Shown: piece by piece, positions 1 to 64,000 of the stretch
How the letters are laid out: each line of letters opens with the position of its first letter
How positions within the stretch are numbered: the stretch's first letter is position 1
Assembly: GCA_017631325.1 (NCBI GenBank)
Contig: JAGBTM010000045.1
Span: 71,348-135,347 of the forward strand
Direction of reading: 5' to 3'
Source: Clostridia bacterium
GTDB lineage: Bacteria > Bacillota > Clostridia > Oscillospirales > CAG-272
DNA: 64,000 nucleotides
The notes under the pieces: model-generated
What the model saw: the letters and a program-made list of their open reading frames with translations, nothing else
What the model was told of the DNA's origin: nothing
Database searches by the model: none
Translations under genes and position numbers: made by a program

Positions 1-1
1 C

Positions 2-718
2 ACGCGCGAGGAGTTAATGGGTGCTATAAGCAAAAAAACGAAGGCTCTTATTCTGCCCTACCCCTCAAATCCTACTGGCGCTGTAATGGAAAAGGACGAC
101 CTTTTGGCGATATCCGAGGTGCTAAAGGATACGAACGTCTTAGTTATTTCCGACGAAATCTACTCGGAGCTGACCTTCACGGAGGGGGCGCACGTTTCGG
201 TTGCCTCGATACCCGATATGCGTGAGCGAGTTGTTATGATTAACGGCTTCTCAAAGGCCTTTTCAATGACGGGCTGGCGTCTGGGTTACGCCTGCGGCCC
301 TGCTGAAATAATGAGCCAGATTACTAAAATACATCAATACGCTATAATGTGCGCTCCCACAACCTCACAGTATGCGGCAATAGAGGCCCTCCGCTCCTGC
401 GACGATGCAGTAGAGGAAATGGTTAGAGAATACGATATGAGAAGACGAATTATCGTAAAGGGCTTTAACGATATAGGGCTTGAGTGCCGAGAGCCAAAGG
501 GTGCATTCTACGCCTTTCCCTCGATAAAATCAACGGGCATGTCGAGCGAGGAATTTGCCGAGAGGCTGCTTTATTCAAAGAAGGTTGCCGTAGTTCCGGG
601 TACAGCCTTTGGCGCTTCGGGTGAGGGCTTTATCAGAGCCTCCTACTGCTACTCCCTGCCTCATATCAAGGAGGCACTCAGACGAATTGAGGAGTTTCTT
701 CTCGAAATCGGGAAATAG
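2..718 (+). CDS. PLP-dependent aminotransferase, class I/II (C-terminal ~239 aa; 5' end outside window)
   Basis: The frame is open to the window edge. 'LILPYPSNPTG' and 'NGFSKAFSMTGWRLGY' (PLP-lysine SK motif) are typical of AspC/PatA-type aminotransferases. A long hairpin terminator follows. Confidence 0.85.
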   Translation, partial: TREELMGAISKKTKALILPYPSNPTGAVMEKDDLLAISEVLKDTNVLVISDEIYSELTFTEGAHVSVASIPDMRERVVMINGFSKAFSMTGWRLGYACGPAEIMSQITKIHQYAIMCAPTTSQYAAIEALRSCDDAVEEMVREYDMRRRIIVKGFNDIGLECREPKGAFYAFPSIKSTGMSSEEFAERLLYSKKVAVVPGTAFGASGEGFIRASYCYSLPHIKEALRRIEEFLLEIGK

Positions 719-732
719 AAAACTAAATGAGC

Positions 733-808
733 AAAAAGAGAGAAGCTGATATGTAGCTCAAAAGGTGTCTAACCTTTGGGGTGCATATCAATGTGCTCTC
801 TTTTTTGT
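733..808 (+). terminator. Composite hairpin terminator after the aminotransferase gene
   Basis: GAGAG/CTCTC and TGATATG/CATATCA arms plus an inner AAAGGT/ACCTTT stem, followed by a TTTTTTGTTTTT run. Confidence 0.6.
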
Positions 809-816
809 TTTTGCAT

Positions 817-845
817 GAATAAATTGCTGATTTATGGGAATAATC
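817..845 (+). promoter_or_regulatory. Candidate forespore (sigmaF-type) promoter of spoIIR: GAATA-N14-GGGAATAATC
   Basis: GAATA lies at 817-821, a 14-nt spacer follows, then GGGAATAATC at 836-845, 31 nt before the ATG at 877. The same architecture occurs at 15824-15852. It resembles the B. subtilis sigmaF consensus as I recall it (GYATA-N14/15-GGnnAnAHTR). Confidence 0.35.
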
Positions 846-876
846 GGTAGGTAAAATTTATTTTGAGGTGAAGATT

Positions 877-1476
877 ATGAAAAGTATTGTTATGGGAGCG
901 GCATGTATTCTCGTTGCTCTTCTTTTATCGTCGTTTATACCTACCGATGCCGAGGCAAAAATTTATGAGGACACTCTGCGTTTACATATACTTGCAGCCT
1001 CTGACAGCAAAGAGGACCAAAAGCTGAAGCTTATGATACGCGACAAGCTCCTTTCGGAATACGGCGAGCAATTAAGCACGGGTAAAAACGTTGATGAGGC
1101 TATAAATCTGGCAGACGGCAAGCTAGAAGAAATTGAGACGTCGGTTGAGGAGTGGATAAAGGAGGCCGGATATTCCTACAGCGCAGAGGTAACGCTGACG
1201 GAAGAGTGGTACGACACGCGCGAGTACGAGAATTTTACTCTGCCGTGTGGAATTTACACCTCGCTGCGCGTTAAAATTGACGGTGGCGAGGGTAAAAACT
1301 GGTGGTGCGTGATGTATCCTCCACTCTGCCTTTCTGCCGCAAGCGAGCCCATGCCAAACGACGACTGTATCATTGATTATACGAGCGAGGAGCTAAGGCT
1401 TATTGGCGGTGGAAAATATAATATTAAGTTTAAGCTGCTAGAGATATTTTCTAAGGCTTTTTCTAAAAAAGGTTGA
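877..1476 (+). CDS. spoIIR: Stage II sporulation protein R (SpoIIR)
   Basis: 'LRLHILAASDSKEDQKLKLMIRD' and 'WWCVMYPPLC' are SpoIIR signatures, and there is an N-terminal signal/TM segment. ATG 877 is preferred over GTG 868 because GAGGTG lies 6 nt upstream. Confidence 0.85.
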   Translation: MKSIVMGAACILVALLLSSFIPTDAEAKIYEDTLRLHILAASDSKEDQKLKLMIRDKLLSEYGEQLSTGKNVDEAINLADGKLEEIETSVEEWIKEAGYSYSAEVTLTEEWYDTREYENFTLPCGIYTSLRVKIDGGEGKNWWCVMYPPLCLSAASEPMPNDDCIIDYTSEELRLIGGGKYNIKFKLLEIFSKAFSKKG

Positions 1477-1560
1477 TTTTAGGCTAAAGGTGTGATAAAA
1501 TACTAGTAGTCGCGGGCGCTGAATATATCGCCCATGGCAAAAAGTATTTATGGAGAAGCT

Positions 1561-2022
1561 ATGGCAAAGACCGACGGTAAAACTATTGCCGACAACAGAA
1601 AGGCTCGGCACGATTATTTCGTAATAGAGACGTATGAAGCAGGTATCGAGCTTTTCGGCACCGAGGTTAAGTCGCTCAGAGCAGGCACTGTCAATTTGAA
1701 GGACGCCTACTGTGAGATAGACGGGGGCGAGCTTTTTGCTCTCGGTGTACATATAAGCCCGTACGAGCAAGGTAATATTTTCAACCGCGACCCCCTCAGG
1801 CCCAAAAAGCTCTTGATGCACAAAAGAGAGATTATGAAGCTCGCAGGTCTTGTATCCCGTGAGGGCTACACCCTCGTTCCGCTCTCGCTCTATTTCAAGG
1901 GCTCAAACGTCAAAATGTGCGTTGGACTGTGCAAGGGTAAAAAACTCTACGACAAGCGTGACGATGCCGCGAAACGAGATGCTGACAGAACTATTGAAAA
2001 GCACATGAAAAACAGGTTTTAA
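1561..2022 (+). CDS. smpB: SsrA-binding protein SmpB
   Basis: 'IADNRKARHDYFVIETYEAGIELFGTEVKSLR' is a near-canonical SmpB N-terminus. ATG 1561 has GGAG 5 nt upstream; the listed ATG 1534 has no SD. Confidence 0.93.
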   Translation: MAKTDGKTIADNRKARHDYFVIETYEAGIELFGTEVKSLRAGTVNLKDAYCEIDGGELFALGVHISPYEQGNIFNRDPLRPKKLLMHKREIMKLAGLVSREGYTLVPLSLYFKGSNVKMCVGLCKGKKLYDKRDDAAKRDADRTIEKHMKNRF

Positions 2023-2032
2023 TAAATGATAA

Positions 2033-2093
2033 AAGAACAATCTTGCCTATGGGAAGTCCTTTTTCGACTTCGCATAGGCAAGATTGTTCTTTC
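2033..2093. terminator. 61-nt near-perfect palindrome between convergent smpB and the hydrolase gene
   Basis: The 20-nt arms AAAGAACAATCTTGCCTATG / CATAGGCAAGATTGTTCTTT enclose an inner GAAGTC/GACTTC stem. The flanks are T-rich on the minus strand. Confidence 0.6.
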
Positions 2094-2103
2094 GTTATAT
2101 TTG

Positions 2104-2156
2104 GGAAAGTGATAAGCCACATGCGGTAATTCTCCGTAGGGCTTATCACTTTCCCT
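2104..2156. terminator. Second hairpin of the convergent terminator region
   Basis: GGGAAAGTGATAAGCC / GGCTTATCACTTTCCC forms a 16-bp stem with a 21-nt loop, followed on the plus strand by TTTTATATTTCTCTTTTTT. Confidence 0.55.
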
Positions 2157-2241
2157 TTTATATTTCTCTTTTTTATCTTATTATCTCTTTTTTATCTTTT
2201 GCTGCTATCTTTTTCTCTTTTGTTTTTATTTTGCTGCTTGC

Positions 2242-3213
2242 TTACTTTTTAAGGTGCGATATGATTTTCTGCCACACCTTTTCATCCTGTTCTGTCATTT
2301 TGTGCCAGTCATACGAGCTTACAAATGCAGCTTTCTGCTCGTCGGTTTGAAGCTCGCCGCGTTTCTTCTTCTCGGTCATTGTAACGAAAAATTCACCCTT
2401 ATATTTTACAGCCTCAGCCGTATAATTTGGGTTGTGCCCCTTGCACTCGTCAAGGAGCATTATCTCTACGTTATCACGCTCTGAAAGCGCCCTCACAAGC
2501 GGTGTGTGGTGACGCTTTGCGCTGACGGTTTTATCGTCGGCAGAATATATAAGCAGAATTTGGGCATCGGATTTTAGGAGAGCATCAGGCGCTGTCGCAT
2601 TTACGTAATCGGGATTTACGCGACGCTCAAGCTCAAACAAGTCCTTGCGCCAAAGCGCAAGAGGTCCTGCGAGTATCTGCTTTTGCATATCGCGAAGCGA
2701 GATAAAGCCCGAGATAGCAACGATTTTCTTGATATCGGGGTGGTATGAGGCGATATTCATAGTAGAAAACGCGCCCCAGCTATGTCCGACGACGAACAAG
2801 CTCCTCTTTGAGTATTTTTCGCTTTGCTTAACCGACTGAATACAAGCGTCGAGGTCTGCAAGCGAGCCTGAAAGTCCGCGTATGCACTTTCCCTCTGAGC
2901 GAGCACAGCCCGTATGGTCGTAGGAAAGAACCGAAAATCCTGCTGAGCAGAGCATCTCGATTTCCTTCATATAGGCTCTGTGCCCACCGTTACCCATTCC
3001 GTGATCGAATACCACGAGCGTACTCTCGTCGGCTCCCTCGTATGAATAAACTGCTCCGACAAGAGTGTCACCAAGCTGATTTTTGAACTCGTATGGCTCA
3101 GCCGACAGTCCCTCGAAATCGGTGTGAGAAAAATAGAAAACACTGCCGTCAGGGTCGTATCTTGTAAATAGCGTTTTAGAGTACATTTTTGCTATTTGCT
3201 TTGAAAAAATCAT
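2242..3213 (-). CDS. Alpha/beta-fold hydrolase (serine esterase/peptidase-like), substrate unknown
   Basis: GxSxG nucleophile elbow in 'VVGHSWGAF' and an 'FDHGMGNGGH' region; ~320 aa, the typical size. Confidence 0.75.
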   Translation of the reverse strand: MIFSKQIAKMYSKTLFTRYDPDGSVFYFSHTDFEGLSAEPYEFKNQLGDTLVGAVYSYEGADESTLVVFDHGMGNGGHRAYMKEIEMLCSAGFSVLSYDHTGCARSEGKCIRGLSGSLADLDACIQSVKQSEKYSKRSLFVVGHSWGAFSTMNIASYHPDIKKIVAISGFISLRDMQKQILAGPLALWRKDLFELERRVNPDYVNATAPDALLKSDAQILLIYSADDKTVSAKRHHTPLVRALSERDNVEIMLLDECKGHNPNYTAEAVKYKGEFFVTMTEKKKRGELQTDEQKAAFVSSYDWHKMTEQDEKVWQKIISHLKK

Positions 3214-3227
3214 AATTAAATCTCCAA

Positions 3228-4370
3228 TTAATCCACACGGCGCTCGGCAAGCAAGTCCTTGTAGGCGCGGTAAAATTCCTCGTAACGTCCCTCGTCAAGC
3301 GCATCGCGTATTTTCTGCATAAGCTCGTTATAGAAATAGAGATTATGCAGCACGGCAAGACGCATACCGAGCGCCTCGCGCGCTTTGAAGAGATGCCTTA
3401 TGTAAGAGCGCGAGTAATTTCTGCACGCAGGACAGGAGCATTCCTCTGCTATCGGACGGCTGTCCTCTGAATATTTTTCGTTAAGAAGATTTATTTTTCC
3501 CCGCCAGGTAAAGAGGTTGCCGTGACGCGCGTTACGGCTGGGCATTACGCAGTCGAAGAAATCCACTCCGCGATAAACGGCCTCTACTATATTCTGAGGT
3601 GTACCGACACCCATAAGGTATCTCGGCTTATCCTCGGGCATATATGGCTCGACAGTTTCAATGATATGATACATTACGTCGGCCTCCTCGCCTACTGCAA
3701 GACCTCCTATTGCGTATCCGTCGCACTCTATCTCACGGATAGCCTTCATATTCTCAATTCTTAACTCGTCGTAGGTTCCACCCTGGTTTATTCCGAATAG
3801 CATCTGCTGACGGTTTACGGTGGTTTCAAGCGAGTTCAGTCTGTCCATCTCCACTCTGCACCTTTTGAGCCAACGTATCGTACGCTCGTGCGATGCCTTG
3901 ACGTAGTTATATGGCGAGGGGTTCTCGACACACTCGTCAAAGGCCATAGCGATGGTGGAGCCGAGGTTAGACTGTATTCTCATAGACTCCTCGGGACCCA
4001 TAAATATGCGCTTACCGTCCATGTGAGAGTTGAAGGTAACGCCCTCCTCGGTTATCTTACGCAGCTTTGCGAGTGAAAATACCTGAAATCCGCCTGAGTC
4101 GGTGAGAACGGGGCGAGACCAATTAAAGAACTTATGAAGTCCACCCATACGGCGTATAAGCTCGTCACCCGGTCTTATATGCAAATGGTAGGTATTTGAA
4201 AGCTCGACCTGACAGTTTACGTCCTCGAGGTCTTTAGTAGAGATACCGCCCTTGATGGCAGCCGAGGTGCCTACGTTCATAAACACGGGGGTTTCTATCG
4301 TTCCGTGAGGGGTTTCAAATCTCGCGCGGCGAGCCTTTCCCTCTTTCTTAAGTAAGGTGAATTTACCCAT
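3228..4370 (-). CDS. tgt: tRNA-guanine transglycosylase (queuine tRNA-ribosyltransferase)
   Basis: 'RFETPHGTIETPVFMNVGT', 'LTDSGGFQVFSL' and the Zn site 'CSCPACRNYSRSYIRHL'. Confidence 0.95.
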   Translation of the reverse strand: MGKFTLLKKEGKARRARFETPHGTIETPVFMNVGTSAAIKGGISTKDLEDVNCQVELSNTYHLHIRPGDELIRRMGGLHKFFNWSRPVLTDSGGFQVFSLAKLRKITEEGVTFNSHMDGKRIFMGPEESMRIQSNLGSTIAMAFDECVENPSPYNYVKASHERTIRWLKRCRVEMDRLNSLETTVNRQQMLFGINQGGTYDELRIENMKAIREIECDGYAIGGLAVGEEADVMYHIIETVEPYMPEDKPRYLMGVGTPQNIVEAVYRGVDFFDCVMPSRNARHGNLFTWRGKINLLNEKYSEDSRPIAEECSCPACRNYSRSYIRHLFKAREALGMRLAVLHNLYFYNELMQKIRDALDEGRYEEFYRAYKDLLAERRVD

Positions 4371-4410
4371 TTAAATATGCCTTTCGGGTTATTATTTGGT
4401 TTATCTTTAT

Positions 4411-4468
4411 GCAAAATTGCGCACGCTAGGTTGTACGAGGCAAAATTGCGAACGGTAGATTATGCGAG
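4411..4468. repeat. 2 x 29-bp degenerate tandem repeat in the mutL-tgt intercistronic space
   Basis: GCAAAATTGCGCACGCTAGGTTGTACGAG / GCAAAATTGCGAACGGTAGATTATGCGAG; 24 of 29 positions are identical. Confidence 0.8.
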
Positions 4469-4508
4469 CTGTAACGCGTCACTCAAAAGATAGGCTGGCG
4501 GTTCTATA

Positions 4509-6500
4509 TTACTTGATGCGCTCAAACTGACGGTCAAGCTCGGATTTGGTTAATCTGAAGGCTATCGGTCTGCCGTGAGGACAAACGGTTATATCAGGGA
4601 GCGCAAGAACGCGTCCGACAAGCCAATTTATAATTGAGTTGTCGTAGCTTCTGCCACCCTTAATTGCCGCCTTGCAGGCTATCTGATAAAGCGCTCGCTC
4701 GCGCCTTGATTTTTCGGTATTTTCGGGATTTCCTCTTCCCTCGGCTATCTCGTCGGTCATTTGGATAAAGAGAGCCTCAGCGTCAGACGCGCTTATAGCG
4801 TCGGGAGTTGCCGTAATGCTTGCGTATCCCGTAGAAAGCTCAAACTCGAAGCCGATAAGATTAAGCTCGCCCTTAAACTCTGCTGCTGCAGTTTCTTCCT
4901 CCGGGGTAAGCGCTGCAAGAATAGGCAAAAGCAGGCTCTGTGATGCCACTCTGCCATCGGCTTCACTGTTTCTTTTCAGGTCCTCGAAAATAATTCTCTC
5001 GTGGGCTGCATGCTTATCTATTACCAGAAGCGCTCCGTCGTACTCAACGAACACGTAGCAATCAAACGCCTCACCAACGAGCTTGTAGTCTGTAACCGTC
5101 GGCACGGCGTCCCGATTTTCGAGCTGTGCGTTTTGAGGCTCACTTGTAGCCGCAGCTGCTGAATAGGTGGGGTCTGAGCTTGAATTTTTGTACTTTTCAA
5201 GTATTGATATAGCGCGCTCGGGGGTGGTACGCTCACGCTCGTAGGTAGGTGAGGTAAATTCTGCGCCATTTGCCGCGCGAAGCGGTATATCAAACCGGGA
5301 TTTATTGTTAAACGACTTAGGCTCTGCCGTACTCTCGCGAGCCGACACCGCCCCTCTGTATCCATAGCCTGACGGAGCATTATAGCTATGAGAGGTGTCA
5401 GGAGTGGAAATCGAAATCTGAGGGGGGTTAGTATTCTCGCCTATCGGAACGAATGCGCCTATGGCACGTCTCTCGCTCTTTCTCTTGTCAAGGGTCATAT
5501 CGGGGCGATACTCGTGGTTCTCAATTGCCGAGCGCACGGTGTGATATATAGCCTCAAATACAGGCTGCTCGCCCGCAAACTTGACCTCAAGCTTAGCCGG
5601 GTGAACGTTTACGTCTACCATCGTGGGATTCATTTCTATAAACAGCACACACACGGGAAAGGCCTCGGGAGCGATATACGAGGTGTAAGCCTTTTCTACC
5701 GCGGCCATAGCGGTAAGGCTCTTTACGTATCGGCCGTTAATGAATATGTTTTCAAGATTACGGTTGCGCTTAACGTTGTCGCTTCTGCCGATATATCCCG
5801 ACACTCTAATTCCGTTTGCGATACCCTCGGCCTTGATAAGCTTTGATGAAAAATCCTTGCCGAATATCGAATATATTGCGCCGTGAAGGTCACCATCGCC
5901 CGCTGTTGCAAATTTTTCCTCACCGTCGATAAGAAGCTGTATTGCGATATCGGGGCGAGAGAGCGCCACCTTTTCAACAAGCGCTAATACGTTTGCGGCC
6001 TCGGTTGCATCCTTCTTAAGAAATTTACGCCTTGCAGGGACGTTATAAAAGAGGTTTTCTACAACTACGGTAGTTCCGTCTGCAGTGCCTACCTCTGAGA
6101 CGTCGACTATCTTTCCACCCTCCGACGAGAGCATGGTGCCTACCTCTGCGTCCTTGGTTTTTGAAATTATAGTTACCACAGATACCGAGGATATAGCTGC
6201 AAGAGCTTCTCCGCGAAAGCCGAGCGTGCTTATCGCCTCCAGGTCCTCGCGCGAGCTGATTTTACTCGTGGCGTGGCGCTTGAGTGCAACGGGCAAGTCC
6301 TCTTTAGTCATACCGCAGCCGTTATCGGTAACGCGAATAAGCGCAACTCCGCCTCTTTTAATTTCGGCGGTGATTTTCGAGGCGCCCGAGTCTATTGAGT
6401 TTTCTATAAGCTCCTTAAGGACGGACGACGGACGCTCTACGACCTCGCCTGCCGCTATAAGATTGGCTATTTCAAAATCAAGTACGTTAATTTTTCCCAT
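4509..6500 (-). CDS. mutL: DNA mismatch repair protein MutL
   Basis: GHKL ATPase N-terminus 'NLIAAGEVVERPSSVLKELIENSIDSGA', 'GFRGEALAAI', and a C-terminal dimerisation/endonuclease region. Confidence 0.95.
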   Translation of the reverse strand: MGKINVLDFEIANLIAAGEVVERPSSVLKELIENSIDSGASKITAEIKRGGVALIRVTDNGCGMTKEDLPVALKRHATSKISSREDLEAISTLGFRGEALAAISSVSVVTIISKTKDAEVGTMLSSEGGKIVDVSEVGTADGTTVVVENLFYNVPARRKFLKKDATEAANVLALVEKVALSRPDIAIQLLIDGEEKFATAGDGDLHGAIYSIFGKDFSSKLIKAEGIANGIRVSGYIGRSDNVKRNRNLENIFINGRYVKSLTAMAAVEKAYTSYIAPEAFPVCVLFIEMNPTMVDVNVHPAKLEVKFAGEQPVFEAIYHTVRSAIENHEYRPDMTLDKRKSERRAIGAFVPIGENTNPPQISISTPDTSHSYNAPSGYGYRGAVSARESTAEPKSFNNKSRFDIPLRAANGAEFTSPTYERERTTPERAISILEKYKNSSSDPTYSAAAATSEPQNAQLENRDAVPTVTDYKLVGEAFDCYVFVEYDGALLVIDKHAAHERIIFEDLKRNSEADGRVASQSLLLPILAALTPEEETAAAEFKGELNLIGFEFELSTGYASITATPDAISASDAEALFIQMTDEIAEGRGNPENTEKSRRERALYQIACKAAIKGGRSYDNSIINWLVGRVLALPDITVCPHGRPIAFRLTKSELDRQFERIK

Positions 6501-6615
6501 ATTTCACCTCGGGGTTTCGTTCAAACGAATTTTGGTGATACTGCCGCTTGTGAGAAAGCCTACAATCCCTTGGTAATCACGGATATAACGGCAGTTTATA
6601 AATCATTTAATGCAA

Positions 6616-9246
6616 TTAGTCCGAAAGAAGCTTCTTTAACTCAAAGAGTGTAGAAATAGCCTCTATCGGCGTCATGGTGTTAATATCAAGGGCACGTATT
6701 CTGTCGGCCGCCTCGCTGTCCTTTGTGGTGGCGAGAGCTGATAAGAGGTCCTCCCTCTCGGGTCGCTCGACGTATGCGGATTTTCTCGGTGCAGGGCTTT
6801 GCTGCTCGATGCTATTGAGAATTTCCTTCGAGCGCTTAACAACCTCTTGGGGCACTCCCGCAAGCTTTGCTACCTCGATACCGTAGGAATCGTCGGTGCC
6901 ACCTCTGACAATTTTACGAAGGAAAATTACTCCGTCGCCTCGCTTTTTGGCGGCAATATTGTAGTTTACGATACCCTCAAGCTCGCCTTCCATATCGGTA
7001 AGCTCGTGGTAGTGGGTTGCAAAAAGCGTCTTTGCGCCTATTTTCTTCGAGTGGGTGTATTCAACGACAGCGCGTGCTATCGACATACCGTCGTAGGTGC
7101 TTGTGCCTCTGCCAACCTCGTCGTATATAATGAGCGAGCGCTTGGTCGCATTTTTGAGTATATAGGCAACCTCGCTCATCTCGAGCATAAAGGTTGACTG
7201 GCCTGACGCTAGGTCGTCGGACGCACCAACGCGTGTGAACACCTTATCTACTATGCCGACTCTCGCCTCGCGAGCAGGTACGAACGAGCCTATCTGCGCC
7301 ATAATGGTGATAATTGCAACCTGACGCATGTAGGTGGATTTACCGGCCATATTAGGACCCGTTATTATCATAACCTTGTTTTTTGAGGTATCGAGGGTTG
7401 TATCGTTAGGAACGAAATAGCTGTCGGTTACGAATTTCTCTACGACGGGGTGACGTCCGTCCTTTATGATTATATCCGAGGAAATATCTACCTCGGGGCA
7501 GGTGTATCCGTTCTTTGCCGCTACCTCACCGAGAGAGCGATATACGTCAATCTCGGCTATAAGAGAGGCAACTCTTCTGATACGGTCGCTGTTACTCGAT
7601 ATGAAGCCCGAAATTTCCGAGAAAATCTCGTATTCGAGCTGATTTAATTTATCGTCAGCCGAGAAAATAGCGGTTTCCATTTCCTTCAGCTCCTGGGTTA
7701 TATATCTCTCGCAGTTTGTGAGCGTCTGCTTGCGCACAAAACGGTCCGGCACCTCGTTAATAAAGGATTTGGATACCTCTATGTAATAGCCGAAGACCTT
7801 GTTATAGTCAACCTTCAGGGTTTTTATGCCCGTGGCCTCGCGCTCGCGCTCTTCTATTGACTGCATAATTTCCTTACCGCCGTTTTTGATGGAACGGTAA
7901 TAATCGACGTCACTGTTGAAGCCGTCGCGTATCATTCCGCCCTCACGCACGGTAAACGGCGGTGTATCGAGTATCGCTGCGTCAAGAAGCTCGTGTACGT
8001 CGTCGAGCGTATCGAGAGAGCGAACTATATTTTTGATAGAATTTGACTGCAAAGTCGAAATTAAGGACTTAATCTCGGGCAGTTTTCTGATGCTCTGACA
8101 TATTGCCCTGAGGTCCTTGGCGTTTGCGTTGCCGTAAACGGTCTTTGCCGTAAGGCGCTCGAAGTCGAGCATATCCGAAAGAAGCACCGAAAGCTCCTCT
8201 CTTACCCTCTTGTCCTTAACAAAGTCACCGACAGCCGCGTGTCTATTCTGAATTGCTGCAAGGTCGATGAGGGGGCGTAGAACGTAGGAGCGCAAAAGTC
8301 TTGCTCCCATAGCCGTCTTGGTCTTATCAAGCACCCAAAGAAGCGAGCCGCGCTTTTCCTTAGTTCTCATAGCCTCGACAAGCTCGAGATTACGTCGAGT
8401 GTTGAGGTCGAGCTCAAGATACTGACCTCTGGTGTAAAGGTTTATTTCCTTGACGAATGCAATATCGGTTTTCTGCGTCTGCTCGATGTACGAAAGGAGC
8501 GCACCTATTGCCATAGTAAGCTCGGGGGCTGTAATTTTGCTTTCCTCAGAGCCGAAAACTCTTGCGATATTCTTCTTTGACGCCTCGTAATTAAAGAGCC
8601 TGTCCGCACCGTCGATAATGAGAGAGGAAAATCTGTCTTTTGCAAATTTAACGGTGTCGGCACAGTTCTCTGCCCTTACGTTGATTATGATTTCCGAGGG
8701 TTGATACGCACCGAGCTCGCTCTTAAGAACGGACAGGTAATCCTCCGAAGAAATATAGGTACAGAAAAGCTCGCCCGTCGTTATATCGGCACACGCAAAG
8801 CCTACCGATTTATCGACGAAGCACAGCGAAACGAGGAAATTGTTTTTTCCCTCGGAAAGAAGAGAGGCGTCGGTTACGGTACCCGGGGTGACTACTCTCG
8901 TTACCTCACGCTTCACAAGGCCGACTGCGGCCTTGGGGTCGCCTATCTGCTCGCATATTGCAACTCTGATACCGCGTTCGACGAGCCTGCCGATGTATAC
9001 GTCTGCCTTGTGGAAAGGAACTCCGCACATGGCGGCACGCTTTCCCTCTCCGCAGTCTCTGCCGGTAAGGGTTAATTCAAGCTCGCGCGACGCTATGATG
9101 GCGTCCTCAAAAAAGCACTCGTAGAAGTCACCGAGCCTATACATAAGTATGTGGTCGGGATACTCCTCCTTAACCTCGAGGTACTGCCTCATCATAGGGG
9201 TTACAGTTTTAAGTTTTTTTCTGTCGTCTATTACTTCAGGAGCCAT
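6616..9246 (-). CDS. mutS: DNA mismatch repair protein MutS
   Basis: 'TPMMRQYLEVKEEYPD', Walker A 'GPNMAGKST' and 'DEVGRGTSTYDG'. Confidence 0.97.
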   Translation of the reverse strand: MAPEVIDDRKKLKTVTPMMRQYLEVKEEYPDHILMYRLGDFYECFFEDAIIASRELELTLTGRDCGEGKRAAMCGVPFHKADVYIGRLVERGIRVAICEQIGDPKAAVGLVKREVTRVVTPGTVTDASLLSEGKNNFLVSLCFVDKSVGFACADITTGELFCTYISSEDYLSVLKSELGAYQPSEIIINVRAENCADTVKFAKDRFSSLIIDGADRLFNYEASKKNIARVFGSEESKITAPELTMAIGALLSYIEQTQKTDIAFVKEINLYTRGQYLELDLNTRRNLELVEAMRTKEKRGSLLWVLDKTKTAMGARLLRSYVLRPLIDLAAIQNRHAAVGDFVKDKRVREELSVLLSDMLDFERLTAKTVYGNANAKDLRAICQSIRKLPEIKSLISTLQSNSIKNIVRSLDTLDDVHELLDAAILDTPPFTVREGGMIRDGFNSDVDYYRSIKNGGKEIMQSIEEREREATGIKTLKVDYNKVFGYYIEVSKSFINEVPDRFVRKQTLTNCERYITQELKEMETAIFSADDKLNQLEYEIFSEISGFISSNSDRIRRVASLIAEIDVYRSLGEVAAKNGYTCPEVDISSDIIIKDGRHPVVEKFVTDSYFVPNDTTLDTSKNKVMIITGPNMAGKSTYMRQVAIITIMAQIGSFVPAREARVGIVDKVFTRVGASDDLASGQSTFMLEMSEVAYILKNATKRSLIIYDEVGRGTSTYDGMSIARAVVEYTHSKKIGAKTLFATHYHELTDMEGELEGIVNYNIAAKKRGDGVIFLRKIVRGGTDDSYGIEVAKLAGVPQEVVKRSKEILNSIEQQSPAPRKSAYVERPEREDLLSALATTKDSEAADRIRALDINTMTPIEAISTLFELKKLLSD

Positions 9247-9315
9247 ATCGCTACCTCTTCCGTTATTTTTTGTCGCCTATACGCACTCGGTACAGGCCGG
9301 GTTTCTGAACGGCTA

Positions 9316-9711
9316 TCAGTGACAGCCCGAGCAGGTGGAGCAGTCGTGAGTACACTCGACGGGGCGCTCACCCGTTATGCAGAATTTTATCTCGTCGTTT
9401 ACGCTTTTCATAATTGCGTTGACGGCATTCTGAGCCTCGGCAAATGCGATATAGGTAGGATTTTTTCTGATTTCGGCGCTAAGCTCCTCCATTCTAGCCT
9501 TAATGTCTGCAATAGCGCGCTGGTCTGCCTCGTCGGGATTCTTTGCAAATTCCTGACCGAGAGCAAGTCTGTCTGCCTCGTATTCGTGCATTTTAGCCTG
9601 AAGGTCGCTATCGAGAGAATAGGCCTCCTTGGTGCTTTCAAGATTTTTCATTTCAACGCTACTTGCGATTTGTTCGCCAAGGGCGTGTGCAAGCTCAATA
9701 ATTTTTGACAT
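9316..9711 (-). CDS. YlbF/YmcA-like small helical regulator with Cys-rich tail
   Basis: 131-aa helical protein ending in 'CTHDCSTCSGCH'. The family is assigned from memory of UPF0342-type proteins that sit between miaB and mutS in Clostridia. Confidence 0.55.
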   Translation of the reverse strand: MSKIIELAHALGEQIASSVEMKNLESTKEAYSLDSDLQAKMHEYEADRLALGQEFAKNPDEADQRAIADIKARMEELSAEIRKNPTYIAFAEAQNAVNAIMKSVNDEIKFCITGERPVECTHDCSTCSGCH

Positions 9712-9833
9712 TTCGTATCTCCTTTTTATATCTTCATATATTTATTCTAATATTCTTTGATGAAATACAGGTGCTTCTTTATTTCGGTATTTCGGTTCAT
9801 TTTTCCGTCGGGTATACCAAACGGTGTTATAAT

Positions 9834-11213
9834 TTATACCTGCACAGTACCTATTAGACAGGTGTTTTTTGCAGATTTTATTAGAACGTTGACAAAGCTT
9901 CCTATCTCAACGCGCTCACAAGCGAAGCGAACCTGCTTGTTATGAGGCGAATGACCTATATAAACTCCCTCCTGCCCGTCAAAGCTCTCAACGAGCACCT
10001 TAAGAGTTTGACCCACAAATCTTTCGTTACGCTCCGGTGAAATTTCGCCCTGTAGCTTAAGAAGTCTTGTCATGCGGTCGGTTTTAATTTCCTTTGATAC
10101 GTCGTCCTCCCAGGTTGCCGAGCGCGTTCCTTTTCTCTCGGAATAGATGAAGGCGTAAACCATATCAAATCTTGCACGGCGCAGCGCCCCCAGAGTTTTA
10201 GAGAAGTCCTCCTCACTCTCGCCAGGAAATCCGACTATAATATCGGTGGTAATTGCAATATCGGGTACCGCCAGGCGCAGCTTATCCACGGTACTCATAA
10301 AGCGCTCGAGGTCGTACGTTCTGTTCATGCGCTTAAGAACTGCGTCGCTTCCCGACTGCAAGGGCAGGTGGAAATGCGGCGCTATTTTGCCACCTGATGT
10401 GCTGATGGCCCTAATAAGCTCGTCCGAGGTATCCTTTGGGTGACTTGTCATAAAACGGATTATGAAGTCCCCTTCTATTTCACTTATTCTGGTAACGAGG
10501 CCGGCAAAGTTTATATCCGACCTATAAGAGTTTACGTTTTGACCAAGAAGGGTAATTTCCTTTACTCCGGCGGAAATAAGCTCTTGGCATTCCTTTATAA
10601 TTGCGCTGCTGTCACGGCTGCGCTCTCTGCCTCTAACGTAGGGTACTATGCAGTATGAGCAAAAATTGTTGCAGCCATACATTACCGAAACCCACGCGCG
10701 AAATTTATTCAGGCGTACTACGGGCATATCCTCTACTATATCGTAGCTGTCGGGGGTGGCTAAGAAGCTCTTTTCTCCGTTAATCATAGCGTTGGATACG
10801 AGCTCGGGGATTTTGTGCAATGAGGCCGGCTCAGCCGTGAAGCTTACGAACGAGAAGCTCCTTTTTATCCTTGCGACGACATCCTTTTCGGCTGCCATAC
10901 AACCGACGACGCCTATAATCATATCGGGATTTTCAATTTTGTGCGACTTGAAATTACCAAGAATTGAAAGCGCCTTCATTTCCGCATGCTCACGAATAGC
11001 GCAGGTATTGACTATCAAGAGGTCAGCTCTCTCTCCGTCGGGCGAGGGCGTATAGCCCATGGCCTCACACATTCCTCTTATTTTTTCGCTGTCGGACTCG
11101 TTCTGCTGACAGCCAAATGTTAAAACGAGGTAGTGAAGCCCACGCCCTCTTATGAGCGTGCTGACGGCATTTATATATGTGTTCGTTTCAGAAAACGCCG
11201 AATTGTTTGACAT
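9834..11213 (-). CDS. miaB: tRNA-2-methylthio-N6-dimethylallyladenosine synthase MiaB
   Basis: N-terminal Cys motif 'TFGCQQNESDSE', radical-SAM 'CNNFCSYCIVPYVRG' and a TRAM-like C-terminus, in the classical miaB-mutS-mutL neighbourhood. Confidence 0.9.
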   Translation of the reverse strand: MSNNSAFSETNTYINAVSTLIRGRGLHYLVLTFGCQQNESDSEKIRGMCEAMGYTPSPDGERADLLIVNTCAIREHAEMKALSILGNFKSHKIENPDMIIGVVGCMAAEKDVVARIKRSFSFVSFTAEPASLHKIPELVSNAMINGEKSFLATPDSYDIVEDMPVVRLNKFRAWVSVMYGCNNFCSYCIVPYVRGRERSRDSSAIIKECQELISAGVKEITLLGQNVNSYRSDINFAGLVTRISEIEGDFIIRFMTSHPKDTSDELIRAISTSGGKIAPHFHLPLQSGSDAVLKRMNRTYDLERFMSTVDKLRLAVPDIAITTDIIVGFPGESEEDFSKTLGALRRARFDMVYAFIYSERKGTRSATWEDDVSKEIKTDRMTRLLKLQGEISPERNERFVGQTLKVLVESFDGQEGVYIGHSPHNKQVRFACERVEIGSFVNVLIKSAKNTCLIGTVQV

Positions 11214-11241
11214 ATTTTACTTTCCTTTACCGTTTTGCGTT

Positions 11242-12036
11242 TTATTTGCCGTGTGTCAGCTCCGAGGCAGGATAGGTTCCCGTAACCTTGCGATAGGCTC
11301 TGTAAAACGCAGAATAGTCGCCAAAGCCAACCTTGTAGGCTACCGACGACGGCGCCTCGCCCTCTTCTATAAGACGCTTAGCGAGTAGGACGCGCTTTTT
11401 TATAATATAACTGTGCACCGATATGCCGTGATAAGCCTTGAAGGCTCGGCACAGGTGATATTTGCTGACGAAAAAGACGCGAGATAGCGTATCGAGTGAA
11501 AGATTTTCGGTAAGGTTTTCATCAACGTAGCCGATAATTCTTGCGCCGAGGCTCTTGTCCTCGCGTTCGGTCTGTTTTCCTCCCGACGAAAGAAGAAGAA
11601 TTAACATCTCGGTGAGAATGGCGCTCCTGTATGCGTCAAGCATACCTGTGGGCACCCTGTCGGTCTCTTGTATGCGTGTGAGAGCTGATATTACGCTCTC
11701 TGAAATCCTCGAGGGTGAAAAGAGCGCACAAGAGCTAAGAGCCGTGGGGGGGTCGATAATCCTAAGAAGGCTCTCTGCCGAAAACGAGATTTGCCTATAC
11801 GAAAGAAGCGATGCGTCGGCACATCTGAGGCTGTGACAGAGTGATGGCGGGACGAGTGCGGCGGCTCCCTGCTCGAGAGGGTACTCCCTGCCCTCGCTGA
11901 AAAATACTCCATCGCCTGAAAAAACGTAATAAAGGACGAAGCCCTCAAAAATCCGCGCGTCGTCGGTATGCGAGGGTGCGAGTATCTTATCCGTAACCGA
12001 CACTTTTGAAACGCTGTATGCGACGTCGTGATTCAT
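11242..12036 (-). CDS. AraC-family transcriptional regulator (cupin-like sensor + HTH)
   Basis: C-terminal 'YHLCRAFKAYHGISVHSYIIKKRVLLAKRLI' and 'VGFGDYSAFYRAYRK' are AraC HTH signatures. Confidence 0.8.
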   Translation of the reverse strand: MNHDVAYSVSKVSVTDKILAPSHTDDARIFEGFVLYYVFSGDGVFFSEGREYPLEQGAAALVPPSLCHSLRCADASLLSYRQISFSAESLLRIIDPPTALSSCALFSPSRISESVISALTRIQETDRVPTGMLDAYRSAILTEMLILLLSSGGKQTEREDKSLGARIIGYVDENLTENLSLDTLSRVFFVSKYHLCRAFKAYHGISVHSYIIKKRVLLAKRLIEEGEAPSSVAYKVGFGDYSAFYRAYRKVTGTYPASELTHGK

Positions 12037-12058
12037 AAGGCAACTCCTTTCTTATTCT

Positions 12059-12086
12059 ATCATATTATTTTCCATCATATTATTTT
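12059..12086. repeat. 2 x ATCATATTATTTT direct repeat (period 15) just upstream of the AraC gene start
   Basis: Copies at 12059-12071 and 12074-12086. On the minus strand they read AAAATAATATGAT twice, overlapping probable -10 sequence. Confidence 0.6.
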
Positions 12087-12142
12087 AGCATAAAATAAAA
12101 TATTTTTCAAGAGATTTTGCAGTATTTTCGACATACCTACGA

Positions 12143-12197
12143 GAAAAAACGAACGCAGTAAACGTGAGCCCGATTTCAAGCTCAAATTTACTGCGTT
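12143..12197 (-). terminator. Intrinsic terminator after yebC
   Basis: AACGCAGTAAA / TTTACTGCGTT forms an 11-bp stem with a 24-nt loop, followed on the minus strand by TTTTTT. Confidence 0.6.
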
Positions 12198-12226
12198 ATT
12201 TTCTGTGCCGAAGCGATTGCTTTTGA

Positions 12227-12952
12227 TTAGTTATCCCAGTTGGTGTAAACTGCGTTTACGTCATCGTCCTCGTTGAATTTGTCGAGCATCTTCTCCATAT
12301 TCTCAACGTCCTCATCACTGGTAAGCTCTACGTAAGTAGAGGGTACTTTTGCAACGTCGGCTGTATTGATTTTGTAGCCGAGCGACACGATAGCGTCGCG
12401 CACATCGTCGAGGTCCTGAGTATCGGTGTATACCTTGTACTCGCCATCGCTGGATTTGATGTCCTCGGCACCGGCCTCTAGTGCGTCCTCCATGAGCTTA
12501 TCCTCGTCGATTTCCTCGTCCTCGTCAAGAATGGTGATGACGCCCTTCTCCTCAAAGAGATATGCAACGCAACCGTTCTGACCGAGGTTTCCACCGTACT
12601 TTGAGAACCAAGCGCGCACGTTTCCTGCAGTGCGGTTACGGTTGTCGGTCGAGGTCTCAACAATAATTGCGACACCCGAGGGACCGTAGCCCTCATAGGT
12701 GATTTCCTCGAAGTTGATGTCGCTGTTATCGGTGAACTTCTTGATAGTACGCTGAATGTTGTCGTTGGGAACGTTATTTGCCTTTGCCTTTGCGATAAGG
12801 TCGCGAAGTCTTGAGTTGTTGTTAGGGTCGGGTCCGCCCGCCTTGATGGCAACTGCCATCTCCTTGCCTATTTTAGTGAAAATCTTCGCCTTTGCGGCAT
12901 CAGCCTTTTCCTTCTTGTGCTTGATGTTGTTCCATTTGGAATGTCCTGACAT
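12227..12952 (-). CDS. yebC: YebC/PmpR-family DNA-binding regulator
   Basis: Canonical N-terminus 'MSGHSKWNNIKHKK'; 241 aa. Confidence 0.93.
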   Translation of the reverse strand: MSGHSKWNNIKHKKEKADAAKAKIFTKIGKEMAVAIKAGGPDPNNNSRLRDLIAKAKANNVPNDNIQRTIKKFTDNSDINFEEITYEGYGPSGVAIIVETSTDNRNRTAGNVRAWFSKYGGNLGQNGCVAYLFEEKGVITILDEDEEIDEDKLMEDALEAGAEDIKSSDGEYKVYTDTQDLDDVRDAIVSLGYKINTADVAKVPSTYVELTSDEDVENMEKMLDKFNEDDDVNAVYTNWDN

Positions 12953-12968
12953 ATCCTTTTCTCCTGAC

Positions 12969-14726
12969 TCAAATTTTTTCGGGGCTCTGCATACAAATAA
13001 GATGCAAGGCTGTTTTTAAAACTCTGTTGGTTGCCTCGGTTAATGCAATTCTGCTCGACTTTAAGTCCGCGTTTTCACAATTTGCTATGCTACAATTATG
13101 GTAGAAACGGTTGAATGCGGCAGCGAGGTCGAGAATGTATCTTGTGATTACAGAGGGCTCGTATTCGCCAAGCGCCGAGAGCACTCTCTCGGGGAAGGCT
13201 GCAAGAGATTTACTAAGCTCAACCTCCTCCTCGGAGAGAACAGCGTCCGTCATTTTACCCGAGCCTCTGCCTACCTTATCCAGCACTGAGCAGGTTCTGG
13301 CGTAGGTGTACTGAACGTAAGGGCCCGTGTTTCCGTCAAAGGAAAGGGCGTCCTCCATCATAAAGTTGATATCTCTCATACGATTGTTTGAAAGATAATA
13401 GAAAACTATCGCACCGACACCAACGCACTCGGCTATTCTCTGGCACTCGTCCTCGTCGGGATTCTTCTCTCTTGCGATTTCCTTTACTCTGGCTATCGCC
13501 TCGGCAAAGAGGTCCTTAAGAAGAATTACGTTGCCTGTTCTCGTCGCGAGCTTCGCTCCGTTTATGCTGACGGTACCGTAGGGAACGTGTACGAGCTTGT
13601 CGTACCAGTCGTAGCCCATAAGCTCGACAACCTTGAACCACTGCGCGAAGTGGAGCGACTGAGCGGCGCTGGTGACGTAGATAGCCTTGTCGAAGCCGTA
13701 CTCACCCTTACGGTATACTGCTGCTGCAATATCACGCGTGGGATAGAGGGTTGAGCCGTCACGCTTAAGAATAAGGCAGACGGGCATGTTCCATTTATCA
13801 AGATTTACAATAGACGCGCCGTCGTCGATTTCAAGAAGTCCCATATTGCGAAGCTTCTCTACCTCAGCGGGCATTTTGTCGGTGTAAAACGATTCGCCCT
13901 TGTAGCTGTCGAACTCTATGCCGAGAAGCTTATAGGTTTTCTGGTATTCCTCGAGGCTGACGTCAACGAACCAGCGCCAGAGCGCAAGATTATCCTCGTC
14001 ACCGTCCTCGAGCTTCTTAAATTCTGCGCGTGAGGCGTCTGCAAGGGCCGATTTCTTGGGTGTGCCCTCGGGCATACCGACAACACTCGCGTCCTCCTCG
14101 GCCTTTATCTCGTTATTAATTCTGACGTAGAGCTTGACGAGCTCGTCGACACCACCCTGCTCGATGGTCTTCTTATCACCCCAGGACTTGTATGCTACTA
14201 TGAGCTTACCAAACTGAGTACCCCAGTCACCGAGGTAGTTGATGCCTACACACTTGTAGCCCGCGAACTCGTGAAGGAGCTTCAAGGAGTGGCCGATAAC
14301 GGTCGTACCGAGGTGTCCTATATGGAAAGGCTTTGCAACGTTAGGCGAGGAATAGTCGAGCACCACCGTTTTTCCCTCTCCACACTCAGGAGAGCCGTAT
14401 TTCTCACCGTGGGCAGTTATGTCGGCTACAACGCGCTTAGCAAAGGCTGTGCCGTCTATCTTAAAATTAAGGTAGCCACCGTCGGCAGATACGGAGCAAA
14501 ACTCATCGCACTTAATTTCCGCGCTGAGCACTGTGGCTATCATAGGGGGAGCCTTGCGCAGAGTACGGGAAAGGCGGAAGCAAGGAAGTGCTATATCGCC
14601 CATAGATTTGTCGGGTGGATATTCGAGCATCGAAAATATTTCGTCGGCCGAAAGAAGTCCTCCGCCGAAGCTCTTCTCTACCGCCGAGGCTATAAGCTCT
14701 GCGGTCTTTTTCTTTAAAACAAGCAT
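12969..14726 (-). CDS. argS: Arginine--tRNA ligase
   Basis: HIGH motif in 'SPNVAKPFHIGHLGTTVIG' and a DALR-type C-terminal anticodon-binding region 'YVQYTYAR'. Confidence 0.93.
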   Translation of the reverse strand: MLVLKKKTAELIASAVEKSFGGGLLSADEIFSMLEYPPDKSMGDIALPCFRLSRTLRKAPPMIATVLSAEIKCDEFCSVSADGGYLNFKIDGTAFAKRVVADITAHGEKYGSPECGEGKTVVLDYSSPNVAKPFHIGHLGTTVIGHSLKLLHEFAGYKCVGINYLGDWGTQFGKLIVAYKSWGDKKTIEQGGVDELVKLYVRINNEIKAEEDASVVGMPEGTPKKSALADASRAEFKKLEDGDEDNLALWRWFVDVSLEEYQKTYKLLGIEFDSYKGESFYTDKMPAEVEKLRNMGLLEIDDGASIVNLDKWNMPVCLILKRDGSTLYPTRDIAAAVYRKGEYGFDKAIYVTSAAQSLHFAQWFKVVELMGYDWYDKLVHVPYGTVSINGAKLATRTGNVILLKDLFAEAIARVKEIAREKNPDEDECQRIAECVGVGAIVFYYLSNNRMRDINFMMEDALSFDGNTGPYVQYTYARTCSVLDKVGRGSGKMTDAVLSEEEVELSKSLAAFPERVLSALGEYEPSVITRYILDLAAAFNRFYHNCSIANCENADLKSSRIALTEATNRVLKTALHLICMQSPEKI

Positions 14727-14775
14727 TTGTTACCTCTTATATTTTACTAGGGATTGTTTAATTTAAGATTTTTTC

Positions 14776-15597
14776 TCAGAGAGAATTTCTCATTTTGACG
14801 TACTTTTTGCCCTCGGGGGTACCTTTTATGAGCCTTGCGGGGATAAAGGTTGACATATTGAACGAGTATGCGAGCGCACTTTCGAGGCCGCCTGAAAGAT
14901 AGAACTCACCGTCGCGCTCAAAGACCTCGACCTCCGGTATGGAATTTCCAAGCTCAAGCTCGCGCGCAAGGCTCGCAATCTTCTCTTCGTATGCCGCGTC
15001 GTTGGGGAAATTAAGTCGGTCGGGCGAAATAAAGGAGCACGCATAGGACTTGTCCCTCTGCCACTGTGAAAACGCACGGATAATGCACTCGGCAATTTCG
15101 TCGGGGGTAGCCGAGGTGGTATCAACTATAAGAGAATAGTTGGATAAATCCTTGATATCCACGCCGTACTGAGTGAGATACCTACGCTTCTCGCTCTCCC
15201 GTCTTTTTCGGGTATCGGCCACGGTTTGCTCAAGCGTTGCAGAATGCTCGCCCTGTCTGTTGGCATTCATAATACGAAGCGCCGCAGTCTCTACGTCGCA
15301 GGAAAGATACACCTTGAACGTGCCGCGTGTAAAGTGCCACGCCATGCGCGAGTCTATAACGAGAAGCTTGTCTATCTCGCTGAGAGCGGCTATACCGTCG
15401 TCGATTTCGGTGTCAATCTCGGGGTGTGTTTCCATATATTCGTTAAGCTCTACTACACTCATGCCGCGTCGGCTTGCGATAGAGCGAACTATGGCGCCTG
15501 TGCAATAATACTCTGCGCCAAGGCGCGATATGAGTATAGACGATACGGTACTTTTTCCGCTACCGAGGTCGCCTGCCAAAGAGATTTTATCCTGCAT
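14776..15597 (-). CDS. P-loop NMP-kinase-like (cytidylate-kinase-family) protein with ~90-aa C-terminal extension
   Basis: P-loop 'GDLGSGKST' and a CMP-kinase-like core over the first ~185 aa. The C-terminal 'VEVFERDGEFYLSGGLESALAYS' segment is of unknown type. Confidence 0.6.
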   Translation of the reverse strand: MQDKISLAGDLGSGKSTVSSILISRLGAEYYCTGAIVRSIASRRGMSVVELNEYMETHPEIDTEIDDGIAALSEIDKLLVIDSRMAWHFTRGTFKVYLSCDVETAALRIMNANRQGEHSATLEQTVADTRKRRESEKRRYLTQYGVDIKDLSNYSLIVDTTSATPDEIAECIIRAFSQWQRDKSYACSFISPDRLNFPNDAAYEEKIASLARELELGNSIPEVEVFERDGEFYLSGGLESALAYSFNMSTFIPARLIKGTPEGKKYVKMRNSL

Positions 15598-15631
15598 GCT
15601 GTTACACGTCCTTTCATGCTTTAACTAAATA

Positions 15632-15660
15632 ATTATATTATATTTTTATCGAGTTGTCAA
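15632..15660 (-). promoter_or_regulatory. Consensus sigmaA promoter (TTGACA-17-TATAAT) for the kinase-like gene/argS operon
   Basis: On the minus strand, TTGACA is the complement of 15655-15660, the spacer is 17 nt, and TATAAT is the complement of 15632-15637. An AAAGGA RBS and the ATG at 15597 lie downstream. Confidence 0.6.
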
Positions 15661-15823
15661 CATCGTTTTCAAGTATTTCAAAAACTTTCGTATGAAAATG
15701 GCAAATAGTAGCGCTTTTTAGCGTAAATTAGCGCCGGGTCAGGATATTTCGGGTATTTTAGGGACGGGTGCTACGTCTTTGTTTTTTCTTTTTTTGCTTT
15801 TTTCATTTTTTTGCCCTTCCCAC

Positions 15824-15852
15824 GAATATTTTCCGTGTAGGCGGTAACAATA
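15824..15852 (+). promoter_or_regulatory. Candidate forespore (sigmaF/G-type) promoter: GAATA-N14-GGTAACAATA
   Basis: GAATA at 15824-15828, a 14-nt spacer, then GGTAACAATA at 15843-15852, 35 nt before ATG 15888. It mirrors the spoIIR upstream element. Confidence 0.35.
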
Positions 15853-15887
15853 CCTTCACCCAACAGAATTACGGAAAGGAAAACGAA

Positions 15888-16535
15888 ATGGAAAGAAAAT
15901 TCAAATTTGCGGACCAGCCCACGAAGGTGAAAATTCTATACACCGTCGCGGTATCGATACTCTGCGTTACCGCGATAGTCGTCGGAATCGTGTCTGCGGC
16001 ATCTAAAAAGGACGAGCAGCCGCCCGTCGAAAACACCCCTCCCATCACTGAGAACGAGGGCTCGAGTGAAAATGAAGAGGAAAACACACCGAAGCCCACA
16101 ATCTACGTCGCTCCCACCGTTGGTACGGTAGCAAAGGAGCACAGCATGGATATTCCCGTATTCTCTGCAACTCTCGGTGAATGGCGTATCCATACGGGTA
16201 TTGATATATCCGCTGACGAGGGTGCTGAGGTAAGAGCCGTAGCGGCAGGTACCGTAAGCCGCGTTTACAGTCACCCCTTACACGGCAAAACCGTCGAAAT
16301 TCTGCACGACGGCGAGGTAGTGAGCGTTTACTCTAACCTCTCCTCAGACGGTATCTGTGTCAAGGAAGGCGATACGGTAAGCTCGGGCGCGAAAATCGGT
16401 GTTGTAGGCGACACCTCTCTGACCGAGCTTGCGGACGAGTCTCACCTCCACTTTGAAATCAAGCTCAAGGGTGTAAGCGTAAACCCCCTCGACTATATTT
16501 CAGAGGAGTCTAAGAAGGCCTCGCTCGGTATCTAA
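15888..16535 (+). CDS. Membrane-anchored M23/LytM peptidase-domain protein (SpoIIQ-like candidate)
   Basis: N-terminal TM 'ILYTVAVSILCVTAIVVGIV', then the M23 motifs 'HTGIDI' and 'HLHFEI'. The start is moved to ATG 15888 (AAAGGA RBS) because the listed upstream extension is T-rich promoter DNA. Confidence 0.8.
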   Translation: MERKFKFADQPTKVKILYTVAVSILCVTAIVVGIVSAASKKDEQPPVENTPPITENEGSSENEEENTPKPTIYVAPTVGTVAKEHSMDIPVFSATLGEWRIHTGIDISADEGAEVRAVAAGTVSRVYSHPLHGKTVEILHDGEVVSVYSNLSSDGICVKEGDTVSSGAKIGVVGDTSLTELADESHLHFEIKLKGVSVNPLDYISEESKKASLGI

Positions 16536-16540
16536 GACGA

Positions 16541-16608
16541 AAAGGATATGGGCATCTTGAGACGCTGCACGTCGGCGCTCTCCGGCTACCCATATCCTTT
16601 GCTTTTGC
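16541..16608 (+). terminator. Large-loop hairpin terminator after the M23 gene
   Basis: AAAGGATATGGG / CCCATATCCTTT forms a 12-bp stem with a 36-nt loop, followed by GCTTTTGC. Confidence 0.5.
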
Positions 16609-16650
16609 TAAGGCGAAATTTAAAAGCGTCACAAAAAACAACTGAAAATA

Positions 16651-16720
16651 TAACCGAAAAGATTACCGAAAAGATATTATCGATTACCGAAAAGACCGAA
16701 AGAGCGAAAAGATATTATCG
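16651..16720 (+). repeat. ACCGAAAAGA(T) x3 and GAAAAGATATTATCG x2 direct repeats abutting the hom promoter
   Basis: ACCGAAAAGA starts at 16653, 16665 and 16686. The exact 15-mer GAAAAGATATTATCG occurs at 16668-16682 and 16706-16720. The repeat block ends 4 nt before the -35 element. Confidence 0.8.
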
Positions 16721-16724
16721 GCAC

Positions 16725-16753
16725 TTGACAATACCGTGACGTTATGCTATAAT
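16725..16753 (+). promoter_or_regulatory. Consensus sigmaA promoter (TTGACA-17-TATAAT) of hom
   Basis: TTGACA at 16725-16730, a 17-nt spacer, TATAAT at 16748-16753, then RBS AGAGAGGA and ATG 16788. Confidence 0.65.
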
Positions 16754-16787
16754 ATGAGATATATTTTTCATTAGAGAGGACCTACAA

Positions 16788-17993
16788 ATGACTAATGTTG
16801 CTATACTTGGCTTTGGCGTAGTAGGCGGCGGTGTTGCCGACCTGCTTACCAAAAACGAGGCCGAGGTAACTAAGCTCGGCAAGGACGGTATCAACATAAA
16901 ATATATACTTGATTTGAGAGATTTTCCAAGCTCACCCTTTTGTAATAAGGTAGTACACGACTTTGGCGTTATCGTAAACGACCCCGCGGTTGATACGGTT
17001 ATTGAGGTCATGGGCGGCTCTCACCCTGCGTATGAGTACACCGTGGCGGCTCTTTCGGCAGGCAAAAACGTTATTACCTCAAACAAAGAGGTCGTTGCGA
17101 ACTTCGGCGACGAGTTCCTCGCCCTTGCAGAGAAGAATGGCGTATGCTATCGCTTCGAGGCTGCAGTTGGCGGCGGTATACCCGTTTTGTCCCCCATTAT
17201 CCACTGTGTAAGGCAGAACAGGATTACAGAGGTGCGCGGTATACTCAACGGCACCACAAACTATATACTCACAAAGATGTTCACCTTTGGTGAGAGCTTT
17301 GAGGCAGCGCTGAAAGACGCGCAGGACAAGGGCTTTGCCGAGAGAAACCCCGACGCTGATATACTCGGAACAGATGCATCGAGAAAAATTGCAATTCTCA
17401 CGGCGCTGGTTACGGGCAAGCTCGTACCCACCGACAAAATTCATACCGAGGGTATCACGGGCGTCAGACACGAGGACGTAGTAGCGTCCGAGAAGATAGG
17501 TCGCAAAATCAAGCTTCTCGGCAGATGCATCACAGACGGTGAAAGTCTCTACGTTACCGTAGCACCCTTTTTGCTCTCCTCGGATATGCCCCTCTCTACC
17601 GTATCGGGCGTTTATAACGCAGTTGAGGTTATCGGCGAGCCTGTAAAGAACGTAATGTTCTACGGTCCCGGCGCGGGAGCAGGCCCTACTGCCTCGGCCG
17701 TTGTCGGAGACCTTATGGAAATTATGCGCTCCTCTGACAACTCCGTCGTTCCCACCATAAAAAAGTGCGATGGCATTTCGGATTTTTCAGAGTTCAAATC
17801 AAGCTCCTATATCGCTATGACGGGCGTATGTCCCGCATGCGTCAAGGCGGCCTTTGGCGAGGTTCAGTATATAGACGCCGAGGGCGAGTGCGCATTTATC
17901 ACTCCCGTTATGACAGAGGGCGAGCAGCTTGAGAAAATCGAGGCCCTCAAGGCCAAGGGTGGCGTGATAAAATCTCGTATAAGGCTGATTTAA
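16788..17993 (+). CDS. hom: Homoserine dehydrogenase
   Basis: N-terminal Rossmann 'VAILGFGVVGGGV', the central catalytic region 'FEAAVGGGIPV..LNGTTNYIL', and a C-terminal ACT-like domain. Confidence 0.9.
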   Translation: MTNVAILGFGVVGGGVADLLTKNEAEVTKLGKDGINIKYILDLRDFPSSPFCNKVVHDFGVIVNDPAVDTVIEVMGGSHPAYEYTVAALSAGKNVITSNKEVVANFGDEFLALAEKNGVCYRFEAAVGGGIPVLSPIIHCVRQNRITEVRGILNGTTNYILTKMFTFGESFEAALKDAQDKGFAERNPDADILGTDASRKIAILTALVTGKLVPTDKIHTEGITGVRHEDVVASEKIGRKIKLLGRCITDGESLYVTVAPFLLSSDMPLSTVSGVYNAVEVIGEPVKNVMFYGPGAGAGPTASAVVGDLMEIMRSSDNSVVPTIKKCDGISDFSEFKSSSYIAMTGVCPACVKAAFGEVQYIDAEGECAFITPVMTEGEQLEKIEALKAKGGVIKSRIRLI

Positions 17994-18042
17994 TTTTAGG
18001 CAGAAACTCTTTTAGCTCTTTTTTAATCAAAAAAATACAAAC

Positions 18043-18080
18043 AAAAAAACTGTCTTGATTTAATTTCAAGACAGTTTTTT
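18043..18080. terminator. Bidirectional intrinsic terminator
   Basis: AAAAAAA-CTGTCTTGA-tttaatt-TCAAGACAG-TTTTTT, between convergent hom and the 18176-18661 gene. Confidence 0.75.
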
Positions 18081-18175
18081 GTTTTGCATTTTGCGTGCCG
18101 TTTTGAATTTTGTTGTTTGTGTCATAAGCGCTTCTATTATTAGAGCAAACTGTAGTTTTTGTAATTTTAAGGAAA

Positions 18176-18661
18176 TTAGGTGAAGAAATTAGTCACCAGA
18201 ACGTATATAAGGTAGGCTCCGATGGCCGAGAAAATAACGGTCGATATAATATTGAATATTTTATCGAATTTCTTGACCTTTTCCTCTTCGATTTTCTCTA
18301 TTTCCTTATCCTCCTCGGTTTCCATCATATCCTCGGGGATTTCGTCAAAGGAGTTCTCCTCTACGCCGTCAAGTGCGAAATCGTAGCTTCCCTCCCCAAT
18401 TTTTTTAGCTCTGTCGGCAGCGCTGCCCATAATCTCGGTTAAGGTATTGATTACCAGCTCCTCGGGCTCGGTCTTTGACATCTTGGCGCTGAGTCTGTCC
18501 ATAGCGTCGGCTATACGGGCGAGGTCCTTGCTTGTGGTTGCCTCCTCTATATCCGAGGCGCACCCGTCACAGAGAAAGCGCGGATTTCCGTAAGCGCCCA
18601 TAGTCAGTATCGGGGCCGTAGTTATGTCTATTTCACTTTTACAGATTGAACATTTATTCAT
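18176..18661 (-). CDS. Hypothetical tail-anchored protein with N-terminal zinc ribbon
   Basis: 'CSICKS...CDGC' forms a CxxC..CxxC ribbon, followed by an acidic middle and a C-terminal TM 'IISTVIFSAIGAYLIYVLV'. An ATGA start/stop overlap links it to the upstream DUF896-like gene. Confidence 0.5.
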   Translation of the reverse strand: MNKCSICKSEIDITTAPILTMGAYGNPRFLCDGCASDIEEATTSKDLARIADAMDRLSAKMSKTEPEELVINTLTEIMGSAADRAKKIGEGSYDFALDGVEENSFDEIPEDMMETEEDKEIEKIEEEKVKKFDKIFNIISTVIFSAIGAYLIYVLVTNFFT

Positions 18662-18816
18662 TTCTTCTCTACCCTATCGCCTCTTAGCGTCATACGGACG
18701 TACTTAAGATATTCCTCTCTGAGAGCCTTCTGCTCGGCACGCTCACTCTCGGTAAGCTCGCGCTCCTTTTTAAGTCTTGCAAGCTCGTTTATTCTGTCTA
18801 TCTTTTCTTTTTCCAT
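18658..18816 (-). CDS. DUF896/UPF0291-like small helical protein
   Basis: 'MEKEKIDRINELARLKKERELTESERAEQKALREEYLKYVR' matches my memory of the YnzC/DUF896 family. The start is placed at the internal ATG (18816). Confidence 0.6.
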   Translation of the reverse strand: MEKEKIDRINELARLKKERELTESERAEQKALREEYLKYVRMTLRGDRVEKK

Positions 18817-18843
18817 TTTTCCTCGTTTACACTTCCCCATACT

Positions 18844-18965
18844 TTTGAGTGCAAGATAACCTATCTTGCAGGTCGCAATAAATGCTTTGAACGCGAGATA
18901 ACCTAACCTGTAGGTCGCACTAAATATTTTTGAGTGCGAGATAACCTAACCTGTCGGTTGCTCTC
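18844..18965. repeat. 3 x ~42-bp degenerate tandem repeat between sdaA and the DUF896-like gene
   Basis: Unit core GCRAGATAACCTAWCYTGYAGGTCGC, with periods of 41 and 43 bp. Each unit carries an ACCTA/TAGGT mini-hairpin. Confidence 0.8.
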
Positions 18966-18988
18966 TATATTATGATACAAGCTAAGGG

Positions 18989-20221
18989 TTAAAATTCGCT
19001 GTTGTAGGGTCTTAAATAATTTGTGTCGTTATAGAGCTTCGCAAGGCCTCCCGTAGAAGTCTCACGGTAATGGTGAGAGAGGTCCTTGCCCGTCTCGTAC
19101 ATAGTCTTGATTACGAGGTCGAGCGAGATTTTACGCGAGTCGGAGAGGAAATTCGCAAGGCTGACGGCGTTTATAGCTCGCATAGCGGCAACGGCGTTAC
19201 GCTCGATGCAGGGTATCTGAACCAAACCGCAAATCGGGTCGCAGGTAAGTCCAAGATGATGCTCAAAGGCAATCTCAGCGGCGTACTCTATCTGGTCAAT
19301 TCCCATTTCAAACAGCTCTCCGAGAGCTGCGGACGCCATAGAGCATGCCGTACCTATCTCGGCCTGACAGCCACATTCCGCACCGCTTATAGATGCGTTT
19401 TCCTTGACGAGAGTGCCGATAAGTCCCGCAACTGCGAGAGCTCTGAAAATCTGCATATCCTTGAAGCCGTGCTTCTCCTGCATATATTTAAGTACGGACG
19501 GCAGAACCGCACACGCACCACAGGTGGGCGCTGTGACTATCGTGCCGTTGTCGGCATTCTGCTCGCTGACAGCGTAGGCGTAGGCGCAGACTATTCTGTT
19601 CTCGCGAGTGGTGGGCGACTCGTCGATATGGCGCTGATTAAATATGTGCTGAGCCTTGCGCTCTACCTCAAGTCCTCCAGGAAGAATACCCGAGGTGGTA
19701 AGTCCGTCGTGTATAGCGCTCTCCATGGTTTCCCATACGGTATAGAGGAAGTTGAGAATGGACTCTCCCTCTCGCATAATGACGTAATCCGACAGGCGCA
19801 TACGGTGTTTTTTGCAATACTCTGAAATCTTTGAAAAAGTGGTTTCGGGATAGATGTCGATATCAAAGGACTCGGCTCTTCCCTCAATTTCAATATCTCC
19901 GCCTCCGACGCTCATAACTCGCATAGGATTCTCACATCGCACACCGCCCTTTACCTCGTAGATATCCATAGTATTCTCGTGAGGAAGGTTTCGGTCGTAG
20001 GTGTTGAAAATTATCTTAACGGGCTTGCCTGCCGTCATTTCTATCGCTTTGTCAGTGCCGTGTCCCTCTCCCGTATCGGCAAGAGAGCCGTAAAGGATAA
20101 CCTCAAAGCTGTCTGCATCAGGATGCTCAGAGGCGTAAATGCTCATCGCCTTTGCGGGTCCCATGGTATGAGAGGACGAGGGGCCCTTACCTATTTTGTA
20201 TATATCTCTGATGGATTTCAT
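18989..20221 (-). CDS. sdaA: L-serine ammonia-lyase (Fe-S dependent, single-chain)
   Basis: 'IYKIGKGPSSSHTMGPAKA' is the N-terminal signature. The start is moved to ATG 20221 (GAGAGG RBS); the listed upstream 19 codons lack support. Confidence 0.9.
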   Translation of the reverse strand: MKSIRDIYKIGKGPSSSHTMGPAKAMSIYASEHPDADSFEVILYGSLADTGEGHGTDKAIEMTAGKPVKIIFNTYDRNLPHENTMDIYEVKGGVRCENPMRVMSVGGGDIEIEGRAESFDIDIYPETTFSKISEYCKKHRMRLSDYVIMREGESILNFLYTVWETMESAIHDGLTTSGILPGGLEVERKAQHIFNQRHIDESPTTRENRIVCAYAYAVSEQNADNGTIVTAPTCGACAVLPSVLKYMQEKHGFKDMQIFRALAVAGLIGTLVKENASISGAECGCQAEIGTACSMASAALGELFEMGIDQIEYAAEIAFEHHLGLTCDPICGLVQIPCIERNAVAAMRAINAVSLANFLSDSRKISLDLVIKTMYETGKDLSHHYRETSTGGLAKLYNDTNYLRPYNSEF

Positions 20222-20335
20222 TATTTTTCTACCTCTCGTTTTTATATGATAGGTTTTAGTATAAGTATATTTTATCACACGCGAATGGAACTTTCAAGGG
20301 GTTTGGATAAGTTTTGACGACCATATCTTATACTT

Positions 20336-21193
20336 TCACTCCTTAATAAAGGCTTCGCGTAAAATCTCCAGAAAAATGCGCTCGTGACGTAATATCGCCC
20401 TATCCTTATGAAAATAGACGTAAATATCACGGAAACAATCTCCGATATCGACCAGAGCTGTGTTTTGATGAAGCTGTCCCTGCCACGATATTTCGGGAAC
20501 CAGGGCTACGCCAAGTCCCATATCAACGTATTTTCTAACGTAAAACGGGTCATCAGTGCTGATAGCAATCCTCGGCTCAAAGCCTGACGCGCGACACAGC
20601 GCAGTTGTAAACGCCGAAAGAGGCGAGGTTGACTTCATAAGCACAAAGCTCTCTGTCGCAAGCTCGGATACGGAAACCGTTTGGCGATTAGCAAGTGGAT
20701 TATCTCGCGATACGGCAAGCATAAATCTCTCTGTCATAAGGTGCTCTCTTGCACATTTGTCATTATTATCGCGCCCATCAGAAATAATGAAGCTATAAGC
20801 TGAAGAGTCTATCTCCGCATCGTGACTTATAAGAATTCGCACCTTGGGACATAGACTTTTGAACCTCTCAATAGCAACAGTCGAGGTTCGTCGGTGTACT
20901 CGAATAAGAAGCTTTAGCTCTCCTGTCGGTTCCGTGTCGGTTTCGCAAAGCGACGCTCTCGTATTATCGAGCGTCATAAGAGCAGAGCTCGCTCCGTCAT
21001 AAAAGCGCCTGCCCTCGTCGGTAAGAGTTATTTTGTTGGCGGTGCGTCCAAAAAGCTTCACTCCAAGCTCCTCTTCCAACCTCCTAACCGTTTGGGATAT
21101 ATTAGAAGTAGGGACGCCGTTCTTTTTTGCAGCGTGTGAAAAATTTTCAAGCCTTGCAGCGTCGCAAAAATATCTCAACTGTAATAGTTCCAT
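20336..21193 (-). CDS. LysR-family transcriptional regulator
   Basis: N-terminal wHTH 'MELLQLRYFCDAARLENFSHAAKKNGVPTSNISQTVRRLEEELG' followed by a LysR substrate-binding domain. Confidence 0.87.
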   Translation of the reverse strand: MELLQLRYFCDAARLENFSHAAKKNGVPTSNISQTVRRLEEELGVKLFGRTANKITLTDEGRRFYDGASSALMTLDNTRASLCETDTEPTGELKLLIRVHRRTSTVAIERFKSLCPKVRILISHDAEIDSSAYSFIISDGRDNNDKCAREHLMTERFMLAVSRDNPLANRQTVSVSELATESFVLMKSTSPLSAFTTALCRASGFEPRIAISTDDPFYVRKYVDMGLGVALVPEISWQGQLHQNTALVDIGDCFRDIYVYFHKDRAILRHERIFLEILREAFIKE

Positions 21194-21281
21194 TTTTCTC
21201 CTTTTTCTAAAAGCTTTTATTATATTATACTATATCCACAGCAAAGCGTCAAGACACTATACAAAAAAAGTTATAGCATGT

Positions 21282-21297
21282 TAACAAATATTTGTTA
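21282..21297. promoter_or_regulatory. Perfect 16-bp palindrome TAACAAATATTTGTTA (candidate LysR-type operator)
   Basis: It lies in the divergent LysR / 21387 intergenic region and directly abuts the -35 element at 21298. It has the T-N11-A type dyad. Confidence 0.45.
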
Positions 21298-21326
21298 TTT
21301 ACAAACTTTAGTATATAATGTATAAT
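21298..21326 (+). promoter_or_regulatory. SigmaA-type promoter TTTACA-17-TATAAT
   Basis: TTTACA at 21298-21303, a 17-nt spacer, TATAAT at 21321-21326. It lies upstream of the 21387 and 21705 gene pair. Confidence 0.5.
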
Positions 21327-21386
21327 GTCGTAAGAGAGTAACGTGCTACGTTTCTTTTACACAACTTTACAGTTAGGAGAGTAAAA

Positions 21387-21689
21387 ATGGTAGACCTTCC
21401 GGAAATATTTGAAATTATAATGATACTGAGCTTTGGGGCTTCCTGGCCCGCAAATCTAATGAAATCCTACAAAGCAAGAACCGCAAAGGGAAAAAGCCTT
21501 TTGTTCTTGTGCCTGATATTTTTTGGCTATATAGCGGGTATTATATCCAAGCTTATAAACGAGGCTTATATGTCGTCGTTTCAGGACAAATGGTACGTGC
21601 TGATTTTCTACTTTATAAATCTCGTTATGGTAGGCGCGGATATCTGCTTGTATTACAGAAACCGACTTATCGACAAGCGAACGATTTAA
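21387..21689 (+). CDS. Small 3-TM membrane protein, PQ-loop/SemiSWEET-like
   Basis: 100 aa with three hydrophobic helices. 'SWPANLMKSYKARTAKGKS' resembles the PQ-loop motif context (P-x...K-x-K-S). The call is from memory only. Confidence 0.4.
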   Translation: MVDLPEIFEIIMILSFGASWPANLMKSYKARTAKGKSLLFLCLIFFGYIAGIISKLINEAYMSSFQDKWYVLIFYFINLVMVGADICLYYRNRLIDKRTI

Positions 21690-21704
21690 AAAGGAGCGCT
21701 CTGT

Positions 21705-22424
21705 ATGAAAATTCTGTCTATTGGAAACAGCTTTTCGGTTGATGCGCATGCATATCTTAAGGGAGTGTGCGATGCTGCGGGCGTAGAGATTTACGCGGCT
21801 AACTTATATATAGGCGGCTGCTCGCTTGTAAGGCACTATAACAATATGATTAGCAATGCAGACGAATACGTTTTATACGTCAACGGAAGCTCAACGGGGA
21901 AAAACATATCTATAGATGATGCTCTCGATATGGACGAGTGGGACGTTATTACCTTTCAGGAAAGCTCGTTAATGTCGGTAAGGCTTGCAAATTTCGAGCC
22001 TTACATCACGCACCTTATCGCTCACGCAAAGGAAAAGCACCCGAGGGCGAAAATTGCAATACATCAAACATGGGGATACGGAAATGCGGCACTGGGAACG
22101 ATAAAAAATCTCGGCTTCCTTACACCCGAGGAAATGTTTGATGCGGTAGAAAAGAATTACGTAGCCATATCGAAAAGCGTGGGGGCGGATATTTTTATTC
22201 CCTCCGGCAGAGTGCTGAAGCGGCTTTACGCCGAGGGCTATAACGTACATCTGGAGGACGGACGTCACGCCGGACGCGGAATAGGAAGATACGCACTCGC
22301 TCTTACTTGGCTTAAAGTGCTATTTGGCACAGGGGTGCGCGGAAATAGCTTTGACAATTTTGAAATTCCCATCAGTAACGAGGAAAAAGAGGCTGTCCTG
22401 CGCGCTCTCGAGGATATATTATAA
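21705..22424 (+). CDS. SGNH-like hydrolase-fold protein (DUF4886-like)
   Basis: 'KILSIGNSFSVDAHAYL' and 'YIGGCSLVRHYNN' resemble the DUF4886/SGNH N-terminal block as I remember it. Confidence 0.55.
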   Translation: MKILSIGNSFSVDAHAYLKGVCDAAGVEIYAANLYIGGCSLVRHYNNMISNADEYVLYVNGSSTGKNISIDDALDMDEWDVITFQESSLMSVRLANFEPYITHLIAHAKEKHPRAKIAIHQTWGYGNAALGTIKNLGFLTPEEMFDAVEKNYVAISKSVGADIFIPSGRVLKRLYAEGYNVHLEDGRHAGRGIGRYALALTWLKVLFGTGVRGNSFDNFEIPISNEEKEAVLRALEDIL

Positions 22425-22429
22425 AAAAT

Positions 22430-22484
22430 GCAGAGTCTGTTTAGCTTGGTGCTCGGTAGAAGCATCTTGCCAAACAGGCTCTGC
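22430..22484. terminator. Bidirectional large-loop hairpin terminator
   Basis: GCAGAGTCTGTTT / AAACAGGCTCTGC pairs at 12 of 13 positions, with a 29-nt loop, an A-run upstream and TTTTATTTAT downstream. Confidence 0.55.
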
Positions 22485-22520
22485 GTTTTATTTATATTAA
22501 CAAATTTAGTGTATTTCGGT

Positions 22521-23936
22521 TTATTTTGAAAGATATTCGTGAATTGACCTCGCGGCGATTTTGCCCGCGCCCATAGCCGAGATTACGGTTGCAGCGCCCG
22601 TTACGGCGTCACCGCCTGCGAACACACCGTCCTTTGTGGTAGCTCCACCCTCGGTAATTATGATGCCACCGCGAGAGTTGACCTCAAGGCCCGCCGTCGT
22701 CGATTTGATAAGAGGATTAGGCGAGGTGCCTATCGACATAATTACGGTATCAACGTCGAGCACGAACTCACTGTCGGGGACTGCGACGGGACTTCTTCTG
22801 CCGCGTTCGTCGGGCTCGCCAAGTTCCATTTTGACGCACCTGATACCCGTGACAAAGCCGTTTCTTGCATCTCGTTTGTCCTCGGGATTATTGTAGCCGA
22901 GGATTTCCACGGGGTTTGTAAGAAGACGGAACTCTATTCCCTCCTCCTGTGCGTGCTCGACCTCCTCGCGTCTTGCGGGGAGCTCCTCTACTGAGCGTCG
23001 GTAAACTATATACACCTTATCGGCGCCGAGCCTTACGGCAGTTCTTGCGGCGTCCATAGCGACGTTTCCGCCGCCTATCACGGCTACTTTGCCCCCCTTC
23101 ATAATCGGGGTGTCTGCGCCGTCGAGATACGCCTTCATAAGATTGCTTCTCGTTAAGTACTCATTAGCGGAATATACGCCCTTAAGCGACTCGCCCGGGA
23201 TACCCATAAAATTAGGAAGTCCTGCGCCCGAGCCGATAAACACGGCCTCATATCCGTCATCGATAAGCTCGTCAACCGTGAGAGTTTTGCCTATTACGAC
23301 GTTAGTCATAATCTTAACTCTCATTTTTTCGAGGTTGTCCACCTCTTTTTTGACTATTGACTTGGGCAGACGAAACTCGGGTATACCGTAGACGAGAACG
23401 CCACCCGCTGTATGAAGAGCCTCGAAGACAGTCACCTCGTAGCCACTCTTAGCAAGCTCGCCGGCGCAGGTGAGACCCGAGGGGCCCGAGCCGACCACGG
23501 CCACCCTTTTTCCGTTCTTTTCCTTTATTTCGGGCAGACGGTCGCTGTTCGCGTTATGAAAATCGGCAACGAAGCGCTCAAGTCTGCCGATACCGACAGG
23601 CTCGCCCTTAATACCTCTGACGCATCTTGCCTCACACTGTGTCTCTTGAGGACAGACGCGTCCGCAAACGGCAGGGAGAGACGAGCTTTTTGCAATAACC
23701 TCGTACGCGCCCTCAAAATCGCCCTCCTTAACCTTGGAAATGAACTCAGGTATGTGTATATTTACAGGGCACCCGCTAACGCAGGGCATATTCTTACAAG
23801 AGAGGCAACGAAGCGCCTCGTCAATAGCCATCTCTTCGGTATAGCCGAGAGCCACCTCGTCAAAATTACGCGCACGAAGTGCGGGCTCTTGAGTTGGCAT
23901 AGGATTTTTCTTTTGGCTCATATTATTTTTTGCCAT
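22521..23936 (-). CDS. nfnB: NADH-dependent reduced ferredoxin:NADP+ oxidoreductase subunit B (GltD-like)
   Basis: Fe-S Cys clusters 'CLSCKNMPCVSGCP' and 'CGRVCPQETQCEARC', plus two dinucleotide folds 'VAVVGSGPSGL' and 'VAVIGGGNVAMD'. It is paired with a PyrK-like subunit. Confidence 0.82.
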   Translation of the reverse strand: MAKNNMSQKKNPMPTQEPALRARNFDEVALGYTEEMAIDEALRCLSCKNMPCVSGCPVNIHIPEFISKVKEGDFEGAYEVIAKSSSLPAVCGRVCPQETQCEARCVRGIKGEPVGIGRLERFVADFHNANSDRLPEIKEKNGKRVAVVGSGPSGLTCAGELAKSGYEVTVFEALHTAGGVLVYGIPEFRLPKSIVKKEVDNLEKMRVKIMTNVVIGKTLTVDELIDDGYEAVFIGSGAGLPNFMGIPGESLKGVYSANEYLTRSNLMKAYLDGADTPIMKGGKVAVIGGGNVAMDAARTAVRLGADKVYIVYRRSVEELPARREEVEHAQEEGIEFRLLTNPVEILGYNNPEDKRDARNGFVTGIRCVKMELGEPDERGRRSPVAVPDSEFVLDVDTVIMSIGTSPNPLIKSTTAGLEVNSRGGIIITEGGATTKDGVFAGGDAVTGAATVISAMGAGKIAARSIHEYLSK

Positions 23937-23939
23937 TGC

Positions 23940-24791
23940 TTATACCCCATTTTTAAACAGGTTGCACGCATCTGTGTGTGCGTGGCGCTCAAAATCTCTG
24001 TACATAGAGCTGCGGGAGATGGCCTCGTCAAAATCAACCTCATAGCCGTTGAAATCAGGGCCGTCAACGCAGGCGAAGCGTGTCACTCTCTTACCGTCGC
24101 GGTTCAAGGTAAGGCGACAGCCACCGCACATTCCCGTGCCGTCAATCATTATCGGGTTCATGGAAACGTCACACGGAATACCCGTCGGGCGTGTGGCCTC
24201 AACCACGAACTTCATCATAACAAGAGGACCGATGGCGATAACCTTGTCAAAGCGTCTGCCCGAAGAAAAGGCCTCGTTAAGCGGCAGACAAACGTTACCC
24301 TCTCTACCCCACGAGCCATCGTCGGTCATTACGATAAGCTCGTCTGAGACTGCGCGAAATTCGTCCTCGAGTATGACTAAATCCTTGGAGCGAAAGCCTA
24401 TAACCGAAGTAACCTTAGCGCCCATTTTAGAGAGCTTCTCGGCAATAGGCAGAGCTATCGCACAGCCAACGCCGCCACCGACTATACAAACGTCCCTAAG
24501 GCCCTCAAGCTGCGTAGGTACGCCAAGAGGTCCTGCAAAATCGGATATAAAATCGCCCTCACCGAGAGAGTTGAGCTTCTCCGTGGTTGCGCCTACTATT
24601 TGAAATATTATTTTTACGGTTCCCGCCGTCCTGTCACAGCCTGCGACTGTAAGGGGTATTCTCTCACCGTCAGCATCGACACGAAGAATTATAAACTGAC
24701 CTGCCTCAGCTTTTTTTGCAACGAGGGGTGCTTCAATCTCCATCATGGTTACTGTGGGATTTAAGGACTTCTTTTTTGCTATTTTATACAT
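23940..24791 (-). CDS. nfnA: NfnA (PyrK-like FAD/NAD-binding, [2Fe-2S]) subunit
   Basis: Ferredoxin-reductase-type FAD/NAD fold with C-terminal 'DGTGMCGGCRL' and 'CVDGP' cluster ligands. It lies 3 nt upstream of nfnB. Confidence 0.82.
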   Translation of the reverse strand: MYKIAKKKSLNPTVTMMEIEAPLVAKKAEAGQFIILRVDADGERIPLTVAGCDRTAGTVKIIFQIVGATTEKLNSLGEGDFISDFAGPLGVPTQLEGLRDVCIVGGGVGCAIALPIAEKLSKMGAKVTSVIGFRSKDLVILEDEFRAVSDELIVMTDDGSWGREGNVCLPLNEAFSSGRRFDKVIAIGPLVMMKFVVEATRPTGIPCDVSMNPIMIDGTGMCGGCRLTLNRDGKRVTRFACVDGPDFNGYEVDFDEAISRSSMYRDFERHAHTDACNLFKNGV

Positions 24792-25023
24792 TACTGCCCC
24801 CAGAAATATATTAACCTATAAATGATAACATATTTTAAAGAAAATTTCAAGAGCTCTTTGGGTGGGTCCGCAAAGTTTTTTAAAATAATTTAAAATAAAT
24901 TTACGAAGTGGGCGTTTTGTCACTTATTTTCCTTTTTTGCGTTGGTATAAACTGGGTACGTTACGGGAAGAATATACCTAAATCGCGCGGGATTTCCCGT
25001 GCAATATGGGAAAGGAAGCCAAA

Positions 25024-26301
25024 ATGAAAAGAAAATCCATAATTTTTTTGACAGTCGCATCTATAATCTGTACTATTCTTCTATCGGGACTTATATCCTC
25101 AGCCGCATTCGGCTCTGGGGTTGCAGTGGTAGCCTCTGAGGTTGAGATGGTAAAAACGGGCCTTGTCGGACAGAAGCTGAGATTCTCTGACGCTGATTTC
25201 AAATCAGCGCTTGTTACGGCTGATTTTGACAGCATAACTGTGACGAAAATACCCTCCTCCACGGACGGAACGCTCCTGCTTGACGGTCGACGCGTAGGCG
25301 AGGGGAAGGTCATAAAGCGTAAAAACATCGCAACTCTTTCGTTTATCCCTGCGTCAAGCTCGGTCAGTGAATGCTCATTCACCTTTACGGTAGACGGTGC
25401 GGGCTCAGGAGAGGAAATAAAATGTGTTATGAGGTTTATCGACAAGATAAACTACTCGCCTAAGACCGAGGGTACGCTAAGCGCGGTGGCTATGAAAACT
25501 CAGGAAAACATCTCGCTATACGGCAGAATGTACGGCGAGGACCCAGAGGGTGACAAGCTTCTTTATATGGTTATCGCATACCCCGAAAACGGTGTGCTTG
25601 ACGTCCTTGACAAAGAGTGTGGAAGCTACTGCTACACACCGAATAAGGACTACACGGGCGAGGACGGATTCACCTACGTCGTGCGCGACGAGTACGGAAA
25701 TTATTCCTACCCAAGAAGCGTGAGCATAAACGTCAGCGAGAGAATGTGCGACACGGTTTATAACGATATGACCAACAGAACGGAATACAACGCCGCGGTC
25801 GCTATGACTGCTATGAACGTTATGGACGGCAGGCTTATCGGCGACGGAAAATACTTTATGCCCGACGATACCGTCAGCCGCGCTGAATTTGTGGCAATGG
25901 CTATGAAATGCGCCGGAATACGCACTGACAGCACGCTAAGCGTAAGCTATTTTGACGACGACGCTGATATCCCCGCGCCACTTAAATGCTACGTTGCAAC
26001 GGCACAGAGAGTGGGTATAATCAACGGCAATTTTGAAAACGGGGTGCTTACCTTCTCACCGAACAAGGCTATAACCAGATACGAGGCTGCTATGATAATG
26101 GCGGCAGTACTCGGAATTGAGGGCGGCGAAGAGGACGCAGTGTACGGCACAGACGAAACCGTACCCGTATGGGCAAGAGGCGGTGTCACGGCTATGTACA
26201 CGCTCGGAGTGTTTGACGACGCGGCAGGCGAAAGCCTGACGGGTGAGGTAACGAGGGCAAACGCGGCACTCTATCTTTACAGAATGATAGACGCGATTTA
26301 A
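25024..26301 (+). CDS. Secreted cell-surface protein: cadherin/Ig-like repeat + C-terminal SLH domains
   Basis: Signal peptide 'MKRKSIIFLTVASIICTILLSG'. 'YTPNKDYTGEDGFTYVVRDEYGNYS' is an Ig/cadherin-like repeat. The SLH-type segments are 'DTVSRAEFVAMAMKCAGI' and 'AITRYEAAMIMAAVLG'. Confidence 0.75.
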   Translation: MKRKSIIFLTVASIICTILLSGLISSAAFGSGVAVVASEVEMVKTGLVGQKLRFSDADFKSALVTADFDSITVTKIPSSTDGTLLLDGRRVGEGKVIKRKNIATLSFIPASSSVSECSFTFTVDGAGSGEEIKCVMRFIDKINYSPKTEGTLSAVAMKTQENISLYGRMYGEDPEGDKLLYMVIAYPENGVLDVLDKECGSYCYTPNKDYTGEDGFTYVVRDEYGNYSYPRSVSINVSERMCDTVYNDMTNRTEYNAAVAMTAMNVMDGRLIGDGKYFMPDDTVSRAEFVAMAMKCAGIRTDSTLSVSYFDDDADIPAPLKCYVATAQRVGIINGNFENGVLTFSPNKAITRYEAAMIMAAVLGIEGGEEDAVYGTDETVPVWARGGVTAMYTLGVFDDAAGESLTGEVTRANAALYLYRMIDAI

Positions 26302-26326
26302 TATCCAGAAAGCCTAAGCAAATGGA

Positions 26327-26360
26327 AAATGCGCACCTAGAAAAAGGTGCGCATTTTTGG
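26327..26360 (+). terminator. Intrinsic terminator after the SLH gene
   Basis: AAAATGCGCACC-tagaaaaa-GGTGCGCATTTT followed by TGG. Confidence 0.75.
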
Positions 26361-26385
26361 TTTTATATTCAAATATGCTTTATTT

Positions 26386-26435
26386 TGCTAATCGAATTTA
26401 TAAATTCCGAGCTAATCAAATACAAGTTCGAAAAA
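26386..26435. repeat. 2 x ~25-bp degenerate tandem repeat 3' of nnr
   Basis: GCTAATCGAATTTATAAATTCCGA / GCTAATCAAATACAAGTTCGAAAAA, followed by AAATTTGTA twice. Confidence 0.55.
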
Positions 26436-26498
26436 TAAAATTTGTAAATTTGTAGTTCTGCCTTGCTTTATTGCCGACTTTTTTGGGTTTTTGACAGT

Positions 26499-28031
26499 TT
26501 ACAAGTTTCTGTTATTTTTTTGCGACTTGATAATTGCGCTTATTTCCCCAGCAACTGCTTTTGGCAGGTCAGAGGGTGTTACTCCAAGCTCCGAGAGCTC
26601 TTCCTTTAGCGTGTCAGCCGCTCTTCCGTGAAGATATGCGGCAAGCGCCACGGCAAATAGCGGTGTATCTGCACCTATAATCAGGGAGGCTATTATACCG
26701 CTGAGGACGTCACCGGAGCCGCCCTTTGATAGAGCAGAGCTACCGCTTGTATTTATAACGGTTTTCTCTCCGTCGGTGACGACCGTGCCTGCACCCTTTA
26801 ATAGAAGTATAACTCCGTATTCGCGGGCGAATGCCTCGGAAAATGAAATTCTGTGCGAGTTGATATATTCTACGCTCTTACCCGAAAGGCGCGACATCTC
26901 ACGGGGGTGGGGGGTGATTATTACTGTACGGCGCGCTGATTTGAATAGCTCTGCGCTCGAATACTCGGCTATCGAATTAAGTCCGTCGGCATCTATAATA
27001 ATCGGGGCACCTTCGCTTTCTACAAGCGACTTTATAATCAACCATACGTTACTGTTGACCGTTGAGCCGGGCCCGATAAGAATGGACGAAAAGCCGCGCG
27101 AATACTCTACTATATCCGACGGTGATTTAAGAAGTGACAAATCCGAATATATGACCTCGGGAAAGCGTGCGCAAAGCTCTCGGCCAAGCGCATACTCGCC
27201 AAGGTGTGTAACAAGCCCGACGCCCGAGCGAAGCGAGGCCTCGAGAGAGAGCATTGAGGCGCCAACGTATTTATCCGAGCCTGTTATATGCAGGGTGTGG
27301 CCGTAGGTTCCTTTGTTGGAATTTGCTTTCCTTTTCGGCAAATTTACCATCGCAAATTCCTTGTCTGCCGCAAAATATTTGTCGCTTTTTGGAATTTTCG
27401 GCATTTTATCGTCTATTCCGATGTCGTAAAGATAAGCCTTTCCCATATAGTCACGGGCGGGATATGAGATGTGAGCGCACTTGTATCTACAAAGCGCCGC
27501 AGTAGCCTCTGCCCTCAATACGCCCAGAGAAACTTCACCCGTATCGGCATTAACACCGAGTGGAATATCTACCGAAACCACCTGCTTCTCCAAAGAGGTA
27601 ATAGCGCTCGAAAGGGCGACGAGCTCCTCTGAAAGCTCGCCTGCATATCCTATACCGAATATGGCGTCAACTATTACGTCGGCCTTGTCGATGAGCGAAT
27701 AAGCACTCTCAAAGCCGCGCTCGACTACACCAAGCTTCTCACATTCAGAGAGATAATATTTACCCGCCTCGCTCCTCTGCCCCCGCGAAAAAAGGTCTAC
27801 CGTGCGCACGTTCACCTCGGGATAAAGCTCGAGCGCCGCAGCGTATCCGTCACCGCCGTTATTACCTCCACCTGCGAGTATAAGAACGAGGGTGGGGGAT
27901 TTATTCACCTTAAGCACGCAGTCCTTGACGGCCTGGCCTGCCCTGCGCATAAGCGTCTTTGTGGGTATGCCCAGCACATTTTCAAGGTATGCGTCTATTT
28001 CTCTTATAAGAGTTGAAGTAGCAATTTCCAT
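26499..28031 (-). CDS. nnr: Bifunctional NAD(P)H-hydrate repair enzyme (epimerase + ADP-dependent dehydratase)
   Basis: N-terminal YjeF_N 'LAGGGNNGGDGYAAA' and C-terminal carbohydrate-kinase-like 'KGGSGDVLSGII'. Confidence 0.9.
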   Translation of the reverse strand: MEIATSTLIREIDAYLENVLGIPTKTLMRRAGQAVKDCVLKVNKSPTLVLILAGGGNNGGDGYAAALELYPEVNVRTVDLFSRGQRSEAGKYYLSECEKLGVVERGFESAYSLIDKADVIVDAIFGIGYAGELSEELVALSSAITSLEKQVVSVDIPLGVNADTGEVSLGVLRAEATAALCRYKCAHISYPARDYMGKAYLYDIGIDDKMPKIPKSDKYFAADKEFAMVNLPKRKANSNKGTYGHTLHITGSDKYVGASMLSLEASLRSGVGLVTHLGEYALGRELCARFPEVIYSDLSLLKSPSDIVEYSRGFSSILIGPGSTVNSNVWLIIKSLVESEGAPIIIDADGLNSIAEYSSAELFKSARRTVIITPHPREMSRLSGKSVEYINSHRISFSEAFAREYGVILLLKGAGTVVTDGEKTVINTSGSSALSKGGSGDVLSGIIASLIIGADTPLFAVALAAYLHGRAADTLKEELSELGVTPSDLPKAVAGEISAIIKSQKNNRNL

Positions 28032-28114
28032 AATTTTAAATTTCCGTTTTTGTATGTTTTTTACATATAATAAAATTATTTTTTCAAAAGTTTATAAAAT
28101 CGTGTCAAAATCCA

Positions 28115-28143
28115 TTTACAAACAAACGTATTTTTGATATAAT
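28115..28143 (+). promoter_or_regulatory. SigmaA-type promoter TTTACA-17-TATAAT
   Basis: TTTACA at 28115-28120, a 17-nt spacer, TATAAT at 28138-28143, then RBS AAAGGAG and ATG 28192. Confidence 0.5.
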
Positions 28144-28191
28144 TGTACTAGAAATCATATCATTATATATTCTGAAAGGAGTTAAATTTAT

Positions 28192-28821
28192 ATGGCAAAA
28201 AAGCTTATTATTACTATTGCCCGTCAGTACGGAAGCGGCGGTCGTGAAATCGGCGAAAGGATTTCAAAGCTGCTCGGTATACCTCTTTATGACAAGGAGA
28301 TTATAACCGATGCGGCCTCTAAGAGCGATCTCGACCACGAGGTAGTAAGAAAAAGCGAGGAAGCGGCAGCTAACAGCCTGCTCTACACTCTGGCTTTGGG
28401 CTCGAACTTTGTGGGCGCTACTATGCATTTCGGCTATAAGATGCCATTAAATGACAAACTCTTTATTCTTCAGTCCGATATTATCAAGGGCTATGCCAAG
28501 GAGGGCAGCTGCGTTATAATCGGAAGATGCTCCGACTACGTTCTGCGCGACGAGGAGAATATACTAAGGCTGTTTATTTACAGCGACCTCGACCATAGAC
28601 AACAGAGAGTGGCAGAAAGACACCCTGAAATCAAGTCGTCTCAGATTATAGACGTGATAAACAAGACCGACAAGAGACGCTCGACCTACTACAACTTCTA
28701 CACAGGCAACAAGTGGGGCAAATACGACAACTACGATATGGCTATCAATTCCTCCACTCTCGGTATAGACGGCACGGCTGAGCTTATCGTGAGCTTCGCT
28801 AAAAAAATGATGGCCGATTAA
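28192..28821 (+). CDS. Cytidylate-kinase-like family protein (P-loop)
   Basis: 'IITIARQYGSGGREIGERISKLLGIPLYDKEI' is the typical N-terminus of this family; 209 aa. Confidence 0.75.
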   Translation: MAKKLIITIARQYGSGGREIGERISKLLGIPLYDKEIITDAASKSDLDHEVVRKSEEAAANSLLYTLALGSNFVGATMHFGYKMPLNDKLFILQSDIIKGYAKEGSCVIIGRCSDYVLRDEENILRLFIYSDLDHRQQRVAERHPEIKSSQIIDVINKTDKRRSTYYNFYTGNKWGKYDNYDMAINSSTLGIDGTAELIVSFAKKMMAD

Positions 28822-29049
28822 ATCAAATTTCGAAAAGACGGGGACGGCTACGGCTGTCCTCTGCTTTTTAAGCGGGGTTGTATCCTTGTATATACCCACG
28901 CGCCACCGACAATAATTATCACACAAATATATTTTACTACTAATATAATAAAATGTCAACTTGTACTTGATTTAATTTAACTTTTGTAGTAAAATGTAAA
29001 ATATAAGATATCTTTGACGGTACTAAAAAATGAAAAAACGGAGATAATT

Positions 29050-30471
29050 ATGTTAGACTTTACAGGATTTGAAAAAATTTCTGATTTTCTTTATTTTTTT
29101 GAGAACGTTTCGTCTATCCCGCGAGGCTCTGGTAATTGCGAGGGAATTGCAAAATACCTCGTTTCCTTTGCAAAGGAGCGCGGACTTTATTATATGCGCG
29201 ACAGCGCCAATAACGTTATAATCAAAAAGGCGGCAACCAAGGGATATGAGGATCACGCGCCGATTATTTTGCAAGCGCATACCGATATGGTAATCGCTGT
29301 CGAAGATGGGTTCGGCTCGGATATACACACCAACGGAGTAACGCTTGTGCGCGACGGAGATTTTCTGCACGCGGACGGTACCACGCTCGGAGGTGACGAC
29401 GGCATAGGAGTAGCGTATATTCTCGCAATTCTAAACTCAGATACAATATCACACCCTGCTATCGAAGCATTATTTACCGCAGACGAGGAGATAGGTCTTA
29501 TAGGCGCGGATATGCTTGATTTTTCCAAACTTCGCTCAAAGAGAATGATAAATCTAGACATAGATCACGAGGGACTGTTTGTCGTAGGCTGCGCCGGCGG
29601 ACGAAGAGCTGACGTTACTCTGCCGATTACTTGTGGAGAGAGTGTATCAAGCTGTTACTCGATTAATCTTTTCGGACTTGCGGGCGGTCACAGCGGAGGC
29701 GACATTGACAAGGGACGCGTGAACGCGTTAATCGCGCTTGCCGACTGTCTAAAAAAGATTGACAACGTGCGTTTGGTTTCATTTTCGGGAGGCGATGCGG
29801 GAAATGCTATACCTCGCTCGGCATCCGCGCGTTTTGTTACCGATATGGACGAGAGCGAGCTATGCGAGATAATCACCTCGCATTTCAAAACGTACGAAGA
29901 AGCCGAGAAAGAGCTTGACTTCCGCTTCTCTGAAATTACGGGTGAGATGTATGCCTTTTGTACCGAAGAGAGCAAAAACGCTCTCGACCTGATAATAAAT
30001 CTGCCGTGCGGTGTGGTTGAGCACGAGGAGGCGTTCCCTACGCGCGTCAAAACCTCGCTGAGCCTTGGAATTGCTGCTCTCGAAAACGGAGCGCTCACGC
30101 TTACCTACGAGCTTCGCTCATCGAGCGACCTCTCGAAAGAGGCTCTTGCCAGAGCACTTGAGAATATGGCAACCTCTCGCGGTGCGTCGATTGAATTTTC
30201 AAAGGATTATCCCGGTTGGGAGTATACGGGTGAGAGCGAGCTTATCTCTACAATGCGTAAGACCTACGTCGATATGTACGGAGATGAGCCGAATGTGATT
30301 ACCATACACGCAGGACTTGAGTGCGGAATATTCAGCGATGAGATAGAAGGACTTGAGTGCGTAGCTATGGGACCGGACAACTACAATATTCATACGACGG
30401 CGGAATGCGCCTTTCTTCCCTCTGTTGAGAGAGTTTTCGACTATCTCAAAAAGGTACTTGAGAGCCTTTGA
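29050..30471 (+). CDS. pepD: Aminoacyl-histidine dipeptidase (PepD, M20C)
   Basis: 'ISSIPRGSGNCEGIAKYL', 'ILQAHTDMV' and 'TADEEIGLIGA'. The start is moved to ATG 29050 (GGAG 7 nt upstream); the listed start is a TTG. Confidence 0.88.
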   Translation: MLDFTGFEKISDFLYFFENVSSIPRGSGNCEGIAKYLVSFAKERGLYYMRDSANNVIIKKAATKGYEDHAPIILQAHTDMVIAVEDGFGSDIHTNGVTLVRDGDFLHADGTTLGGDDGIGVAYILAILNSDTISHPAIEALFTADEEIGLIGADMLDFSKLRSKRMINLDIDHEGLFVVGCAGGRRADVTLPITCGESVSSCYSINLFGLAGGHSGGDIDKGRVNALIALADCLKKIDNVRLVSFSGGDAGNAIPRSASARFVTDMDESELCEIITSHFKTYEEAEKELDFRFSEITGEMYAFCTEESKNALDLIINLPCGVVEHEEAFPTRVKTSLSLGIAALENGALTLTYELRSSSDLSKEALARALENMATSRGASIEFSKDYPGWEYTGESELISTMRKTYVDMYGDEPNVITIHAGLECGIFSDEIEGLECVAMGPDNYNIHTTAECAFLPSVERVFDYLKKVLESL

Positions 30472-30518
30472 TTTTTCGGCTTAAGGGTGAAAAATATATA
30501 ATAAGCTAAGGAGCTAAC

Positions 30519-31745
30519 ATGAATAAAAAAAGACTGCAAAAGTACGCAAATCTCATAGCGAGGTGCGGTGTAAACGTCAATAAGGGTCAAGAGGTGCTGA
30601 TAACAGCTGCACTCGACCAGCCCGAGTTTGTAAAAATGGTCGCAGACGAGTGCTACAAGGCAGGAGCGAAGAAGGTGTCGGTTGATTTTACTTATCAGCC
30701 CCTTATGCGCTCGCACGTCAGATACTGCAAGGATAGCGTTCTTGGAACGCTCGACGGCTGGCAGCTCGAAAAATGGGAGCATCAGGCGCGTGAGCTTCCC
30801 TGCAAGATTTACCTTATGAGTGAGGACCCAGACGGGCTGAAGGGCATTAATCAGAAGAAATACGCGACGGCTATGGCCTCTCGCTCCAAACAGATAAAGC
30901 CGATACGCGACAGAATGGAAAATAAATATCAGTGGTGTATTGCGGCAGTTCCCGGCAAGGAATGGGCAAGGAAGGTGTTCCCGGGTGAGCGCACAAGCAC
31001 TGCGGTTGAGAAGCTTTGGGAGGCGATACTTTCGACCTCCAGAGTTGACGAGGACCCTATTGAAGCGTGGCGCTTACACAACGAATATCTTGCCAAAAAA
31101 TGCGAGCTTCTTAACTCGCTCGGCTTAAAGGAGCTTAAATACAAGTCCTCAAACGGCACCGATTTCCGAGTTGGACTTCTTCCAAACGCACTCTTTCTCG
31201 CAGGTGGCGAGAGAACGCTCGGCAAGGGCATTTATTTCAACCCGAATATTCCCTCGGAGGAGGTGTTCATTTCCCCGAGACGCGGTGATGCCGACGGTAT
31301 AGTTTATTCCTCAAAGCCTCTCTCCTACGGCGGACAGCTTATCGACAATTTCTTCGTAAGATTTGAGGGTGGTCGTGCCGTAGAGGTAGGAGCCGAGCAT
31401 AACGAGGAGCTGCTCCGTGAGATTATCTCTATGGACGAGGGCGCGGCGTACCTCGGTGAGTGCGCGCTAGTTCCCTACTCTTCTCCGATAAGACAGTCGG
31501 GGCTCTTGTTCTACAACACGCTCTTCGACGAGAATGCAGCCTGCCACCTTGCGCTTGGCAGAGGCTTTACAAACACCCTCGTTGACTACGACAAGTACAC
31601 CGAAAAGGAAGCGCACGAGATGGGCATCAACGACTCGATTATCCACGAGGACTTTATGATAGGCACTGCGGATATGTCGATTATCGGTGTATGTAATGAC
31701 GGCCGCGAGGTTGAGATATTCAAGGACGGTGAATGGGCAATTTAA
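30519..31745 (+). CDS. M29-family aminopeptidase (AmpS/PepS-like)
   Basis: 'KYANLIARCGVNVNKGQEVLI' N-terminus and the 'NIPSEEVF' and 'HLALG' metal-site regions typical of M29. Confidence 0.87.
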   Translation: MNKKRLQKYANLIARCGVNVNKGQEVLITAALDQPEFVKMVADECYKAGAKKVSVDFTYQPLMRSHVRYCKDSVLGTLDGWQLEKWEHQARELPCKIYLMSEDPDGLKGINQKKYATAMASRSKQIKPIRDRMENKYQWCIAAVPGKEWARKVFPGERTSTAVEKLWEAILSTSRVDEDPIEAWRLHNEYLAKKCELLNSLGLKELKYKSSNGTDFRVGLLPNALFLAGGERTLGKGIYFNPNIPSEEVFISPRRGDADGIVYSSKPLSYGGQLIDNFFVRFEGGRAVEVGAEHNEELLREIISMDEGAAYLGECALVPYSSPIRQSGLLFYNTLFDENAACHLALGRGFTNTLVDYDKYTEKEAHEMGINDSIIHEDFMIGTADMSIIGVCNDGREVEIFKDGEWAI

Positions 31746-31769
31746 CGCTTTGCTCTAACAAGCAAGGCG

Positions 31770-31910
31770 CAGCGAAATCCATCGGGCGCGGAATAAATAT
31801 TCCAAAAGAAGATTAAATCGCTACGCTACGAAATCCACGCAAAGCGTAGATTATGAAAAAATGCCAAAAATCCGCGACAGACGTGTTTTATTGGCGAACA
31901 AAATCCATGA
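31770..31910. repeat. Four dispersed (A)AAATCC(A/G)+GC-rich-word repeats between the M29 stop and its terminator
   Basis: Copies sit at 31774, 31830, 31867 and 31900, for example CGAAATCCATCGGGCGCGG / CGAAATCCACGCAAAGCGTAG. Confidence 0.55.
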
Positions 31911-31928
31911 CACTTTGGGTTAGATAGA

Positions 31929-31966
31929 AAAAGGCAAATCGGTTTTAGCCGATTTGCCTTTTGTTT
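31929..31966. terminator. Bidirectional intrinsic terminator (M29 gene / GH4 gene)
   Basis: AAAAGGCAAATCGG-ttttag-CCGATTTGCCTTTT followed by GTTTTTG. Confidence 0.8.
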
Positions 31967-31984
31967 TTGTTTGAGATTTGTAGC

Positions 31985-32062
31985 GTAAAATTTGCGAGTT
32001 GCACGGTAATTTTGCAGTTTGTTCTGTAATATTAAAAGTTTGACTATAATTTTGCAGTTTAT
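31985..32062. repeat. TAA(A)ATTTGC(R)AGTT x3 direct repeats 3' of the GH4 gene
   Basis: TAAAATTTGCGAGTT at 31986, and TAATTTTGCAGTTT at 32006-32019 and 32047-32060. Confidence 0.6.
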
Positions 32063-32089
32063 GTCAAAGCTCTGGTTTTACGCTGCAAA

Positions 32090-33424
32090 TCAGTTAAATT
32101 CGGGAATCCAGCCACGGTGGGCTTCGATAAGGTCGTCGCACATCGAGATGATGTCGTCGATAGACAGCTCTGCTGCGGTGTGGGGGTCAAGGAGCGCTGC
32201 CTGATAGAGGGCGTCGCGCTTCTTGGTAACTGCCGCTTCAATGGTGAGAAGCTGAGTATTGACGTTTGTGACGTTCATAGCTGCGAGCTGGGTTGGGAGC
32301 GCGCCTACGTAGGTGGGCTGAACGCCGAGCTTATTTACAAGGCAAGGCACCTCGACGCAGGCCTCGGGGGGCAGGTTTGTGATAATGCCACGGTTTATGA
32401 CGTTGCCGCCTATCTGGTAGGGCTTATCGGTAACGACGGCTTCCATTATGCGAGAGGCGTATTCCTTTGAGCGCTCGTGCGAAATGTCGCCTGCGAGGTA
32501 CTGCTCCTTTTTGGATTTCCACTCGTTTATCTGCTTGATACAACGCCTCGGGTACTCGTCAAGCGGTATGCGGTAGCGTTCGATAAGCTCAGGGTACTTC
32601 GACTTTATAAAGAAGGGGTTATACTCTGCGTTATGCTCGCTCGACTCGGTACAGTAGTAGCCGAAGCGACGGATATACTCAAATCTGACGAGGTCAACGA
32701 AGCCCTCGGGGGGATTGTCAAGGATTTGTGCCGCGCGGCGCTTGATTTCAGGATAAAGATCAGTGCCGTTTGCGTCCTCAATTTCAAGAAGCCAAGCCAT
32801 ATGGTTAATACCCGCTATTTTCTCACGGACAGGACCGCGCGCCATAACCTCGTCGTACATACCTACGCCCTCAAGAATAGCCTTCGAGCAGACCTGGACA
32901 CTATGGCAAAGGCCTACTGTGTTTACGTCAGTGTAGCGCTGCATATAGCCTGTGAGAGCTGCCATGGGGTTGGTATAGTTCATAAAGAGCGCGCGAGGAC
33001 AAACCTTAGCCATATCCTCGGCTATACCGTCAAGGACGGGGATAGTTCTGAGCGAACGGAAAAGACCACCGATTCCGAGAGTGTCGGCTATGGTCTGACG
33101 AAGACCGTATTTCTTCGGTATTTCAAAATCGATAACGGTAGAGGGCTCGTAGCCACCGACCTGTATTGCGTTTACAACGAAGTCAGCTCCTCTGAGAGCG
33201 TCCTTGCGATTCTCTATACCGAGATACTTGGTAATCCTTGCTCTGCCACCGTTTATATTGCGATTGAGAGCGTTTACCATTATATAGGACTCCTCAAGTC
33301 TGTCTCCATCAATGTCGTAGAGCGCGAACTCAAAATCCGAGAGCGCCTCGGTAAGCATAGAGTCGCCTATTACGTTTTTGGCAAAAATGGTGCTTCCCGC
33401 ACCGAGAAACGTTATCTTTCCCAT
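32090..33424 (-). CDS. melA: GH4 family alpha-galactosidase/alpha-glucosidase (NAD+/Mn2+ dependent)
   Basis: 'KITFLGAGSTIFAKNVIGD' NAD fold and the 'VGLCHSVQ' GH4 Cys-His signature. The N-terminus is close to B. subtilis MelA as I recall it. Confidence 0.85.
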   Translation of the reverse strand: MGKITFLGAGSTIFAKNVIGDSMLTEALSDFEFALYDIDGDRLEESYIMVNALNRNINGGRARITKYLGIENRKDALRGADFVVNAIQVGGYEPSTVIDFEIPKKYGLRQTIADTLGIGGLFRSLRTIPVLDGIAEDMAKVCPRALFMNYTNPMAALTGYMQRYTDVNTVGLCHSVQVCSKAILEGVGMYDEVMARGPVREKIAGINHMAWLLEIEDANGTDLYPEIKRRAAQILDNPPEGFVDLVRFEYIRRFGYYCTESSEHNAEYNPFFIKSKYPELIERYRIPLDEYPRRCIKQINEWKSKKEQYLAGDISHERSKEYASRIMEAVVTDKPYQIGGNVINRGIITNLPPEACVEVPCLVNKLGVQPTYVGALPTQLAAMNVTNVNTQLLTIEAAVTKKRDALYQAALLDPHTAAELSIDDIISMCDDLIEAHRGWIPEFN

Positions 33425-34269
33425 AGTACTCCTCCGTCGATATCGGGTTTGTTTTTTATTCTTATTTCACTCGGGGATTTGCCCGTGTGCTTCTTTAGAA
33501 ATCTATAAAAATAGGTTTCAGATGTGAATCCGAGGCTCTGCGATACCTCAATCACCGTTTTTTTGCCGTCGCGAAGCAGTCTTTTCGCCTCACCTACACG
33601 GCAGGCTGTGAGAAATTCGTGCGAGCTGATACCGATAGCGCTTTTGAAATCTCGCTCGAGCTTTGAGGCGCTTACTGAAAACCTTTTGGCGATACTCTCT
33701 GCGCTTATAGGCTCACAAAGATGCTCTACTATGAAGCGAAGCGCCTCGCTTATATAGAAATCCGCCGCTCCGACGCTTATGATTTTATCGCTCGGTGTCA
33801 GTGCGTAAAGCCGTCTTAGAAAAAATGACAAAAAGAGCGAAAGCTCGCTGTCCGAAAGAGGTGTATCATAGCTCGTCGACGTATCAATAAGCGATTTAAG
33901 ATACGCAGCGCACTGCTCGTCTAAGACGAAAAGCTCACCCATGCTCTCGCCCGAAACAAATCGTGAAAGCTCGGGCGCCTCTTTTTGAATACCGTCGTTA
34001 AAATAGAAAACGTATCTCTCGTAATCGGTTGGGCACTCGAGGTGCGAGGACATTGAATGTATGGTATACGGCTTTGAAATAATTACCGCGGGGTGAGAAA
34101 ACTCGTAGCTCGTGCCACATATAACGCACCTTTGGACTATTGACTCAGGGCAAAAATACAGCTCGTAGCCGTTGTGTATATGGGGAGTGCGCATAACAGA
34201 TACTCCACTATACCTAATAAGCTCTATATTATTTGGAGCAGCTGAAACCTGTGCTGCAAAGCTATTCAT
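33412..34269 (-). CDS. AraC-family transcriptional regulator
   Basis: C-terminal HTH 'SASKLERDFKSAIGISSHEFLTACRVGEAKRLL' and 'LGFTSETYFYRFLKKHTG'. Its last 13 nt overlap the GH4 start and RBS. Confidence 0.82.
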   Translation of the reverse strand: MNSFAAQVSAAPNNIELIRYSGVSVMRTPHIHNGYELYFCPESIVQRCVICGTSYEFSHPAVIISKPYTIHSMSSHLECPTDYERYVFYFNDGIQKEAPELSRFVSGESMGELFVLDEQCAAYLKSLIDTSTSYDTPLSDSELSLFLSFFLRRLYALTPSDKIISVGAADFYISEALRFIVEHLCEPISAESIAKRFSVSASKLERDFKSAIGISSHEFLTACRVGEAKRLLRDGKKTVIEVSQSLGFTSETYFYRFLKKHTGKSPSEIRIKNKPDIDGGVLWER

Positions 34270-34376
34270 ACTTTCGCCTCCTTACTAATATTTTATCAAC
34301 CTTTTTAACTAAAATCAATATCCAAAGACGTCAAAACGGCTAAAAAATATATCTTTTTCAGTCAAAACAGAAAACG

Positions 34377-35948
34377 TTATTTTAACAGAGAAAGGGCGCA
34401 CATAAGTCCGTCTCGCGCCGAGGAAATTATACCCCCCGAATACCCTGCTCCCTCACCTACGGGGTAAAGACCGTCTATTCCGTTTGCCGAGAAGGTGTCG
34501 CCTCGCTCTACCCTTACGGGCGAGGTACTACGCGTTTCGGGGGCTGTTAAGAGGGCGTCGGGGAAAATATATCCTGGCAACCAAGCGTCAAAATCGGAAA
34601 GGCCCTCGCGAAGCGAGTCGGTAATAAAGGACGGGAGCACGTAATCCATCGACATAGCTACACAGCCACGGGGATAGGTGGCCCCCACCGAGCCGAATGA
34701 GGTTACAGGCGAATTTGACAAAAAGTCCGAAAGGCGCTCGGCAGGTGCCATATAGGCGGAACCCGCACGCACAAACGCCTCGCGCTCTATCCTCTCCTGC
34801 AAGGCTATACCGAGCATCGCGTCATCTCCGAAATCGCTTGGCGATACCGAAACTAGCAGCGCGGCGTTTGAATTTTCACCGTTCCTTGCATGAAGGCTCA
34901 TACCGTTTGTTACGACTCCTCCATCCTCGCTTGAGGCCGCTACGACCTCACCTCCGGGACACATACAGAAGCTATATACGCTTCTGCCCGAGGATAGATG
35001 CGTTACTAGGTGATACGAGGCGGCGCCTAGTCGCTCGGGAGCCGGTGCGCCGTAAACGAGATTATCTATATACTCTCGGGGGTGCTCAATTCTGACACCA
35101 ATACCAAACTGCTTTGGTGTGAGGGTAGCTCCTTTGTCTCTCAAAAGTCTGTACACGTCGCGCGCGCTGTGGCCTGTGGCGAGGATAAGCTTTTCTGCCG
35201 AAAAATCGACAAAATCCCCGTTTTTCTCTACACGCCCCCCTATTATTTTGCCATTTTTAATAAAGAGGTCAACGAGCCTTGCACCGAATACGACCTCACC
35301 GCCAAGCGAAATTATGCGCTCTCTTATGCGCTTTACTATAAGCGAAAGCTTGTCGGTGCCGACGTGGGCAGAGGTTGAATATATTATCTCCGGCGGTGCG
35401 CCGTTCTCTATCAGGCGCTCGAGTATCCATCGCTTATAGCCGTCGAGCGAGCCGTATTTAAGCTTACCGTCGGAATAGGTTCCTGCCCCTCCCTCACCGA
35501 ACTGAACGTTGCACTCGGTGTCAAGTATGCCAAGTGTATTAAAGAGTTTTACTCGCTTTACTCGCTCGTCAACTTCAAGTCCACGTTCGTAGACTATCGG
35601 GCGCGCGCCAGCTTCTGCAAGGGCAAGCGCGGCAAAAAGACCTGCCGGGCCGAAGCCTACTATGACGGGGCGGGATTTGAGGGTCGATTTTGGAATGGAG
35701 ATATGCTCTTCATCAAATGGCTTTACGTGATTTTTTAAATTTAAGAGACGCTTCTCTACTTCCTCGTGTGCCGAAATTGCCACCGACACGTCATAGTGGA
35801 TATCCTGCTTCGACTTCACGTTCAAAGCTCTGCGAACTATGATTAAGTCCTTTATTTGTTCGCGCTTTATCGGTATTCTGTCAAGAACGGCTGATATTAT
35901 ATCCGAATCGTTATATTCAATTTTCAGCTTTATCTCGGTTTTTATCAT
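34377..35948 (-). CDS. FAD-dependent protein (COG2509-like NAD(FAD)-utilising dehydrogenase)
   Basis: 'VIVGFGPAGLFAALALAEAG' dinucleotide fold and C-terminal 'GLYPVGEGAGYSGGIISSARDG'. Confidence 0.8.
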   Translation of the reverse strand: MIKTEIKLKIEYNDSDIISAVLDRIPIKREQIKDLIIVRRALNVKSKQDIHYDVSVAISAHEEVEKRLLNLKNHVKPFDEEHISIPKSTLKSRPVIVGFGPAGLFAALALAEAGARPIVYERGLEVDERVKRVKLFNTLGILDTECNVQFGEGGAGTYSDGKLKYGSLDGYKRWILERLIENGAPPEIIYSTSAHVGTDKLSLIVKRIRERIISLGGEVVFGARLVDLFIKNGKIIGGRVEKNGDFVDFSAEKLILATGHSARDVYRLLRDKGATLTPKQFGIGVRIEHPREYIDNLVYGAPAPERLGAASYHLVTHLSSGRSVYSFCMCPGGEVVAASSEDGGVVTNGMSLHARNGENSNAALLVSVSPSDFGDDAMLGIALQERIEREAFVRAGSAYMAPAERLSDFLSNSPVTSFGSVGATYPRGCVAMSMDYVLPSFITDSLREGLSDFDAWLPGYIFPDALLTAPETRSTSPVRVERGDTFSANGIDGLYPVGEGAGYSGGIISSARDGLMCALSLLK

Positions 35949-36061
35949 TTCTCTCTTCCTTTTATTAAAGGCTTTATATTTTACTCTTTTATTTTATCAC
36001 ATATACACTTCTTTTGCAATAGCGCCCTTTACTTTAACGGTAAATTAATTTAGGCTAGGCA

Positions 36062-36096
36062 ACAAAAAGAGCGTGAGTGCTGTGGCACTCACGCTC
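36062..36096 (-). terminator. Intrinsic terminator of the seven-gene operon
   Basis: GAGCGTGAGTGC-tgtg-GCACTCACGCTC forms a 12-bp GC-rich stem, followed on the minus strand by TTTTTG. A second small hairpin lies at 36099-36115. Confidence 0.8.
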
Positions 36097-36146
36097 TCGC
36101 TCTGACGAGTCAGAGAAATAAGGTTTTTAAAATACTCGTGCTTTGA

Positions 36147-37196
36147 TTAACCTACAAGGCCGGAGCGCTCGATACCCTGAACGAGATATCTCTGGCAGAA
36201 CAGGTACATAATAACGAGAGGAAGAATAATCATAATACCTGCGGTATTATCTATAACGTTCTCGTAAAACTTCATACCCGAGTGGTTAAACTGAAGGTGA
36301 AGCGGAACATCCTCGATGAGCTTAGGCATCATCCAAGGCGCCTGAGGTCCTCCAAAGAACACGCTGGTGTAAAATTCGTCGGTCCACTGCCACGAGAATG
36401 AGAAGAGGAATATCGTAATCATCATGGGCACGGAAAGAGGAATTATAATCTGAATGAAGGTACGGAACGTACCCGAGCCGTCAACGTACGCAGACTCCTC
36501 AAGCTCGTCGGGAACGCCCTTGAAGAACTGGCGCATGAGGTAGATATAAAGTCCGTTCTTAAGCGCAAGGCCGCCAAGGGACATTATAGCAAAGGGCCAA
36601 TAGGTGTTCTTGAGTGATACGCGTGAACCGGTCAGAAGCTCTACTATACCCGAGAGGTCCTTATTTAAGGACGCAGGAACGAGAAGGTCGAAATCATTGA
36701 AGAAGGATCTCATAGACATCTCAAGCGTTCCGTGAGGTATAAGCATTACTACGATAACGAGCGCAAACACGAGATTGTTGCCCTTGAACTTGAACTTTGC
36801 AAGTCCATATCCTACAAGACAGGATACAAAGGTCTGGATAAACGCACAAAGAAGCGAAAGCAAGATAGTGTTACCAAACGCCTCAAAGTATCTGTTCTCA
36901 AGTACCATGTATTTATATATGTCAAAGGTAGGGTTCTTGGGAATAAGCGATACGGTTGCGTCAACTACGTCGTCGATAGACATGAACGAGCCTGCAATCT
37001 TAGAGAAGAACGGGAAAAGGATTACGTAGGATATACCAAGCATCAGTATGAACTTGAAGATGCTGATTATAACCTTAATCCAGGTGTTAGACGCCTTAAC
37101 CTTTTGCATAAGGCGTTCCTTGAAGGTGAGCTTACCCTCGTAATCAACACTGATTCTATTTTTGGTTTCTTTTGTAATAATCGGTTTTGAATCCAT
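36147..37196 (-). CDS. Carbohydrate ABC transporter permease (MalG-like), second pair
   Basis: EAA loop 'EESAYVDGSGTFRTFIQIIIPLSVP' and 6 TM segments. ATG 37196 is preferred (GGAGGTG 6 nt upstream); the listed GTG 37205 lies inside that SD. Confidence 0.85.
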   Translation of the reverse strand: MDSKPIITKETKNRISVDYEGKLTFKERLMQKVKASNTWIKVIISIFKFILMLGISYVILFPFFSKIAGSFMSIDDVVDATVSLIPKNPTFDIYKYMVLENRYFEAFGNTILLSLLCAFIQTFVSCLVGYGLAKFKFKGNNLVFALVIVVMLIPHGTLEMSMRSFFNDFDLLVPASLNKDLSGIVELLTGSRVSLKNTYWPFAIMSLGGLALKNGLYIYLMRQFFKGVPDELEESAYVDGSGTFRTFIQIIIPLSVPMMITIFLFSFSWQWTDEFYTSVFFGGPQAPWMMPKLIEDVPLHLQFNHSGMKFYENVIDNTAGIMIILPLVIMYLFCQRYLVQGIERSGLVG

Positions 37197-37209
37197 TGTA
37201 AGCACCTCC

Positions 37210-38199
37210 TTAATCCCTTCTCTGATAGAAGACGAAGGACGAAGCTATAAGTCCGACCACGCCTATAATAAGCGCAACGAGTAAGAAGTAAATCCAAGAC
37301 ATCGCAACGCCTACGCCTGCCGTTCCACCGTATCCTGACGCATAATTCATCGCGGGGTTGGTGGTTCTGGTAAACGCGTCGATAACCGTGTAAATGGCGT
37401 TAACCAAGATCATGGGTGATATCATCGGGAAGGTAACCTTCCAGAAGGTCTCCCAGCCGGTTGCACCCTCTATCTGACACGCCTCGTAAATTGAGGGAGA
37501 GATAGACTGGAGACCTGCAAGGAATATAAGCATCTGTACGCCCGAGTAGTTGATGATGTTGTAGATATCGTTTACGAGGTCTACAACGTACTGAACGAGC
37601 TCGGTTCCTATCTTCATGTTGGCAAACAGAGACTGTACGTCAAGCATTGATATGATTTCGTTGCCGTTCTGCTGCTGGGTGCCGTCGTTGATACCCTGGT
37701 CAGCGCTGCCTGACATCAAATCCGCTGCGTTGATAGTCTCCATAACACCCGTTGAAATAATAACGGGAACGAAGAAGATAGCACGGAAAAGCGCACGGCC
37801 AAGCATCTTCTGGTTAAGAACTACCGCTATGAACAGGGAGAAAATGATAATCGCAGGAACCTGGAAAAGTATCTCCTGTATGGAAGCGAGAAGCACCTGG
37901 TAGAAGCCCTTATCGTTAAAGGCTGCTACGTAATGCTCAAAGCCTACGCCGTAGGTTACGCTGATGGGCTCCTTGATACCGCTTGGGCCTGTAACGTACT
38001 CGGTTGCAAAGTTACTGAAGCTGTACCAGATAGCATCAAAAAGTATAGGAAGATAAATAAGAACTATACCGAGTAAGAAGGGGAGGACGAAAACGTATCC
38101 CGCCCTTGCCTTTCTCGCGTCGAGTGACGCTTTACCCTTAAAGAGAGACTTAAAGGTGGAAAGCGAAAGCTTTTTTGCACTTTTTACATTATTACTCAT
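37210..38199 (-). CDS. Sugar ABC transporter permease (MalF-like), second pair
   Basis: EAA loop 'YEACQIEGATGWETFWKVTFPMISP'. ATG 38199 is preferred (AGGAGG 7 nt upstream). There is a long extracytoplasmic loop, 'ADLMSGSADQGINDGTQQQNGNE...'. Confidence 0.85.
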   Translation of the reverse strand: MSNNVKSAKKLSLSTFKSLFKGKASLDARKARAGYVFVLPFLLGIVLIYLPILFDAIWYSFSNFATEYVTGPSGIKEPISVTYGVGFEHYVAAFNDKGFYQVLLASIQEILFQVPAIIIFSLFIAVVLNQKMLGRALFRAIFFVPVIISTGVMETINAADLMSGSADQGINDGTQQQNGNEIISMLDVQSLFANMKIGTELVQYVVDLVNDIYNIINYSGVQMLIFLAGLQSISPSIYEACQIEGATGWETFWKVTFPMISPMILVNAIYTVIDAFTRTTNPAMNYASGYGGTAGVGVAMSWIYFLLVALIIGVVGLIASSFVFYQRRD

Positions 38200-38212
38200 A
38201 ATCTTTCCTCCT

Positions 38213-41200
38213 TTAGTTCTCAATCTTTATGAAGCCGCACTTGGAAATTCTGCGAACCTCGGTGCCCGACGTAATCGAGCCGTCAATAGAGCTGTCGAGT
38301 CTGACGTCAACAGCGAAGCCGTTGTAGTTAAGAATGAACTTGACGGTTTTGCCGCTCGATGCTTCCTTGTAGGTAACGATAACTACGTTGCCGTTATCAC
38401 AGGTGAAGTCGGTTGCCGCATAATCCTCAGCGTTCGCAACGGAGTCGGTTACGTAGTTGTACTTAGAGGTATATACTACGTCGGAGGCAAGAAGATTCAC
38501 AGTATCGGTAGCAGAAGCCTCGGGATACTGCTGGTCATACTTTGCAACAACCCCGCTTATAAGAGTTGTGAAGCCGTAGCTGTTGAGCTCAGCCAAATCA
38601 GCAAAGTTGAAGCGTGCTATTGCATCGGCTGCAAGTGCGTCCTTGTCGACCGAAACGTGAATCGCCTTACCAAGGTTAGCATCGAAATCCTGTGCCCACT
38701 CGTCAAGCTTTGCGTTGATAATTTTTGCAATAGAGCTGTCAACCGCCTCTACGTACTCACGAACAAGATCGGTGTTATTCTTGATAGCATCGGTCGAGTT
38801 AATGATACGCTCTGCGATAAGAGCCTTATGGTCTACTATGTCGTAATTCTGAAGATTTCCGATAGCACCGTTAAGCTTCTTGTAGTGCTCTACTATCTCG
38901 TCAAACCAGTTCTCGTAGTCAACACCGTAGTACTTGGAGAGCTGTTCGTCCTCCTTAAGATAGTTGGTGTTCTGCATACAGAGAATGTAGTAAAGAGATG
39001 CGCCGTTCTCGATAGAACGAAGAATGTTATAATCCACCGAGCCGGTGTAGTTAAGAGGTGTGCCTGCATAATTTACGTAACCGTGAAGAACCATTCCAAG
39101 AAAAGGTACCGTGTAAGAGGTACAAATCAGGTGGCTTGAGTCGATGGTTGCGTTGACTATGTGGTCTACGTACTTAACAGAGTAAATGTTTCCGATATCG
39201 GTCATAAGCGAGTAACCGCTGGTGTTAGCCATCTTATCGAGCACAGCAGCGACGTCGCGAAGAGACTCTTCTCTGTCAATAATGTTGTCATTGTGCTTAT
39301 CGTTGTCCATGTTGGAGTTAAGCACAGAGCCGAGAGTAGCTACCGAAAGGTTCTTGTTACCGAATTTAGAATAGTCCTTGTTGAACTTCTCGTAGAGCTC
39401 GGCGAGAACGTCGGAGCGAACGAGAACCGCAAAGAGCGAATCGTACTTACCGGTAATAGAGTTGTAAATCTGCTTTGAAGCGTAACGGTTATCAAGCATC
39501 TTAGATGCGTGAGAATTGTTGTCTACGCCGTCAAATATTGCAGTATTGTTGATAAACTGGAAGTCAAAGTCGGGGAAAATACCGAAGTTGGTATTGGGGT
39601 CCTGGTCGCCTGCCTTGTCGTTTGAGGACGAAACGAGCGACTTATATCCACTATCACCACCGAGCGAGTTCTCCCACCATACTCTTGCGGGGTATGTGTA
39701 GTACATACCACCGTTTGCAAAGCCGGTGAGCTTGAAGTTGACGTTCTTTACGCCTGCCTCGGACAGCTCGTTATACATAGTCTGTACGTCAGCAAAGGTC
39801 GTAAGAGGTGTGGAAACGGATACGGGGAAGGTCAAAATCTTCTGGATAACGTCCATAGAGCCGAGAGTCTCGATATAAAGGGGAAGCTCGGTTGCATCGG
39901 TCGTTACCTTGGAAATAAGACCCGCATTGATAAGGTACTCCTTGTAGCACGCTGCCATTCCTATGTAGGTGGTAGGATAGTACTCACTTATCGTGTGATC
40001 CTCTGCAAGCGTGGGATCGGTAAGCATAAAGTACTTTGTCTCAAAGGAGCCTTCGAAGGCACGGTTAGATACCATGTAATGCGTCTTACCTGCAAGAGAG
40101 CTGTGAGCTGCCGACAGGTCGTACTTTTCGTAAGCTCTAGGAGCGAAGGAAGCGTAGGAGCAGATGTAGGTGTGAGTACCGAACTCAGACTCTGCGATTA
40201 TGGTTGCAATCGACGAGCCCTCCTCAATAATGGCGAAGAAGCCGCTTACAAAGGAATCTCTGTCGGTGACGTATATATCCTCATAAAGAGGATCGCCGTA
40301 CTCCTGTGCAAGCTCACCGTTGGTGTACTCGTTCGAGTTAACGGTGTTAACCATACCGTAGACAGGCATAGTTACCTGCTCTCTGTGCTTTGCAATAATG
40401 TTGGCGTAGCAGTAGTCGGGGCCGTAAACGGTAGAGGATACGTTGATATTACCTCTGTCGTTGTTGGACTCGGAGATACGGAAGTCTGCAAACTCTATTA
40501 CAGTTCCGCTTCCGTCAGGATAAAATGCGTAACCGTCGTTAACGGTATCGCCGTAGCCAAAATACTGAAGGGGGGAGATAGACTTTACGATAAAGTCTGC
40601 GCTGTTGTAGATTATGCTCTCGGAGGGAACCTCAACTGAGAGTGTGCCGTCCTCGTTAAGAGTATAAACTACGCTGCACTTGAAATCGGGAATGGTAGAG
40701 AGCGCAGTCACGTAGCCTGCACGGGCTTCGAGCTCTCTTGCCTTCTCCTCAGTAAGCTCGGGAAGGTACTTGTTGATAACGTTACCGATAAGTCTGTGCT
40801 TAGTAACAAGCTCGGTCTGCTCGGTCGTCTTATCAATACCGAAGGCGTTAAGGCCCGTGGTCTGCATAGCAGGAATAGACTCGTACCAACGGTTGAGGTA
40901 GGTATCGTAGTTAGTCTTGTTCTCTGCCCTCTCCGTTTCGCTAATGTCGGTATCGTTGTAGGGGAAGGACTCGTAAAGAACCTGAACGTTGTAGTCGTTG
41001 TAGTTTGCGAATATCTCGTTGATAGCCGAAACGTACTCGGAAATCTCGGTTCTCTTAGCCTTGTTTTTGCTACCTGTAAGAATCTTAGATGCGTAGCTTT
41101 CGTAAGCTGACGTTACGAGCTTTATCTGCGTGCTTCTGAAGCCACCGTAGTTCGTAAGAGCTTCTTTATCGGTGAGATAAGCGTTGTAGCTACCAAGCTT

Positions 41201-41884
41201 TCCGTATCCGGATACGGAAACGTTGACGCTTGAATCAAACTCACCAAGATGCTTGGTAAGAAGGTCGGAAAGGCCCTTGAAAAGAGGTGCTACGAGGTAG
41301 GTCTCAAAGTCGTCAGCAAGCATAGCGCCGGGAGTCTTCTTGATAAACTCAGGCTCACCGAGCTTATAATCAACGGTAAAGGTATTCTCATCATAGTGAA
41401 TAGTGATAAGCGAGCCGTCGGTTATACGCTTGTAGCTGCACTCCTGAACGTCCGCCTCGGGATTAGAGCGAAGCGAATACACGAGAGAAACCTGGCTGAG
41501 AACCTCAGCGGGAATGTTCGAGTCGCTATCACCGGGGTTTGCGGGGTTGGAGGCAAGAATCTGGTTGGTTATATTATTCTTGTAGTAAAGAACGCCTGTG
41601 TACCTGTTGATATAGAGGCTATAATCACCGTAGGTGAAATAGTCGAGATAATCTTCTTCATAGTCGGAGCTGAACATCTCGTATACGTTAGCGTACTTTG
41701 CGGTCTTGTATTTGTTTGCTATCTCTTTCTTTTGCTCAAGTGTTTTGTTGTCGTTTTCCTTGACGTAAAAATCCGTAACAGAAGGTGTTTCTGATGCCAT
41801 AGCTGTCAGCGGAAATGCCGCTATAATCGTAGAAAGAAGAAGCACTGCGACAAGTACGGCTGATAATATTCTATTTCTTTTCAT
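38213..41884 (-). CDS. 1223-aa secreted protein of unknown function (possibly the family annotated DUF5696; glycosidase-like barrel is only a guess)
   Basis: Signal peptide 'MKRNRILSAVLVAVLLLSTIIAAFPLTAMA' and an AGGAGG RBS. There is no further TM segment and no LPXTG, SLH or catalytic motif I can assign. Conserved-looking blocks are 'YAFYPDGSG', 'LPLYIETLGSMD', 'KLTGFANGGMYY', 'FGIFPDFDFQF' and 'VPFLGMVLHGYVNYAG'. Confidence 0.8.
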   Translation of the reverse strand: MKRNRILSAVLVAVLLLSTIIAAFPLTAMASETPSVTDFYVKENDNKTLEQKKEIANKYKTAKYANVYEMFSSDYEEDYLDYFTYGDYSLYINRYTGVLYYKNNITNQILASNPANPGDSDSNIPAEVLSQVSLVYSLRSNPEADVQECSYKRITDGSLITIHYDENTFTVDYKLGEPEFIKKTPGAMLADDFETYLVAPLFKGLSDLLTKHLGEFDSSVNVSVSGYGKLGSYNAYLTDKEALTNYGGFRSTQIKLVTSAYESYASKILTGSKNKAKRTEISEYVSAINEIFANYNDYNVQVLYESFPYNDTDISETERAENKTNYDTYLNRWYESIPAMQTTGLNAFGIDKTTEQTELVTKHRLIGNVINKYLPELTEEKARELEARAGYVTALSTIPDFKCSVVYTLNEDGTLSVEVPSESIIYNSADFIVKSISPLQYFGYGDTVNDGYAFYPDGSGTVIEFADFRISESNNDRGNINVSSTVYGPDYCYANIIAKHREQVTMPVYGMVNTVNSNEYTNGELAQEYGDPLYEDIYVTDRDSFVSGFFAIIEEGSSIATIIAESEFGTHTYICSYASFAPRAYEKYDLSAAHSSLAGKTHYMVSNRAFEGSFETKYFMLTDPTLAEDHTISEYYPTTYIGMAACYKEYLINAGLISKVTTDATELPLYIETLGSMDVIQKILTFPVSVSTPLTTFADVQTMYNELSEAGVKNVNFKLTGFANGGMYYTYPARVWWENSLGGDSGYKSLVSSSNDKAGDQDPNTNFGIFPDFDFQFINNTAIFDGVDNNSHASKMLDNRYASKQIYNSITGKYDSLFAVLVRSDVLAELYEKFNKDYSKFGNKNLSVATLGSVLNSNMDNDKHNDNIIDREESLRDVAAVLDKMANTSGYSLMTDIGNIYSVKYVDHIVNATIDSSHLICTSYTVPFLGMVLHGYVNYAGTPLNYTGSVDYNILRSIENGASLYYILCMQNTNYLKEDEQLSKYYGVDYENWFDEIVEHYKKLNGAIGNLQNYDIVDHKALIAERIINSTDAIKNNTDLVREYVEAVDSSIAKIINAKLDEWAQDFDANLGKAIHVSVDKDALAADAIARFNFADLAELNSYGFTTLISGVVAKYDQQYPEASATDTVNLLASDVVYTSKYNYVTDSVANAEDYAATDFTCDNGNVVIVTYKEASSGKTVKFILNYNGFAVDVRLDSSIDGSITSGTEVRRISKCGFIKIEN

Positions 41885-41899
41885 ACTTTACCTCCTTTA

Positions 41900-44161
41900 C
41901 TATACTAGCGTCGCTATTTCGGTAACAATTGAGATTACGAAGGTTACCATCTTAACGACAAGGCTTGAGAACAGTATTGCTATGAACATGATAACTGCCA
42001 TCGCAACGATAGTTCCAAGGGTTGTGATAATGTTCTTGCCGATAGAATAGTCGTGTGTAACAACCATACCGAAGAACAGAAGAAGCAGCGCCCAAACCCA
42101 ACCGACTGTTGCCAGAAGGTTTACAAGGCCCGATTCGTTTATCGTAAATACGTTGGTGAGAACAGTGGAAATTGTGATAAATACGGGAAGCGGAGCGAGC
42201 GAATAGCAGGTCGCAATGTAAATATCCTTGAAGCTTCCCTCACCGTCGAAGAGTGTAGTCAGACACCAGTTTGCTACTACCCACAAAAGCACGGGAACAA
42301 GGATTCCAAGCACCTGCATAAATACCGTGGTGTAGTCGCCTCTTGGGTTGAATACGTAGCCCTGACCTATGCTCTGGTAGAAGAATGCGATAACGCTGAT
42401 ACCGAGAATGGTGGTAGCTGCTCTGACAGAGCCGCGTTTCTCATGCTTAAGATCCCAGAAGCCGTCGAACGGGTGGAATATAAGGTGTAATACGTAGAGC
42501 AACTCCTCGCCGTAGCTCTTTCTACCTACCTTGAGTGCGGTTGCCTTATTCCTCTTCTTAGCCCAGCCAAGGAACTTGAAGAAAAAGCCGATAGCTACAA
42601 TAAGGACAATAATCAGAGGCAGAAGCCATACTGAGAGAATATCCTTACGCTTTGCAGCAAATGCGATAGAGTAATAATCGGTCTCATACGCGCTCTGAAG
42701 CATCTTCATAGCCTCGTCGTATTTACCCTGGTTGAACAGCGCCTTACCTATACCGATATAAGCAAGGTCAAAGTTGTTGTTTCTGGTAAGTACTGCCTGC
42801 CAGCTGTCGATAGCCTCAGCGTACTTGTAGTTGTTCTCGTAATGGAGAGCCTCCATTATCATATCGCAGTATACGGTAGGCTCGTAGATAACGAGCTTAA
42901 CGCCGCCGTTAGAGGTACGGTCAAGAACTGCGAGGTTGTAGATTTCCTTATCTGCTTCCTCGTCGTATACTACCTGATAGGTCATAGCAGTATAATCGGA
43001 GGCATTACCTACCTGGTTTCCCTTGTCGCCAAAGGCGAAAAGAAGGTTTCCGCTTGAGTCGTAGGTAAAAATTCTGGATCTTGCGGAGATATCGAGGGTA
43101 GTGTTACCTTCGATCTGGTCAAGAAGAGACCAGGTTCCCTCTGCACCGAGAGCAACGTCGCGTATCATTGATACCTCTATGGGATTAGTTGCTCCTACCT
43201 CTCCGCCCGGATCAAAGAAGCCGGTACGGTTAAGTATCTCCTTACCTACCGAGTTAAGCTTCTTGATAGGAGAATAGGTTGAATCCTTAGACTGAAGTGC
43301 TGCAAGCTGGTTCGTTTTATCGCCCTCACTCGTGAAGGAAATAGTCGCGTAAACGAAGCCAAGGTCGTCAACGGTAAGGTTGTTGAAGGGGTTGGGAAGC
43401 TTGTAGTCACTCTTGTCGTCTGTGCCGGTTAAGTTCTCCCAGATAGCAGTTAAGGGGTCGGCGGTAATCTTCTGCGCGCCGATGTAACCTGTAAATTCAC
43501 CCTCACCTGACATAACGATGATTCCGCGGTAGCACTGTCTTGAAGCGACGAAAATTCTACCGTAGATGTCAACCGCAATAGCAGTAGGCATGAAATACTT
43601 CTTTGTAAGAAGGGGGCTGCTGTCGTCGGCTGCATCAGTTCCCTCGGGGTCGTCAGCAACCGTGATGGTTCTGGAATAAACGAACTCACCGCTCGTCGTA
43701 TCTCTGTCGAACACTACTATTCTCTTGTTAGCAGTGTCGCAGACGAACAGACTCTCGGAGCCGTCAATCATTTTGTTAGGGTTAGTAACGTAGATACCCT
43801 CGGGAGAGTTAAAGGTCTGCTCCCTGCCGTACTCGTCAACGTACTTCTCAATAACGCTCTTTACCTTATAGTTATATCTGTTGAGGACGATTATACGGCT
43901 GTTGGTCACGTCAGTTATGTAGAAGTTGCCCTCGCTGTCGGTAACAATGTCGGTCGCGTTGTTGAGGGGCTTGTCAAGACCCATATACACGTAGTCGTAG
44001 GTTGCTACGTCGGGAGTGTAAGCCGCAGGTGACATAAGCGGCTTGCCGTCGATGGAGTAGGTGTAAGTGTCGTAGGACTCGTATGCGGAGGAGAATACGG
44101 TGCCAAACAGCATGATTGCCGTTATGGCAAGAATAAGTATTTTCGTAAGTTTACTTTTCAT
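41900..44161 (-). CDS. Signal peptide + NHL-type beta-propeller + TPR + Yip1-domain polytopic membrane protein (753 aa)
   Basis: NHL-like blades 'ITDVTNSRIIVLNRYNYKV' and 'VCDTANKRIVVFDRD'. TPR 'YKYAEAIDSWQAVLTRNNNFDLAYIGIGKALFNQGKYDEAMKML'. One TM segment is followed by 'HPFDGFWDLKHEKRGS' plus 5 TM segments, typical of Yip1 domains. Confidence 0.8.
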   Translation of the reverse strand: MKSKLTKILILAITAIMLFGTVFSSAYESYDTYTYSIDGKPLMSPAAYTPDVATYDYVYMGLDKPLNNATDIVTDSEGNFYITDVTNSRIIVLNRYNYKVKSVIEKYVDEYGREQTFNSPEGIYVTNPNKMIDGSESLFVCDTANKRIVVFDRDTTSGEFVYSRTITVADDPEGTDAADDSSPLLTKKYFMPTAIAVDIYGRIFVASRQCYRGIIVMSGEGEFTGYIGAQKITADPLTAIWENLTGTDDKSDYKLPNPFNNLTVDDLGFVYATISFTSEGDKTNQLAALQSKDSTYSPIKKLNSVGKEILNRTGFFDPGGEVGATNPIEVSMIRDVALGAEGTWSLLDQIEGNTTLDISARSRIFTYDSSGNLLFAFGDKGNQVGNASDYTAMTYQVVYDEEADKEIYNLAVLDRTSNGGVKLVIYEPTVYCDMIMEALHYENNYKYAEAIDSWQAVLTRNNNFDLAYIGIGKALFNQGKYDEAMKMLQSAYETDYYSIAFAAKRKDILSVWLLPLIIVLIVAIGFFFKFLGWAKKRNKATALKVGRKSYGEELLYVLHLIFHPFDGFWDLKHEKRGSVRAATTILGISVIAFFYQSIGQGYVFNPRGDYTTVFMQVLGILVPVLLWVVANWCLTTLFDGEGSFKDIYIATCYSLAPLPVFITISTVLTNVFTINESGLVNLLATVGWVWALLLLFFGMVVTHDYSIGKNIITTLGTIVAMAVIMFIAILFSSLVVKMVTFVISIVTEIATLV

Positions 44162-44174
44162 GCTTTCCTCCTTT

Positions 44175-45071
44175 TTAGTCCTTCATACCAGAGGAGCCCA
44201 TCGTTTCGATAATCTTACTCTGGTTAATAACGAATATTGCGATAGGAACCGTCATCATAATAACGATCGATGCAGCTCCTGCGCCCGAACGGGCGATACC
44301 GCCTGAAAGAATCTGGTTGATTGCGTAGTTGAAGGTTTTGAGCTCCTCGGAGTGAATGTAAACCGAAGCGCCTGCGTTCCAAAGACCCTTGAAGCACTCT
44401 ATCATAAGAGTAAGCCATGCAGGCTTAACCATAGGCATCGCTATAACGAGGAAGGTTCGTACCTCACTTGCGCCGTCAAGACGCGCAGACTCAAGAACCG
44501 TATCGGGAACCGAGGATTCCATGAACTGCTTCATAAGGTAAAGACCCATCGTCGTAGCCATAGAGGGAACGATAATAGAGAGATAAGTATCTACCCAACC
44601 GAACGCGGAAAGAATGATAAAGTGCGTTACCGTGTTAACCGTTGAGTGGAACATAAGAGAGGTTACTATAACCTGGAAGATTATGTTTCTGCCGGGGAAA
44701 CGAAGCTTCGAGAGCGAATATGCCGCCATAGAAGCAATTACAAGGTTACCGAGTGTACCGCAGATAGTGATAAACACGGTATTGAATATGTACCTTGAGA
44801 AAGGAACCCACGAGTCACTCATAAGAGTGAAAAGCTCTGTAAAGTTATCAAAGGTAGGGCTGACAACGTAGAATCTCGGGGGGAACATAAACAGCTCGTC
44901 AAGAGGCTTGAGTGACTGTATAACGACGTAGTACATCGGGAAGAACATTATTACTCCGAGTATCGAAAGAACGATGGTAATACCCGTGTCACCGCCCGCC
45001 GAACGGTTAAGGACGACTCTGTGTCCTCTGGTTCTTAGCTTCTTATACTTTTCTTTTGCCATATTACTCAC
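44175..45071 (-). CDS. Carbohydrate ABC transporter permease (MalG-like), first pair
   Basis: EAA loop 'LESARLDGASEVRTFLVIAMPMVKP'. The start could alternatively be ATG 45062. It overlaps the upstream permease stop. Confidence 0.85.
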   Translation of the reverse strand: MSNMAKEKYKKLRTRGHRVVLNRSAGGDTGITIVLSILGVIMFFPMYYVVIQSLKPLDELFMFPPRFYVVSPTFDNFTELFTLMSDSWVPFSRYIFNTVFITICGTLGNLVIASMAAYSLSKLRFPGRNIIFQVIVTSLMFHSTVNTVTHFIILSAFGWVDTYLSIIVPSMATTMGLYLMKQFMESSVPDTVLESARLDGASEVRTFLVIAMPMVKPAWLTLMIECFKGLWNAGASVYIHSEELKTFNYAINQILSGGIARSGAGAASIVIMMTVPIAIFVINQSKIIETMGSSGMKD

Positions 45072-46026
45072 CTACCTTCGAGAGCGCGTTCTTAACGAGT
45101 ATGTTCGAGCCATACATGATTACGAACAGCACCACGGCTATTGCCGAAGCATAGCCAAGCTCATATCTTTGTCCGCCGTAGTCCGACAAATGGTGCATAA
45201 TGGTATGCGCCGCATAGTCAACCGAGGGATAACCGCAGAGTGCGTCAACGACAGCACCGAAGCCGAAGGAGCTGGTGATCGAAAGAACCGCACCGAACAT
45301 CATCTGCGGACGCATAGTGGGAAGCGTGATAAACCAAAGCTCCTGCCAACGGTTCTTGATACCGTCGACGGCAGCCGCCTCGTACATCGAGCGGTCTATG
45401 GTCTGGAAGCCCGCGATGAACGAGAGGAACGCAGTACCGAGAGAGGTCCAGAGCGCAACTACGATACACAGAGGCATAACGTATGCTGCGTCCTCGAACC
45501 AAAGTATCGGGTCGGTTATAAAGCCTAGCTTCATAAGCGTTGCGTTTGCCCAACCGTAGGAGTCGGACGAGAAAAGAGTTTTCCAAATCAGGTAAACCTG
45601 ACCTGAAATCGAGGGTGCGTAGAATACGAGGGTAACTACCGCACGCACCTTGGGGGGAAGCTCGTTTACGAACCATGCAACAAGAAGCGACATGATATAC
45701 GAAACAGGACCCGTTACGGCCGCGAATATAAGAGTGTTCTGAATGGCGAGCATGAATATCTCGTCCTCAAGGAACAGTCTTGTATAGTTATCTATTCCCT
45801 TGAAATTCGGGGGAAACTGAAGCATGTTGAAGTCTGTAAGACTAAGTATTATTGAAAGAAATACGGGCAGGACTGTGAATACTATGAAGAGAATACAGAA
45901 AGGCGCTACCATAAAGTAGGCTGTCTTGTTTCTCTTGATTTCTTTCCAGGTCCATTGCCACTTCGACATTTCGTCCCTCTTTACAGGGCGCGCAGTGTCG
46001 ACGGTTTTAACATTTTCCTGTGACAT
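45064..46026 (-). CDS. Sugar ABC transporter permease (MalF-like), first pair
   Basis: EAA loop 'YEAAAVDGIKNRWQELWFITLPTMRP', 6 TM segments and an AAGGAG RBS. Confidence 0.85.
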   Translation of the reverse strand: MSQENVKTVDTARPVKRDEMSKWQWTWKEIKRNKTAYFMVAPFCILFIVFTVLPVFLSIILSLTDFNMLQFPPNFKGIDNYTRLFLEDEIFMLAIQNTLIFAAVTGPVSYIMSLLVAWFVNELPPKVRAVVTLVFYAPSISGQVYLIWKTLFSSDSYGWANATLMKLGFITDPILWFEDAAYVMPLCIVVALWTSLGTAFLSFIAGFQTIDRSMYEAAAVDGIKNRWQELWFITLPTMRPQMMFGAVLSITSSFGFGAVVDALCGYPSVDYAAHTIMHHLSDYGGQRYELGYASAIAVVLFVIMYGSNILVKNALSKVGE

Positions 46027-46056
46027 CTTTTTCTCCTTTACTGTTAGTCTTACTCA

Positions 46057-49000
46057 TTAGCCTTTTGTGGGAGCCGAGGCATTCTTATCAAGAGAAGGAA
46101 GGCCGAACTCCTCACGCTTACGAGAAATTTCAGAGTTGATAGCATCGATGTAGTCCATCATAGCGTCGTGAGGCTTAGCACCCTCGTTGTATACGTCGAG
46201 GAATGCAAACTTCATGTATCTTGCATAGATGTACGAGCCGGGATAGTTTACGATAGCATCAAGGTGATCCATCTGATTTCTGATCGCAGCCTTTTCGTTT
46301 GCGGTCCAAGAGAGGTCCTCGATTGCGTTGATGTTTGCGGTTTCATACTTTGCAGCAGGTCCGATGAGGGCTACTATTCTGTTACCGTAGTTAGACTGAA
46401 CATCGGCACTGGTCTGCCACTGTGTAAACTGCCAGGAAGGAAGAAGATCCTGATCTCCGCCGTCAAGACAGCTTCTGAGAATAATGGTTGCGGTTACCGT
46501 TGCAAGAGAGTCGTAGTTGTAAGCGCCGGTATCCTTGTCAAAGGAGCCGGGGATAGACGAGAACTCCCAAAGTCCCGAAATATCGGTTGCATAGATAACG
46601 AGAGTGTTGTATACGGTTGCGTAATCACCTACGGTGATAGGCATCTCACCGGTTCTGAAACGGTTCGCTATATCGAAGGATACAGGGAACGAGTAGTCGG
46701 TGTAAAGACGGCATACGAAGTCGAACGCCTCAAGTGCTATATCGGAGTCAAGGTCGATTTTCGCGCCTGCCCACTTGGAGTCGTACTTCGACTGGTCGGT
46801 GTACTTCCACATGCTGCCGCCCATCTGATACATCATGAAGTCAAGCGCCAGAACGTAGGTTACACCGATGTCCATGTTGTTTGCCTGAAGAACGGGAAGT
46901 ATCTCAAGCAGCTGGTCCCAGGTCTCAGGAACCTCTTGGTTAAGCTCTGCGAGAATGTCCATACGGTAGAACATCATCGGGAAGCCCATCGTCATCGGGA
47001 TACCGTAGGTAACGTCTGCGTTTTCCTTGCCCTCGTTGAGAGGAGAATATATCGTAAGGGTCTTCATCGCGGCAGGAGCAAACTGGCCGTCAATAGCTGC
47101 CTCGAACTTGTTGGATACGAGCGTAAGTCCCTGCGCAGCCGCATCGGCATCGGAAAGAGGCTCTGCGTACTTGTACGTCTTGCCACTTGCGTCCTTATAT
47201 ATGTAGTTAGAGAATACCGCATTCTGCTCGTCGGTAAGATAGGGGTCGTTACCGCTGACGCCGATTATCGCCTCACGAATTGCGTAGTTGATAACTTCAG
47301 CCGCGCCAAATCCGAGGTAAACGTCGGGGCCCTTACCAGAAAGGATAGATGGAAGAAGCGTACCGCCGGTTACGAGCTTAAGCGAAACTGCCGTGCCGTA
47401 TCTATCGGTAAAGCCGCCCTCAGCGTCGAGCATTGAACGCCATATCTGCGACTGGTCACGACCGGAAGCAAGCCATACATCGATGCTGTGAACGCCCTCC
47501 TCGGGAAGCGAGGTAACACCCATCTGGTTGTAGTCGGTGAAGAACGAATATATGAAAGAGCATATCTCGAACCAAATAGACTGGAAGAAATTAGCTGATG
47601 CGTATGGAATCTGTTCGGTAGTATTTACAGGAACGATGCAAATACTATCTACCATCATAGTACCCTGCTTGGAGCTGTTAATCCAAGTACCGAGAGTACC
47701 GAGGTAGGACTTAAAGGTAGAAAGGTTTGCGGCAATTTCCTTACCGTAATTCTTACCCATCGTGTTAAGAAGACGCGCGACGGTGTCAAGAGTGGAGATG
47801 TGCGCACCGTTGGTACCGCACTCGCGCTCAAGCTCGTCTGCTATCTCGGTGAGGTTGATAGCCTCCTTAATAAGAGTAACGAGCACGCCGGGAAGCTGCT
47901 TTTCGAACATGTAGTCCTGGTTTGCGTCAGCGTCCGCACCGGTGTACTGAATTATCTTAAGGTATGCTTCGTTGAGATTAGCAAGAGTGGATTCAACCTT
48001 CTGAATGTGCTCCTTGAGGTCACCGAGAGCGCACTCTACGTGGAGTGTGTACTCAACTCCTGCCTCAAAATAGAACTGATAATCGGTCTTTTCCTTTACG
48101 GGATTGCCGTTTCCGTCATACACGGGGTTGCCGGCCTCATCGTACTTCTGAACATAGCCACTGATTTTTGTCGACTGCCAGTTGCTATCGTAGTCGAAGC
48201 GTGCGTTTTCAGCCTCCTTGAAGGGAGAGGTGGGTGTGCCGTTAAGACCGTACTCACCGCCTGCGAGCTTAAAGGAACGGCAGATGAACATACCCTGAAG
48301 GGCGTTCTGCTTGTAACGCATCGAGAGATTATACATTCCCGACTGGTTGACGGTAAACTTATAGGTTGCCCACTGGCCGATAGCATCGTATCCCGTCTCG
48401 CCAATTACGTTAAAGAGCTGCGCGTTGGGAGCAATAGGATAGGTGATAGCCGAAGTGTTATCGTTGCTTGCAGAAACCGAAGCGTCGGATACGGAATCCG
48501 GGAACTCTGCCTCGATAACGGTAATCGAGCCACCTGCCGCGCTCTTGCCGGAGTGAAGCTCAAGGTAATCTCTGTACGAAATTACGTCGGAGCCGCCATC
48601 TTCTGCAGGAACGAACTCTATCGACTTGATAATAACAGGCTCACGCTCTGCCTCAAGAGTGATAGTGTGCGTACCCTCTGCAAGATAGAACTTGAAGTTG
48701 CCCTCGGTGTAGCCTGCTTTGTCAGCGCATATGTAGGTGGACCACTCGGACGACTCCTCGGCCAAGGGGGCCATAGAGTTACCGTTGATGTCCTGCTCTA
48801 TCGTATAGGTAGTGACAACCTGCATAAGCTTGCCACTCGCTGCATCGGAGTAGACCTCGGTTACGTATTTGTTATAATGACCTCTGGTGCCCTTCACAAC
48901 GTCTGCGGGTATGTACTCGTAGGTTACGGTGGTGCCAACGGTAGCGCCTGCAGGTGCCTCAGTGGGTTCGCTGTCGCTATAGTTGTTATAGGACCAGTGC

Positions 49001-49557
49001 TTATCAAGAGTCAAGCTGCTGACCTCGGAGAACGGAATCTTTCCGTCGATGAGAAGCTTACGCTGTATAGCGCTGACGCTACTCTCGGACGTCTGGCAGT
49101 TGTAATACTCAATCTTGAGGAAGTAAAGGCCGACCTCCTCATTAGTCACTGTGAAATTCCACGATACAGAAGATGCCTTCTTGTCGTTGTTGATAGTCGT
49201 GAGATAAACGGAGCTGTTCGCGTTGTCACCAAAGCCACCCCAAGCCGAAGCGTTATTTTCGAGCGCCTCGAGGTAATAGGGGCTATCCACAGTGATGTAA
49301 GCGTCGCCGTTGTTTTCGATAAAATTCGTCACGTCAATGAATTTCGACACAAGTCCGTCAGGGTTGACAAACTCAGCGTAATCCTCAATGTACTCTGCAT
49401 ACGACGAGGTGCCGACGAGGGCTTTCATTTCCTCAAGCGTAGAAGAGGTGCTCGCTTCCTTGTACTGACCTGCCGAAGCGCCGACAGTAAAGGTCGCAAG
49501 AATGAACGTAACAGAAAGAATCAAACACACAACTTTCTGAAACAGGGTTCTTTTCAT
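46057..49557 (-). CDS. Giant (1166 aa) secreted fusion: ~600-aa N-terminal beta-sandwich/CBM-like modules + helical linker + family-1-type solute-binding domain
   Basis: Signal peptide 'MKRTLFQKVVCLILSVTFILATFTVGASA'. Two similar modules end in 'YFLKIEYYN...' and 'YNLSMRYKQ...'. The C-terminal ~500 aa carry SBP features: 'IDVWLASGRDQSQIW', 'GKGPDVYLG' and 'IPMTMGFPMMFYRMDIL'. Confidence 0.82.
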   Translation of the reverse strand: MKRTLFQKVVCLILSVTFILATFTVGASAGQYKEASTSSTLEEMKALVGTSSYAEYIEDYAEFVNPDGLVSKFIDVTNFIENNGDAYITVDSPYYLEALENNASAWGGFGDNANSSVYLTTINNDKKASSVSWNFTVTNEEVGLYFLKIEYYNCQTSESSVSAIQRKLLIDGKIPFSEVSSLTLDKHWSYNNYSDSEPTEAPAGATVGTTVTYEYIPADVVKGTRGHYNKYVTEVYSDAASGKLMQVVTTYTIEQDINGNSMAPLAEESSEWSTYICADKAGYTEGNFKFYLAEGTHTITLEAEREPVIIKSIEFVPAEDGGSDVISYRDYLELHSGKSAAGGSITVIEAEFPDSVSDASVSASNDNTSAITYPIAPNAQLFNVIGETGYDAIGQWATYKFTVNQSGMYNLSMRYKQNALQGMFICRSFKLAGGEYGLNGTPTSPFKEAENARFDYDSNWQSTKISGYVQKYDEAGNPVYDGNGNPVKEKTDYQFYFEAGVEYTLHVECALGDLKEHIQKVESTLANLNEAYLKIIQYTGADADANQDYMFEKQLPGVLVTLIKEAINLTEIADELERECGTNGAHISTLDTVARLLNTMGKNYGKEIAANLSTFKSYLGTLGTWINSSKQGTMMVDSICIVPVNTTEQIPYASANFFQSIWFEICSFIYSFFTDYNQMGVTSLPEEGVHSIDVWLASGRDQSQIWRSMLDAEGGFTDRYGTAVSLKLVTGGTLLPSILSGKGPDVYLGFGAAEVINYAIREAIIGVSGNDPYLTDEQNAVFSNYIYKDASGKTYKYAEPLSDADAAAQGLTLVSNKFEAAIDGQFAPAAMKTLTIYSPLNEGKENADVTYGIPMTMGFPMMFYRMDILAELNQEVPETWDQLLEILPVLQANNMDIGVTYVLALDFMMYQMGGSMWKYTDQSKYDSKWAGAKIDLDSDIALEAFDFVCRLYTDYSFPVSFDIANRFRTGEMPITVGDYATVYNTLVIYATDISGLWEFSSIPGSFDKDTGAYNYDSLATVTATIILRSCLDGGDQDLLPSWQFTQWQTSADVQSNYGNRIVALIGPAAKYETANINAIEDLSWTANEKAAIRNQMDHLDAIVNYPGSYIYARYMKFAFLDVYNEGAKPHDAMMDYIDAINSEISRKREEFGLPSLDKNASAPTKG

Positions 49558-49628
49558 TGCTGATTTCCTCCAAAAAACTCTTTCATGTAATGCGCGGCCG
49601 TCCTACCGCGCCAAATTTACACACATGA

Positions 49629-49657
49629 ATTATACCACACACGCAAAAAAATGTCAA
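49629..49657 (-). promoter_or_regulatory. Consensus sigmaA promoter (TTGACA-17-TATAAT) of the seven-gene operon
   Basis: On the minus strand, TTGACA is the complement of 49652-49657, the spacer is 17 nt, and TATAAT is the complement of 49629-49634. The ~65-nt leader carries a GCGCGG/CCGCGC hairpin and a GGAGGA RBS before ATG 49557. Confidence 0.65.
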
Positions 49658-49729
49658 TAGTATATATAATATAATAAGAAATCTTGAACGCCGCATTTGA
49701 GCTCCTGAAGTGAAGCGTCAACTTAAAAT

Positions 49730-49860
49730 GTAAATAGTTATTTACACGATTTTGAAATTATTACGCAAATGATTTGGCAGAAGTAAATAAAAATTACTTT
49801 TTTGCGCCGGTTTTGGTGTTAAAAACAGAAATTTTACGCATATTAGTAAATTAAATTTAC
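49730..49860. promoter_or_regulatory. Array of AT-rich dyads with GTAAAT/ATTTAC half-sites upstream of the operon promoter
   Basis: GTAAATAGTTATTTAC at 49730-49745, AAGTAAATAAAAATTACTT at 49781-49799, and GTAAATTAAATTTAC at 49846-49860. Confidence 0.4.
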
Positions 49861-50213
49861 CTATTTGGTTATATTTTCCAAGGATTTTAGCTTGAAAAAG
49901 CACATTTTGTTTTTTGTATAAATTGCACAAAAATGCCTTGTTTTTTTCTACACGACAATTTTTTAAAAAAACACCCGAAATTGCTCACAAAAATGAGTTT
50001 TCAGGTGTTTTAGTTTGTTTTATTCCTGTTTTAAATTATGTTACTCGACAAATTTTGAGCCTGTTTTGCCCCAATAAATTACTATATATAATAATATAAT
50101 GGAAGAATTTCGACAGAATACCAAGATGAAAAGGCTCACGAAAGCACCCCGTCACCCTTCTGTTTTTTTATTGCCACGCTTATGAAAAACAGACAGAAAT
50201 CGACCAAAATCGA

Positions 50214-51242
50214 TTAGCAAATTATACCCCCAAAGGCTACGCTTTTGTCGATATATGCAACCGCAGACTGTCCAGGCGCCGCCCTGAGCGGTGCATCAAA
50301 TTTAAGACTTATTCTGCCGTCAGAAAGCAGTCTGCATTCTGCCTCTACAAGCGGAGCCGAGTATCTAATTTTGACGCGAGCCTTTATAGGATTTGACAGC
50401 ATTTTAGGAGTTACACCCGAGAAAACGGGGTCGGAAATAAAGATTTCGCTTTTCCCCTTAGGCTCGCCGGAAAGGGTTACGGTGTTATCATCGGGGTTAA
50501 TTTCGGTGACGAACACGCGCGAGCCAAGTGAAATCCCAAGCCCCTTTCTCTGCCCCACCGTATAACGAATTATACCGTTATGAGTGCCGAGAATATTGCC
50601 CTTTTCATCTATAAAATCTCCTTTTTTCGACGGACCTCGCACGCTTTCGATGTATTCTGCGTAATTTCCGTCGGGAAGAAAGCATATTTCCTGACTGTCA
50701 CGACGGTCTGCGGCAGAAAGAGACCTGCTTTTTGCTTCCTTTCGCACGTCGAGCTTCGTCGTATCGCCAAGAGGCAAGACAAGCGTTGATAATATCTTTT
50801 GGGGCAGCCTATATAACATATAGGACTGGTCCTTTTTCGTATCGTCTGCCTGCGAGATGGCGTATCTTTCGCCAAATTGGTCACAAATTTTCGTCACCTT
50901 GGCATAATGTCCCGTAGCAATAGCGTCAAATCCCTCTTTCATAGCAAAATCGTAAAGAAATTTGAACTTAACTCGCTCGTTACAGATAATGCAGGGATTA
51001 GGGGTCCTGGCAGAAAGATACTCGGATACGAAATTTTCCTTTACTATTCTATTAAACTCGTCGGTGGCGTCTATAACGTGAAGCTTTATTGAAAGCTCCT
51101 GCGCCGCAAGGGCTGCCGCATCTATTTCGGTATGCTCGTGCATCAAGAGCACGGCGCCCTCGACACAATGTCCGTCTTGCATAAGCTTCTTTGCGGCATA
51201 GGCGCTGTCTACACCGCCTGAAAGTCCGAGAAGAATTCTCAT
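50214..51242 (-). CDS. mnmA: tRNA 2-thiouridine(34) synthase MnmA
   Basis: PP-loop 'LGLSGGVDSAYAA' and the catalytic Cys context 'NPCIICNERVKF'. Confidence 0.93.
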   Translation of the reverse strand: MRILLGLSGGVDSAYAAKKLMQDGHCVEGAVLLMHEHTEIDAAALAAQELSIKLHVIDATDEFNRIVKENFVSEYLSARTPNPCIICNERVKFKFLYDFAMKEGFDAIATGHYAKVTKICDQFGERYAISQADDTKKDQSYMLYRLPQKILSTLVLPLGDTTKLDVRKEAKSRSLSAADRRDSQEICFLPDGNYAEYIESVRGPSKKGDFIDEKGNILGTHNGIIRYTVGQRKGLGISLGSRVFVTEINPDDNTVTLSGEPKGKSEIFISDPVFSGVTPKMLSNPIKARVKIRYSAPLVEAECRLLSDGRISLKFDAPLRAAPGQSAVAYIDKSVAFGGIIC

Positions 51243-51473
51243 TTTAACACTCCAAAATCGGATTTTTTGTTGCTATTTGCAAACAATGAGTTACATTTTC
51301 CCTTTTTTCGCCTTTTAAAACGATGTGTCCCAAGCTTATCTTTACTCGGGACACGCGTGTTTATTGCATCTGATTTTTTGAAAAAACTCTAAATCCTTCG
51401 GCATCTAAAAAAGATGAAAACGATATTAGAAAAAAGCGGGCCGCACTCGTCCTAAAGACTTATAGGGTTAATT

Positions 51474-51890
51474 TTACTCTTCGTCGTGAGCCTTTTCTAT
51501 CTCAAAATCTATCTCTCTGCCGATTTTGTTGTAATAGTCGGCTACGGCAGTTTTGATAGCCTCCTCAGCAAGCACCGAGCAATGAACCTTAACGGGCGGA
51601 AGTCCCTCGAGAGCCTCAACGACGGCGCTGTTAGTAAGAGCGAGCGCCTCCTTAACGGTGTGTCCCTTTACGAGCTCGGTTGCCATAGACGAGGTTGCAA
51701 TAGCCGCGCCACAGCCAAACGTCTTGAACTTGCAGTCGGTTATAACGTCGTTTTCGTCTATTTTAAGGTACATCTTCATTATGTCACCGCACTTTGCGTT
51801 ACCTACTACGCCAACACCGTCAGCGTTCTCTATCTCTCCGACATTTCTCGGATTTGTGAAATGGTCCATTACCTTTTCGCTGTATTTCAT
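51474..51890 (-). CDS. nifU: Fe-S cluster assembly scaffold NifU/IscU
   Basis: 'MDHFTNPRNVGEIENADGVGVVGNAKCGDIM', 'FGCGAAIATSS' and 'VHCSVLAE' give the three scaffold cysteines. Confidence 0.93.
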   Translation of the reverse strand: MKYSEKVMDHFTNPRNVGEIENADGVGVVGNAKCGDIMKMYLKIDENDVITDCKFKTFGCGAAIATSSMATELVKGHTVKEALALTNSAVVEALEGLPPVKVHCSVLAEEAIKTAVADYYNKIGREIDFEIEKAHDEE

Positions 51891-51904
51891 CTGGTTTTTC
51901 CTCT

Positions 51905-52023
51905 TTACTTTCTGTTGCTTTTCCTGTGTTTTTCAAAATTTTGCTATAATACTCTGTATTTTTTGTGATTTTACTGTGATACTCTGTATTTTTACAATTT
52001 TGCTGTGCTGCTCTGTGTTTTTT
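51905..52023. repeat. 3-4 x ~29-bp degenerate tandem repeat in the nifS-nifU intercistronic space
   Basis: Plus-strand units are AATTTTGCTATAATACTCTGTATTTTTT / GTGATTTTACTGTGATACTCTGTATTTTT / ACAATTTTGCTGTGCTGCTCTGTGTTTTTT, with a weaker copy at 51905-51934. On the mRNA they read as A/C-rich AAAAAYACAGAG... units. Confidence 0.8.
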
Positions 52024-52060
52024 AACGCGTGCTTAAGTCAGGGTCGCTTATGCCGTTTTA

Positions 52061-53248
52061 TTATGCGTTTTTGTTATTTCCTTTTACGACCTCTTCCCAA
52101 AGAGGACTCATATTACGGAGCTTCTCTACTATCGGAGGTAGAGTTTCGATTATATAATCTATATCCTCGTCGGTCGTGTCGTGGGATATGGAAAGACGCA
52201 GAGAGCCGTGTGCACGCTCATGCGGTACGCCCATCGCCAGAAGAACGTGCGAAGGGTCGAGCGATGCAGACGAGCAAGCCGAGCCCGTTGAGGCGCAAAT
52301 GCCGGATATATCAAGCCAAAGGAGCATACTCTCTCCCTCAATGAACTCAAAACCGATATTTGCGTTTCCGGGAAGCCTGTTAGTTCTGTGACCGTTGAGC
52401 TTGGAATAGGGGATTTTGGTAAGCTCGTCGATAAGTCTGTCGCGCATTTTCTCGACACGGGGCAGCTCACAAAGCCTTTTTTCGGCCATCTCAAGCGCTG
52501 CCGCAAGTCCCACGGCAAACGCTACGTTCTCGGTTCCACCGCGACGGCGCTTCTCCTGTCCGCCGCCCTCGATAAGATTATTTATCGACACGCCCTTGCG
52601 GACAAAAAGCGCTCCTATGCCCTTGGGGGCGTGCAGCTTATGTCCCGAAAGCGAGAGCATATCGACGGGGAGAGTGGATAAATCAATTTTTACGTTACCG
52701 ACGGCCTGAACGGCATCGGTGAATACGAGCGCGCCCTTTGAATGCGCTATATCACAAATCTCGCGTATAGGCTCTATTGTGCCAACCTCGTTGTTGGCAT
52801 ACATTATAGCTACGAGAGCCGTTTTTTCATTTACTGCACGCGACAGCTCCTCAAGGTCAACGACACCGTCCGCATCTACGCCTATGCGCGTTACCGTGAA
52901 GCCCTCGCGCTCAAGCGCGTCACAGGTGTGCAAAACGGCGTGATGCTCGATTTTCGAGGTCACGATATGCGTTCTGCCCTTCGCCTTCATTTTTATAGCG
53001 GCGCCGCGTATCGCCCAGTTGTCAGACTCGGTACCGCCCGAGGTGAAATAAATCTCGGAAGCATCACACCCAAGAACTTTCGCTATTCTCTCTCTTGCGC
53101 TATCTAAAATTTCCTTAGCTTCTCTGCCCTTTTGGTGCAGGCTCGAGGGGTTGCCGTAGCACTCCTCAAGGCAAGGAAGCATTTCCTCTATTACCTCACG
53201 GCTGACGGGTGTCGTAGCCGCGTTATCAGCATATACAAATCTTGCCAC
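52061..53248 (-). CDS. nifS: Cysteine desulfurase NifS/IscS-type
   Basis: '[10 protein letters not shown]', PLP-lysine '[10 protein letters not shown]' and active-site 'STGSACSS'. GTG 53248 (AAAGGA RBS) is preferred over the listed TTG 53269. Confidence 0.9.
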
Positions 53249-53486
53249 TTTATTTTTCCTTTCAAACAAATCCGTACGCTTTACCTAGACAAGTCGTACG
53301 CGCAAATATATATAACTATTGCCTTGTATATTGTATACCATTTTAGTGTAGATTTCAATAGCTTTATCGTCGCAAAATGTTAATTTTTTATGAACACCCC
53401 TCCTTTGATAGCATTTTTCGCGCTTTCCCGCGTTAAGCTGCTCTACCTAGTTTACAATATTTTAAAAGAATATTTATCTTTTATTA

Positions 53487-53515
53487 TTGATGAGGGGGAC
53501 TTTTGTGGGTAAAAT
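53487..53515 (+). promoter_or_regulatory. Possible sigmaA promoter TTGATG-17-TAAAAT for the M3 peptidase gene
   Basis: TTGATG at 53487-53492, a 17-nt spacer, TAAAAT at 53510-53515, then RBS GGGGGTG and ATG 53575. Confidence 0.35.
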
Positions 53516-53574
53516 ATAAATATATGAATTATTTTACGTGTATTTTGCGCGTGTGTTTTAATGGGGGTGCGTAA

Positions 53575-55413
53575 ATGAAAAAAGCATTAGACTTATTTTT
53601 GACTTTGTTCATTCTTTTGCTGTCTTTTGCGCTCGCCTCCTGCGATATACCAAGCGACGCACCAAGTGGCGAAGGCGATGGGGAAAAATCCCCCGAGAGC
53701 ATAATTATCCCCGATGCGCCATCGGGCATTCCAGCCTTTAAATTCAGCGAGATAACCTACTCGTCACCCTCGCTTGAGGATATAGAATTAAAGTACAGCG
53801 CAGCGACGGAGGCTGTAAAAAACGGTGATGATTTCGGGGAATGCTTAGAAAAAATCAAGCTTGCATCAAATTCCGCATCTTCCTTTATGACTATGTACTC
53901 CTACGCTACGGTGAAAATGCATATAAACTCTGCCGATAGCTACTACGTAGGCGAGTACGAGCGCCTTGCCGAATGGTACCCCGAGCTTATCAAACTTGAA
54001 GAGGAGCTTTATATTGCCGCGGCTGCATCAAAGGATTACGAGAGGTACGAGAACGAGTGCTTTGGTAAGGGTCTTACAAAAAAGTACGGCGACGGTGGAA
54101 TTTACTCGGACGAGGCCGTATCGCTTCTTGAAAAGGAAGCATCGCTCGTATCAAAATACAATTCTCTCTCAACTGCAAGCGTAATTATCAGCTACGATGG
54201 TATAAGTGACACCTTTGACAACACGGTCGCAAGGCTTGCCGAGAGATACGGCAAATCCTCGGACAGATACAAGACGGCGCTCAAAGAGTGCCGCGCTTTA
54301 TACGAGCAAACGACAGCAAAGGCTTCGCGTGAGATATTTTTGGCCCTCGTAAAAGTGCGAAGAGAAATTGCGGACGAGCTTGGATACGAAAGCTACACCG
54401 ACTATGCCTACGAGCTTTCAGGACACGACTATCAAAGAGAAGAAATGGAAGCGCTTATCAACGATATTTCAAAATACGCCGTACCCGTGTATAAAAAACT
54501 GAGCTACTCGACTTTTAAAAGCACACCCGCGCTGAGCGTAGATACTCCGACGGTCGTAAACGACATCACACGCGCTATCGCAAGCTCTGACAAGGAAATT
54601 TTTGACGTCTATTCGCACATGCTCGTATCCGGGCTATTTAATATTGAGGCGAGCGAAGCAAACCGTTTTCGCGGTTCGTTCACAACCTATTTTATCGACT
54701 TTGGCGCGCCATATCTTTTTGCTACCGTAAAGGGTGACATTTCGGATTATATGACCATATCTCACGAGTTCGGTCATTTCTACGATTACTTTATGAACCG
54801 AAATAAAAGCTCATCTCTTGACCTTGCCGAGATTTCCTCGCAGGCGCTTGAGCTTATAGTACTATGCAATCTGAAAGGCGAGCTTTCGCACAAGGAATAC
54901 TCCTCACTCTTCAGATACGAAATGAAAAGCTCGATGGAAGCCTTGATTTACCAAGCCTTTTATGCAAAATTCGAGCATTTGGTGTACGACCTTAAGGAAA
55001 GCGAAATTACGCCCTCAAGAATTGACGCTGCCGTCGTTGAGGCAGGAAAGCTTATGTCGCTTAATACCGAACATTACAGCTCCTTTGAGAGTATTATGAT
55101 AACGCACCTTTTCACCTCGCCTCTGTACGTTCAGTCCTACTCGACCGCAGCTCTCTCCTCACTTGAAATATTCTTTGCCGAGCTTGAAGAAGAGGGCGAG
55201 GGCGTAGAAATATACCGCGAGCTTGTAAAACGCGATGGGAAACTGAGCTACAAGGAGCATTTGACCTCGGTGGGACTTTCCTCACCGTTTGAAGAGGGAC
55301 TTGTAAAGTCACTATCCGATAAAATACACTTTACGCTTATCGGCTCCCATTTTTTCGAGGAATACAAAAGACCCGCGACGGCCTTCGTTAAAGACGGCAG
55401 GTTCGCCGCGTAG
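53575..55413 (+). CDS. M3-family oligoendopeptidase (PepF-like) lipoprotein
   Basis: Lipobox 'FALASC' at the end of the signal peptide, zinc motif 'HEFGHFYDY', and ~600 aa as for PepF-type enzymes. Confidence 0.85.
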   Translation: MKKALDLFLTLFILLLSFALASCDIPSDAPSGEGDGEKSPESIIIPDAPSGIPAFKFSEITYSSPSLEDIELKYSAATEAVKNGDDFGECLEKIKLASNSASSFMTMYSYATVKMHINSADSYYVGEYERLAEWYPELIKLEEELYIAAAASKDYERYENECFGKGLTKKYGDGGIYSDEAVSLLEKEASLVSKYNSLSTASVIISYDGISDTFDNTVARLAERYGKSSDRYKTALKECRALYEQTTAKASREIFLALVKVRREIADELGYESYTDYAYELSGHDYQREEMEALINDISKYAVPVYKKLSYSTFKSTPALSVDTPTVVNDITRAIASSDKEIFDVYSHMLVSGLFNIEASEANRFRGSFTTYFIDFGAPYLFATVKGDISDYMTISHEFGHFYDYFMNRNKSSSLDLAEISSQALELIVLCNLKGELSHKEYSSLFRYEMKSSMEALIYQAFYAKFEHLVYDLKESEITPSRIDAAVVEAGKLMSLNTEHYSSFESIMITHLFTSPLYVQSYSTAALSSLEIFFAELEEEGEGVEIYRELVKRDGKLSYKEHLTSVGLSSPFEEGLVKSLSDKIHFTLIGSHFFEEYKRPATAFVKDGRFAA

Positions 55414-55473
55414 AGATGCAAAAAATTCGAGTTCAATTTTATACTGATTTATAAGTGTTGCTTTACAAAACGG

Positions 55474-55505
55474 AAAGAGGCCGAAAAACGACCTCTTTTT
55501 CTTTG
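55474..55505 (+). terminator. Intrinsic terminator after the M3 peptidase gene
   Basis: AAAGAGG-ccgaaaaacga-CCTCTTT followed by a TTCTTTGTTT run. Confidence 0.7.
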
Positions 55506-55529
55506 TTTATTTATTTTTTAGTTAACCCC

Positions 55530-55558
55530 TTGATATTGCATACAAATTATGTTATAAT
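55530..55558 (+). promoter_or_regulatory. Near-consensus sigmaA promoter TTGATA-17-TATAAT
   Basis: TTGATA at 55530-55535, a 17-nt spacer, TATAAT at 55553-55558. The predicted TSS (~55565) coincides with the first base of the long helix. Confidence 0.6.
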
Positions 55559-55564
55559 TGTAGT

Positions 55565-55780
55565 GCCAAACTAACTTAATATTTGTGAAATGCGAGTTTT
55601 CTGTTCTTTTCAGAGCAACAAACTCTTTTCGGACATAATATCATTGTTGAATTTGATAAAATGCAAATTCCTATTAAGATGATATTATGCTTTGACACAA
55701 TTTCACTTAAGTTAGTTTGGCGACTATCGGAGTTTGCGTTTTTGTGCGGTTTACTTCGGTAGCCGCACTTTTATATTTTA
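55565..55780 (+). ncRNA. Candidate structured RNA: ~157-nt rod/three-way element + intrinsic terminator (riboswitch-like leader, attenuator, or independent sRNA/6S-like RNA)
   Basis: P1 pairs 55565-55579 with 55707-55721 (15 bp perfect) and 55585-55591 with 55700-55706 (7 bp). The side hairpin is 55594-55625. P3 pairs 55634-55644 with 55679-55689 (11 bp) and 55649-55655 with 55664-55670 (7 bp). A terminator hairpin with a T-tract follows at 55744-55780. Confidence 0.4.
55744..55780 (+). terminator. Intrinsic terminator inside the leader, 22 nt upstream of ATG 55802
   Basis: GTGCGG..TAC-TTCG-GTA..CCGCAC (with a UUCG tetraloop) followed by TTTTATATTTTA. Confidence 0.6.
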
Positions 55781-55801
55781 CTGTTGAAAGGAATTTTAGA
55801 A

Positions 55802-56233
55802 ATGTTTGAAAATGTAGGAGAAAAACTCAAAACTTTATCCAAAATACTAATGATTATTTCCTCTATTTTAGGAATAATAGCTGGCATCAAAATGTTTAAC
55901 ACAAGCGGAGCGCCTACAGCAATAATAATTATAATAATTTCGCCTATCGCTTCATATGTAAGTTTTTTGTCTGTCTATGGAATTGGTGAAATTTTAGTAA
56001 GGACAGAGTCATATAGAGACCACAACTCTAGAAACAAGGAAATCCCGTCTAATTATTCTGATAAGGCTGCAAACGACATAGTTGTAAATTCAGAACACGC
56101 ACCAGTTGTTAAATTAGACAATCATAACGAATGTTTTTGTCCTTCATGCAATGCGGCGCTTTCATTCGAATACACCTTTGGTCTCAAGCAATGTCCCCAC
56201 TGCAAAAAACATTTTAAGATTGAGAAAAAATGA
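55802..56233 (+). CDS. Hypothetical 143-aa 2-TM protein with C-terminal zinc ribbon; AT-rich foreign codon usage
   Basis: AAAGGA RBS upstream of ATG 55802. TM helices 'ILMIISSILGIIAGI' and 'AIIIIIISPIASYVSFLSVYGIG', and the ribbon 'CPSC...CPHC'. It uses 4 TTA, 1 CTA and 5 TCA codons, which neighbouring genes avoid. Confidence 0.5.
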   Translation: MFENVGEKLKTLSKILMIISSILGIIAGIKMFNTSGAPTAIIIIIISPIASYVSFLSVYGIGEILVRTESYRDHNSRNKEIPSNYSDKAANDIVVNSEHAPVVKLDNHNECFCPSCNAALSFEYTFGLKQCPHCKKHFKIEKK

Positions 56234-56241
56234 TTTTATAT

Positions 56242-56285
56242 AAAGAAAGAGATAGCCAGCAGGTTATCTCTTTCTTTATTTTGCT
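56242..56285. terminator. Bidirectional terminator between the small ORF and the ABC exporter gene
   Basis: AAAGAAAGAGATAGCC-agca-GGTTATCTCTTTCTTT followed by ATTTTGCTTTTTT. Confidence 0.75.
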
Positions 56286-56388
56286 TTTTTAATTAAACGG
56301 CCTACCCGTGTGAATTTTCAGAAGGATTTGCCGTCGTTTTTTCACAGCCTACTCACATCAAAAATCTCGACTCTCGGGTGAAAATCGA

Positions 56389-58437
56389 TTATAAGAAGCC
56401 GATGTCCGAGGGCATTTTGTCGGGCTCTGCAGACTCTGCCACAAAGCTGTCTGGCTGCACATCAGTGCCGAGCGCGTGAGGACGAGGCGGGCGGCCACCC
56501 TGCGAGGGCGCATGAGCGTCGCCGTCTATATAACGGCTGGCCTGGGTTGTAAAGAGCTTATGATATTTTCCTCCGAGTGCCATCAGCTCCTCGTGTGTGC
56601 CTACCTCGATAACACTTCCCTCGTCAAGCACGACGATTTTGCTAGCTCCGACTGCGCTGGAAAGACGGTGAGATACGAAAATCGTGAGCTTGTTTTCCGA
56701 AAGCTCCTTAAATCTGTCGAACACCTCTTTTTCCGCTATGGCGTCAAGAGATGCCGTGGGCTCGTCGAGAATGAGAATGTCAGACTTTTTGAAGAATGCG
56801 CGAGCAACTGCGAGCTTCTGCCACTGTCCGCCGGAAAGCTCAATTCCGTCCTCCTCAAAAACTCTGGTAAGGGGGGTATCGTAGCCCTCGGGAAGCTTTC
56901 CTATAAATCCGTCGGCATCACCGTGCTCAGCGGCAAAGACGATATCCTCACCGGTGTATTCGCGTCCTACGTCGCCAAATCGAATATTCTCGCTGACGGT
57001 TTCGGAATACTTGCCAAAGTCCTGGAAAAGTATACCGTAAAGGTCGTACAAAGATGCCGTGTCGTATTCCTTGATGTTTACTCCGTCAAGAAGTATTTCG
57101 CCCTCGGTTGGGTCGTACAGTCTTGTAAGAAGCTTAATAAGTGTCGTTTTGCCTGCTCCGTTAAGTCCGACAAGAACTACGCTATCGTCATTCTTCAGCG
57201 TCAGGCTGACGTTATTTATAACCTTTCTTTCCTTGCCCGGATAAGAGAACGAGACGTTTCTAAGCTCAATGGTATGAGGCTCGCCCTTCCTTACTTTTCT
57301 TGGCTCTGTGGCAGTTGGTACTACGGTTGGCTTCTCGTTGACAAACTCAATCATATTATTTATAAAGAGTGTGCCCTCGTAAATGGTAGCCGTAGCTGTA
57401 AGCAGGGTCGTAACGTAGGTAGAAATAGAGGTGAGTGCGCCCGTGTAAAGCGAATAGTCACCTATCTCACCCTGATTTGATATGACGCTATACGCGACGT
57501 AGAAGAAGAGTGCGCAGTTTGCAAGGGTGGATATAAGTCCCACCGTCATCTGAGTTGCGCCCTCCTTGAGTATGAGGTTCTTCAGTCCCTTATAGTATTT
57601 AGCAAAGACCACCTTATACTTATCGATAAAGGTCTTTCCAAGACCGAGAATACGGATTTCCTTAACCATATCCTTGTTTACCATCGCGTTTGAATAATAG
57701 TTCATAGCTCGGCGCTCCTTGGAATGACGGCGCATGTACCAGAAGCTTCTGTGACGGTAAACGTAGTTGACCACGGCACCGGGAATTGAAATGGCTATTA
57801 TAACGAGCGGCGCAAATGGGTTAAGCGAGGCAAGAACCGCGACGAAGGATATAGCGCTTATGCAGGTGCTGATAACACTGAAGGTCGCAGAGAGAATTTG
57901 TATCGGGCGCATACCCGCCTCTCTGTTTGCGTTCTCGAGCTTCTCGTAAAACTCGGGACGGTCAAAGGACGCAAGGTCAACCGTATCTGCCTTTTTAACA
58001 ATTTTCAGCTTTATGTGATTTACGACAAGCTCACCTGCAATGCCTGTGACAATGCCGTTGATTTTAGCCGCAATTTTAGACAAAAAGAGGTACAGAAAAT
58101 AGAAAATAAACAGGAACGTAATCGGGCTCATAGCCGCAATTACGGCTTCGGCTCCCGAGCCTATCGACTTCGTAAGAAGCTCGGCTATGGCGTTAAGCAG
58201 GTCCTTTGAAATATAGGCGCCAAACACAGGCAAAATACCGTTAAAGGCACAAAGCGCCATCATAGCTATAAGCACGAAGGGGGACGCCTCCCATACAAGA
58301 GCTACTATGTAAAACAATCTTGTGAAAAATCCCTTTATCATCTCGGCAAAATAGCGTGGCAAATCCTTTATCCCCTCGGGCTTTTTGATGCCGTCGTCAG
58401 GGCGCTTCGGACCGAGAAAATCCTTATCTTTTTTCAC
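56389..58437 (-). CDS. ABC exporter, fused permease/ATPase (MsbA/multidrug type)
   Basis: A 6-TM domain followed by Walker A 'GLNGAGKTT', signature 'LSGGQWQK' and Walker B 'ILILDEPT'. GTG 58437 is preferred (AAAGGAG RBS). The ~45-aa Pro/Gly/acidic C-terminal tail is unusual. Confidence 0.85.
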   Translation of the reverse strand: MKKDKDFLGPKRPDDGIKKPEGIKDLPRYFAEMIKGFFTRLFYIVALVWEASPFVLIAMMALCAFNGILPVFGAYISKDLLNAIAELLTKSIGSGAEAVIAAMSPITFLFIFYFLYLFLSKIAAKINGIVTGIAGELVVNHIKLKIVKKADTVDLASFDRPEFYEKLENANREAGMRPIQILSATFSVISTCISAISFVAVLASLNPFAPLVIIAISIPGAVVNYVYRHRSFWYMRRHSKERRAMNYYSNAMVNKDMVKEIRILGLGKTFIDKYKVVFAKYYKGLKNLILKEGATQMTVGLISTLANCALFFYVAYSVISNQGEIGDYSLYTGALTSISTYVTTLLTATATIYEGTLFINNMIEFVNEKPTVVPTATEPRKVRKGEPHTIELRNVSFSYPGKERKVINNVSLTLKNDDSVVLVGLNGAGKTTLIKLLTRLYDPTEGEILLDGVNIKEYDTASLYDLYGILFQDFGKYSETVSENIRFGDVGREYTGEDIVFAAEHGDADGFIGKLPEGYDTPLTRVFEEDGIELSGGQWQKLAVARAFFKKSDILILDEPTASLDAIAEKEVFDRFKELSENKLTIFVSHRLSSAVGASKIVVLDEGSVIEVGTHEELMALGGKYHKLFTTQASRYIDGDAHAPSQGGRPPRPHALGTDVQPDSFVAESAEPDKMPSDIGFL

Positions 58438-58527
58438 CTTAGCTTCTCCTTTCTTGACCGCTGTACTTGGCAGTCCTTTCAAAAAGTTTATATAAAGTTT
58501 ATACGAATACACAATAAACGTTTAAAT

Positions 58528-59025
58528 TCAAGTTAAAAATCCGTGCGATAGTAAGACGCCGCTCTCGGTGAGATTTATGACACCGTAGCTTTTGAGGGAA
58601 AGATATCCCTCGCCTATGCTTCCGGGGTTAAAAAGATACACCTCATCTTCGCTGTAAAACTTTTCGTAGGGCTGGTGGGTGTGTCCAAAAAGGACTATGT
58701 CGGCACAGCTTCTTTTAGCAAGTGAAATAAGCTCTCCGTATCCCGATTTCGCGCCGTAGCGGTCACCGTGAGTGAGGACTATTTTCTTTCCTACAAGGGT
58801 GATGGTGTCGGTTATTTTGGCCTCTCTGTTATCGACCTCGCGAAAGGTATCACAGTTCCCTCTGACGAAAATCCAGGCAAGTTTTGTGTACTCAGAGACA
58901 AGAGGCATAATATCCAAAAGTCCGTCACCGAGAAAGAAAACCACCTCTGCGTCACGGTGCAAGGAAAGTGCGCGTCTTATTCCACGCGAGGTGCCGTGGG
59001 AGTCGGAAAAGCATAAGCATTTCAT
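58528..59025 (-). CDS. YfcE-family metallophosphoesterase
   Basis: 'CFSDSHG', 'FLGDG', 'VRGNCD' and 'GHTH' are calcineurin-like phosphoesterase motifs; 165 aa. Confidence 0.85.
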   Translation of the reverse strand: MKCLCFSDSHGTSRGIRRALSLHRDAEVVFFLGDGLLDIMPLVSEYTKLAWIFVRGNCDTFREVDNREAKITDTITLVGKKIVLTHGDRYGAKSGYGELISLAKRSCADIVLFGHTHQPYEKFYSEDEVYLFNPGSIGEGYLSLKSYGVINLTESGVLLSHGFLT

Positions 59026-59143
59026 AGCCGTGAACCTTTCTTAAAAAATTGCATAAGATATTAAAAACGAATAATGAGGGTAGCCTATGGCTTCGGGGAA
59101 AATCCCACCCTTGCTATTCAAAAGTCTACTTAAGGGGGGTAAA

Positions 59144-59368
59144 ATGAGAATTAACAAACAACAGTTAGAAAAGCTTGTAGCGTTGCCTGACGAGGAGCTT
59201 TGGAAACAGATAGTAGCATTCGGAAAAGGCTACGGTGTTACGATGCCCGAGAAAGCTCCCTCCCACGATGAGTTAACAAAGCTTCGTGGGATAATCAGCG
59301 GTGGCAAAATCAGTCTTACAGACGCCGCAAAAATTCTGAACCAATACAGAAAGGGGGGTGGCGTGTGA
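59144..59368 (+). CDS. Hypothetical small protein (74 aa), first of three coupled ORFs
   Basis: ATG 59144 follows AAGGGGGG. The protein is predicted helical. Its stop overlaps the next start (GTGTGA). Confidence 0.45.
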   Translation: MRINKQQLEKLVALPDEELWKQIVAFGKGYGVTMPEKAPSHDELTKLRGIISGGKISLTDAAKILNQYRKGGGV

Positions 59369-59706
59369 CGGGAGAATTCGATATTTCAAGGGTTATTGGA
59401 CTTATAATGGAAAATCCAAAGCTCATTGAACAGATAGCCGCGCTCGCCAAGGGAACCTCCAGCCCCAAAGACGAGGCCGTTGCCCCACAAATAACGGAGG
59501 AGAGCGTCCCAGAGGTCAGAGAGCCTGTGGCCGAGGACAAGGAAAGCGTACAAAGCTCCGTCCCGATACGCGACAGAAGCTACGGAATGAAAAACCGCTC
59601 GCAGCTGCTTGGCGCGCTAAAGCCGTACGTCTCGAGGGAGAGAGCGCAGGCAATAGACTCTATGCTGTCAATAGTAGAGATACTTGACGTAATGAAGGGG
59701 GGTTAG
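59365..59706 (+). CDS. Hypothetical protein (113 aa), acidic/Pro-rich middle
   Basis: The GTG start overlaps the upstream stop. Conserved-looking ends are 'ENPKLIEQIAALAKG' and 'LLGALKPYVSRERAQAIDSMLSIVEIL'. Confidence 0.45.
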   Translation: MTGEFDISRVIGLIMENPKLIEQIAALAKGTSSPKDEAVAPQITEESVPEVREPVAEDKESVQSSVPIRDRSYGMKNRSQLLGALKPYVSRERAQAIDSMLSIVEILDVMKGG

Positions 59707-59711
59707 GCGAA

Positions 59712-60086
59712 GTGTATTCAAGAAGCTACCCTACGGAAAGACAAACTACCGCGAAGGTGCCAAACAGATACGACGGCTGTGCCTTTAGCGACGAAAAAAT
59801 ATGCGAAAATCTCGACACGCCCCCTGCCTTATGCGAGCCGGAGGAAGAAATTGAATGCTCCTGCGAGGTGCAAGGGCATAAGAACGATGAGAGCTCGCAA
59901 GCCAAAGGCGGATTTCTCTCGGGTATACTAGGCTCGCTATTTGGCGGTGGAAGGGTGGGATTTGGACTCCCAAAAATCGGAGCCGAGGAAATACTTATTA
60001 TTGCAACTGCACTTTTCCTTTTGTTTTCAAAAGAGGGGGATAACGAGTGCGCACTGCTTCTTCTTTTGCTTTTACTTATAAACTAG
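59712..60086 (+). CDS. Hypothetical protein (124 aa) with Gly-rich segment and C-terminal TM
   Basis: GTG start 5 nt after the upstream stop. Features are 'GGFLSGILGSLFGGG' and the TM 'ILIIATALFLLF...LLLLLLLL'. Confidence 0.4.
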   Translation: MYSRSYPTERQTTAKVPNRYDGCAFSDEKICENLDTPPALCEPEEEIECSCEVQGHKNDESSQAKGGFLSGILGSLFGGGRVGFGLPKIGAEEILIIATALFLLFSKEGDNECALLLLLLLLIN

Positions 60087-60092
60087 CTATGT

Positions 60093-60120
60093 GGCTGAGC
60101 CTAAGACGGCTCAGCCTTTT
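60093..60120 (+). terminator. Intrinsic terminator after the three small ORFs
   Basis: GGCTGAGCC-taagac-GGCTCAGCC followed by TTTT. Confidence 0.7.
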
Positions 60121-60134
60121 AGCTTAGGTGCTGT

Positions 60135-63100
60135 TCAGAACAGCGAAAACTGGTTTGTTTCGGACAGGCCGTCGAGAACGTGATTTCGTCTGAGAAGCTC
60201 TATTACGGCCTTAGAAATACCGGTATGCTGACGAAGGTCCTCTATGGAATAAATTTCATGCTCGTCGCGGGCGGCTATTATCTTGTCCGCCGCCTTGTCG
60301 CCAAGTCCCGGAAGAGAGTTAAAGGGCATTCTTATTCTTCCGTTTTCGGGCAGGAATGCAGTAGCGTCGGACTTCTTAAGGTCTACGTTCAAGAATTTAA
60401 CGCCTCTTGCCATAGCCTCGCGCACAAGGTATAGGGTCTGGCAGGTTTCATTTTCCTTTGCAGTTGCCTCAACACCCTTTTCCTCTATTTCCTTAATATG
60501 TGCCGAGACACCCTCGTAGCCGCGTCCGACAATTTCTGCGTCAAAGCCGCCCGGCGCAACGGTAAGGAATGCTGCGTAGAACTCCATAGGATAATAAATC
60601 TTGTACCAGCCAAGGCGTATAGCCGACATATCGTAGGCCGCTGCGTGCGCCTTGGGGAACATGTACTTAATCTTTTTACACGACCAGATGTACCATTCGG
60701 GAACACCGTGCTCGAGCATTTCCTTTTCGTAATCAGGCTTAAGTCCTCTGCCCTTTCTGACATCCTCCATTATTTTGAAGGCAACAGAGTTATCAAGGCC
60801 CTTTTGGATAAGGTAAATCATAATACCGTCACGTGTTCCAACGACCTCGGAAATCGTACAGGTTCCTGCCTTGATAAGCTCCTGAGCATTGCCGAGCCAC
60901 ACGTCAGTACCGTGTGTAAGACCTGAAATCTGAAGAAGGTCGGCAAAGGTTTGTGGCTTTGCGTCTATTAGAACCTGCTGAATAAATCTCGTACCCATCT
61001 CGGGTATGCCGTAGGTACCGAGCAAACAGCCTCCTATATCAGCGGGAGAAATACCCAGGGGGCGTGTCGAGGCAAACAGCTCGTAGACCGAGCGGTCGTT
61101 CATTTTGACGTCAAGAACGCTTGTGTTCGTGTAGCGCTCAAGCATCTTATATTTAGTCGGAATATCGTGTCCAAGCTCGTCGAGCTTAAGTATGGTATCG
61201 TGTAGATACGTGAACTGAAAGTGCGTGGTGATGATATCGGATTTCGGGTCGTCGGCAGGGTGCTGTACAGGTGTGAAGTCGTATATATCGTACTCTCTCG
61301 GTACAACGATAATTCCACCGGGGTGCTGACCCGTGGTACGCTTGATGCCTACCATTTTGGTAACCATGTGCGACATTTCTGCCTTGGGAATTTTGATTTT
61401 GCGCTCCTCAAGGTATTTGCTGATATATCCCCATGCGGTTTTGTCCGCGAGAGTACCTGTAGTTCCCGCTCTGAAAACGTGGCCCTTGCCAAAGAGGTCC
61501 TCGGTGTATTTATGCACTCTTCCCTGAACGTCACCTGAGAAGTTAAGGTCGATATCGGGAGATTTATCACCGTAGAAGCCAAGGAACGTTTCAAAGGGGA
61601 TATCGTGTCCGTCCTGGAATAACAGCTCTCCGCAGACGGGACATCTCTTGTCAGGTAAATCAAAGCCGGAGCCAACCGAGCCGTCGGTAAAGAACTCGCT
61701 ATACTTGCACTTCAGGCATCTGTAATGTGGCGGCAGAGGATTGACCTCGGATATGCCCGACATCGTAGCAACGAGCGACGAACCGACCGAGCCACGCGAG
61801 CCTACGAGGTAACCGAGACTCTCGGAATACGCAACGAGCTTAACGGCTATCATATACAGAACGGCAAATCCGTTCTTGATAATAGAATCCAGCTCCTTTT
61901 TAAGTCGCGTTTCAACCACCTCGGGCAAATTTTCGCCAAACCATTCGCGAGCTCTCTTCCAGCAGGACTCGGCAAGCTCCTCGTTTGCACCCGGTAAAGA
62001 CGGCTGATACGAGCCCTCGGGAATGGGGCGTATGCGCTCGCACATATCGGCAATTTTCGATGGGTTTTCAATAACAACCTCGCGCGCAATATCCTCACCG
62101 AAATACTCAAATTCAGCGAGCATCTCGTCGGTTGTGCGCAGGTAAATCGGCATTTCCTTGTCTGCGTCTGAGAACTTCATGCCGGCCAGCAGAATACGGC
62201 GGTATATCTCGTCCTCCTTGTTAAGAAAATGAGCGTCACAGGTAGCGCAGACTGGTTTGCCAAGCTTTTTGCCGAGCTTGTAAATTCGGCGGTTTATGTC
62301 CTTTAGCGCCTCCTCGTCTGCTACACGCCCCTCGTCTATGAGGAAACGGTTGTTAGAAAGAGGCTGGATTTCAAGATAATCGTAGAACGAGGCAATTTCC
62401 TCTATCGCATCGTCACTTCTGCCGTCGAGAATAGCTCCGTACAGCTCGCCAGCCTCACAGGCAGAGCCTATTATGAGTCCCTCTCGGTGCTGCTCTATTA
62501 TGGATTTCGGCATTCTCGGGAAGCGTCTGTAATAGTCAAGGTAGCTATACGATATAAGCTTATAGAGGTTCTTCAGGCCCTCCTTGTTTTTTGCGAAGAT
62601 TATCATGTGGTAGGGTCTGAGCTTCAAGGGGTCGGTCTTTTCGCTCATTGCCTCCATCATAGCCGTAAAGGTGGATATGCCCTCGCTCTTAAGTCTGTCG
62701 AGCATTACGAAGAATATAGCCGCAAGCATTTCGGCGTCGTCTGACGCTCTGTGGTGGTGAAAATCACCGAGCTTGTAATGCTCTGCTATTATATTTAGCT
62801 TGTGCTTTGTAAGCTCAGGGTTTACGTACTTCGAGAGGCCTACCGTGTCGAGATACGGGTTCTTAAAGGGAATATTCTGTCTTTCCGAGGCAACTCTGAT
62901 AAAGCCTACGTCAAAGTTCGCATTATGCGCTATGAGAAGCCTGTCCCCTGCAAATTCAAGGAACTGTAAAATCGCCTCGCGCTCCTTTGGAGCGCCCTTA
63001 ACCATATCGTCAGTTATTGAGGTGAGGTTGGTTATTTCGGGGGGGATTGGACACTCGGGGTCAACGAAGATGTCAAACTTTTCGAGCACCTTACCCTCTT

Positions 63101-64000
63101 TAATTTTTACCGCACCGATTTCGATAATCTTCGAGCTTCTGTTTGAAAGACCCGTGGTCTCAAGGTCGAAAACTATCATTTCCTCATCGAACGAGGGATA
63201 ATCGGTACCGAATGCGCATCTTTCGGTATCGTTTACGTAGTACGCCTCGATACCGTATAGTATTTTTAAGTCCTCAGAGCCCGAGCGCTCGAGCGCAAGC
63301 ATTACCTCCGGGAAGGACTGAACGTTTCCGTGGTCGGTAACCGCTATTGCCTTGTGTCCCCAGCGAATAGCCGTGCTGACAAGCTCCTCGGGTGTGATAA
63401 GAGCGTCCATCTGCGACATTTTGGTATGCAGATGAAGCTCAACTCGCTTATTTTCTGCCGTGTCCATACGCTCGACCGTTTTTATCTTTTTGATACCGAG
63501 TGGCATAATTGTCGGCTCGTTATCAAATTTATCAAGCTGAACCTTTCCGAAAACGGCAAGGTTTATATCCTTTTTCTTGTTCTTTTTAACTGCGCCCTCG
63601 AGGTCCTTTACCCAGCCGATTTCCTCGTTTTTGAGCGTCCTCTTTATGTACATAGCAGATGCGCCGTCGGAAATTCCTATGGTACAGTTGGTTTTGTCAC
63701 CCGCACGTGTTTCCTTCATAGTAACCTCAAAGGCTGTACCGAGGGTAACGATTCGCGCTCTCTTTGGCGCGTCTGAAAGGGGCGTGGGCTCTATAATCTC
63801 AAAATCCTCACCGAAAATAAGCTCGGGAGAAGAAAAATCGTACACGGTAGCGCCCATTCTGTGCGTCGTGTCGGTTATTACGTCAACCTCACCCGTGGCT
63901 GACGATATTCCGGCTCTCACCTCAAAATCGTAGTGAGGGTCGGCCTCGCGCTCACGCTGTTCCTTTTCTTTAATGAGGGTCTCGCGCTCTCTTTTGGCAC
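60135..64000 (-). CDS. polC: PolC-type DNA polymerase III alpha subunit (N-terminus outside window)
   Basis: PHP 'VELHLHTKMSQMDA', the inserted 3'-5' exonuclease 'VFDLETTGLS', and the polymerase core. The frame stays open upstream of the listed start (..DPHYDFEVRAG..) to the window edge. Confidence 0.95.
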   Translation of the reverse strand, partial: AKRERETLIKEKEQREREADPHYDFEVRAGISSATGEVDVITDTTHRMGATVYDFSSPELIFGEDFEIIEPTPLSDAPKRARIVTLGTAFEVTMKETRAGDKTNCTIGISDGASAMYIKRTLKNEEIGWVKDLEGAVKKNKKKDINLAVFGKVQLDKFDNEPTIMPLGIKKIKTVERMDTAENKRVELHLHTKMSQMDALITPEELVSTAIRWGHKAIAVTDHGNVQSFPEVMLALERSGSEDLKILYGIEAYYVNDTERCAFGTDYPSFDEEMIVFDLETTGLSNRSSKIIEIGAVKIKEGKVLEKFDIFVDPECPIPPEITNLTSITDDMVKGAPKEREAILQFLEFAGDRLLIAHNANFDVGFIRVASERQNIPFKNPYLDTVGLSKYVNPELTKHKLNIIAEHYKLGDFHHHRASDDAEMLAAIFFVMLDRLKSEGISTFTAMMEAMSEKTDPLKLRPYHMIIFAKNKEGLKNLYKLISYSYLDYYRRFPRMPKSIIEQHREGLIIGSACEAGELYGAILDGRSDDAIEEIASFYDYLEIQPLSNNRFLIDEGRVADEEALKDINRRIYKLGKKLGKPVCATCDAHFLNKEDEIYRRILLAGMKFSDADKEMPIYLRTTDEMLAEFEYFGEDIAREVVIENPSKIADMCERIRPIPEGSYQPSLPGANEELAESCWKRAREWFGENLPEVVETRLKKELDSIIKNGFAVLYMIAVKLVAYSESLGYLVGSRGSVGSSLVATMSGISEVNPLPPHYRCLKCKYSEFFTDGSVGSGFDLPDKRCPVCGELLFQDGHDIPFETFLGFYGDKSPDIDLNFSGDVQGRVHKYTEDLFGKGHVFRAGTTGTLADKTAWGYISKYLEERKIKIPKAEMSHMVTKMVGIKRTTGQHPGGIIVVPREYDIYDFTPVQHPADDPKSDIITTHFQFTYLHDTILKLDELGHDIPTKYKMLERYTNTSVLDVKMNDRSVYELFASTRPLGISPADIGGCLLGTYGIPEMGTRFIQQVLIDAKPQTFADLLQISGLTHGTDVWLGNAQELIKAGTCTISEVVGTRDGIMIYLIQKGLDNSVAFKIMEDVRKGRGLKPDYEKEMLEHGVPEWYIWSCKKIKYMFPKAHAAAYDMSAIRLGWYKIYYPMEFYAAFLTVAPGGFDAEIVGRGYEGVSAHIKEIEEKGVEATAKENETCQTLYLVREAMARGVKFLNVDLKKSDATAFLPENGRIRMPFNSLPGLGDKAADKIIAARDEHEIYSIEDLRQHTGISKAVIELLRRNHVLDGLSETNQFSLF

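Follow-up and report, generated by a model that had tools for sequence, protein, structure and literature searches.

A Yip1 membrane protein with an extracellular NHL propeller and TPR pair, a fixed member of a seven-gene sugar-uptake cassette in gut Clostridia

Organisation and conservation of the cassette

The stretch of DNA analysed here (64,000 nucleotides from a Clostridia bacterium, hereafter the window) carries on its minus strand seven genes in the order giant solute-binding protein (SBP), permA, permB, the gene under study, DUF5696, permC and permD. The gene under study encodes what we call the propeller-Yip1 protein. Gaps or overlaps within the cassette were at most 30 nt. A promoter-like site, TTGACA-17-TATAAT with a TG extension (49629..49657, minus strand), was found approx. 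70 nt upstream of the first gene; it agreed with the consensus at 12 of 12 positions and was the sole perfect match in the region 35800-50300. Approx. 50 nt past permD a terminator-like hairpin of 14 pairs, 8 of them G-C, was followed by a T run (36067..36098, minus strand). Judged from these signals, the cassette is probably transcribed as one unit, from a single putative promoter to a single putative terminator.

Four of the genes, all on the minus strand, encode ABC importer membrane subunits: permA (45064..46026, 320 aa; BPD_transp_1 35.3 bits; EAA loop 'YEAAAVDG...ITLP'), permB (44175..45071, 298 aa; 34 bits; 'ESARLDGA'), permC (37210..38223, 337 aa; 39.4 bits; 'YEACQIEGA') and permD (36147..37205, 352 aa; 57.4 bits; 'EESAYVDGS'). 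All four passed the BPD_transp_1 cut-off and contain EAA-x3-G...LP motifs in their sequences. The start of permB overlaps the stop of permA by 8 nt, and permC begins with a TTG codon that overlaps the stop of DUF5696. Across loci permA was 58-89% identical. A search for Walker A and LSGGQ motifs detected no importer ATPase within the window, the only ABC-type ATPase with these motifs being a fused exporter-type ABC protein at 56389-58512. The ATPase gene must therefore lie elsewhere in the genome, the usual arrangement among sugar importers of Firmicutes.

The first gene of the cassette (46057..49557, minus strand) encodes a giant secreted SBP of 1166 aa, which we recognised by its homology to an SBP of Bacillus. 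A Pfam search of this protein returned nothing above 0.05, and NCBIfam had no match for it or for the second giant protein, the 1223-aa DUF5696 protein. Residues 846-982 of the giant SBP matched the SBP YcjN (E = 3e-4), direct matches to sugar SBPs were weak, and the protein was 29% identical to a 990-aa Bacillus protein carrying SBP_bac_1/SBP_bac_8 (E = 7e-95). Its N-terminal part is a series of repeated beta-sandwich-like modules, and a sugar-SBP domain forms the C-terminus. Both giant proteins have signal peptides of the SPase I type, and in neither was a lipobox, an LPXTG motif or a C-terminal TM helix present. They would thus need a tether, unless uncleaved signal peptides anchor them, in which case a tether would no longer be needed.

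The DUF5696 protein is secreted and encoded at 38213..41884 (minus strand; Pfam DUF5696, 387 bits). Its structure model (pLDDT 91.5, pTM 0.86) was matched by Foldseek to the GH129 structure 8rzk (E = 1.6e-17, TM-score to the Foldseek target approx. 0.62) and, at lower ranks, to NagBb and to GH101, GH31, GH36 and GH97 structures; the match to 5wzp had E = 5.9e-17. The modelled fold is that of a GH129/GH101-like (beta/alpha)8 glycosidase. It shares the N-terminal beta-sandwich and the (beta/alpha)8 barrel with the GH129/GH101 proteins NagBb, ZgGH129, EngBF and SpGH101 at an identity of only approx. 10%. No glycoside hydrolase family profile in Pfam matched the protein, and a sequence search of the PDB gave a chance match only. 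Among DUF5696 homologs a PDGSG motif is invariant and the acidic residues D457, D490, E586, E672, D774, E872 and E959 are conserved. Going by the model, DUF5696 may represent a new glycoside hydrolase family; our literature search found nothing on it.

The preliminary description of this DNA had asked whether the propeller-Yip1 gene is conserved together with its neighbours, including the 1223-aa protein, or is an accident of one lineage. The former proved to be the case. All 80 loci retrieved with sufficient flanking sequence kept the order of the cassette, at identities as low as 44%, as did all 10 of the more distant loci. Around the distant loci the genes varied, with arabinose and GH43 genes at one and GH130, GH125, GH18 and fucosidase genes at another. 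The locus of Bacillus sp. FJAT-49711 hints at a substrate of the arabinan or arabinoxylan type. No regulator or ATPase gene was conserved in the flanks, where only the housekeeping genes iscS, iscU and mnmA and a ROK kinase recurred. We concluded that the cassette is a sugar-uptake set found in hundreds of uncultured species of gut Clostridia, of which the propeller-Yip1 gene is a fixed member. The literature search found no description of the cassette or of its layout. The gene had also been placed between two permease pairs, and this holds for the propeller-Yip1 and DUF5696 genes as a pair, which the permeases bracket; the propeller-Yip1 gene itself lies between permB upstream and DUF5696 downstream.

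Architecture of the propeller-Yip1 protein

The gene is an ORF of 753 aa with an ATG start (41900-44161, minus strand) and a GGAGG ribosome-binding site 7 nt 5' of the ATG. From N- to C-terminus the product comprises a signal peptide, an NHL propeller, two TPR units, a first TM helix (TM1), a K/R-rich linker and a five-TM Yip1 domain. Apart from the linker, this arrangement had been proposed in the preliminary description, whose domain assignments and topology were upheld. The signal peptide (residues 1-26; 44084..44161, minus strand) coincides with a hydropathy peak at residues 3-28 and ends in a cleavage-type site, 'SSA/YE'.

The six-bladed, extracellular NHL beta-propeller covers residues approx. 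30-428 (42878..44074, minus strand) and was identified by Pfam, the AlphaFold model and Foldseek. Pfam detected a single repeat, NHL PF01436 at residues 66-92 (30.3 bits, cut-off 20), and the remaining blades are too divergent for this profile. In the AlphaFold model (pLDDT 75) approx. 24 propeller strands were followed by the TPR helices, a long TM helix and a five-helix bundle. The best Foldseek matches of the propeller included six-bladed TRIM71, Brat and Pizza6, with a TM-score to target of 0.67-0.74 and E-values of 1e-9 to 1e-8. The six-bladed NHL fold is shared with eukaryotic TRIM-NHL domains and with the M. tuberculosis kinase PknD, a membrane protein whose propeller is likewise extracellular and is the source of Pizza. 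Compared with these, the propeller-Yip1 protein is only approx. 15% identical, lacks a kinase or signalling domain and has a polytopic Yip1 membrane part. Some of its homologs bear additional surface-type N-terminal domains, LRR_5 and TEN_NHL.

The probable TPR pair occupies residues 429-498 (42668..42877, minus strand). The Pfam TPR profiles were slightly under their cut-offs (TPR_2 25 vs 27, TPR_19 24.1 vs 25), consensus TPR proteins of the PDB matched residues 444-497 in phmmer (E = 1.4e-8), and the model contains four helices, forming two helix pairs, at residues 430-489. TM1 (residues 504-532; 42566..42652, minus strand) shows a Kyte-Doolittle peak of 2.89 and anchors the propeller-TPR part.

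TM1 is followed by the linker (residues 533-581; 42419..42565, minus strand), which carries HPFDGFWDLKHEKRGS and contains 11 K/R vs 5 D/E residues. From these 11 K/R residues it follows that the loop is cytoplasmic and the propeller outside the cell; hydropathy, which also finds the signal peptide, TM1 and the Yip1 helices, agrees, and the extracellular position proposed earlier for the propeller was thereby borne out. The Yip1 five-TM core extends over residues 582-753 (41903..42418, minus strand), with helices at 579-604, 611-639, 644-671, 674-702 and 707-752 in a portion of the model that is only moderately confident (pLDDT approx. 65-80). Pfam Yip1 PF04893 matched residues 559-728 with 60.9 bits (cut-off 28.6) over profile positions 2-172 of 173, which fits the earlier placement of the Yip1 module at nt 41903-42514. 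Both the NHL and the Yip1 assignment of the preliminary description thus stand above their cut-offs. We concluded that the protein is a membrane protein whose NHL propeller and TPR pair face outward and are joined to a Yip1 five-helix domain.

Fused and split forms and sequence conservation

Relatives of the propeller-Yip1 protein are encoded in at least 556 genome stretches of a one-genome-per-species collection. Of the best 150 representatives at 50% identity the majority have the fused form, of approx. 690-780 aa, and the fused frame was intact in 80 independently assembled genomes. The architecture is therefore that of a large family and not the oddity for which it was first taken. Yip1 matches of 430-490 aa were considered as a propeller-less architecture and rejected; they carry TPR and Yip1, one of them with a propeller remnant, look like N-terminally truncated metagenome fragments and were left out as a separate form.

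In soil Bacilli, namely Bacillus, Paenibacillus, Cohnella and Aureibacillus, the cassette contains separate adjacent genes for a propeller-TPR-TM protein and for a Yip1 protein, with an overlap of 4 nt between them at four of the five split loci. Carriers of the cassette include Cohnella cellulosilytica and Aureibacillus halotolerans. The two split products align end to end on the protein of the window. The split propeller gene of Bacillus stops just past the helix homologous to TM1, and residues 559-749 of the window protein are 30% identical (E = 3e-33) to a stand-alone Yip1 protein of 204 aa from Bacillus. The split pair of Bacillus sp. FJAT-49711 consists of proteins of 489 and 204 aa. Since the two parts are adjacent genes in the cassettes of Bacilli, the window protein represents a two-protein module in fused form, and the junction of the two ancestral genes falls within the K/R-rich linker. 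The existence of both forms argues for a joint function of the propeller-TPR and Yip1 proteins.

Among 56 homologs the mean identity was highest in the linker (83%), followed by the Yip1 core (72%), and lowest in the propeller (52%). Many residues are invariant in the linker, which, with HPFDGFWDLKHEKRGS, is better conserved than any other segment. Invariant polar residues in or near the Yip1 helices are N631, W632, C633, the D639-G640-E641-G642 loop and H703.

We compared the evolution of the parts by distance-matrix (mirror-tree) correlations over 51 loci and the window. The propeller correlated most closely with DUF5696 (r = 0.86) and with permC and permD (r = 0.80 and 0.76), and less with the SBP (r 0.69) and permA/B (r 0.47), values that shared rate shifts, rather than contact, can also produce. 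Bootstrap confidence intervals for the differences between these correlations excluded 0. A rate or adjacency artefact was rejected as the full explanation: the fast-evolving SBP tracks the slow permA/B, and DUF5696 is followed more closely by the 5' half of the gene, which codes for the propeller, than by the 3' half, which adjoins it. At the level of sequence divergence the result is suggestive of a propeller whose evolution tracks DUF5696 and permC/D rather than both pores equally. The Yip1 part showed no preference for either permease pair in the same correlations.

Possible role in glycan capture and import

NHL and TPR repeats are typical protein-binding modules. Our main reading, to which we give a probability of approx. 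one half, is that the propeller-Yip1 protein is a membrane-embedded accessory or organiser subunit of a seven-gene apparatus for dual ABC glycan capture and import. The Yip1 bundle and the conserved cytoplasmic linker would be located within the membrane, next to the type I ABC permease dimers, and the TPR pair and propeller would extend out of the cell and hold partner proteins there. Foremost among the candidates is the DUF5696 protein, secreted, glycosidase-like and without an anchor, whose glycan cleavage products would be released beside permC/D. The permA/B pair would be fed by the giant SBP, and the ATPase subunits would come from elsewhere in the genome. The preliminary description had suggested a scaffold, gate or sensor, of which the scaffold best fits the evidence; nothing speaks specifically for a gate or sensor, Pfam having found no signalling domain in the protein and the flanks of the cassette no conserved regulator.

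The closest comparison for such a role comes from exporters. The Yip1-family protein YknW is described as modulating the assembly of the YknXYZ ABC transporter (PMC4887032), and Yip1 proteins, for example BawG, recur in bacteriocin ABC clusters (PMC10707071). In these cases as in ours a bacterial five-TM Yip1-domain protein is encoded inside an ABC transporter operon. YknW and BawG, however, are of approx. 200-230 aa, have neither propeller nor TPR, and are partnered with MacB-type exporters and an HlyD/MFP adaptor, whereas the propeller-Yip1 protein is accompanied by two BPD_transp_1 importer pairs, an SBP and a glycosidase-like protein. No HlyD/MFP gene was found near it, the neighbouring permeases being BPD_transp_1 importer subunits. 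Compared by domain and gene context, it may work like a YknW-type ABC accessory subunit, of which it is not a member. Our literature search found nothing relevant that joins Yip1 with NHL, solute-binding proteins, polysaccharide utilization or glycoside hydrolases.

Some six-bladed NHL-type propellers are enzymes or ligand binders. The propeller could thus be the working part itself, either a lectin-like glycan binder or an enzyme of the lyase, lactonase or esterase type, with TM1 and Yip1 as a mere anchor; we regard this as a tentative alternative, though the first to be weighed. Foldseek also matched the propeller to the enzymatic or ligand-binding propellers of virginiamycin B lyase, paraoxonase, strictosidine synthase and BtuG (bound to B12), there were weak profile matches to SGL and ScyF-NHL, and the propeller is the most variable domain, as expected if it tracked a variable substrate. 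The surface-type N-terminal domains of some homologs point the same way. The enzyme families, however, all stayed under cut-off in the Pfam and NCBIfam searches, and the conserved blade residues are just the generic NHL repeat signature. Furthermore, a mere anchor would need neither a five-TM domain that is better conserved than the propeller nor a linker conserved at 83%, and Bacilli keep a separate adjacent Yip1 gene although their propeller protein has a TM anchor of its own.

As a sensor or regulator, the protein would detect a substrate or a loaded partner with its propeller and signal through the linker to the ATPase or the permeases, gating transport. That the linker is the best-conserved segment would suit this, as would a Yip1 part that favours neither permease pair, as a common regulator might, and PknD, whose derivative Pizza is among the best matches, provides a precedent for an extracellular NHL propeller on a membrane signalling part. 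Against it, Pfam found no kinase, HTH, GGDEF or other output domain in the protein, no conserved regulator or ATPase gene adjoins the cassette, and signalling through the chain is made less simple by the Bacilli, which divide the propeller and the linker-Yip1 part between two polypeptides. We therefore consider a sensor unlikely.

The highly conserved polytopic five-TM core, with its invariant polar residues in or near the helices, might itself be a transporter or channel that passes, for example, a cleavage product or a lipid-linked intermediate and does so independently of the ABC permeases. Against this, no Yip1-family protein is known to transport anything, and two complete permease dimers are already present in the cassette. 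The studied bacterial example, YknW, is described as an assembly modulator (PMC4887032), and transport by the Yip1 domain appears to us quite improbable. Finally, since the window stems from a metagenome-assembled genome and Bacilli encode the parts separately, the fusion might have been an artefact of assembly or annotation, or an accident of one lineage without functional meaning. This is refuted by the 80 intact fused frames, by the fused majority among the best 150 representatives and by a junction region that is the best-conserved part of the protein.

Returning to the organiser role, the layout of the importer deserves comparison with the CUT1-type importers of Firmicutes (MalEFG/MsmEFG with the shared MsmK/MsmX ATPase). 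Both have EAA-loop permease heterodimers, an extracellular sugar-binding protein and no ATPase in the operon. Unlike those systems, the cassette has two permease pairs per operon and an SBP of approx. 1000-1200 aa without a lipid anchor, and beyond them it has obligatory propeller-TPR, Yip1 and DUF5696 components. Its layout thus combines two permease pairs with a binding protein of at least approx. 1000 aa and with accessory membrane proteins that are obligatory. Should all of these assemble into a single complex, the cassette would illustrate how Gram-positive bacteria retain at the transporter those surface enzymes and binding proteins that lack an anchor.

In Bacteroidota the Sus-like 'utilisome', SusCD with surface glycan-binding proteins and enzymes, is co-encoded and has been proposed to be a single machine. 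A more speculative form of the organiser role would be a Gram-positive 'utilisome', which we hold to be doubtful at present. Here the Yip1 hub would dock the anchorless GH129-like enzyme on permC/D via the NHL propeller and TPR pair, the products would pass into an ABC importer that lacks a classical binding protein, and permA/B would be fed by the giant CBM-bearing SBP in the same complex. The concept is shared with the Sus-like systems, whose proteins are unrelated and belong to a Gram-negative envelope; the resemblance would be functional only. Such a complex, if real, would make bacterial Yip1 domains general hubs for the assembly of ABC transporters. Proteins with this domain are widespread in bacteria and have hardly been studied, and the present family ties one of them to fixed partners. 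As the cassette is also found in culturable Paenibacillus, Bacillus and Cohnella, it is accessible to genetic tests.

The propeller-Yip1 protein and its operon

The reading frame of the target protein (753 codons, window 41900-44161 (-)) is intact and is preceded by a GGAGG ribosome-binding site 7 nt 5' of its ATG. Pfam matched Yip1 (PF04893) to residues 559-728 (60.9 bits, cut-off 28.6) and one NHL repeat to residues 66-92 (30.3 bits, cut-off 20). Several TPR models fell slightly under their cut-offs at residues ~436-496, a stretch matched by consensus TPR proteins of the PDB (E = 1.4e-8). By hydropathy, an N-terminal signal peptide is followed by a strong TM helix (TM1, 504-532) and then by the Yip1 helices. 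With its 11 K/R, the loop following TM1 was assigned to the cytoplasm, so that the first 500 residues are extracellular. An AlphaFold2 model from an alignment of 56 homologs (pLDDT 75, pTM 0.62; propeller blocks mostly 85-95) comprised a beta-propeller, four TPR helices, a long TM helix, two short cytoplasmic helices and five TM helices. Its top Foldseek matches in the PDB were six-bladed NHL propellers, namely TRIM71, Brat and the PknD-derived Pizza designs (E ~1e-9, TM-score ~0.7 relative to the matched structure). Taken together, these results bore out the architecture proposed in the preliminary description, a propeller, TPR, an extra TM helix and Yip1. About half of the close homologs (P0028, P0065, P0096 and others; loci L003, L010, L023) have 870-1030 aa, owing to an additional N-terminal region of ~150-250 aa that the window protein does not have; in some homologs this region matches LRR_5 (PF13306) or a teneurin-type NHL model (PF25021).

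The cassette consists of seven minus-strand genes, overlapping or at most 30 nt apart: the 1166-aa protein (46057-49557), permA (45064-46026), permB (44175-45071), the target, the 1223-aa DUF5696 protein (38213-41884), permC (37210-38223) and permD (36147-37205). The target had been described as embedded between permease pairs; these do bracket it together with the 1223-aa gene, the target itself sitting between permB and that gene. A perfect TTGACA-17-TATAAT promoter with TG extension (49657-49629 (-)) and a 14-bp terminator hairpin (36098-36067 (-)) were predicted from the sequence. All four permeases scored above cut-off for BPD_transp_1 in Pfam and contain readable EAA loops, and therefore represent two type I importer dimers. 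No importer ATPase was found in the 64-kb window, where the remaining genes are housekeeping ones (iscS, iscU, mnmA, polC, peptidases).

The TTG start called for permC gives an 11-nt overlap with the DUF5696 stop; the true start may instead be an in-frame ATG eight codons into the gene (MSNNVK...). Three very long antisense stop-free ORFs with GTG starts, 46168-47436 (+), 47800-49563 (+) and 38156-39139 (+) (422, 587 and 327 aa), sit within the SBP and DUF5696/permC genes; their translations are V/R/L-rich and of low complexity, and they most likely arose as a side effect of codon usage. Downstream of the cassette, at a distance of about 2 kb, lies a gene pair (32090-34269 (-)) in which an AraC-family regulator gene runs 13 nt into the start of a family 4 glycosidase gene; this pair is not conserved with the cassette in related loci.

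Co-inheritance of the cassette and the split form

A protein search gave 1742 relatives of the target. The best 120 included one identical protein, came from Clostridia metagenome-assembled genomes and nearly all contained Yip1 with at least 90% query coverage; their sole annotation was 'YIP1 family protein', and public annotation goes no further than this or 'hypothetical protein'. In a collection limited to a single genome for each species, relatives are encoded by at least 556 stretches. When the 80 best loci were searched by tblastn with the seven window proteins, the gene order was kept wherever the contig was long enough, down to 44% target identity; the fusion is thus conserved together with its neighbouring genes, as the preliminary description required. 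The only genes that recur outside the cassette in related loci are those of iscS-iscU-mnmA and a ROK kinase; no conserved regulator or ATPase recurs beside it there. In the window iscS, iscU and mnmA lie directly upstream (50214-53269 (-)), and at least one of them is again upstream in up to 35 related loci (L001 and others); thus, in this clade, the cassette occupies a stable chromosomal position and does not lie on a mobile island. One locus, L011 (CAVEOF010000005.1), is titled Coriobacteriaceae, yet nearly equals L025 (uncultured Eubacteriales) in gene coordinates and identities; an error in binning or labelling may be the reason.

Distant loci were reached via distant DUF5696 homologs (Bacillus sp. 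FJAT-49711, L081; Paenibacillus sp. UNC496MF) or starting from the small Yip1 protein (Cohnella cellulosilytica, Aureibacillus halotolerans). In the split form the order is giant SBP (~980-995 aa, SBP_bac_1), two permeases, NHL/TPR protein (473-508 aa), Yip1 protein (204-215 aa), DUF5696 and two permeases. Four of the five split loci show a 4-nt overlap between the Yip1 start and the stop before it. The Bacillus 489-aa protein aligned with window protein residues 1-526, TM anchor included (28% identity, E = 9e-45), and the 204-aa Yip1 protein with residues 559-749 (30% identity, E = 3e-33). Other distant loci have the fused form. We concluded, with firm support, that the window protein is a two-protein unit in fused form, consisting of a propeller-TPR anchor protein and a Yip1 protein.

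The cassette was present in all ten distant loci with differing neighbours, such as araBDA, GH43 and arabinofuranosidase (L081), GH3, GH130, GH35, fucosidase, GH125 and GH18 (L086), or CBM6 and GFO-type oxidoreductases (L083), and therefore behaves as a portable module set in different glycan-utilisation contexts. There is firm support for the target as an obligatory component of a dual ABC glycan-import cassette, with which it is co-inherited. Additional normal-sized SBPs (465-483 aa), one or two per locus, adjoin the cassette in five distant loci, four from Bacilli (L081 1389-2786; L082 1-2977; L089 13880-15313; L090 1153-2565) and one unassigned (L086 1519-2967), and could serve the second permease pair. 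No extra SBP was found inside the cassette in the window's clade, so that permC/D there are without an obvious binding protein.

The giant binding protein and DUF5696

The 1166-aa protein has no Pfam match. It shares 29% identity with the Bacillus giant SBP (E = 7e-95), and the sugar-binding proteins YcjN, Lin1841 and TMBP are weak matches to its C-terminal part. Both this protein and DUF5696 begin with an SPase-I-type signal peptide, and lipobox, LPXTG motif and C-terminal TM are absent from both sequences; for a Gram-positive SBP, a signal peptide without lipobox is unusual. Two internally repeated modules ('W..F.V...G.Y.....Y' type) were seen in the N-terminal half of the 1166-aa protein and can also be aligned with each other in the Bacillus homolog.

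DUF5696 is a family without assigned function. The model of the window member was very confident (pLDDT 91.5, pTM 0.86), and its best Foldseek matches were GH129 (ZgGH129, E = 1.6e-17; NagBb), then GH101, followed by GH31, GH36, GH97 and GH13. The predicted fold is that of a GH129/GH101-like glycosidase, with beta-sandwich and (beta/alpha)8 barrel. A PDGSG motif (residues 456-460) is invariant and several acidic residues are conserved too; judged from the model, DUF5696 may be an unclassified glycoside hydrolase family.

Correlated distances and possible role

Pairwise-distance matrices of 51 loci and the window formed two blocks. SBP, permA and permB were mutually correlated (r = 0.88-0.95), while the propeller tracked DUF5696 (r = 0.86), permC (0.80) and permD (0.76), less so the SBP (0.69) and much less permA/B (0.47); taxon bootstraps excluded zero for these differences. 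The Yip1 part favoured neither permease pair (0.73 vs 0.70). Two simple artefacts are unlikely: the slow permA/B are nonetheless tracked by the fast-evolving SBP, and the propeller-coding half tracks DUF5696 better though it lies farther from it than the Yip1-coding half. The correlations are suggestive of a link of the propeller to DUF5696 and permC/D.

The preliminary description had suggested a scaffold, gate or sensor for two ABC pores. We give a probability of about one half to the target being an organiser subunit of the importer. In the membrane, its Yip1 bundle and linker would associate with the permeases, and the TPR pair and propeller would hold those extracellular partners that lack an anchor, chiefly DUF5696. 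Assembly of YknXYZ is modulated by YknW, a protein of the Yip1 family (PMC4887032), and Yip1 proteins recur in bacteriocin ABC clusters (PMC10707071). By analogy with YknW, the target may organise an ABC transporter assembly; the partners in those systems are, however, MacB/HlyD-type exporters, unlike the importer permeases here, and the target is therefore no member of a YknW-type system. No literature was found that treats DUF5696 or describes sugar importers with a Yip1 protein. ABC importer, NHL propeller, TPR, Yip1 and GH-like fold are already known kinds; their fixed combination, the relation between fused and split forms, and the resemblance of the DUF5696 fold to glycosidases appear to be undescribed so far.

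Within the fused family, conservation was 83% in the cytoplasmic linker (HPFDGFWDLKHEKRGS), 72% in the Yip1 core, 71% in the TPR pair and 52% in the propeller. That the propeller is itself glycan-binding or catalytic seems rather unlikely; less likely still is a sensor or gate working via the linker, the most conserved part. An independent transport role of Yip1 is improbable. An artefactual fusion is refuted: when residues 500-753 were compared by phmmer with 1.84 billion cluster representatives (1688 matches at E <= 1e-3, 257 at E <= 1e-30), most of the best 150 matches were fused proteins of 690-780 aa, with about twenty stand-alone proteins of ~200 aa interspersed.

Follow-up and report, generated by a model that had tools for sequence, protein, structure and literature searches.

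What is the strongly folded element that lies between a near-consensus promoter and a small open reading frame in a contig of a Clostridia bacterium (GTDB CAG-272; assembly GCA_017631325.1, contig JAGBTM010000045.1), and does it regulate the gene that follows? The window analysed here is a 64,000 nucleotide stretch of this contig (positions 71,348 to 135,347), and all coordinates below refer to it. The initial annotation, made from the sequence alone, described a promoter firing into a highly paired RNA of about 157 nt with an intrinsic terminator, and suggested that it could be a riboswitch or attenuator leader, an independent small RNA of about 215 nt or a 6S-like rod with a central bubble. 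That observation holds, as every sequence feature it described is present at the stated coordinates. Of its interpretations only part is supported: the attenuator form of the leader is favoured, the independent small RNA is not excluded, and the 6S-like rod is not supported.

The promoter, the predicted fold and the gene that follows

The element can be divided into the following parts, in which the transcription start site, termination and read-through are inferred from sequence alone.

55530 to 55558 (+): sigma-70-type promoter, with -35 TTGATA at 55530-55535, a 17-nt spacer and an extended -10 TGtTATAAT (TG at 55550-55551, TATAAT at 55553-55558); the inferred start site is at 55564/55565.
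55565 to 55591 (+): 5' strand of helix P1, comprising P1a at 55565-55579 (GCCAAACTAACTTAA), which pairs perfectly with 55707-55721, a 5-nt bulge at 55580-55584 (family consensus AAUA-like) and P1b at 55585-55591, a 7-bp helix with 55700-55706.
55594 to 55625 (+): P2 side hairpin, followed here by a U-tract at 55626-55628; in most members it is a shorter hairpin ending in UAUACCC, followed by a U-tract.
55629 to 55695 (+): P3 long stem-loop, with a basal stem of 55629-55645 and 55678-55695, an apical 7-bp stem of 55649-55655 and 55664-55670, and a loop at 55656-55663.
55658 to 55671 (+): AAAAUGCAAAUUCC, the P3 apical loop plus 3' strand, the partner of the linker in the anti-antiterminator helix.
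55700 to 55721 (+): 3' strand of P1, with P1b at 55700-55706 and P1a at 55707-55721.
55722 to 55743 (+): conserved linker GACUAUCGGAGUUUGCGUUUUU, in which 55724-55733 form the antiterminator 5' strand and 55729-55743 the anti-antiterminator strand.
55744 to 55780 (+): intrinsic terminator, with a UUCG-loop hairpin at 55744-55768 (GUGCGGUUUACUUCGGUAGCCGCAC) and a U-tract at 55769-55780; positions 55753-55762 (ACUUCGGUAG), the terminator loop and 3' arm, can instead pair with the linker to form the antiterminator.
55787 to 56233 (+): ribosome binding site (AAAGGAA, about 55787-55793) and the controlled ORF, 55802-56233.
56240 to 56279 (+): terminator that closes the inserted unit, an 18-pair stem followed by a T-run.

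The promoter matches 11 of 12 consensus positions and is the best site in the region, although a weak promoter-like site (TTTACT-16-TATATT, 55750-55777) overlaps the terminator and could drive the ORF independently. The fold is far beyond chance. The 157-nt part (55565-55721) folds as a three-way junction at -54.6 kcal/mol against -23.5 +/- 3.6 for dinucleotide shuffles (z = -8.6), with 0 of 200 shuffles as good, while the 221-nt version gives z = -7.6. The ORF encodes a product of 143 amino acids with an N-terminal two-TM segment and a C-terminal zinc-ribbon-like CxxC...CxxC. A word-indexed search with this protein found only itself, while an exhaustive HMMER search found 727 distant relatives. 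Relatives with the same MFxNIGxKIK N-terminus follow other members of the RNA family described below (the collected loci L083, L118, L124 and L127).

A covariance-model search of the window against Rfam 15 (4227 models) gave no hit at the gathering score. With the threshold relaxed to E <= 10 on 55400-55900 there was only noise (best 25 bits against a gathering score of 60), nothing covered the element, and no 6S model matched. This agrees with the statement in the initial annotation that no known family was recognised. No paper was found that contained the conserved strings, keyword searches of the literature found nothing, and there was no match in the 200 of 408 supplementary files of Fremin & Bhatt 2021 that were searchable.

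Distribution, covariation and alternative pairings in the family

To find relatives of the element we first used the neighboring genes. A scan of the genome contig collection with the upstream M3 peptidase found no relatives, while peptidase homologues at 54-59% identity keep the NifS/peptidase/ABC synteny but lack both the RNA and the ORF, and gave no homologous leaders. We also searched with a linker/terminator pattern, which returned at least 120 rows in each of the metagenome and species-representative genome collections. Keeping only loci with a P1 of at least 11 consecutive pairs left 183 distinct members, all in gut Clostridia MAGs plus a few phage-labelled contigs; the taxa include Oscillospiraceae, Acutalibacteraceae, Christensenellaceae, Lachnospiraceae and relatives. 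The plasmid collection gave no match and the phage collection gave only MT835503. Locus L012 and most loci of two of the pattern scans are chance matches in coding DNA, and a repeated coding-sequence match (catcGGAGTTTGCGTTTTCGACTGCTTCGGT) in the metagenome set failed the P1 filter and did not enter the family. Because the linker (GGAGTTTGYGTTTT) and CUUCGGU were part of the search patterns, their conservation within the collected set, and 5 of the 10 antiterminator pairs, are enforced by how the set was collected.

MAFFT alignment with RNAalifold on diverse members recovered only the helices conserved in sequence, so a covariance model was needed to align the rest; it found 103 and 75 hits in the two batches of loci. 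Compensatory change among homologues had been named beforehand as a test of the structure, and it supports every helix. On the model alignment, which leans towards the model's own structure, 93.4% of cells pair, against 68.6% in shuffles and 35-42% in slid controls, and 43 of 46 pairs show changes on both sides. The covariation score is 0.53, against 0.15 in shuffles and about 0.04-0.05 in slid controls. P1a cells are 98% paired with double changes at 11 of 13 pairs (for example GCCAAAC/GUUUGGC versus GUCACAC/GUGUGAC), and the helix of P2 is 85% paired with double changes at all 6 pairs. The basal helices of P3 are 90-98% paired with free covariation, whereas its apical stem is conserved in sequence (GAAUUUG/CAAAUUC) and 94.5-96% paired. 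The terminator helix is 98.3% paired, with double changes at 6 of 10 pairs. The three-way junction with two hairpin branches was seen in 114 of 137 representatives. G·U/U·G cells number 334 against 70 A·C/C·A cells, so the structure is selected as RNA.

The layout around the RNA is also conserved. The -10 hexamer ends 4-6 nt before P1 in 137 of 180 members, 118 have the TG extension and 120 have a -35 with at least 4 of 6 matches. A co-oriented ORF, usually with an SD-like motif upstream, starts within 80 nt of the terminator loop in 144 of 173 evaluable members. The products are heterogeneous and include zinc-ribbon and small membrane proteins, lipoproteins and methyltransferases. The 147 distinct downstream proteins fall into 87 Pfam families, of which the largest groups are zinc ribbons (12), BspA LRR (6), SHOCT (4) and EcoRI-type methylase (3), and the PHROG and PADLOC hits are equally mixed. 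The downstream genes share no function, so no ligand can be guessed from them.

There are three mutually exclusive pairings: the terminator, an antiterminator in which the linker (CNAUCGGAGU) pairs with ACUUCGGUN'G of the terminator, and a 14-15-bp anti-antiterminator in which the linker (GGAGUUUGCGUUUUU) pairs with the P3 loop and 3' strand (AAAAAUGCAAAUUCC). The only freely variable pair of the antiterminator shows AU 66, UA 57, UG 17 and GC 2, with AA 0 where 23 were expected, and the linker base mimics the base of the terminator 5' arm. The formal count gives 65 double-change cells against 31 +/- 4 in shuffles. The terminator and antiterminator states are nearly isoenergetic, with a median difference of -0.6 kcal/mol and 94 of 182 members within 2 kcal/mol.

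For the anti-antiterminator, at least 14 contiguous pairs occur in 157 of 183 members, against 7 of 915 shuffled linkers. Of its cells 98.5% are paired, every common change on the unconstrained apical side is wobble-compatible with the linker, and at the loop position A occurs 5 times, always opposite a linker U. Three members outside the canonical linker sequence keep the helix with different sequences. L292, recovered by a P3-apical pattern, has GGAAUUUGCG. L243b and L150b were recovered as additional hits of the covariance model: L243b pairs GAAGCGCGCAUUUUU with AAAAAUGCGUGUUUU, carrying 3-4 compensatory changes and a re-matched terminator loop and linker, and L150b pairs GGCAUGCAUUUUU with AAAAAUGUAUGCU. 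In the window the anti-antiterminator duplex (14 bp) is worth -17.6 kcal/mol against -4.9 for the apical hairpin, while the antiterminator fold is worth -14.8 and the terminator -12.5 kcal/mol. The switch suggested by the initial annotation, in which GAGTTTG at 55730-55736 pairs with CAAACTC at 55619-55625 in competition with the side hairpin, can form in this sequence but is not conserved, as CAAACTC occurs in only 7 of 183 members.

A putative transcription attenuator and its alternatives

We consider it more likely than not that the element is one member of a large family of promoter-proximal leader RNAs of gut Clostridia, not listed in Rfam 15, which acts in cis as a transcription attenuator for the gene that follows. 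In this view a strong promoter starts transcription at the first base of a very stable three-way-junction RNA, which is followed by a conserved single-stranded linker with two competing partners. Pairing of the 5' part of the linker with the loop and 3' arm of the terminator would block the terminator, so that RNA polymerase continues into the gene. Pairing of nearly the whole linker with the loop and 3' strand of the P3 apical hairpin would instead sequester it, allowing the terminator to form and leaving an RNA of about 215 nt. Which partner wins should depend on whether the P3 apical hairpin and loop are closed or masked, or are available, a state that the folded junction or a bound factor would set. 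The promoter-leader module sits in front of unrelated accessory genes, and in this genome it was gained together with its ORF.

The structure, the three alternative helices with their covariation, and the conserved order of promoter, terminator and gene are shown by the analysis, while it is inferred that transcripts terminate or read through and that this choice is regulated, as are the default state and the nature of any effector, whether protein, small molecule, RNA or physical condition. With P1 and P3 intact the anti-antiterminator in cis is a pseudoknot that would need P3 to fold back along P1. The lengths of P1 and P3 in MFE folds, compared as a test for such side-by-side docking, correlate negatively (r = -0.40), which gives no support for length matching, although shifts in the MFE boundaries may have produced this. 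The junction nucleotides are not conserved, unlike typical metabolite aptamers; conservation lies instead in P1a, the AAUA bulge, the U-tract, the P3 apical hairpin and the linker. With no ligand identified, a riboswitch in the strict sense is not shown.

A possible but less likely alternative is that the element is a stand-alone small RNA gene whose terminated transcript acts in trans, either by pairing of its invariant linker or P3 apical loop with other RNAs, including nascent leaders of sister copies in the manner of ctRNA-type attenuation, or by titration of a protein, with downstream expression being incidental read-through or coming from the gene's own weak promoter. The strong promoter and terminator, the 5' end buried in a helix that should stabilise the RNA, and the promoter-like site overlapping the terminator are consistent with this, as is the presence of several copies per metagenome or MAG (two loci each for RGIG4040 and SIG456, and tandem copies in L185 and L150). 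The 15-nt complementarity of linker and apical sequence is identical across copies, so trans pairing is chemically possible. However, a co-oriented ORF with a ribosome binding site at a short, narrow distance in about 83% of evaluable members is not expected for an independent small RNA gene, covariation of the antiterminator with the terminator only makes sense if read-through matters, and the joint change of both sides of the anti-antiterminator in divergent copies points to a cis constraint. It is doubtful that the element is a processive-antitermination RNA, like HK022 put or Bacillus EAR, which would modify the polymerase to ignore the following terminator and so insulate the cargo gene from outside transcription. 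The order of structured RNA, terminator and gene, and the conservation of hairpin sequences over junction nucleotides, would fit, but this reading does not explain the two covarying alternative helices, the Rfam search returned no such family above noise, and polymerases arriving from upstream would transcribe the same RNA, so there would be no insulation.

A DNA-level feature, such as an invertible switch flanked by the P1 repeats, an attC-like site or a MITE, also appears unlikely. The perfect 15-bp inverted repeats, the tandem units and the absence of the RNA+ORF unit from syntenic relatives could suggest one, and in one member (L011) the interior between the P1 arms is inverted relative to its promoter and terminator, with a covariance-model score of 65.6 bits on the opposite strand against 52.5 on the promoter strand. 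This was 1 of about 250 occurrences, in a count made without examining reads. The P1 ends GCCAAAC/GTTTGGC resemble the integron R''/R' boxes RYYYAAC/GTTRRRY but fail at the fourth position; attC sites lie at the 3' end of promoterless cassettes in arrays, whereas the element lies 5' of the gene with its own promoter and most loci are single. The nearest upstream genes are unrelated housekeeping genes, with no recombinase in a scan of one gene per locus. There is only one copy in the 64-kb window, copies elsewhere differ freely in stem sequence while keeping the pairing, and the inverted repeats are internal to a transcription unit with conserved promoter, terminator and antiterminator logic. 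The excess of G·U over A·C again indicates selection on the transcribed strand as RNA. An mRNA for a small hydrophobic peptide, like a type I toxin, with the 5' structure controlling its translation, is similarly improbable. An ORF at 55717-55809 encodes a hydrophobic 30-mer (LATIGVCVF...), and the free variable positions of the linker fall at every third base in that frame, but the start codon exists in only 68 of 183 members, lies inside P1 and has no SD, stop positions scatter from 15 nt to more than 150 nt, and T-run indels break the frame. ORFs starting at the GTG/ATG of the terminator arm are not coupled to the main start codon, which also rules against a coupled leader peptide. The 6S-like reading is the least likely and is contradicted by the architecture; the size of about 160-215 nt and the long closing stem speak for it.

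A more speculative and improbable reading, which would be of high interest if true, is that the promoter-leader is a portable front end that travels with horizontally acquired accessory genes and ties them into one RNA-based regulon. The terminated leaders from every copy carry the same 15-nt linker and complementary P3 apical sequence, and could therefore pair in trans with nascent leaders of sister copies, in the manner of ctRNA attenuation, so that the total dose of the family would set the expression of each member. Alternatively, a single dedicated protein or signalling molecule could read the invariant P3 hairpin. Either would be a genome-wide control layer for foreign or accessory genes in gut Clostridia that has not been described.

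If the attenuator reading is right, this is a widespread and previously uncatalogued class of cis-regulatory RNA in uncultured gut Clostridia, with a three-state switch that is unusually easy to read from sequence. It would control genes that are otherwise hard to study, most of them without known function, including small membrane and zinc-ribbon proteins, lipoproteins, surface LRR proteins, orphan methyltransferases and superinfection-exclusion proteins. Finding its effector would reveal a signal that coordinates accessory and surface genes in major gut commensals, and would also give a compact, modular regulatory part for engineering these organisms.

Comparison with known systems

6S RNA (SsrS) is of similar size and also has a long helix closing its 5' and 3' ends, but it is a rod containing a bubble while the conserved fold here is a three-way junction, and a multi-copy family with each copy tied to a downstream gene is unlike ssrS. 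Phage moron units are likewise self-contained units of promoter, gene and terminator inserted between conserved genes. The cargo here includes Ltp-type superinfection-exclusion lipoproteins, orphan methyltransferases and antitoxins, and a few members lie on phage-labelled contigs. Most members, however, lie next to housekeeping genes in chromosomes, and morons are not known to share a common structured leader. In the antisense-RNA (ctRNA) attenuation of plasmid rep genes (pT181, pIP501), pairing of a complementary RNA segment to the nascent leader decides whether a pre-emptor (antiterminator) or the terminator forms. Here the complementary segment is in the same transcript, trans action between copies is only a possibility, and the context is not a replicon.

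Metabolite or second-messenger riboswitches with transcriptional expression platforms, for example the c-di-GMP classes that control surface proteins in Clostridia, share a structured 5' domain supported by covariation, a predicted bistable terminator/antiterminator platform and many controlled genes for surface or membrane proteins. In the present family P1 is very long and cannot be the switching helix, the conserved nucleotides lie in helices and hairpin loops rather than in the junction, and the terminator sequence itself is conserved. The terminator, antiterminator and anti-antiterminator attenuators of Firmicutes (pyr operon PyrR sites, the B. subtilis infC-rpmI-rplT L20 leader and T-box leaders) also place a leader of about 200 nt between promoter and gene, with an intrinsic terminator that can be replaced by an upstream alternative helix, a third element further upstream that can sequester that helix, and, as inferred here, a decision taken during transcription; the L20 leader also uses long-range pairing (PMC1865079). 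There is no sequence or model match to any of them (L20_leader scores 14 bits against a gathering score of 58.7, and no T-box match was returned), and no effector has been identified for the present family. Here the sequestering partner is a hairpin loop plus its 3' strand at the tip of a long arm, and the regulated genes are unrelated to one another.

The element and its genomic context

The initial annotation had described a consensus promoter firing into a highly paired RNA, followed by an intrinsic terminator and a small ORF, and this observation holds, as every feature that it listed is present in the sequence at the positions given for it. The promoter is the best promoter-like site in the region, with 11 of 12 matches and a TG extension, and seven bases after the −10 hexamer a perfect helix begins.

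Features of the element in the window
55530-55558: promoter, TTGATA, 17 nt, TATAAT
55565-55579 with 55707-55721: perfect 15-bp helix, followed by a 5-nt bulge and then a 7-bp helix (together P1)
55594-55625: side hairpin (P2)
55629-55695: long stem-loop (P3)
55744-55768: UUCG-capped terminator, with its T-tract following
55802: ATG, preceded by the RBS

The 157-nt core folds at −54.6 kcal/mol, compared with −23.5 ± 3.6 kcal/mol for shuffled sequences (z = −8.6), and the element occurs once in the window. A search of the whole window against Rfam 15 gave nothing at gathering scores, while relaxed thresholds over 55400-55900 gave only noise. A weak promoter-like site (TTTACT, 16 nt, TATATT; 55750-55777) overlaps the terminator loop and U-tract, and by eye the same place reads TTGACT...TATTTT in many homologues, so the downstream gene might have a low-level start of its own.

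In this uncultured Clostridia bacterium MAG the element lies between a gene for an M3-family peptidase (53575-55413) and a convergent ABC-transporter gene (56389-58512). The nearest relatives have 54-59% peptidase identity and keep the order NifS / peptidase / ABC transporter, but only 133-343 nt separate the last two genes and they have neither the RNA nor the small ORF. A unit of about 750 bp is therefore specific to this lineage, comprising the promoter, the RNA, a terminator, a 143-aa ORF and a second terminator. The ORF encodes a two-TM protein with a C-terminal zinc-ribbon-like motif and has only distant relatives. The hairpin AAAGAGG(c/t)CGAAAA(a/t)CGACCTCTTT after the peptidase gene (55474-55498) is also present in similar form in the closest relative that lacks the RNA and ORF unit (locus L004, 4866-4892), although the scan for transcription signals listed the copy in the window only as a minus-strand terminator-like site. 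The unit therefore appears to have been inserted just downstream of that hairpin. Elsewhere in the window, three tandem 43-nt units that are 79-84% identical (18844-18971) lie in the intergenic region between the ORF 18989-20278 (minus strand) and a small ORF starting near 18816 (minus strand), which begins MEKEKIDRINELARLKKERELTE; these have no Rfam match.

Homologues and covariation

A blastn hit limited to the linker, the conserved segment between P1 and the terminator, and to the terminator itself led to a gut phage scaffold, MT835503. Upstream of that hit lies the same architecture with entirely different stem sequences, together with its own promoter. In this phage-labelled scaffold (MT835503.1, 88-162 and 575-1723) the family member lies between a tRNA-Gly(GCC) gene on the minus strand and an EcoRI-type adenine methyltransferase ORF, about 340 bp from the contig end, so the scaffold may include host or prophage-junction DNA. 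Patterns taken from the shared blocks gave more members in IMG/VR and at least 120 hits in each of the metagenome and species-representative genome collections. All genome hits are MAGs of gut Clostridia from humans, ruminants, deer, rabbit and other animals, and the taxa named are Oscillospiraceae, Acutalibacteraceae, Christensenellaceae, Lachnospiraceae, Ruminococcus, Faecousia, Fimenecus and Scatosoma. After chance matches were discarded and a P1 of at least 11 consecutive pairs was required, 183 distinct members remained. The plasmid collection contains none and the annotated phage collection contains only MT835503.

To align the divergent stems we built a covariance model from four close members, which found 103 and 75 hits in two batches of loci. 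On the first alignment 93.4% of cells form a standard pair, compared with 68.6% in shuffles and 35-42% in slid controls, while the covariation score is 0.53, compared with 0.15 and about 0.04-0.05 respectively, and 43 of 46 pairs show changes on both sides. The alignment is fitted to the model and the sequences are related, so these numbers lean in favor of the structure, however the margin is very large and is also visible by eye, for example in P1 GCCAAAC/GUUUGGC against GUCACAC/GUGUGAC and in P3 stems with unrelated sequences. G·U and U·G cells outnumber A·C and C·A cells by 334 to 70, and the structure is therefore selected on the transcribed strand, as RNA. The conserved sequence blocks are the outer part of P1, an AAUA-like bulge, a U-tract after P2, the P3 apical hairpin gaaUUuGnuAAAAyGCaAAUUCc and the linker GACnAUCGGAGUUUGCGUUUUU, although the member set was itself collected with a linker/terminator pattern. 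The junction nucleotides are not conserved. In one member (locus L090, OERZ01000198.1, 10338-10668, minus strand) the P1 3′ strand is interrupted by an insert of about 190 nt with terminal inverted repeats GGAAACTCTGAATAAAT.../...ATTTATTCAGAGCTTCC and a duplicated TTAG, so that it looks like a MITE insertion.

The promoter is conserved at a fixed distance, with the −10 hexamer ending 4-6 nt before P1 in 137 of 180 members and a TG extension in 118. A co-oriented ORF, usually preceded by an SD-like motif, starts within 80 nt of the terminator loop in 144 of 173 evaluable members. This is the signature of a leader, not of a free-standing sRNA gene.

Competing pairings of the linker

The linker strand 5′-CNAUCGGAGU can pair with 5′-ACUUCGGUN'G, which is the loop and 3′ arm of the terminator. 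In the window this predicted antiterminator is the MFE structure of the full transcript, with its fold at −14.8 kcal/mol compared with −12.5 kcal/mol for the terminator. While half of this helix was fixed by the search pattern, the free pair N-N′ nevertheless covaries strongly (AU 66, UA 57, UG 17, GC 2, non-pairs 39, and AA 0 where 23 were expected). N copies whatever base the terminator 5′ arm uses to pair with N′, which is exactly what competing strands should do. The formal count gives 65 double-change cells compared with 31 ± 4 in shuffles, and over 182 members the terminator and antiterminator states are nearly isoenergetic, with a median difference of −0.6 kcal/mol.

The linker 5′-GGAGUUUGCGUUUUU is also complementary to 5′-AAAAAUGCAAAUUCC, the loop plus 3′ strand of the P3 apical hairpin, over 15 nt with 13 Watson-Crick pairs and 2 G·U. 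The window has 14 bp at −17.6 kcal/mol, compared with −4.9 kcal/mol for the hairpin that must be opened. In cis this anti-antiterminator would be a pseudoknot, and that it is sterically feasible is an assumption. The apical sequence was not part of the two large search patterns, yet at least 14 contiguous pairs are present in 157 of 183 members, compared with 7 of 915 shuffled linkers. Every common substitution on the apical side is compatible with the fixed linker (U to C and C to U opposite G, A to G opposite U), and at the one loop position opposite the variable linker base A appears five times, always with a linker U.

Three members outside the canonical linker sequence carry different sequences on both sides and keep the helix. 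L292 was recovered by a P3-apical pattern, while L243b, with 3-4 compensatory changes and a re-matched antiterminator, and L150b were recovered as additional covariance-model hits. The latter two (L243, 4510-4675, and L150, 1340-1480, both minus strand) are divergent, shorter relatives of the family, each lying near a canonical copy, and their linker and apical sequences remain complementary over 13-15 bp; L150b comes directly after the terminator of another member. A further short member (L252, 343-453) keeps P1, the linker and the terminator but lacks the P3 apical AAAAAUGCAAAUUCC segment and, if the model is right, should read through constitutively.

In this model, if the apical hairpin is closed or masked the linker would be free, the antiterminator would form and transcription would read through. 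If instead the apical loop and 3′ strand are available the linker would be sequestered, the terminator would form and a ~215-nt RNA would be released. The fold, the covarying alternative helices and the conserved promoter, terminator and gene layout are shown by the sequence analysis, while termination and read-through, their regulation, and an effector that would set the state of P3 are inferred without expression data.

Downstream genes and alternative explanations

The 147 distinct downstream proteins fall into 87 Pfam families, with groups that include zinc ribbons, BspA-type LRR and Listeria-Bacteroides-repeat surface proteins, SHOCT, EcoRI-type methylases, YpsA/SLOG, MazE, an Ltp lipoprotein and SPFH, although many have no match at all. 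PHROG matches include superinfection exclusion, methyltransferases, antitoxins and endolysins, PADLOC finds a few defense proteins, mostly methyltransferases, and many others begin with lipoprotein-like or signal-peptide-like sequences. At locus L185 (2159-2878) two family members sit in tandem 324 nt apart, and the second is followed by a ~55-aa cysteine-rich peptide ORF (MSKNI.KRV.DITG.EL.PGEP.VCLGNGE.GFECCCDECDYYLLCFPEFD). The same peptide family recurs behind other members (L105, L156, L206, L208 and L229) and may be a RiPP-like or secreted peptide. The upstream neighbors are unrelated housekeeping genes on either strand. The module therefore precedes accessory, often envelope-related genes scattered around chromosomes, and in the window it was gained together with its ORF.

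The interpretation in the initial annotation, which offered a riboswitch or attenuator leader, an independent sRNA or a 6S-like rod, is partly supported. 6S-like mimicry is contradicted by both the architecture and the models. A trans-acting role for the terminated RNA cannot be excluded, as the identical linker and apical sequences in all copies would allow cross-talk, but the tight, co-oriented gene linkage and the covarying antiterminator argue that cis control is the main function. Neither a small peptide encoded across the linker nor a coupled leader peptide is conserved. Readings at the level of DNA, as an inverton, an attC-like site or a MITE, have the G·U asymmetry, the single copy in the window and the conserved transcription signals against them, but one member remains to be accounted for. 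In L011 (IMG/VR 3300010346_002427, 3683-3878) the segment between the two P1 arms is inverted relative to its own promoter, linker and terminator. The model scores 65.6 bits on the opposite strand compared with 52.5 bits on the promoter strand, and in this orientation the linker cannot pair with the P3 apical region. This could be a real inversion between the P1 inverted repeats or an assembly artefact.

The finding is real and more than chance. The element is a member of a large family of structured leaders that is not in Rfam 15, and for which literature searches, covering only open-access text and only part of one large supplement, found no description. On the evidence of sequence alone it works, most probably, as a terminator/antiterminator/anti-antiterminator attenuator. 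This kind of mechanism is known, while the family, its effector and its association with heterogeneous accessory genes appear new.
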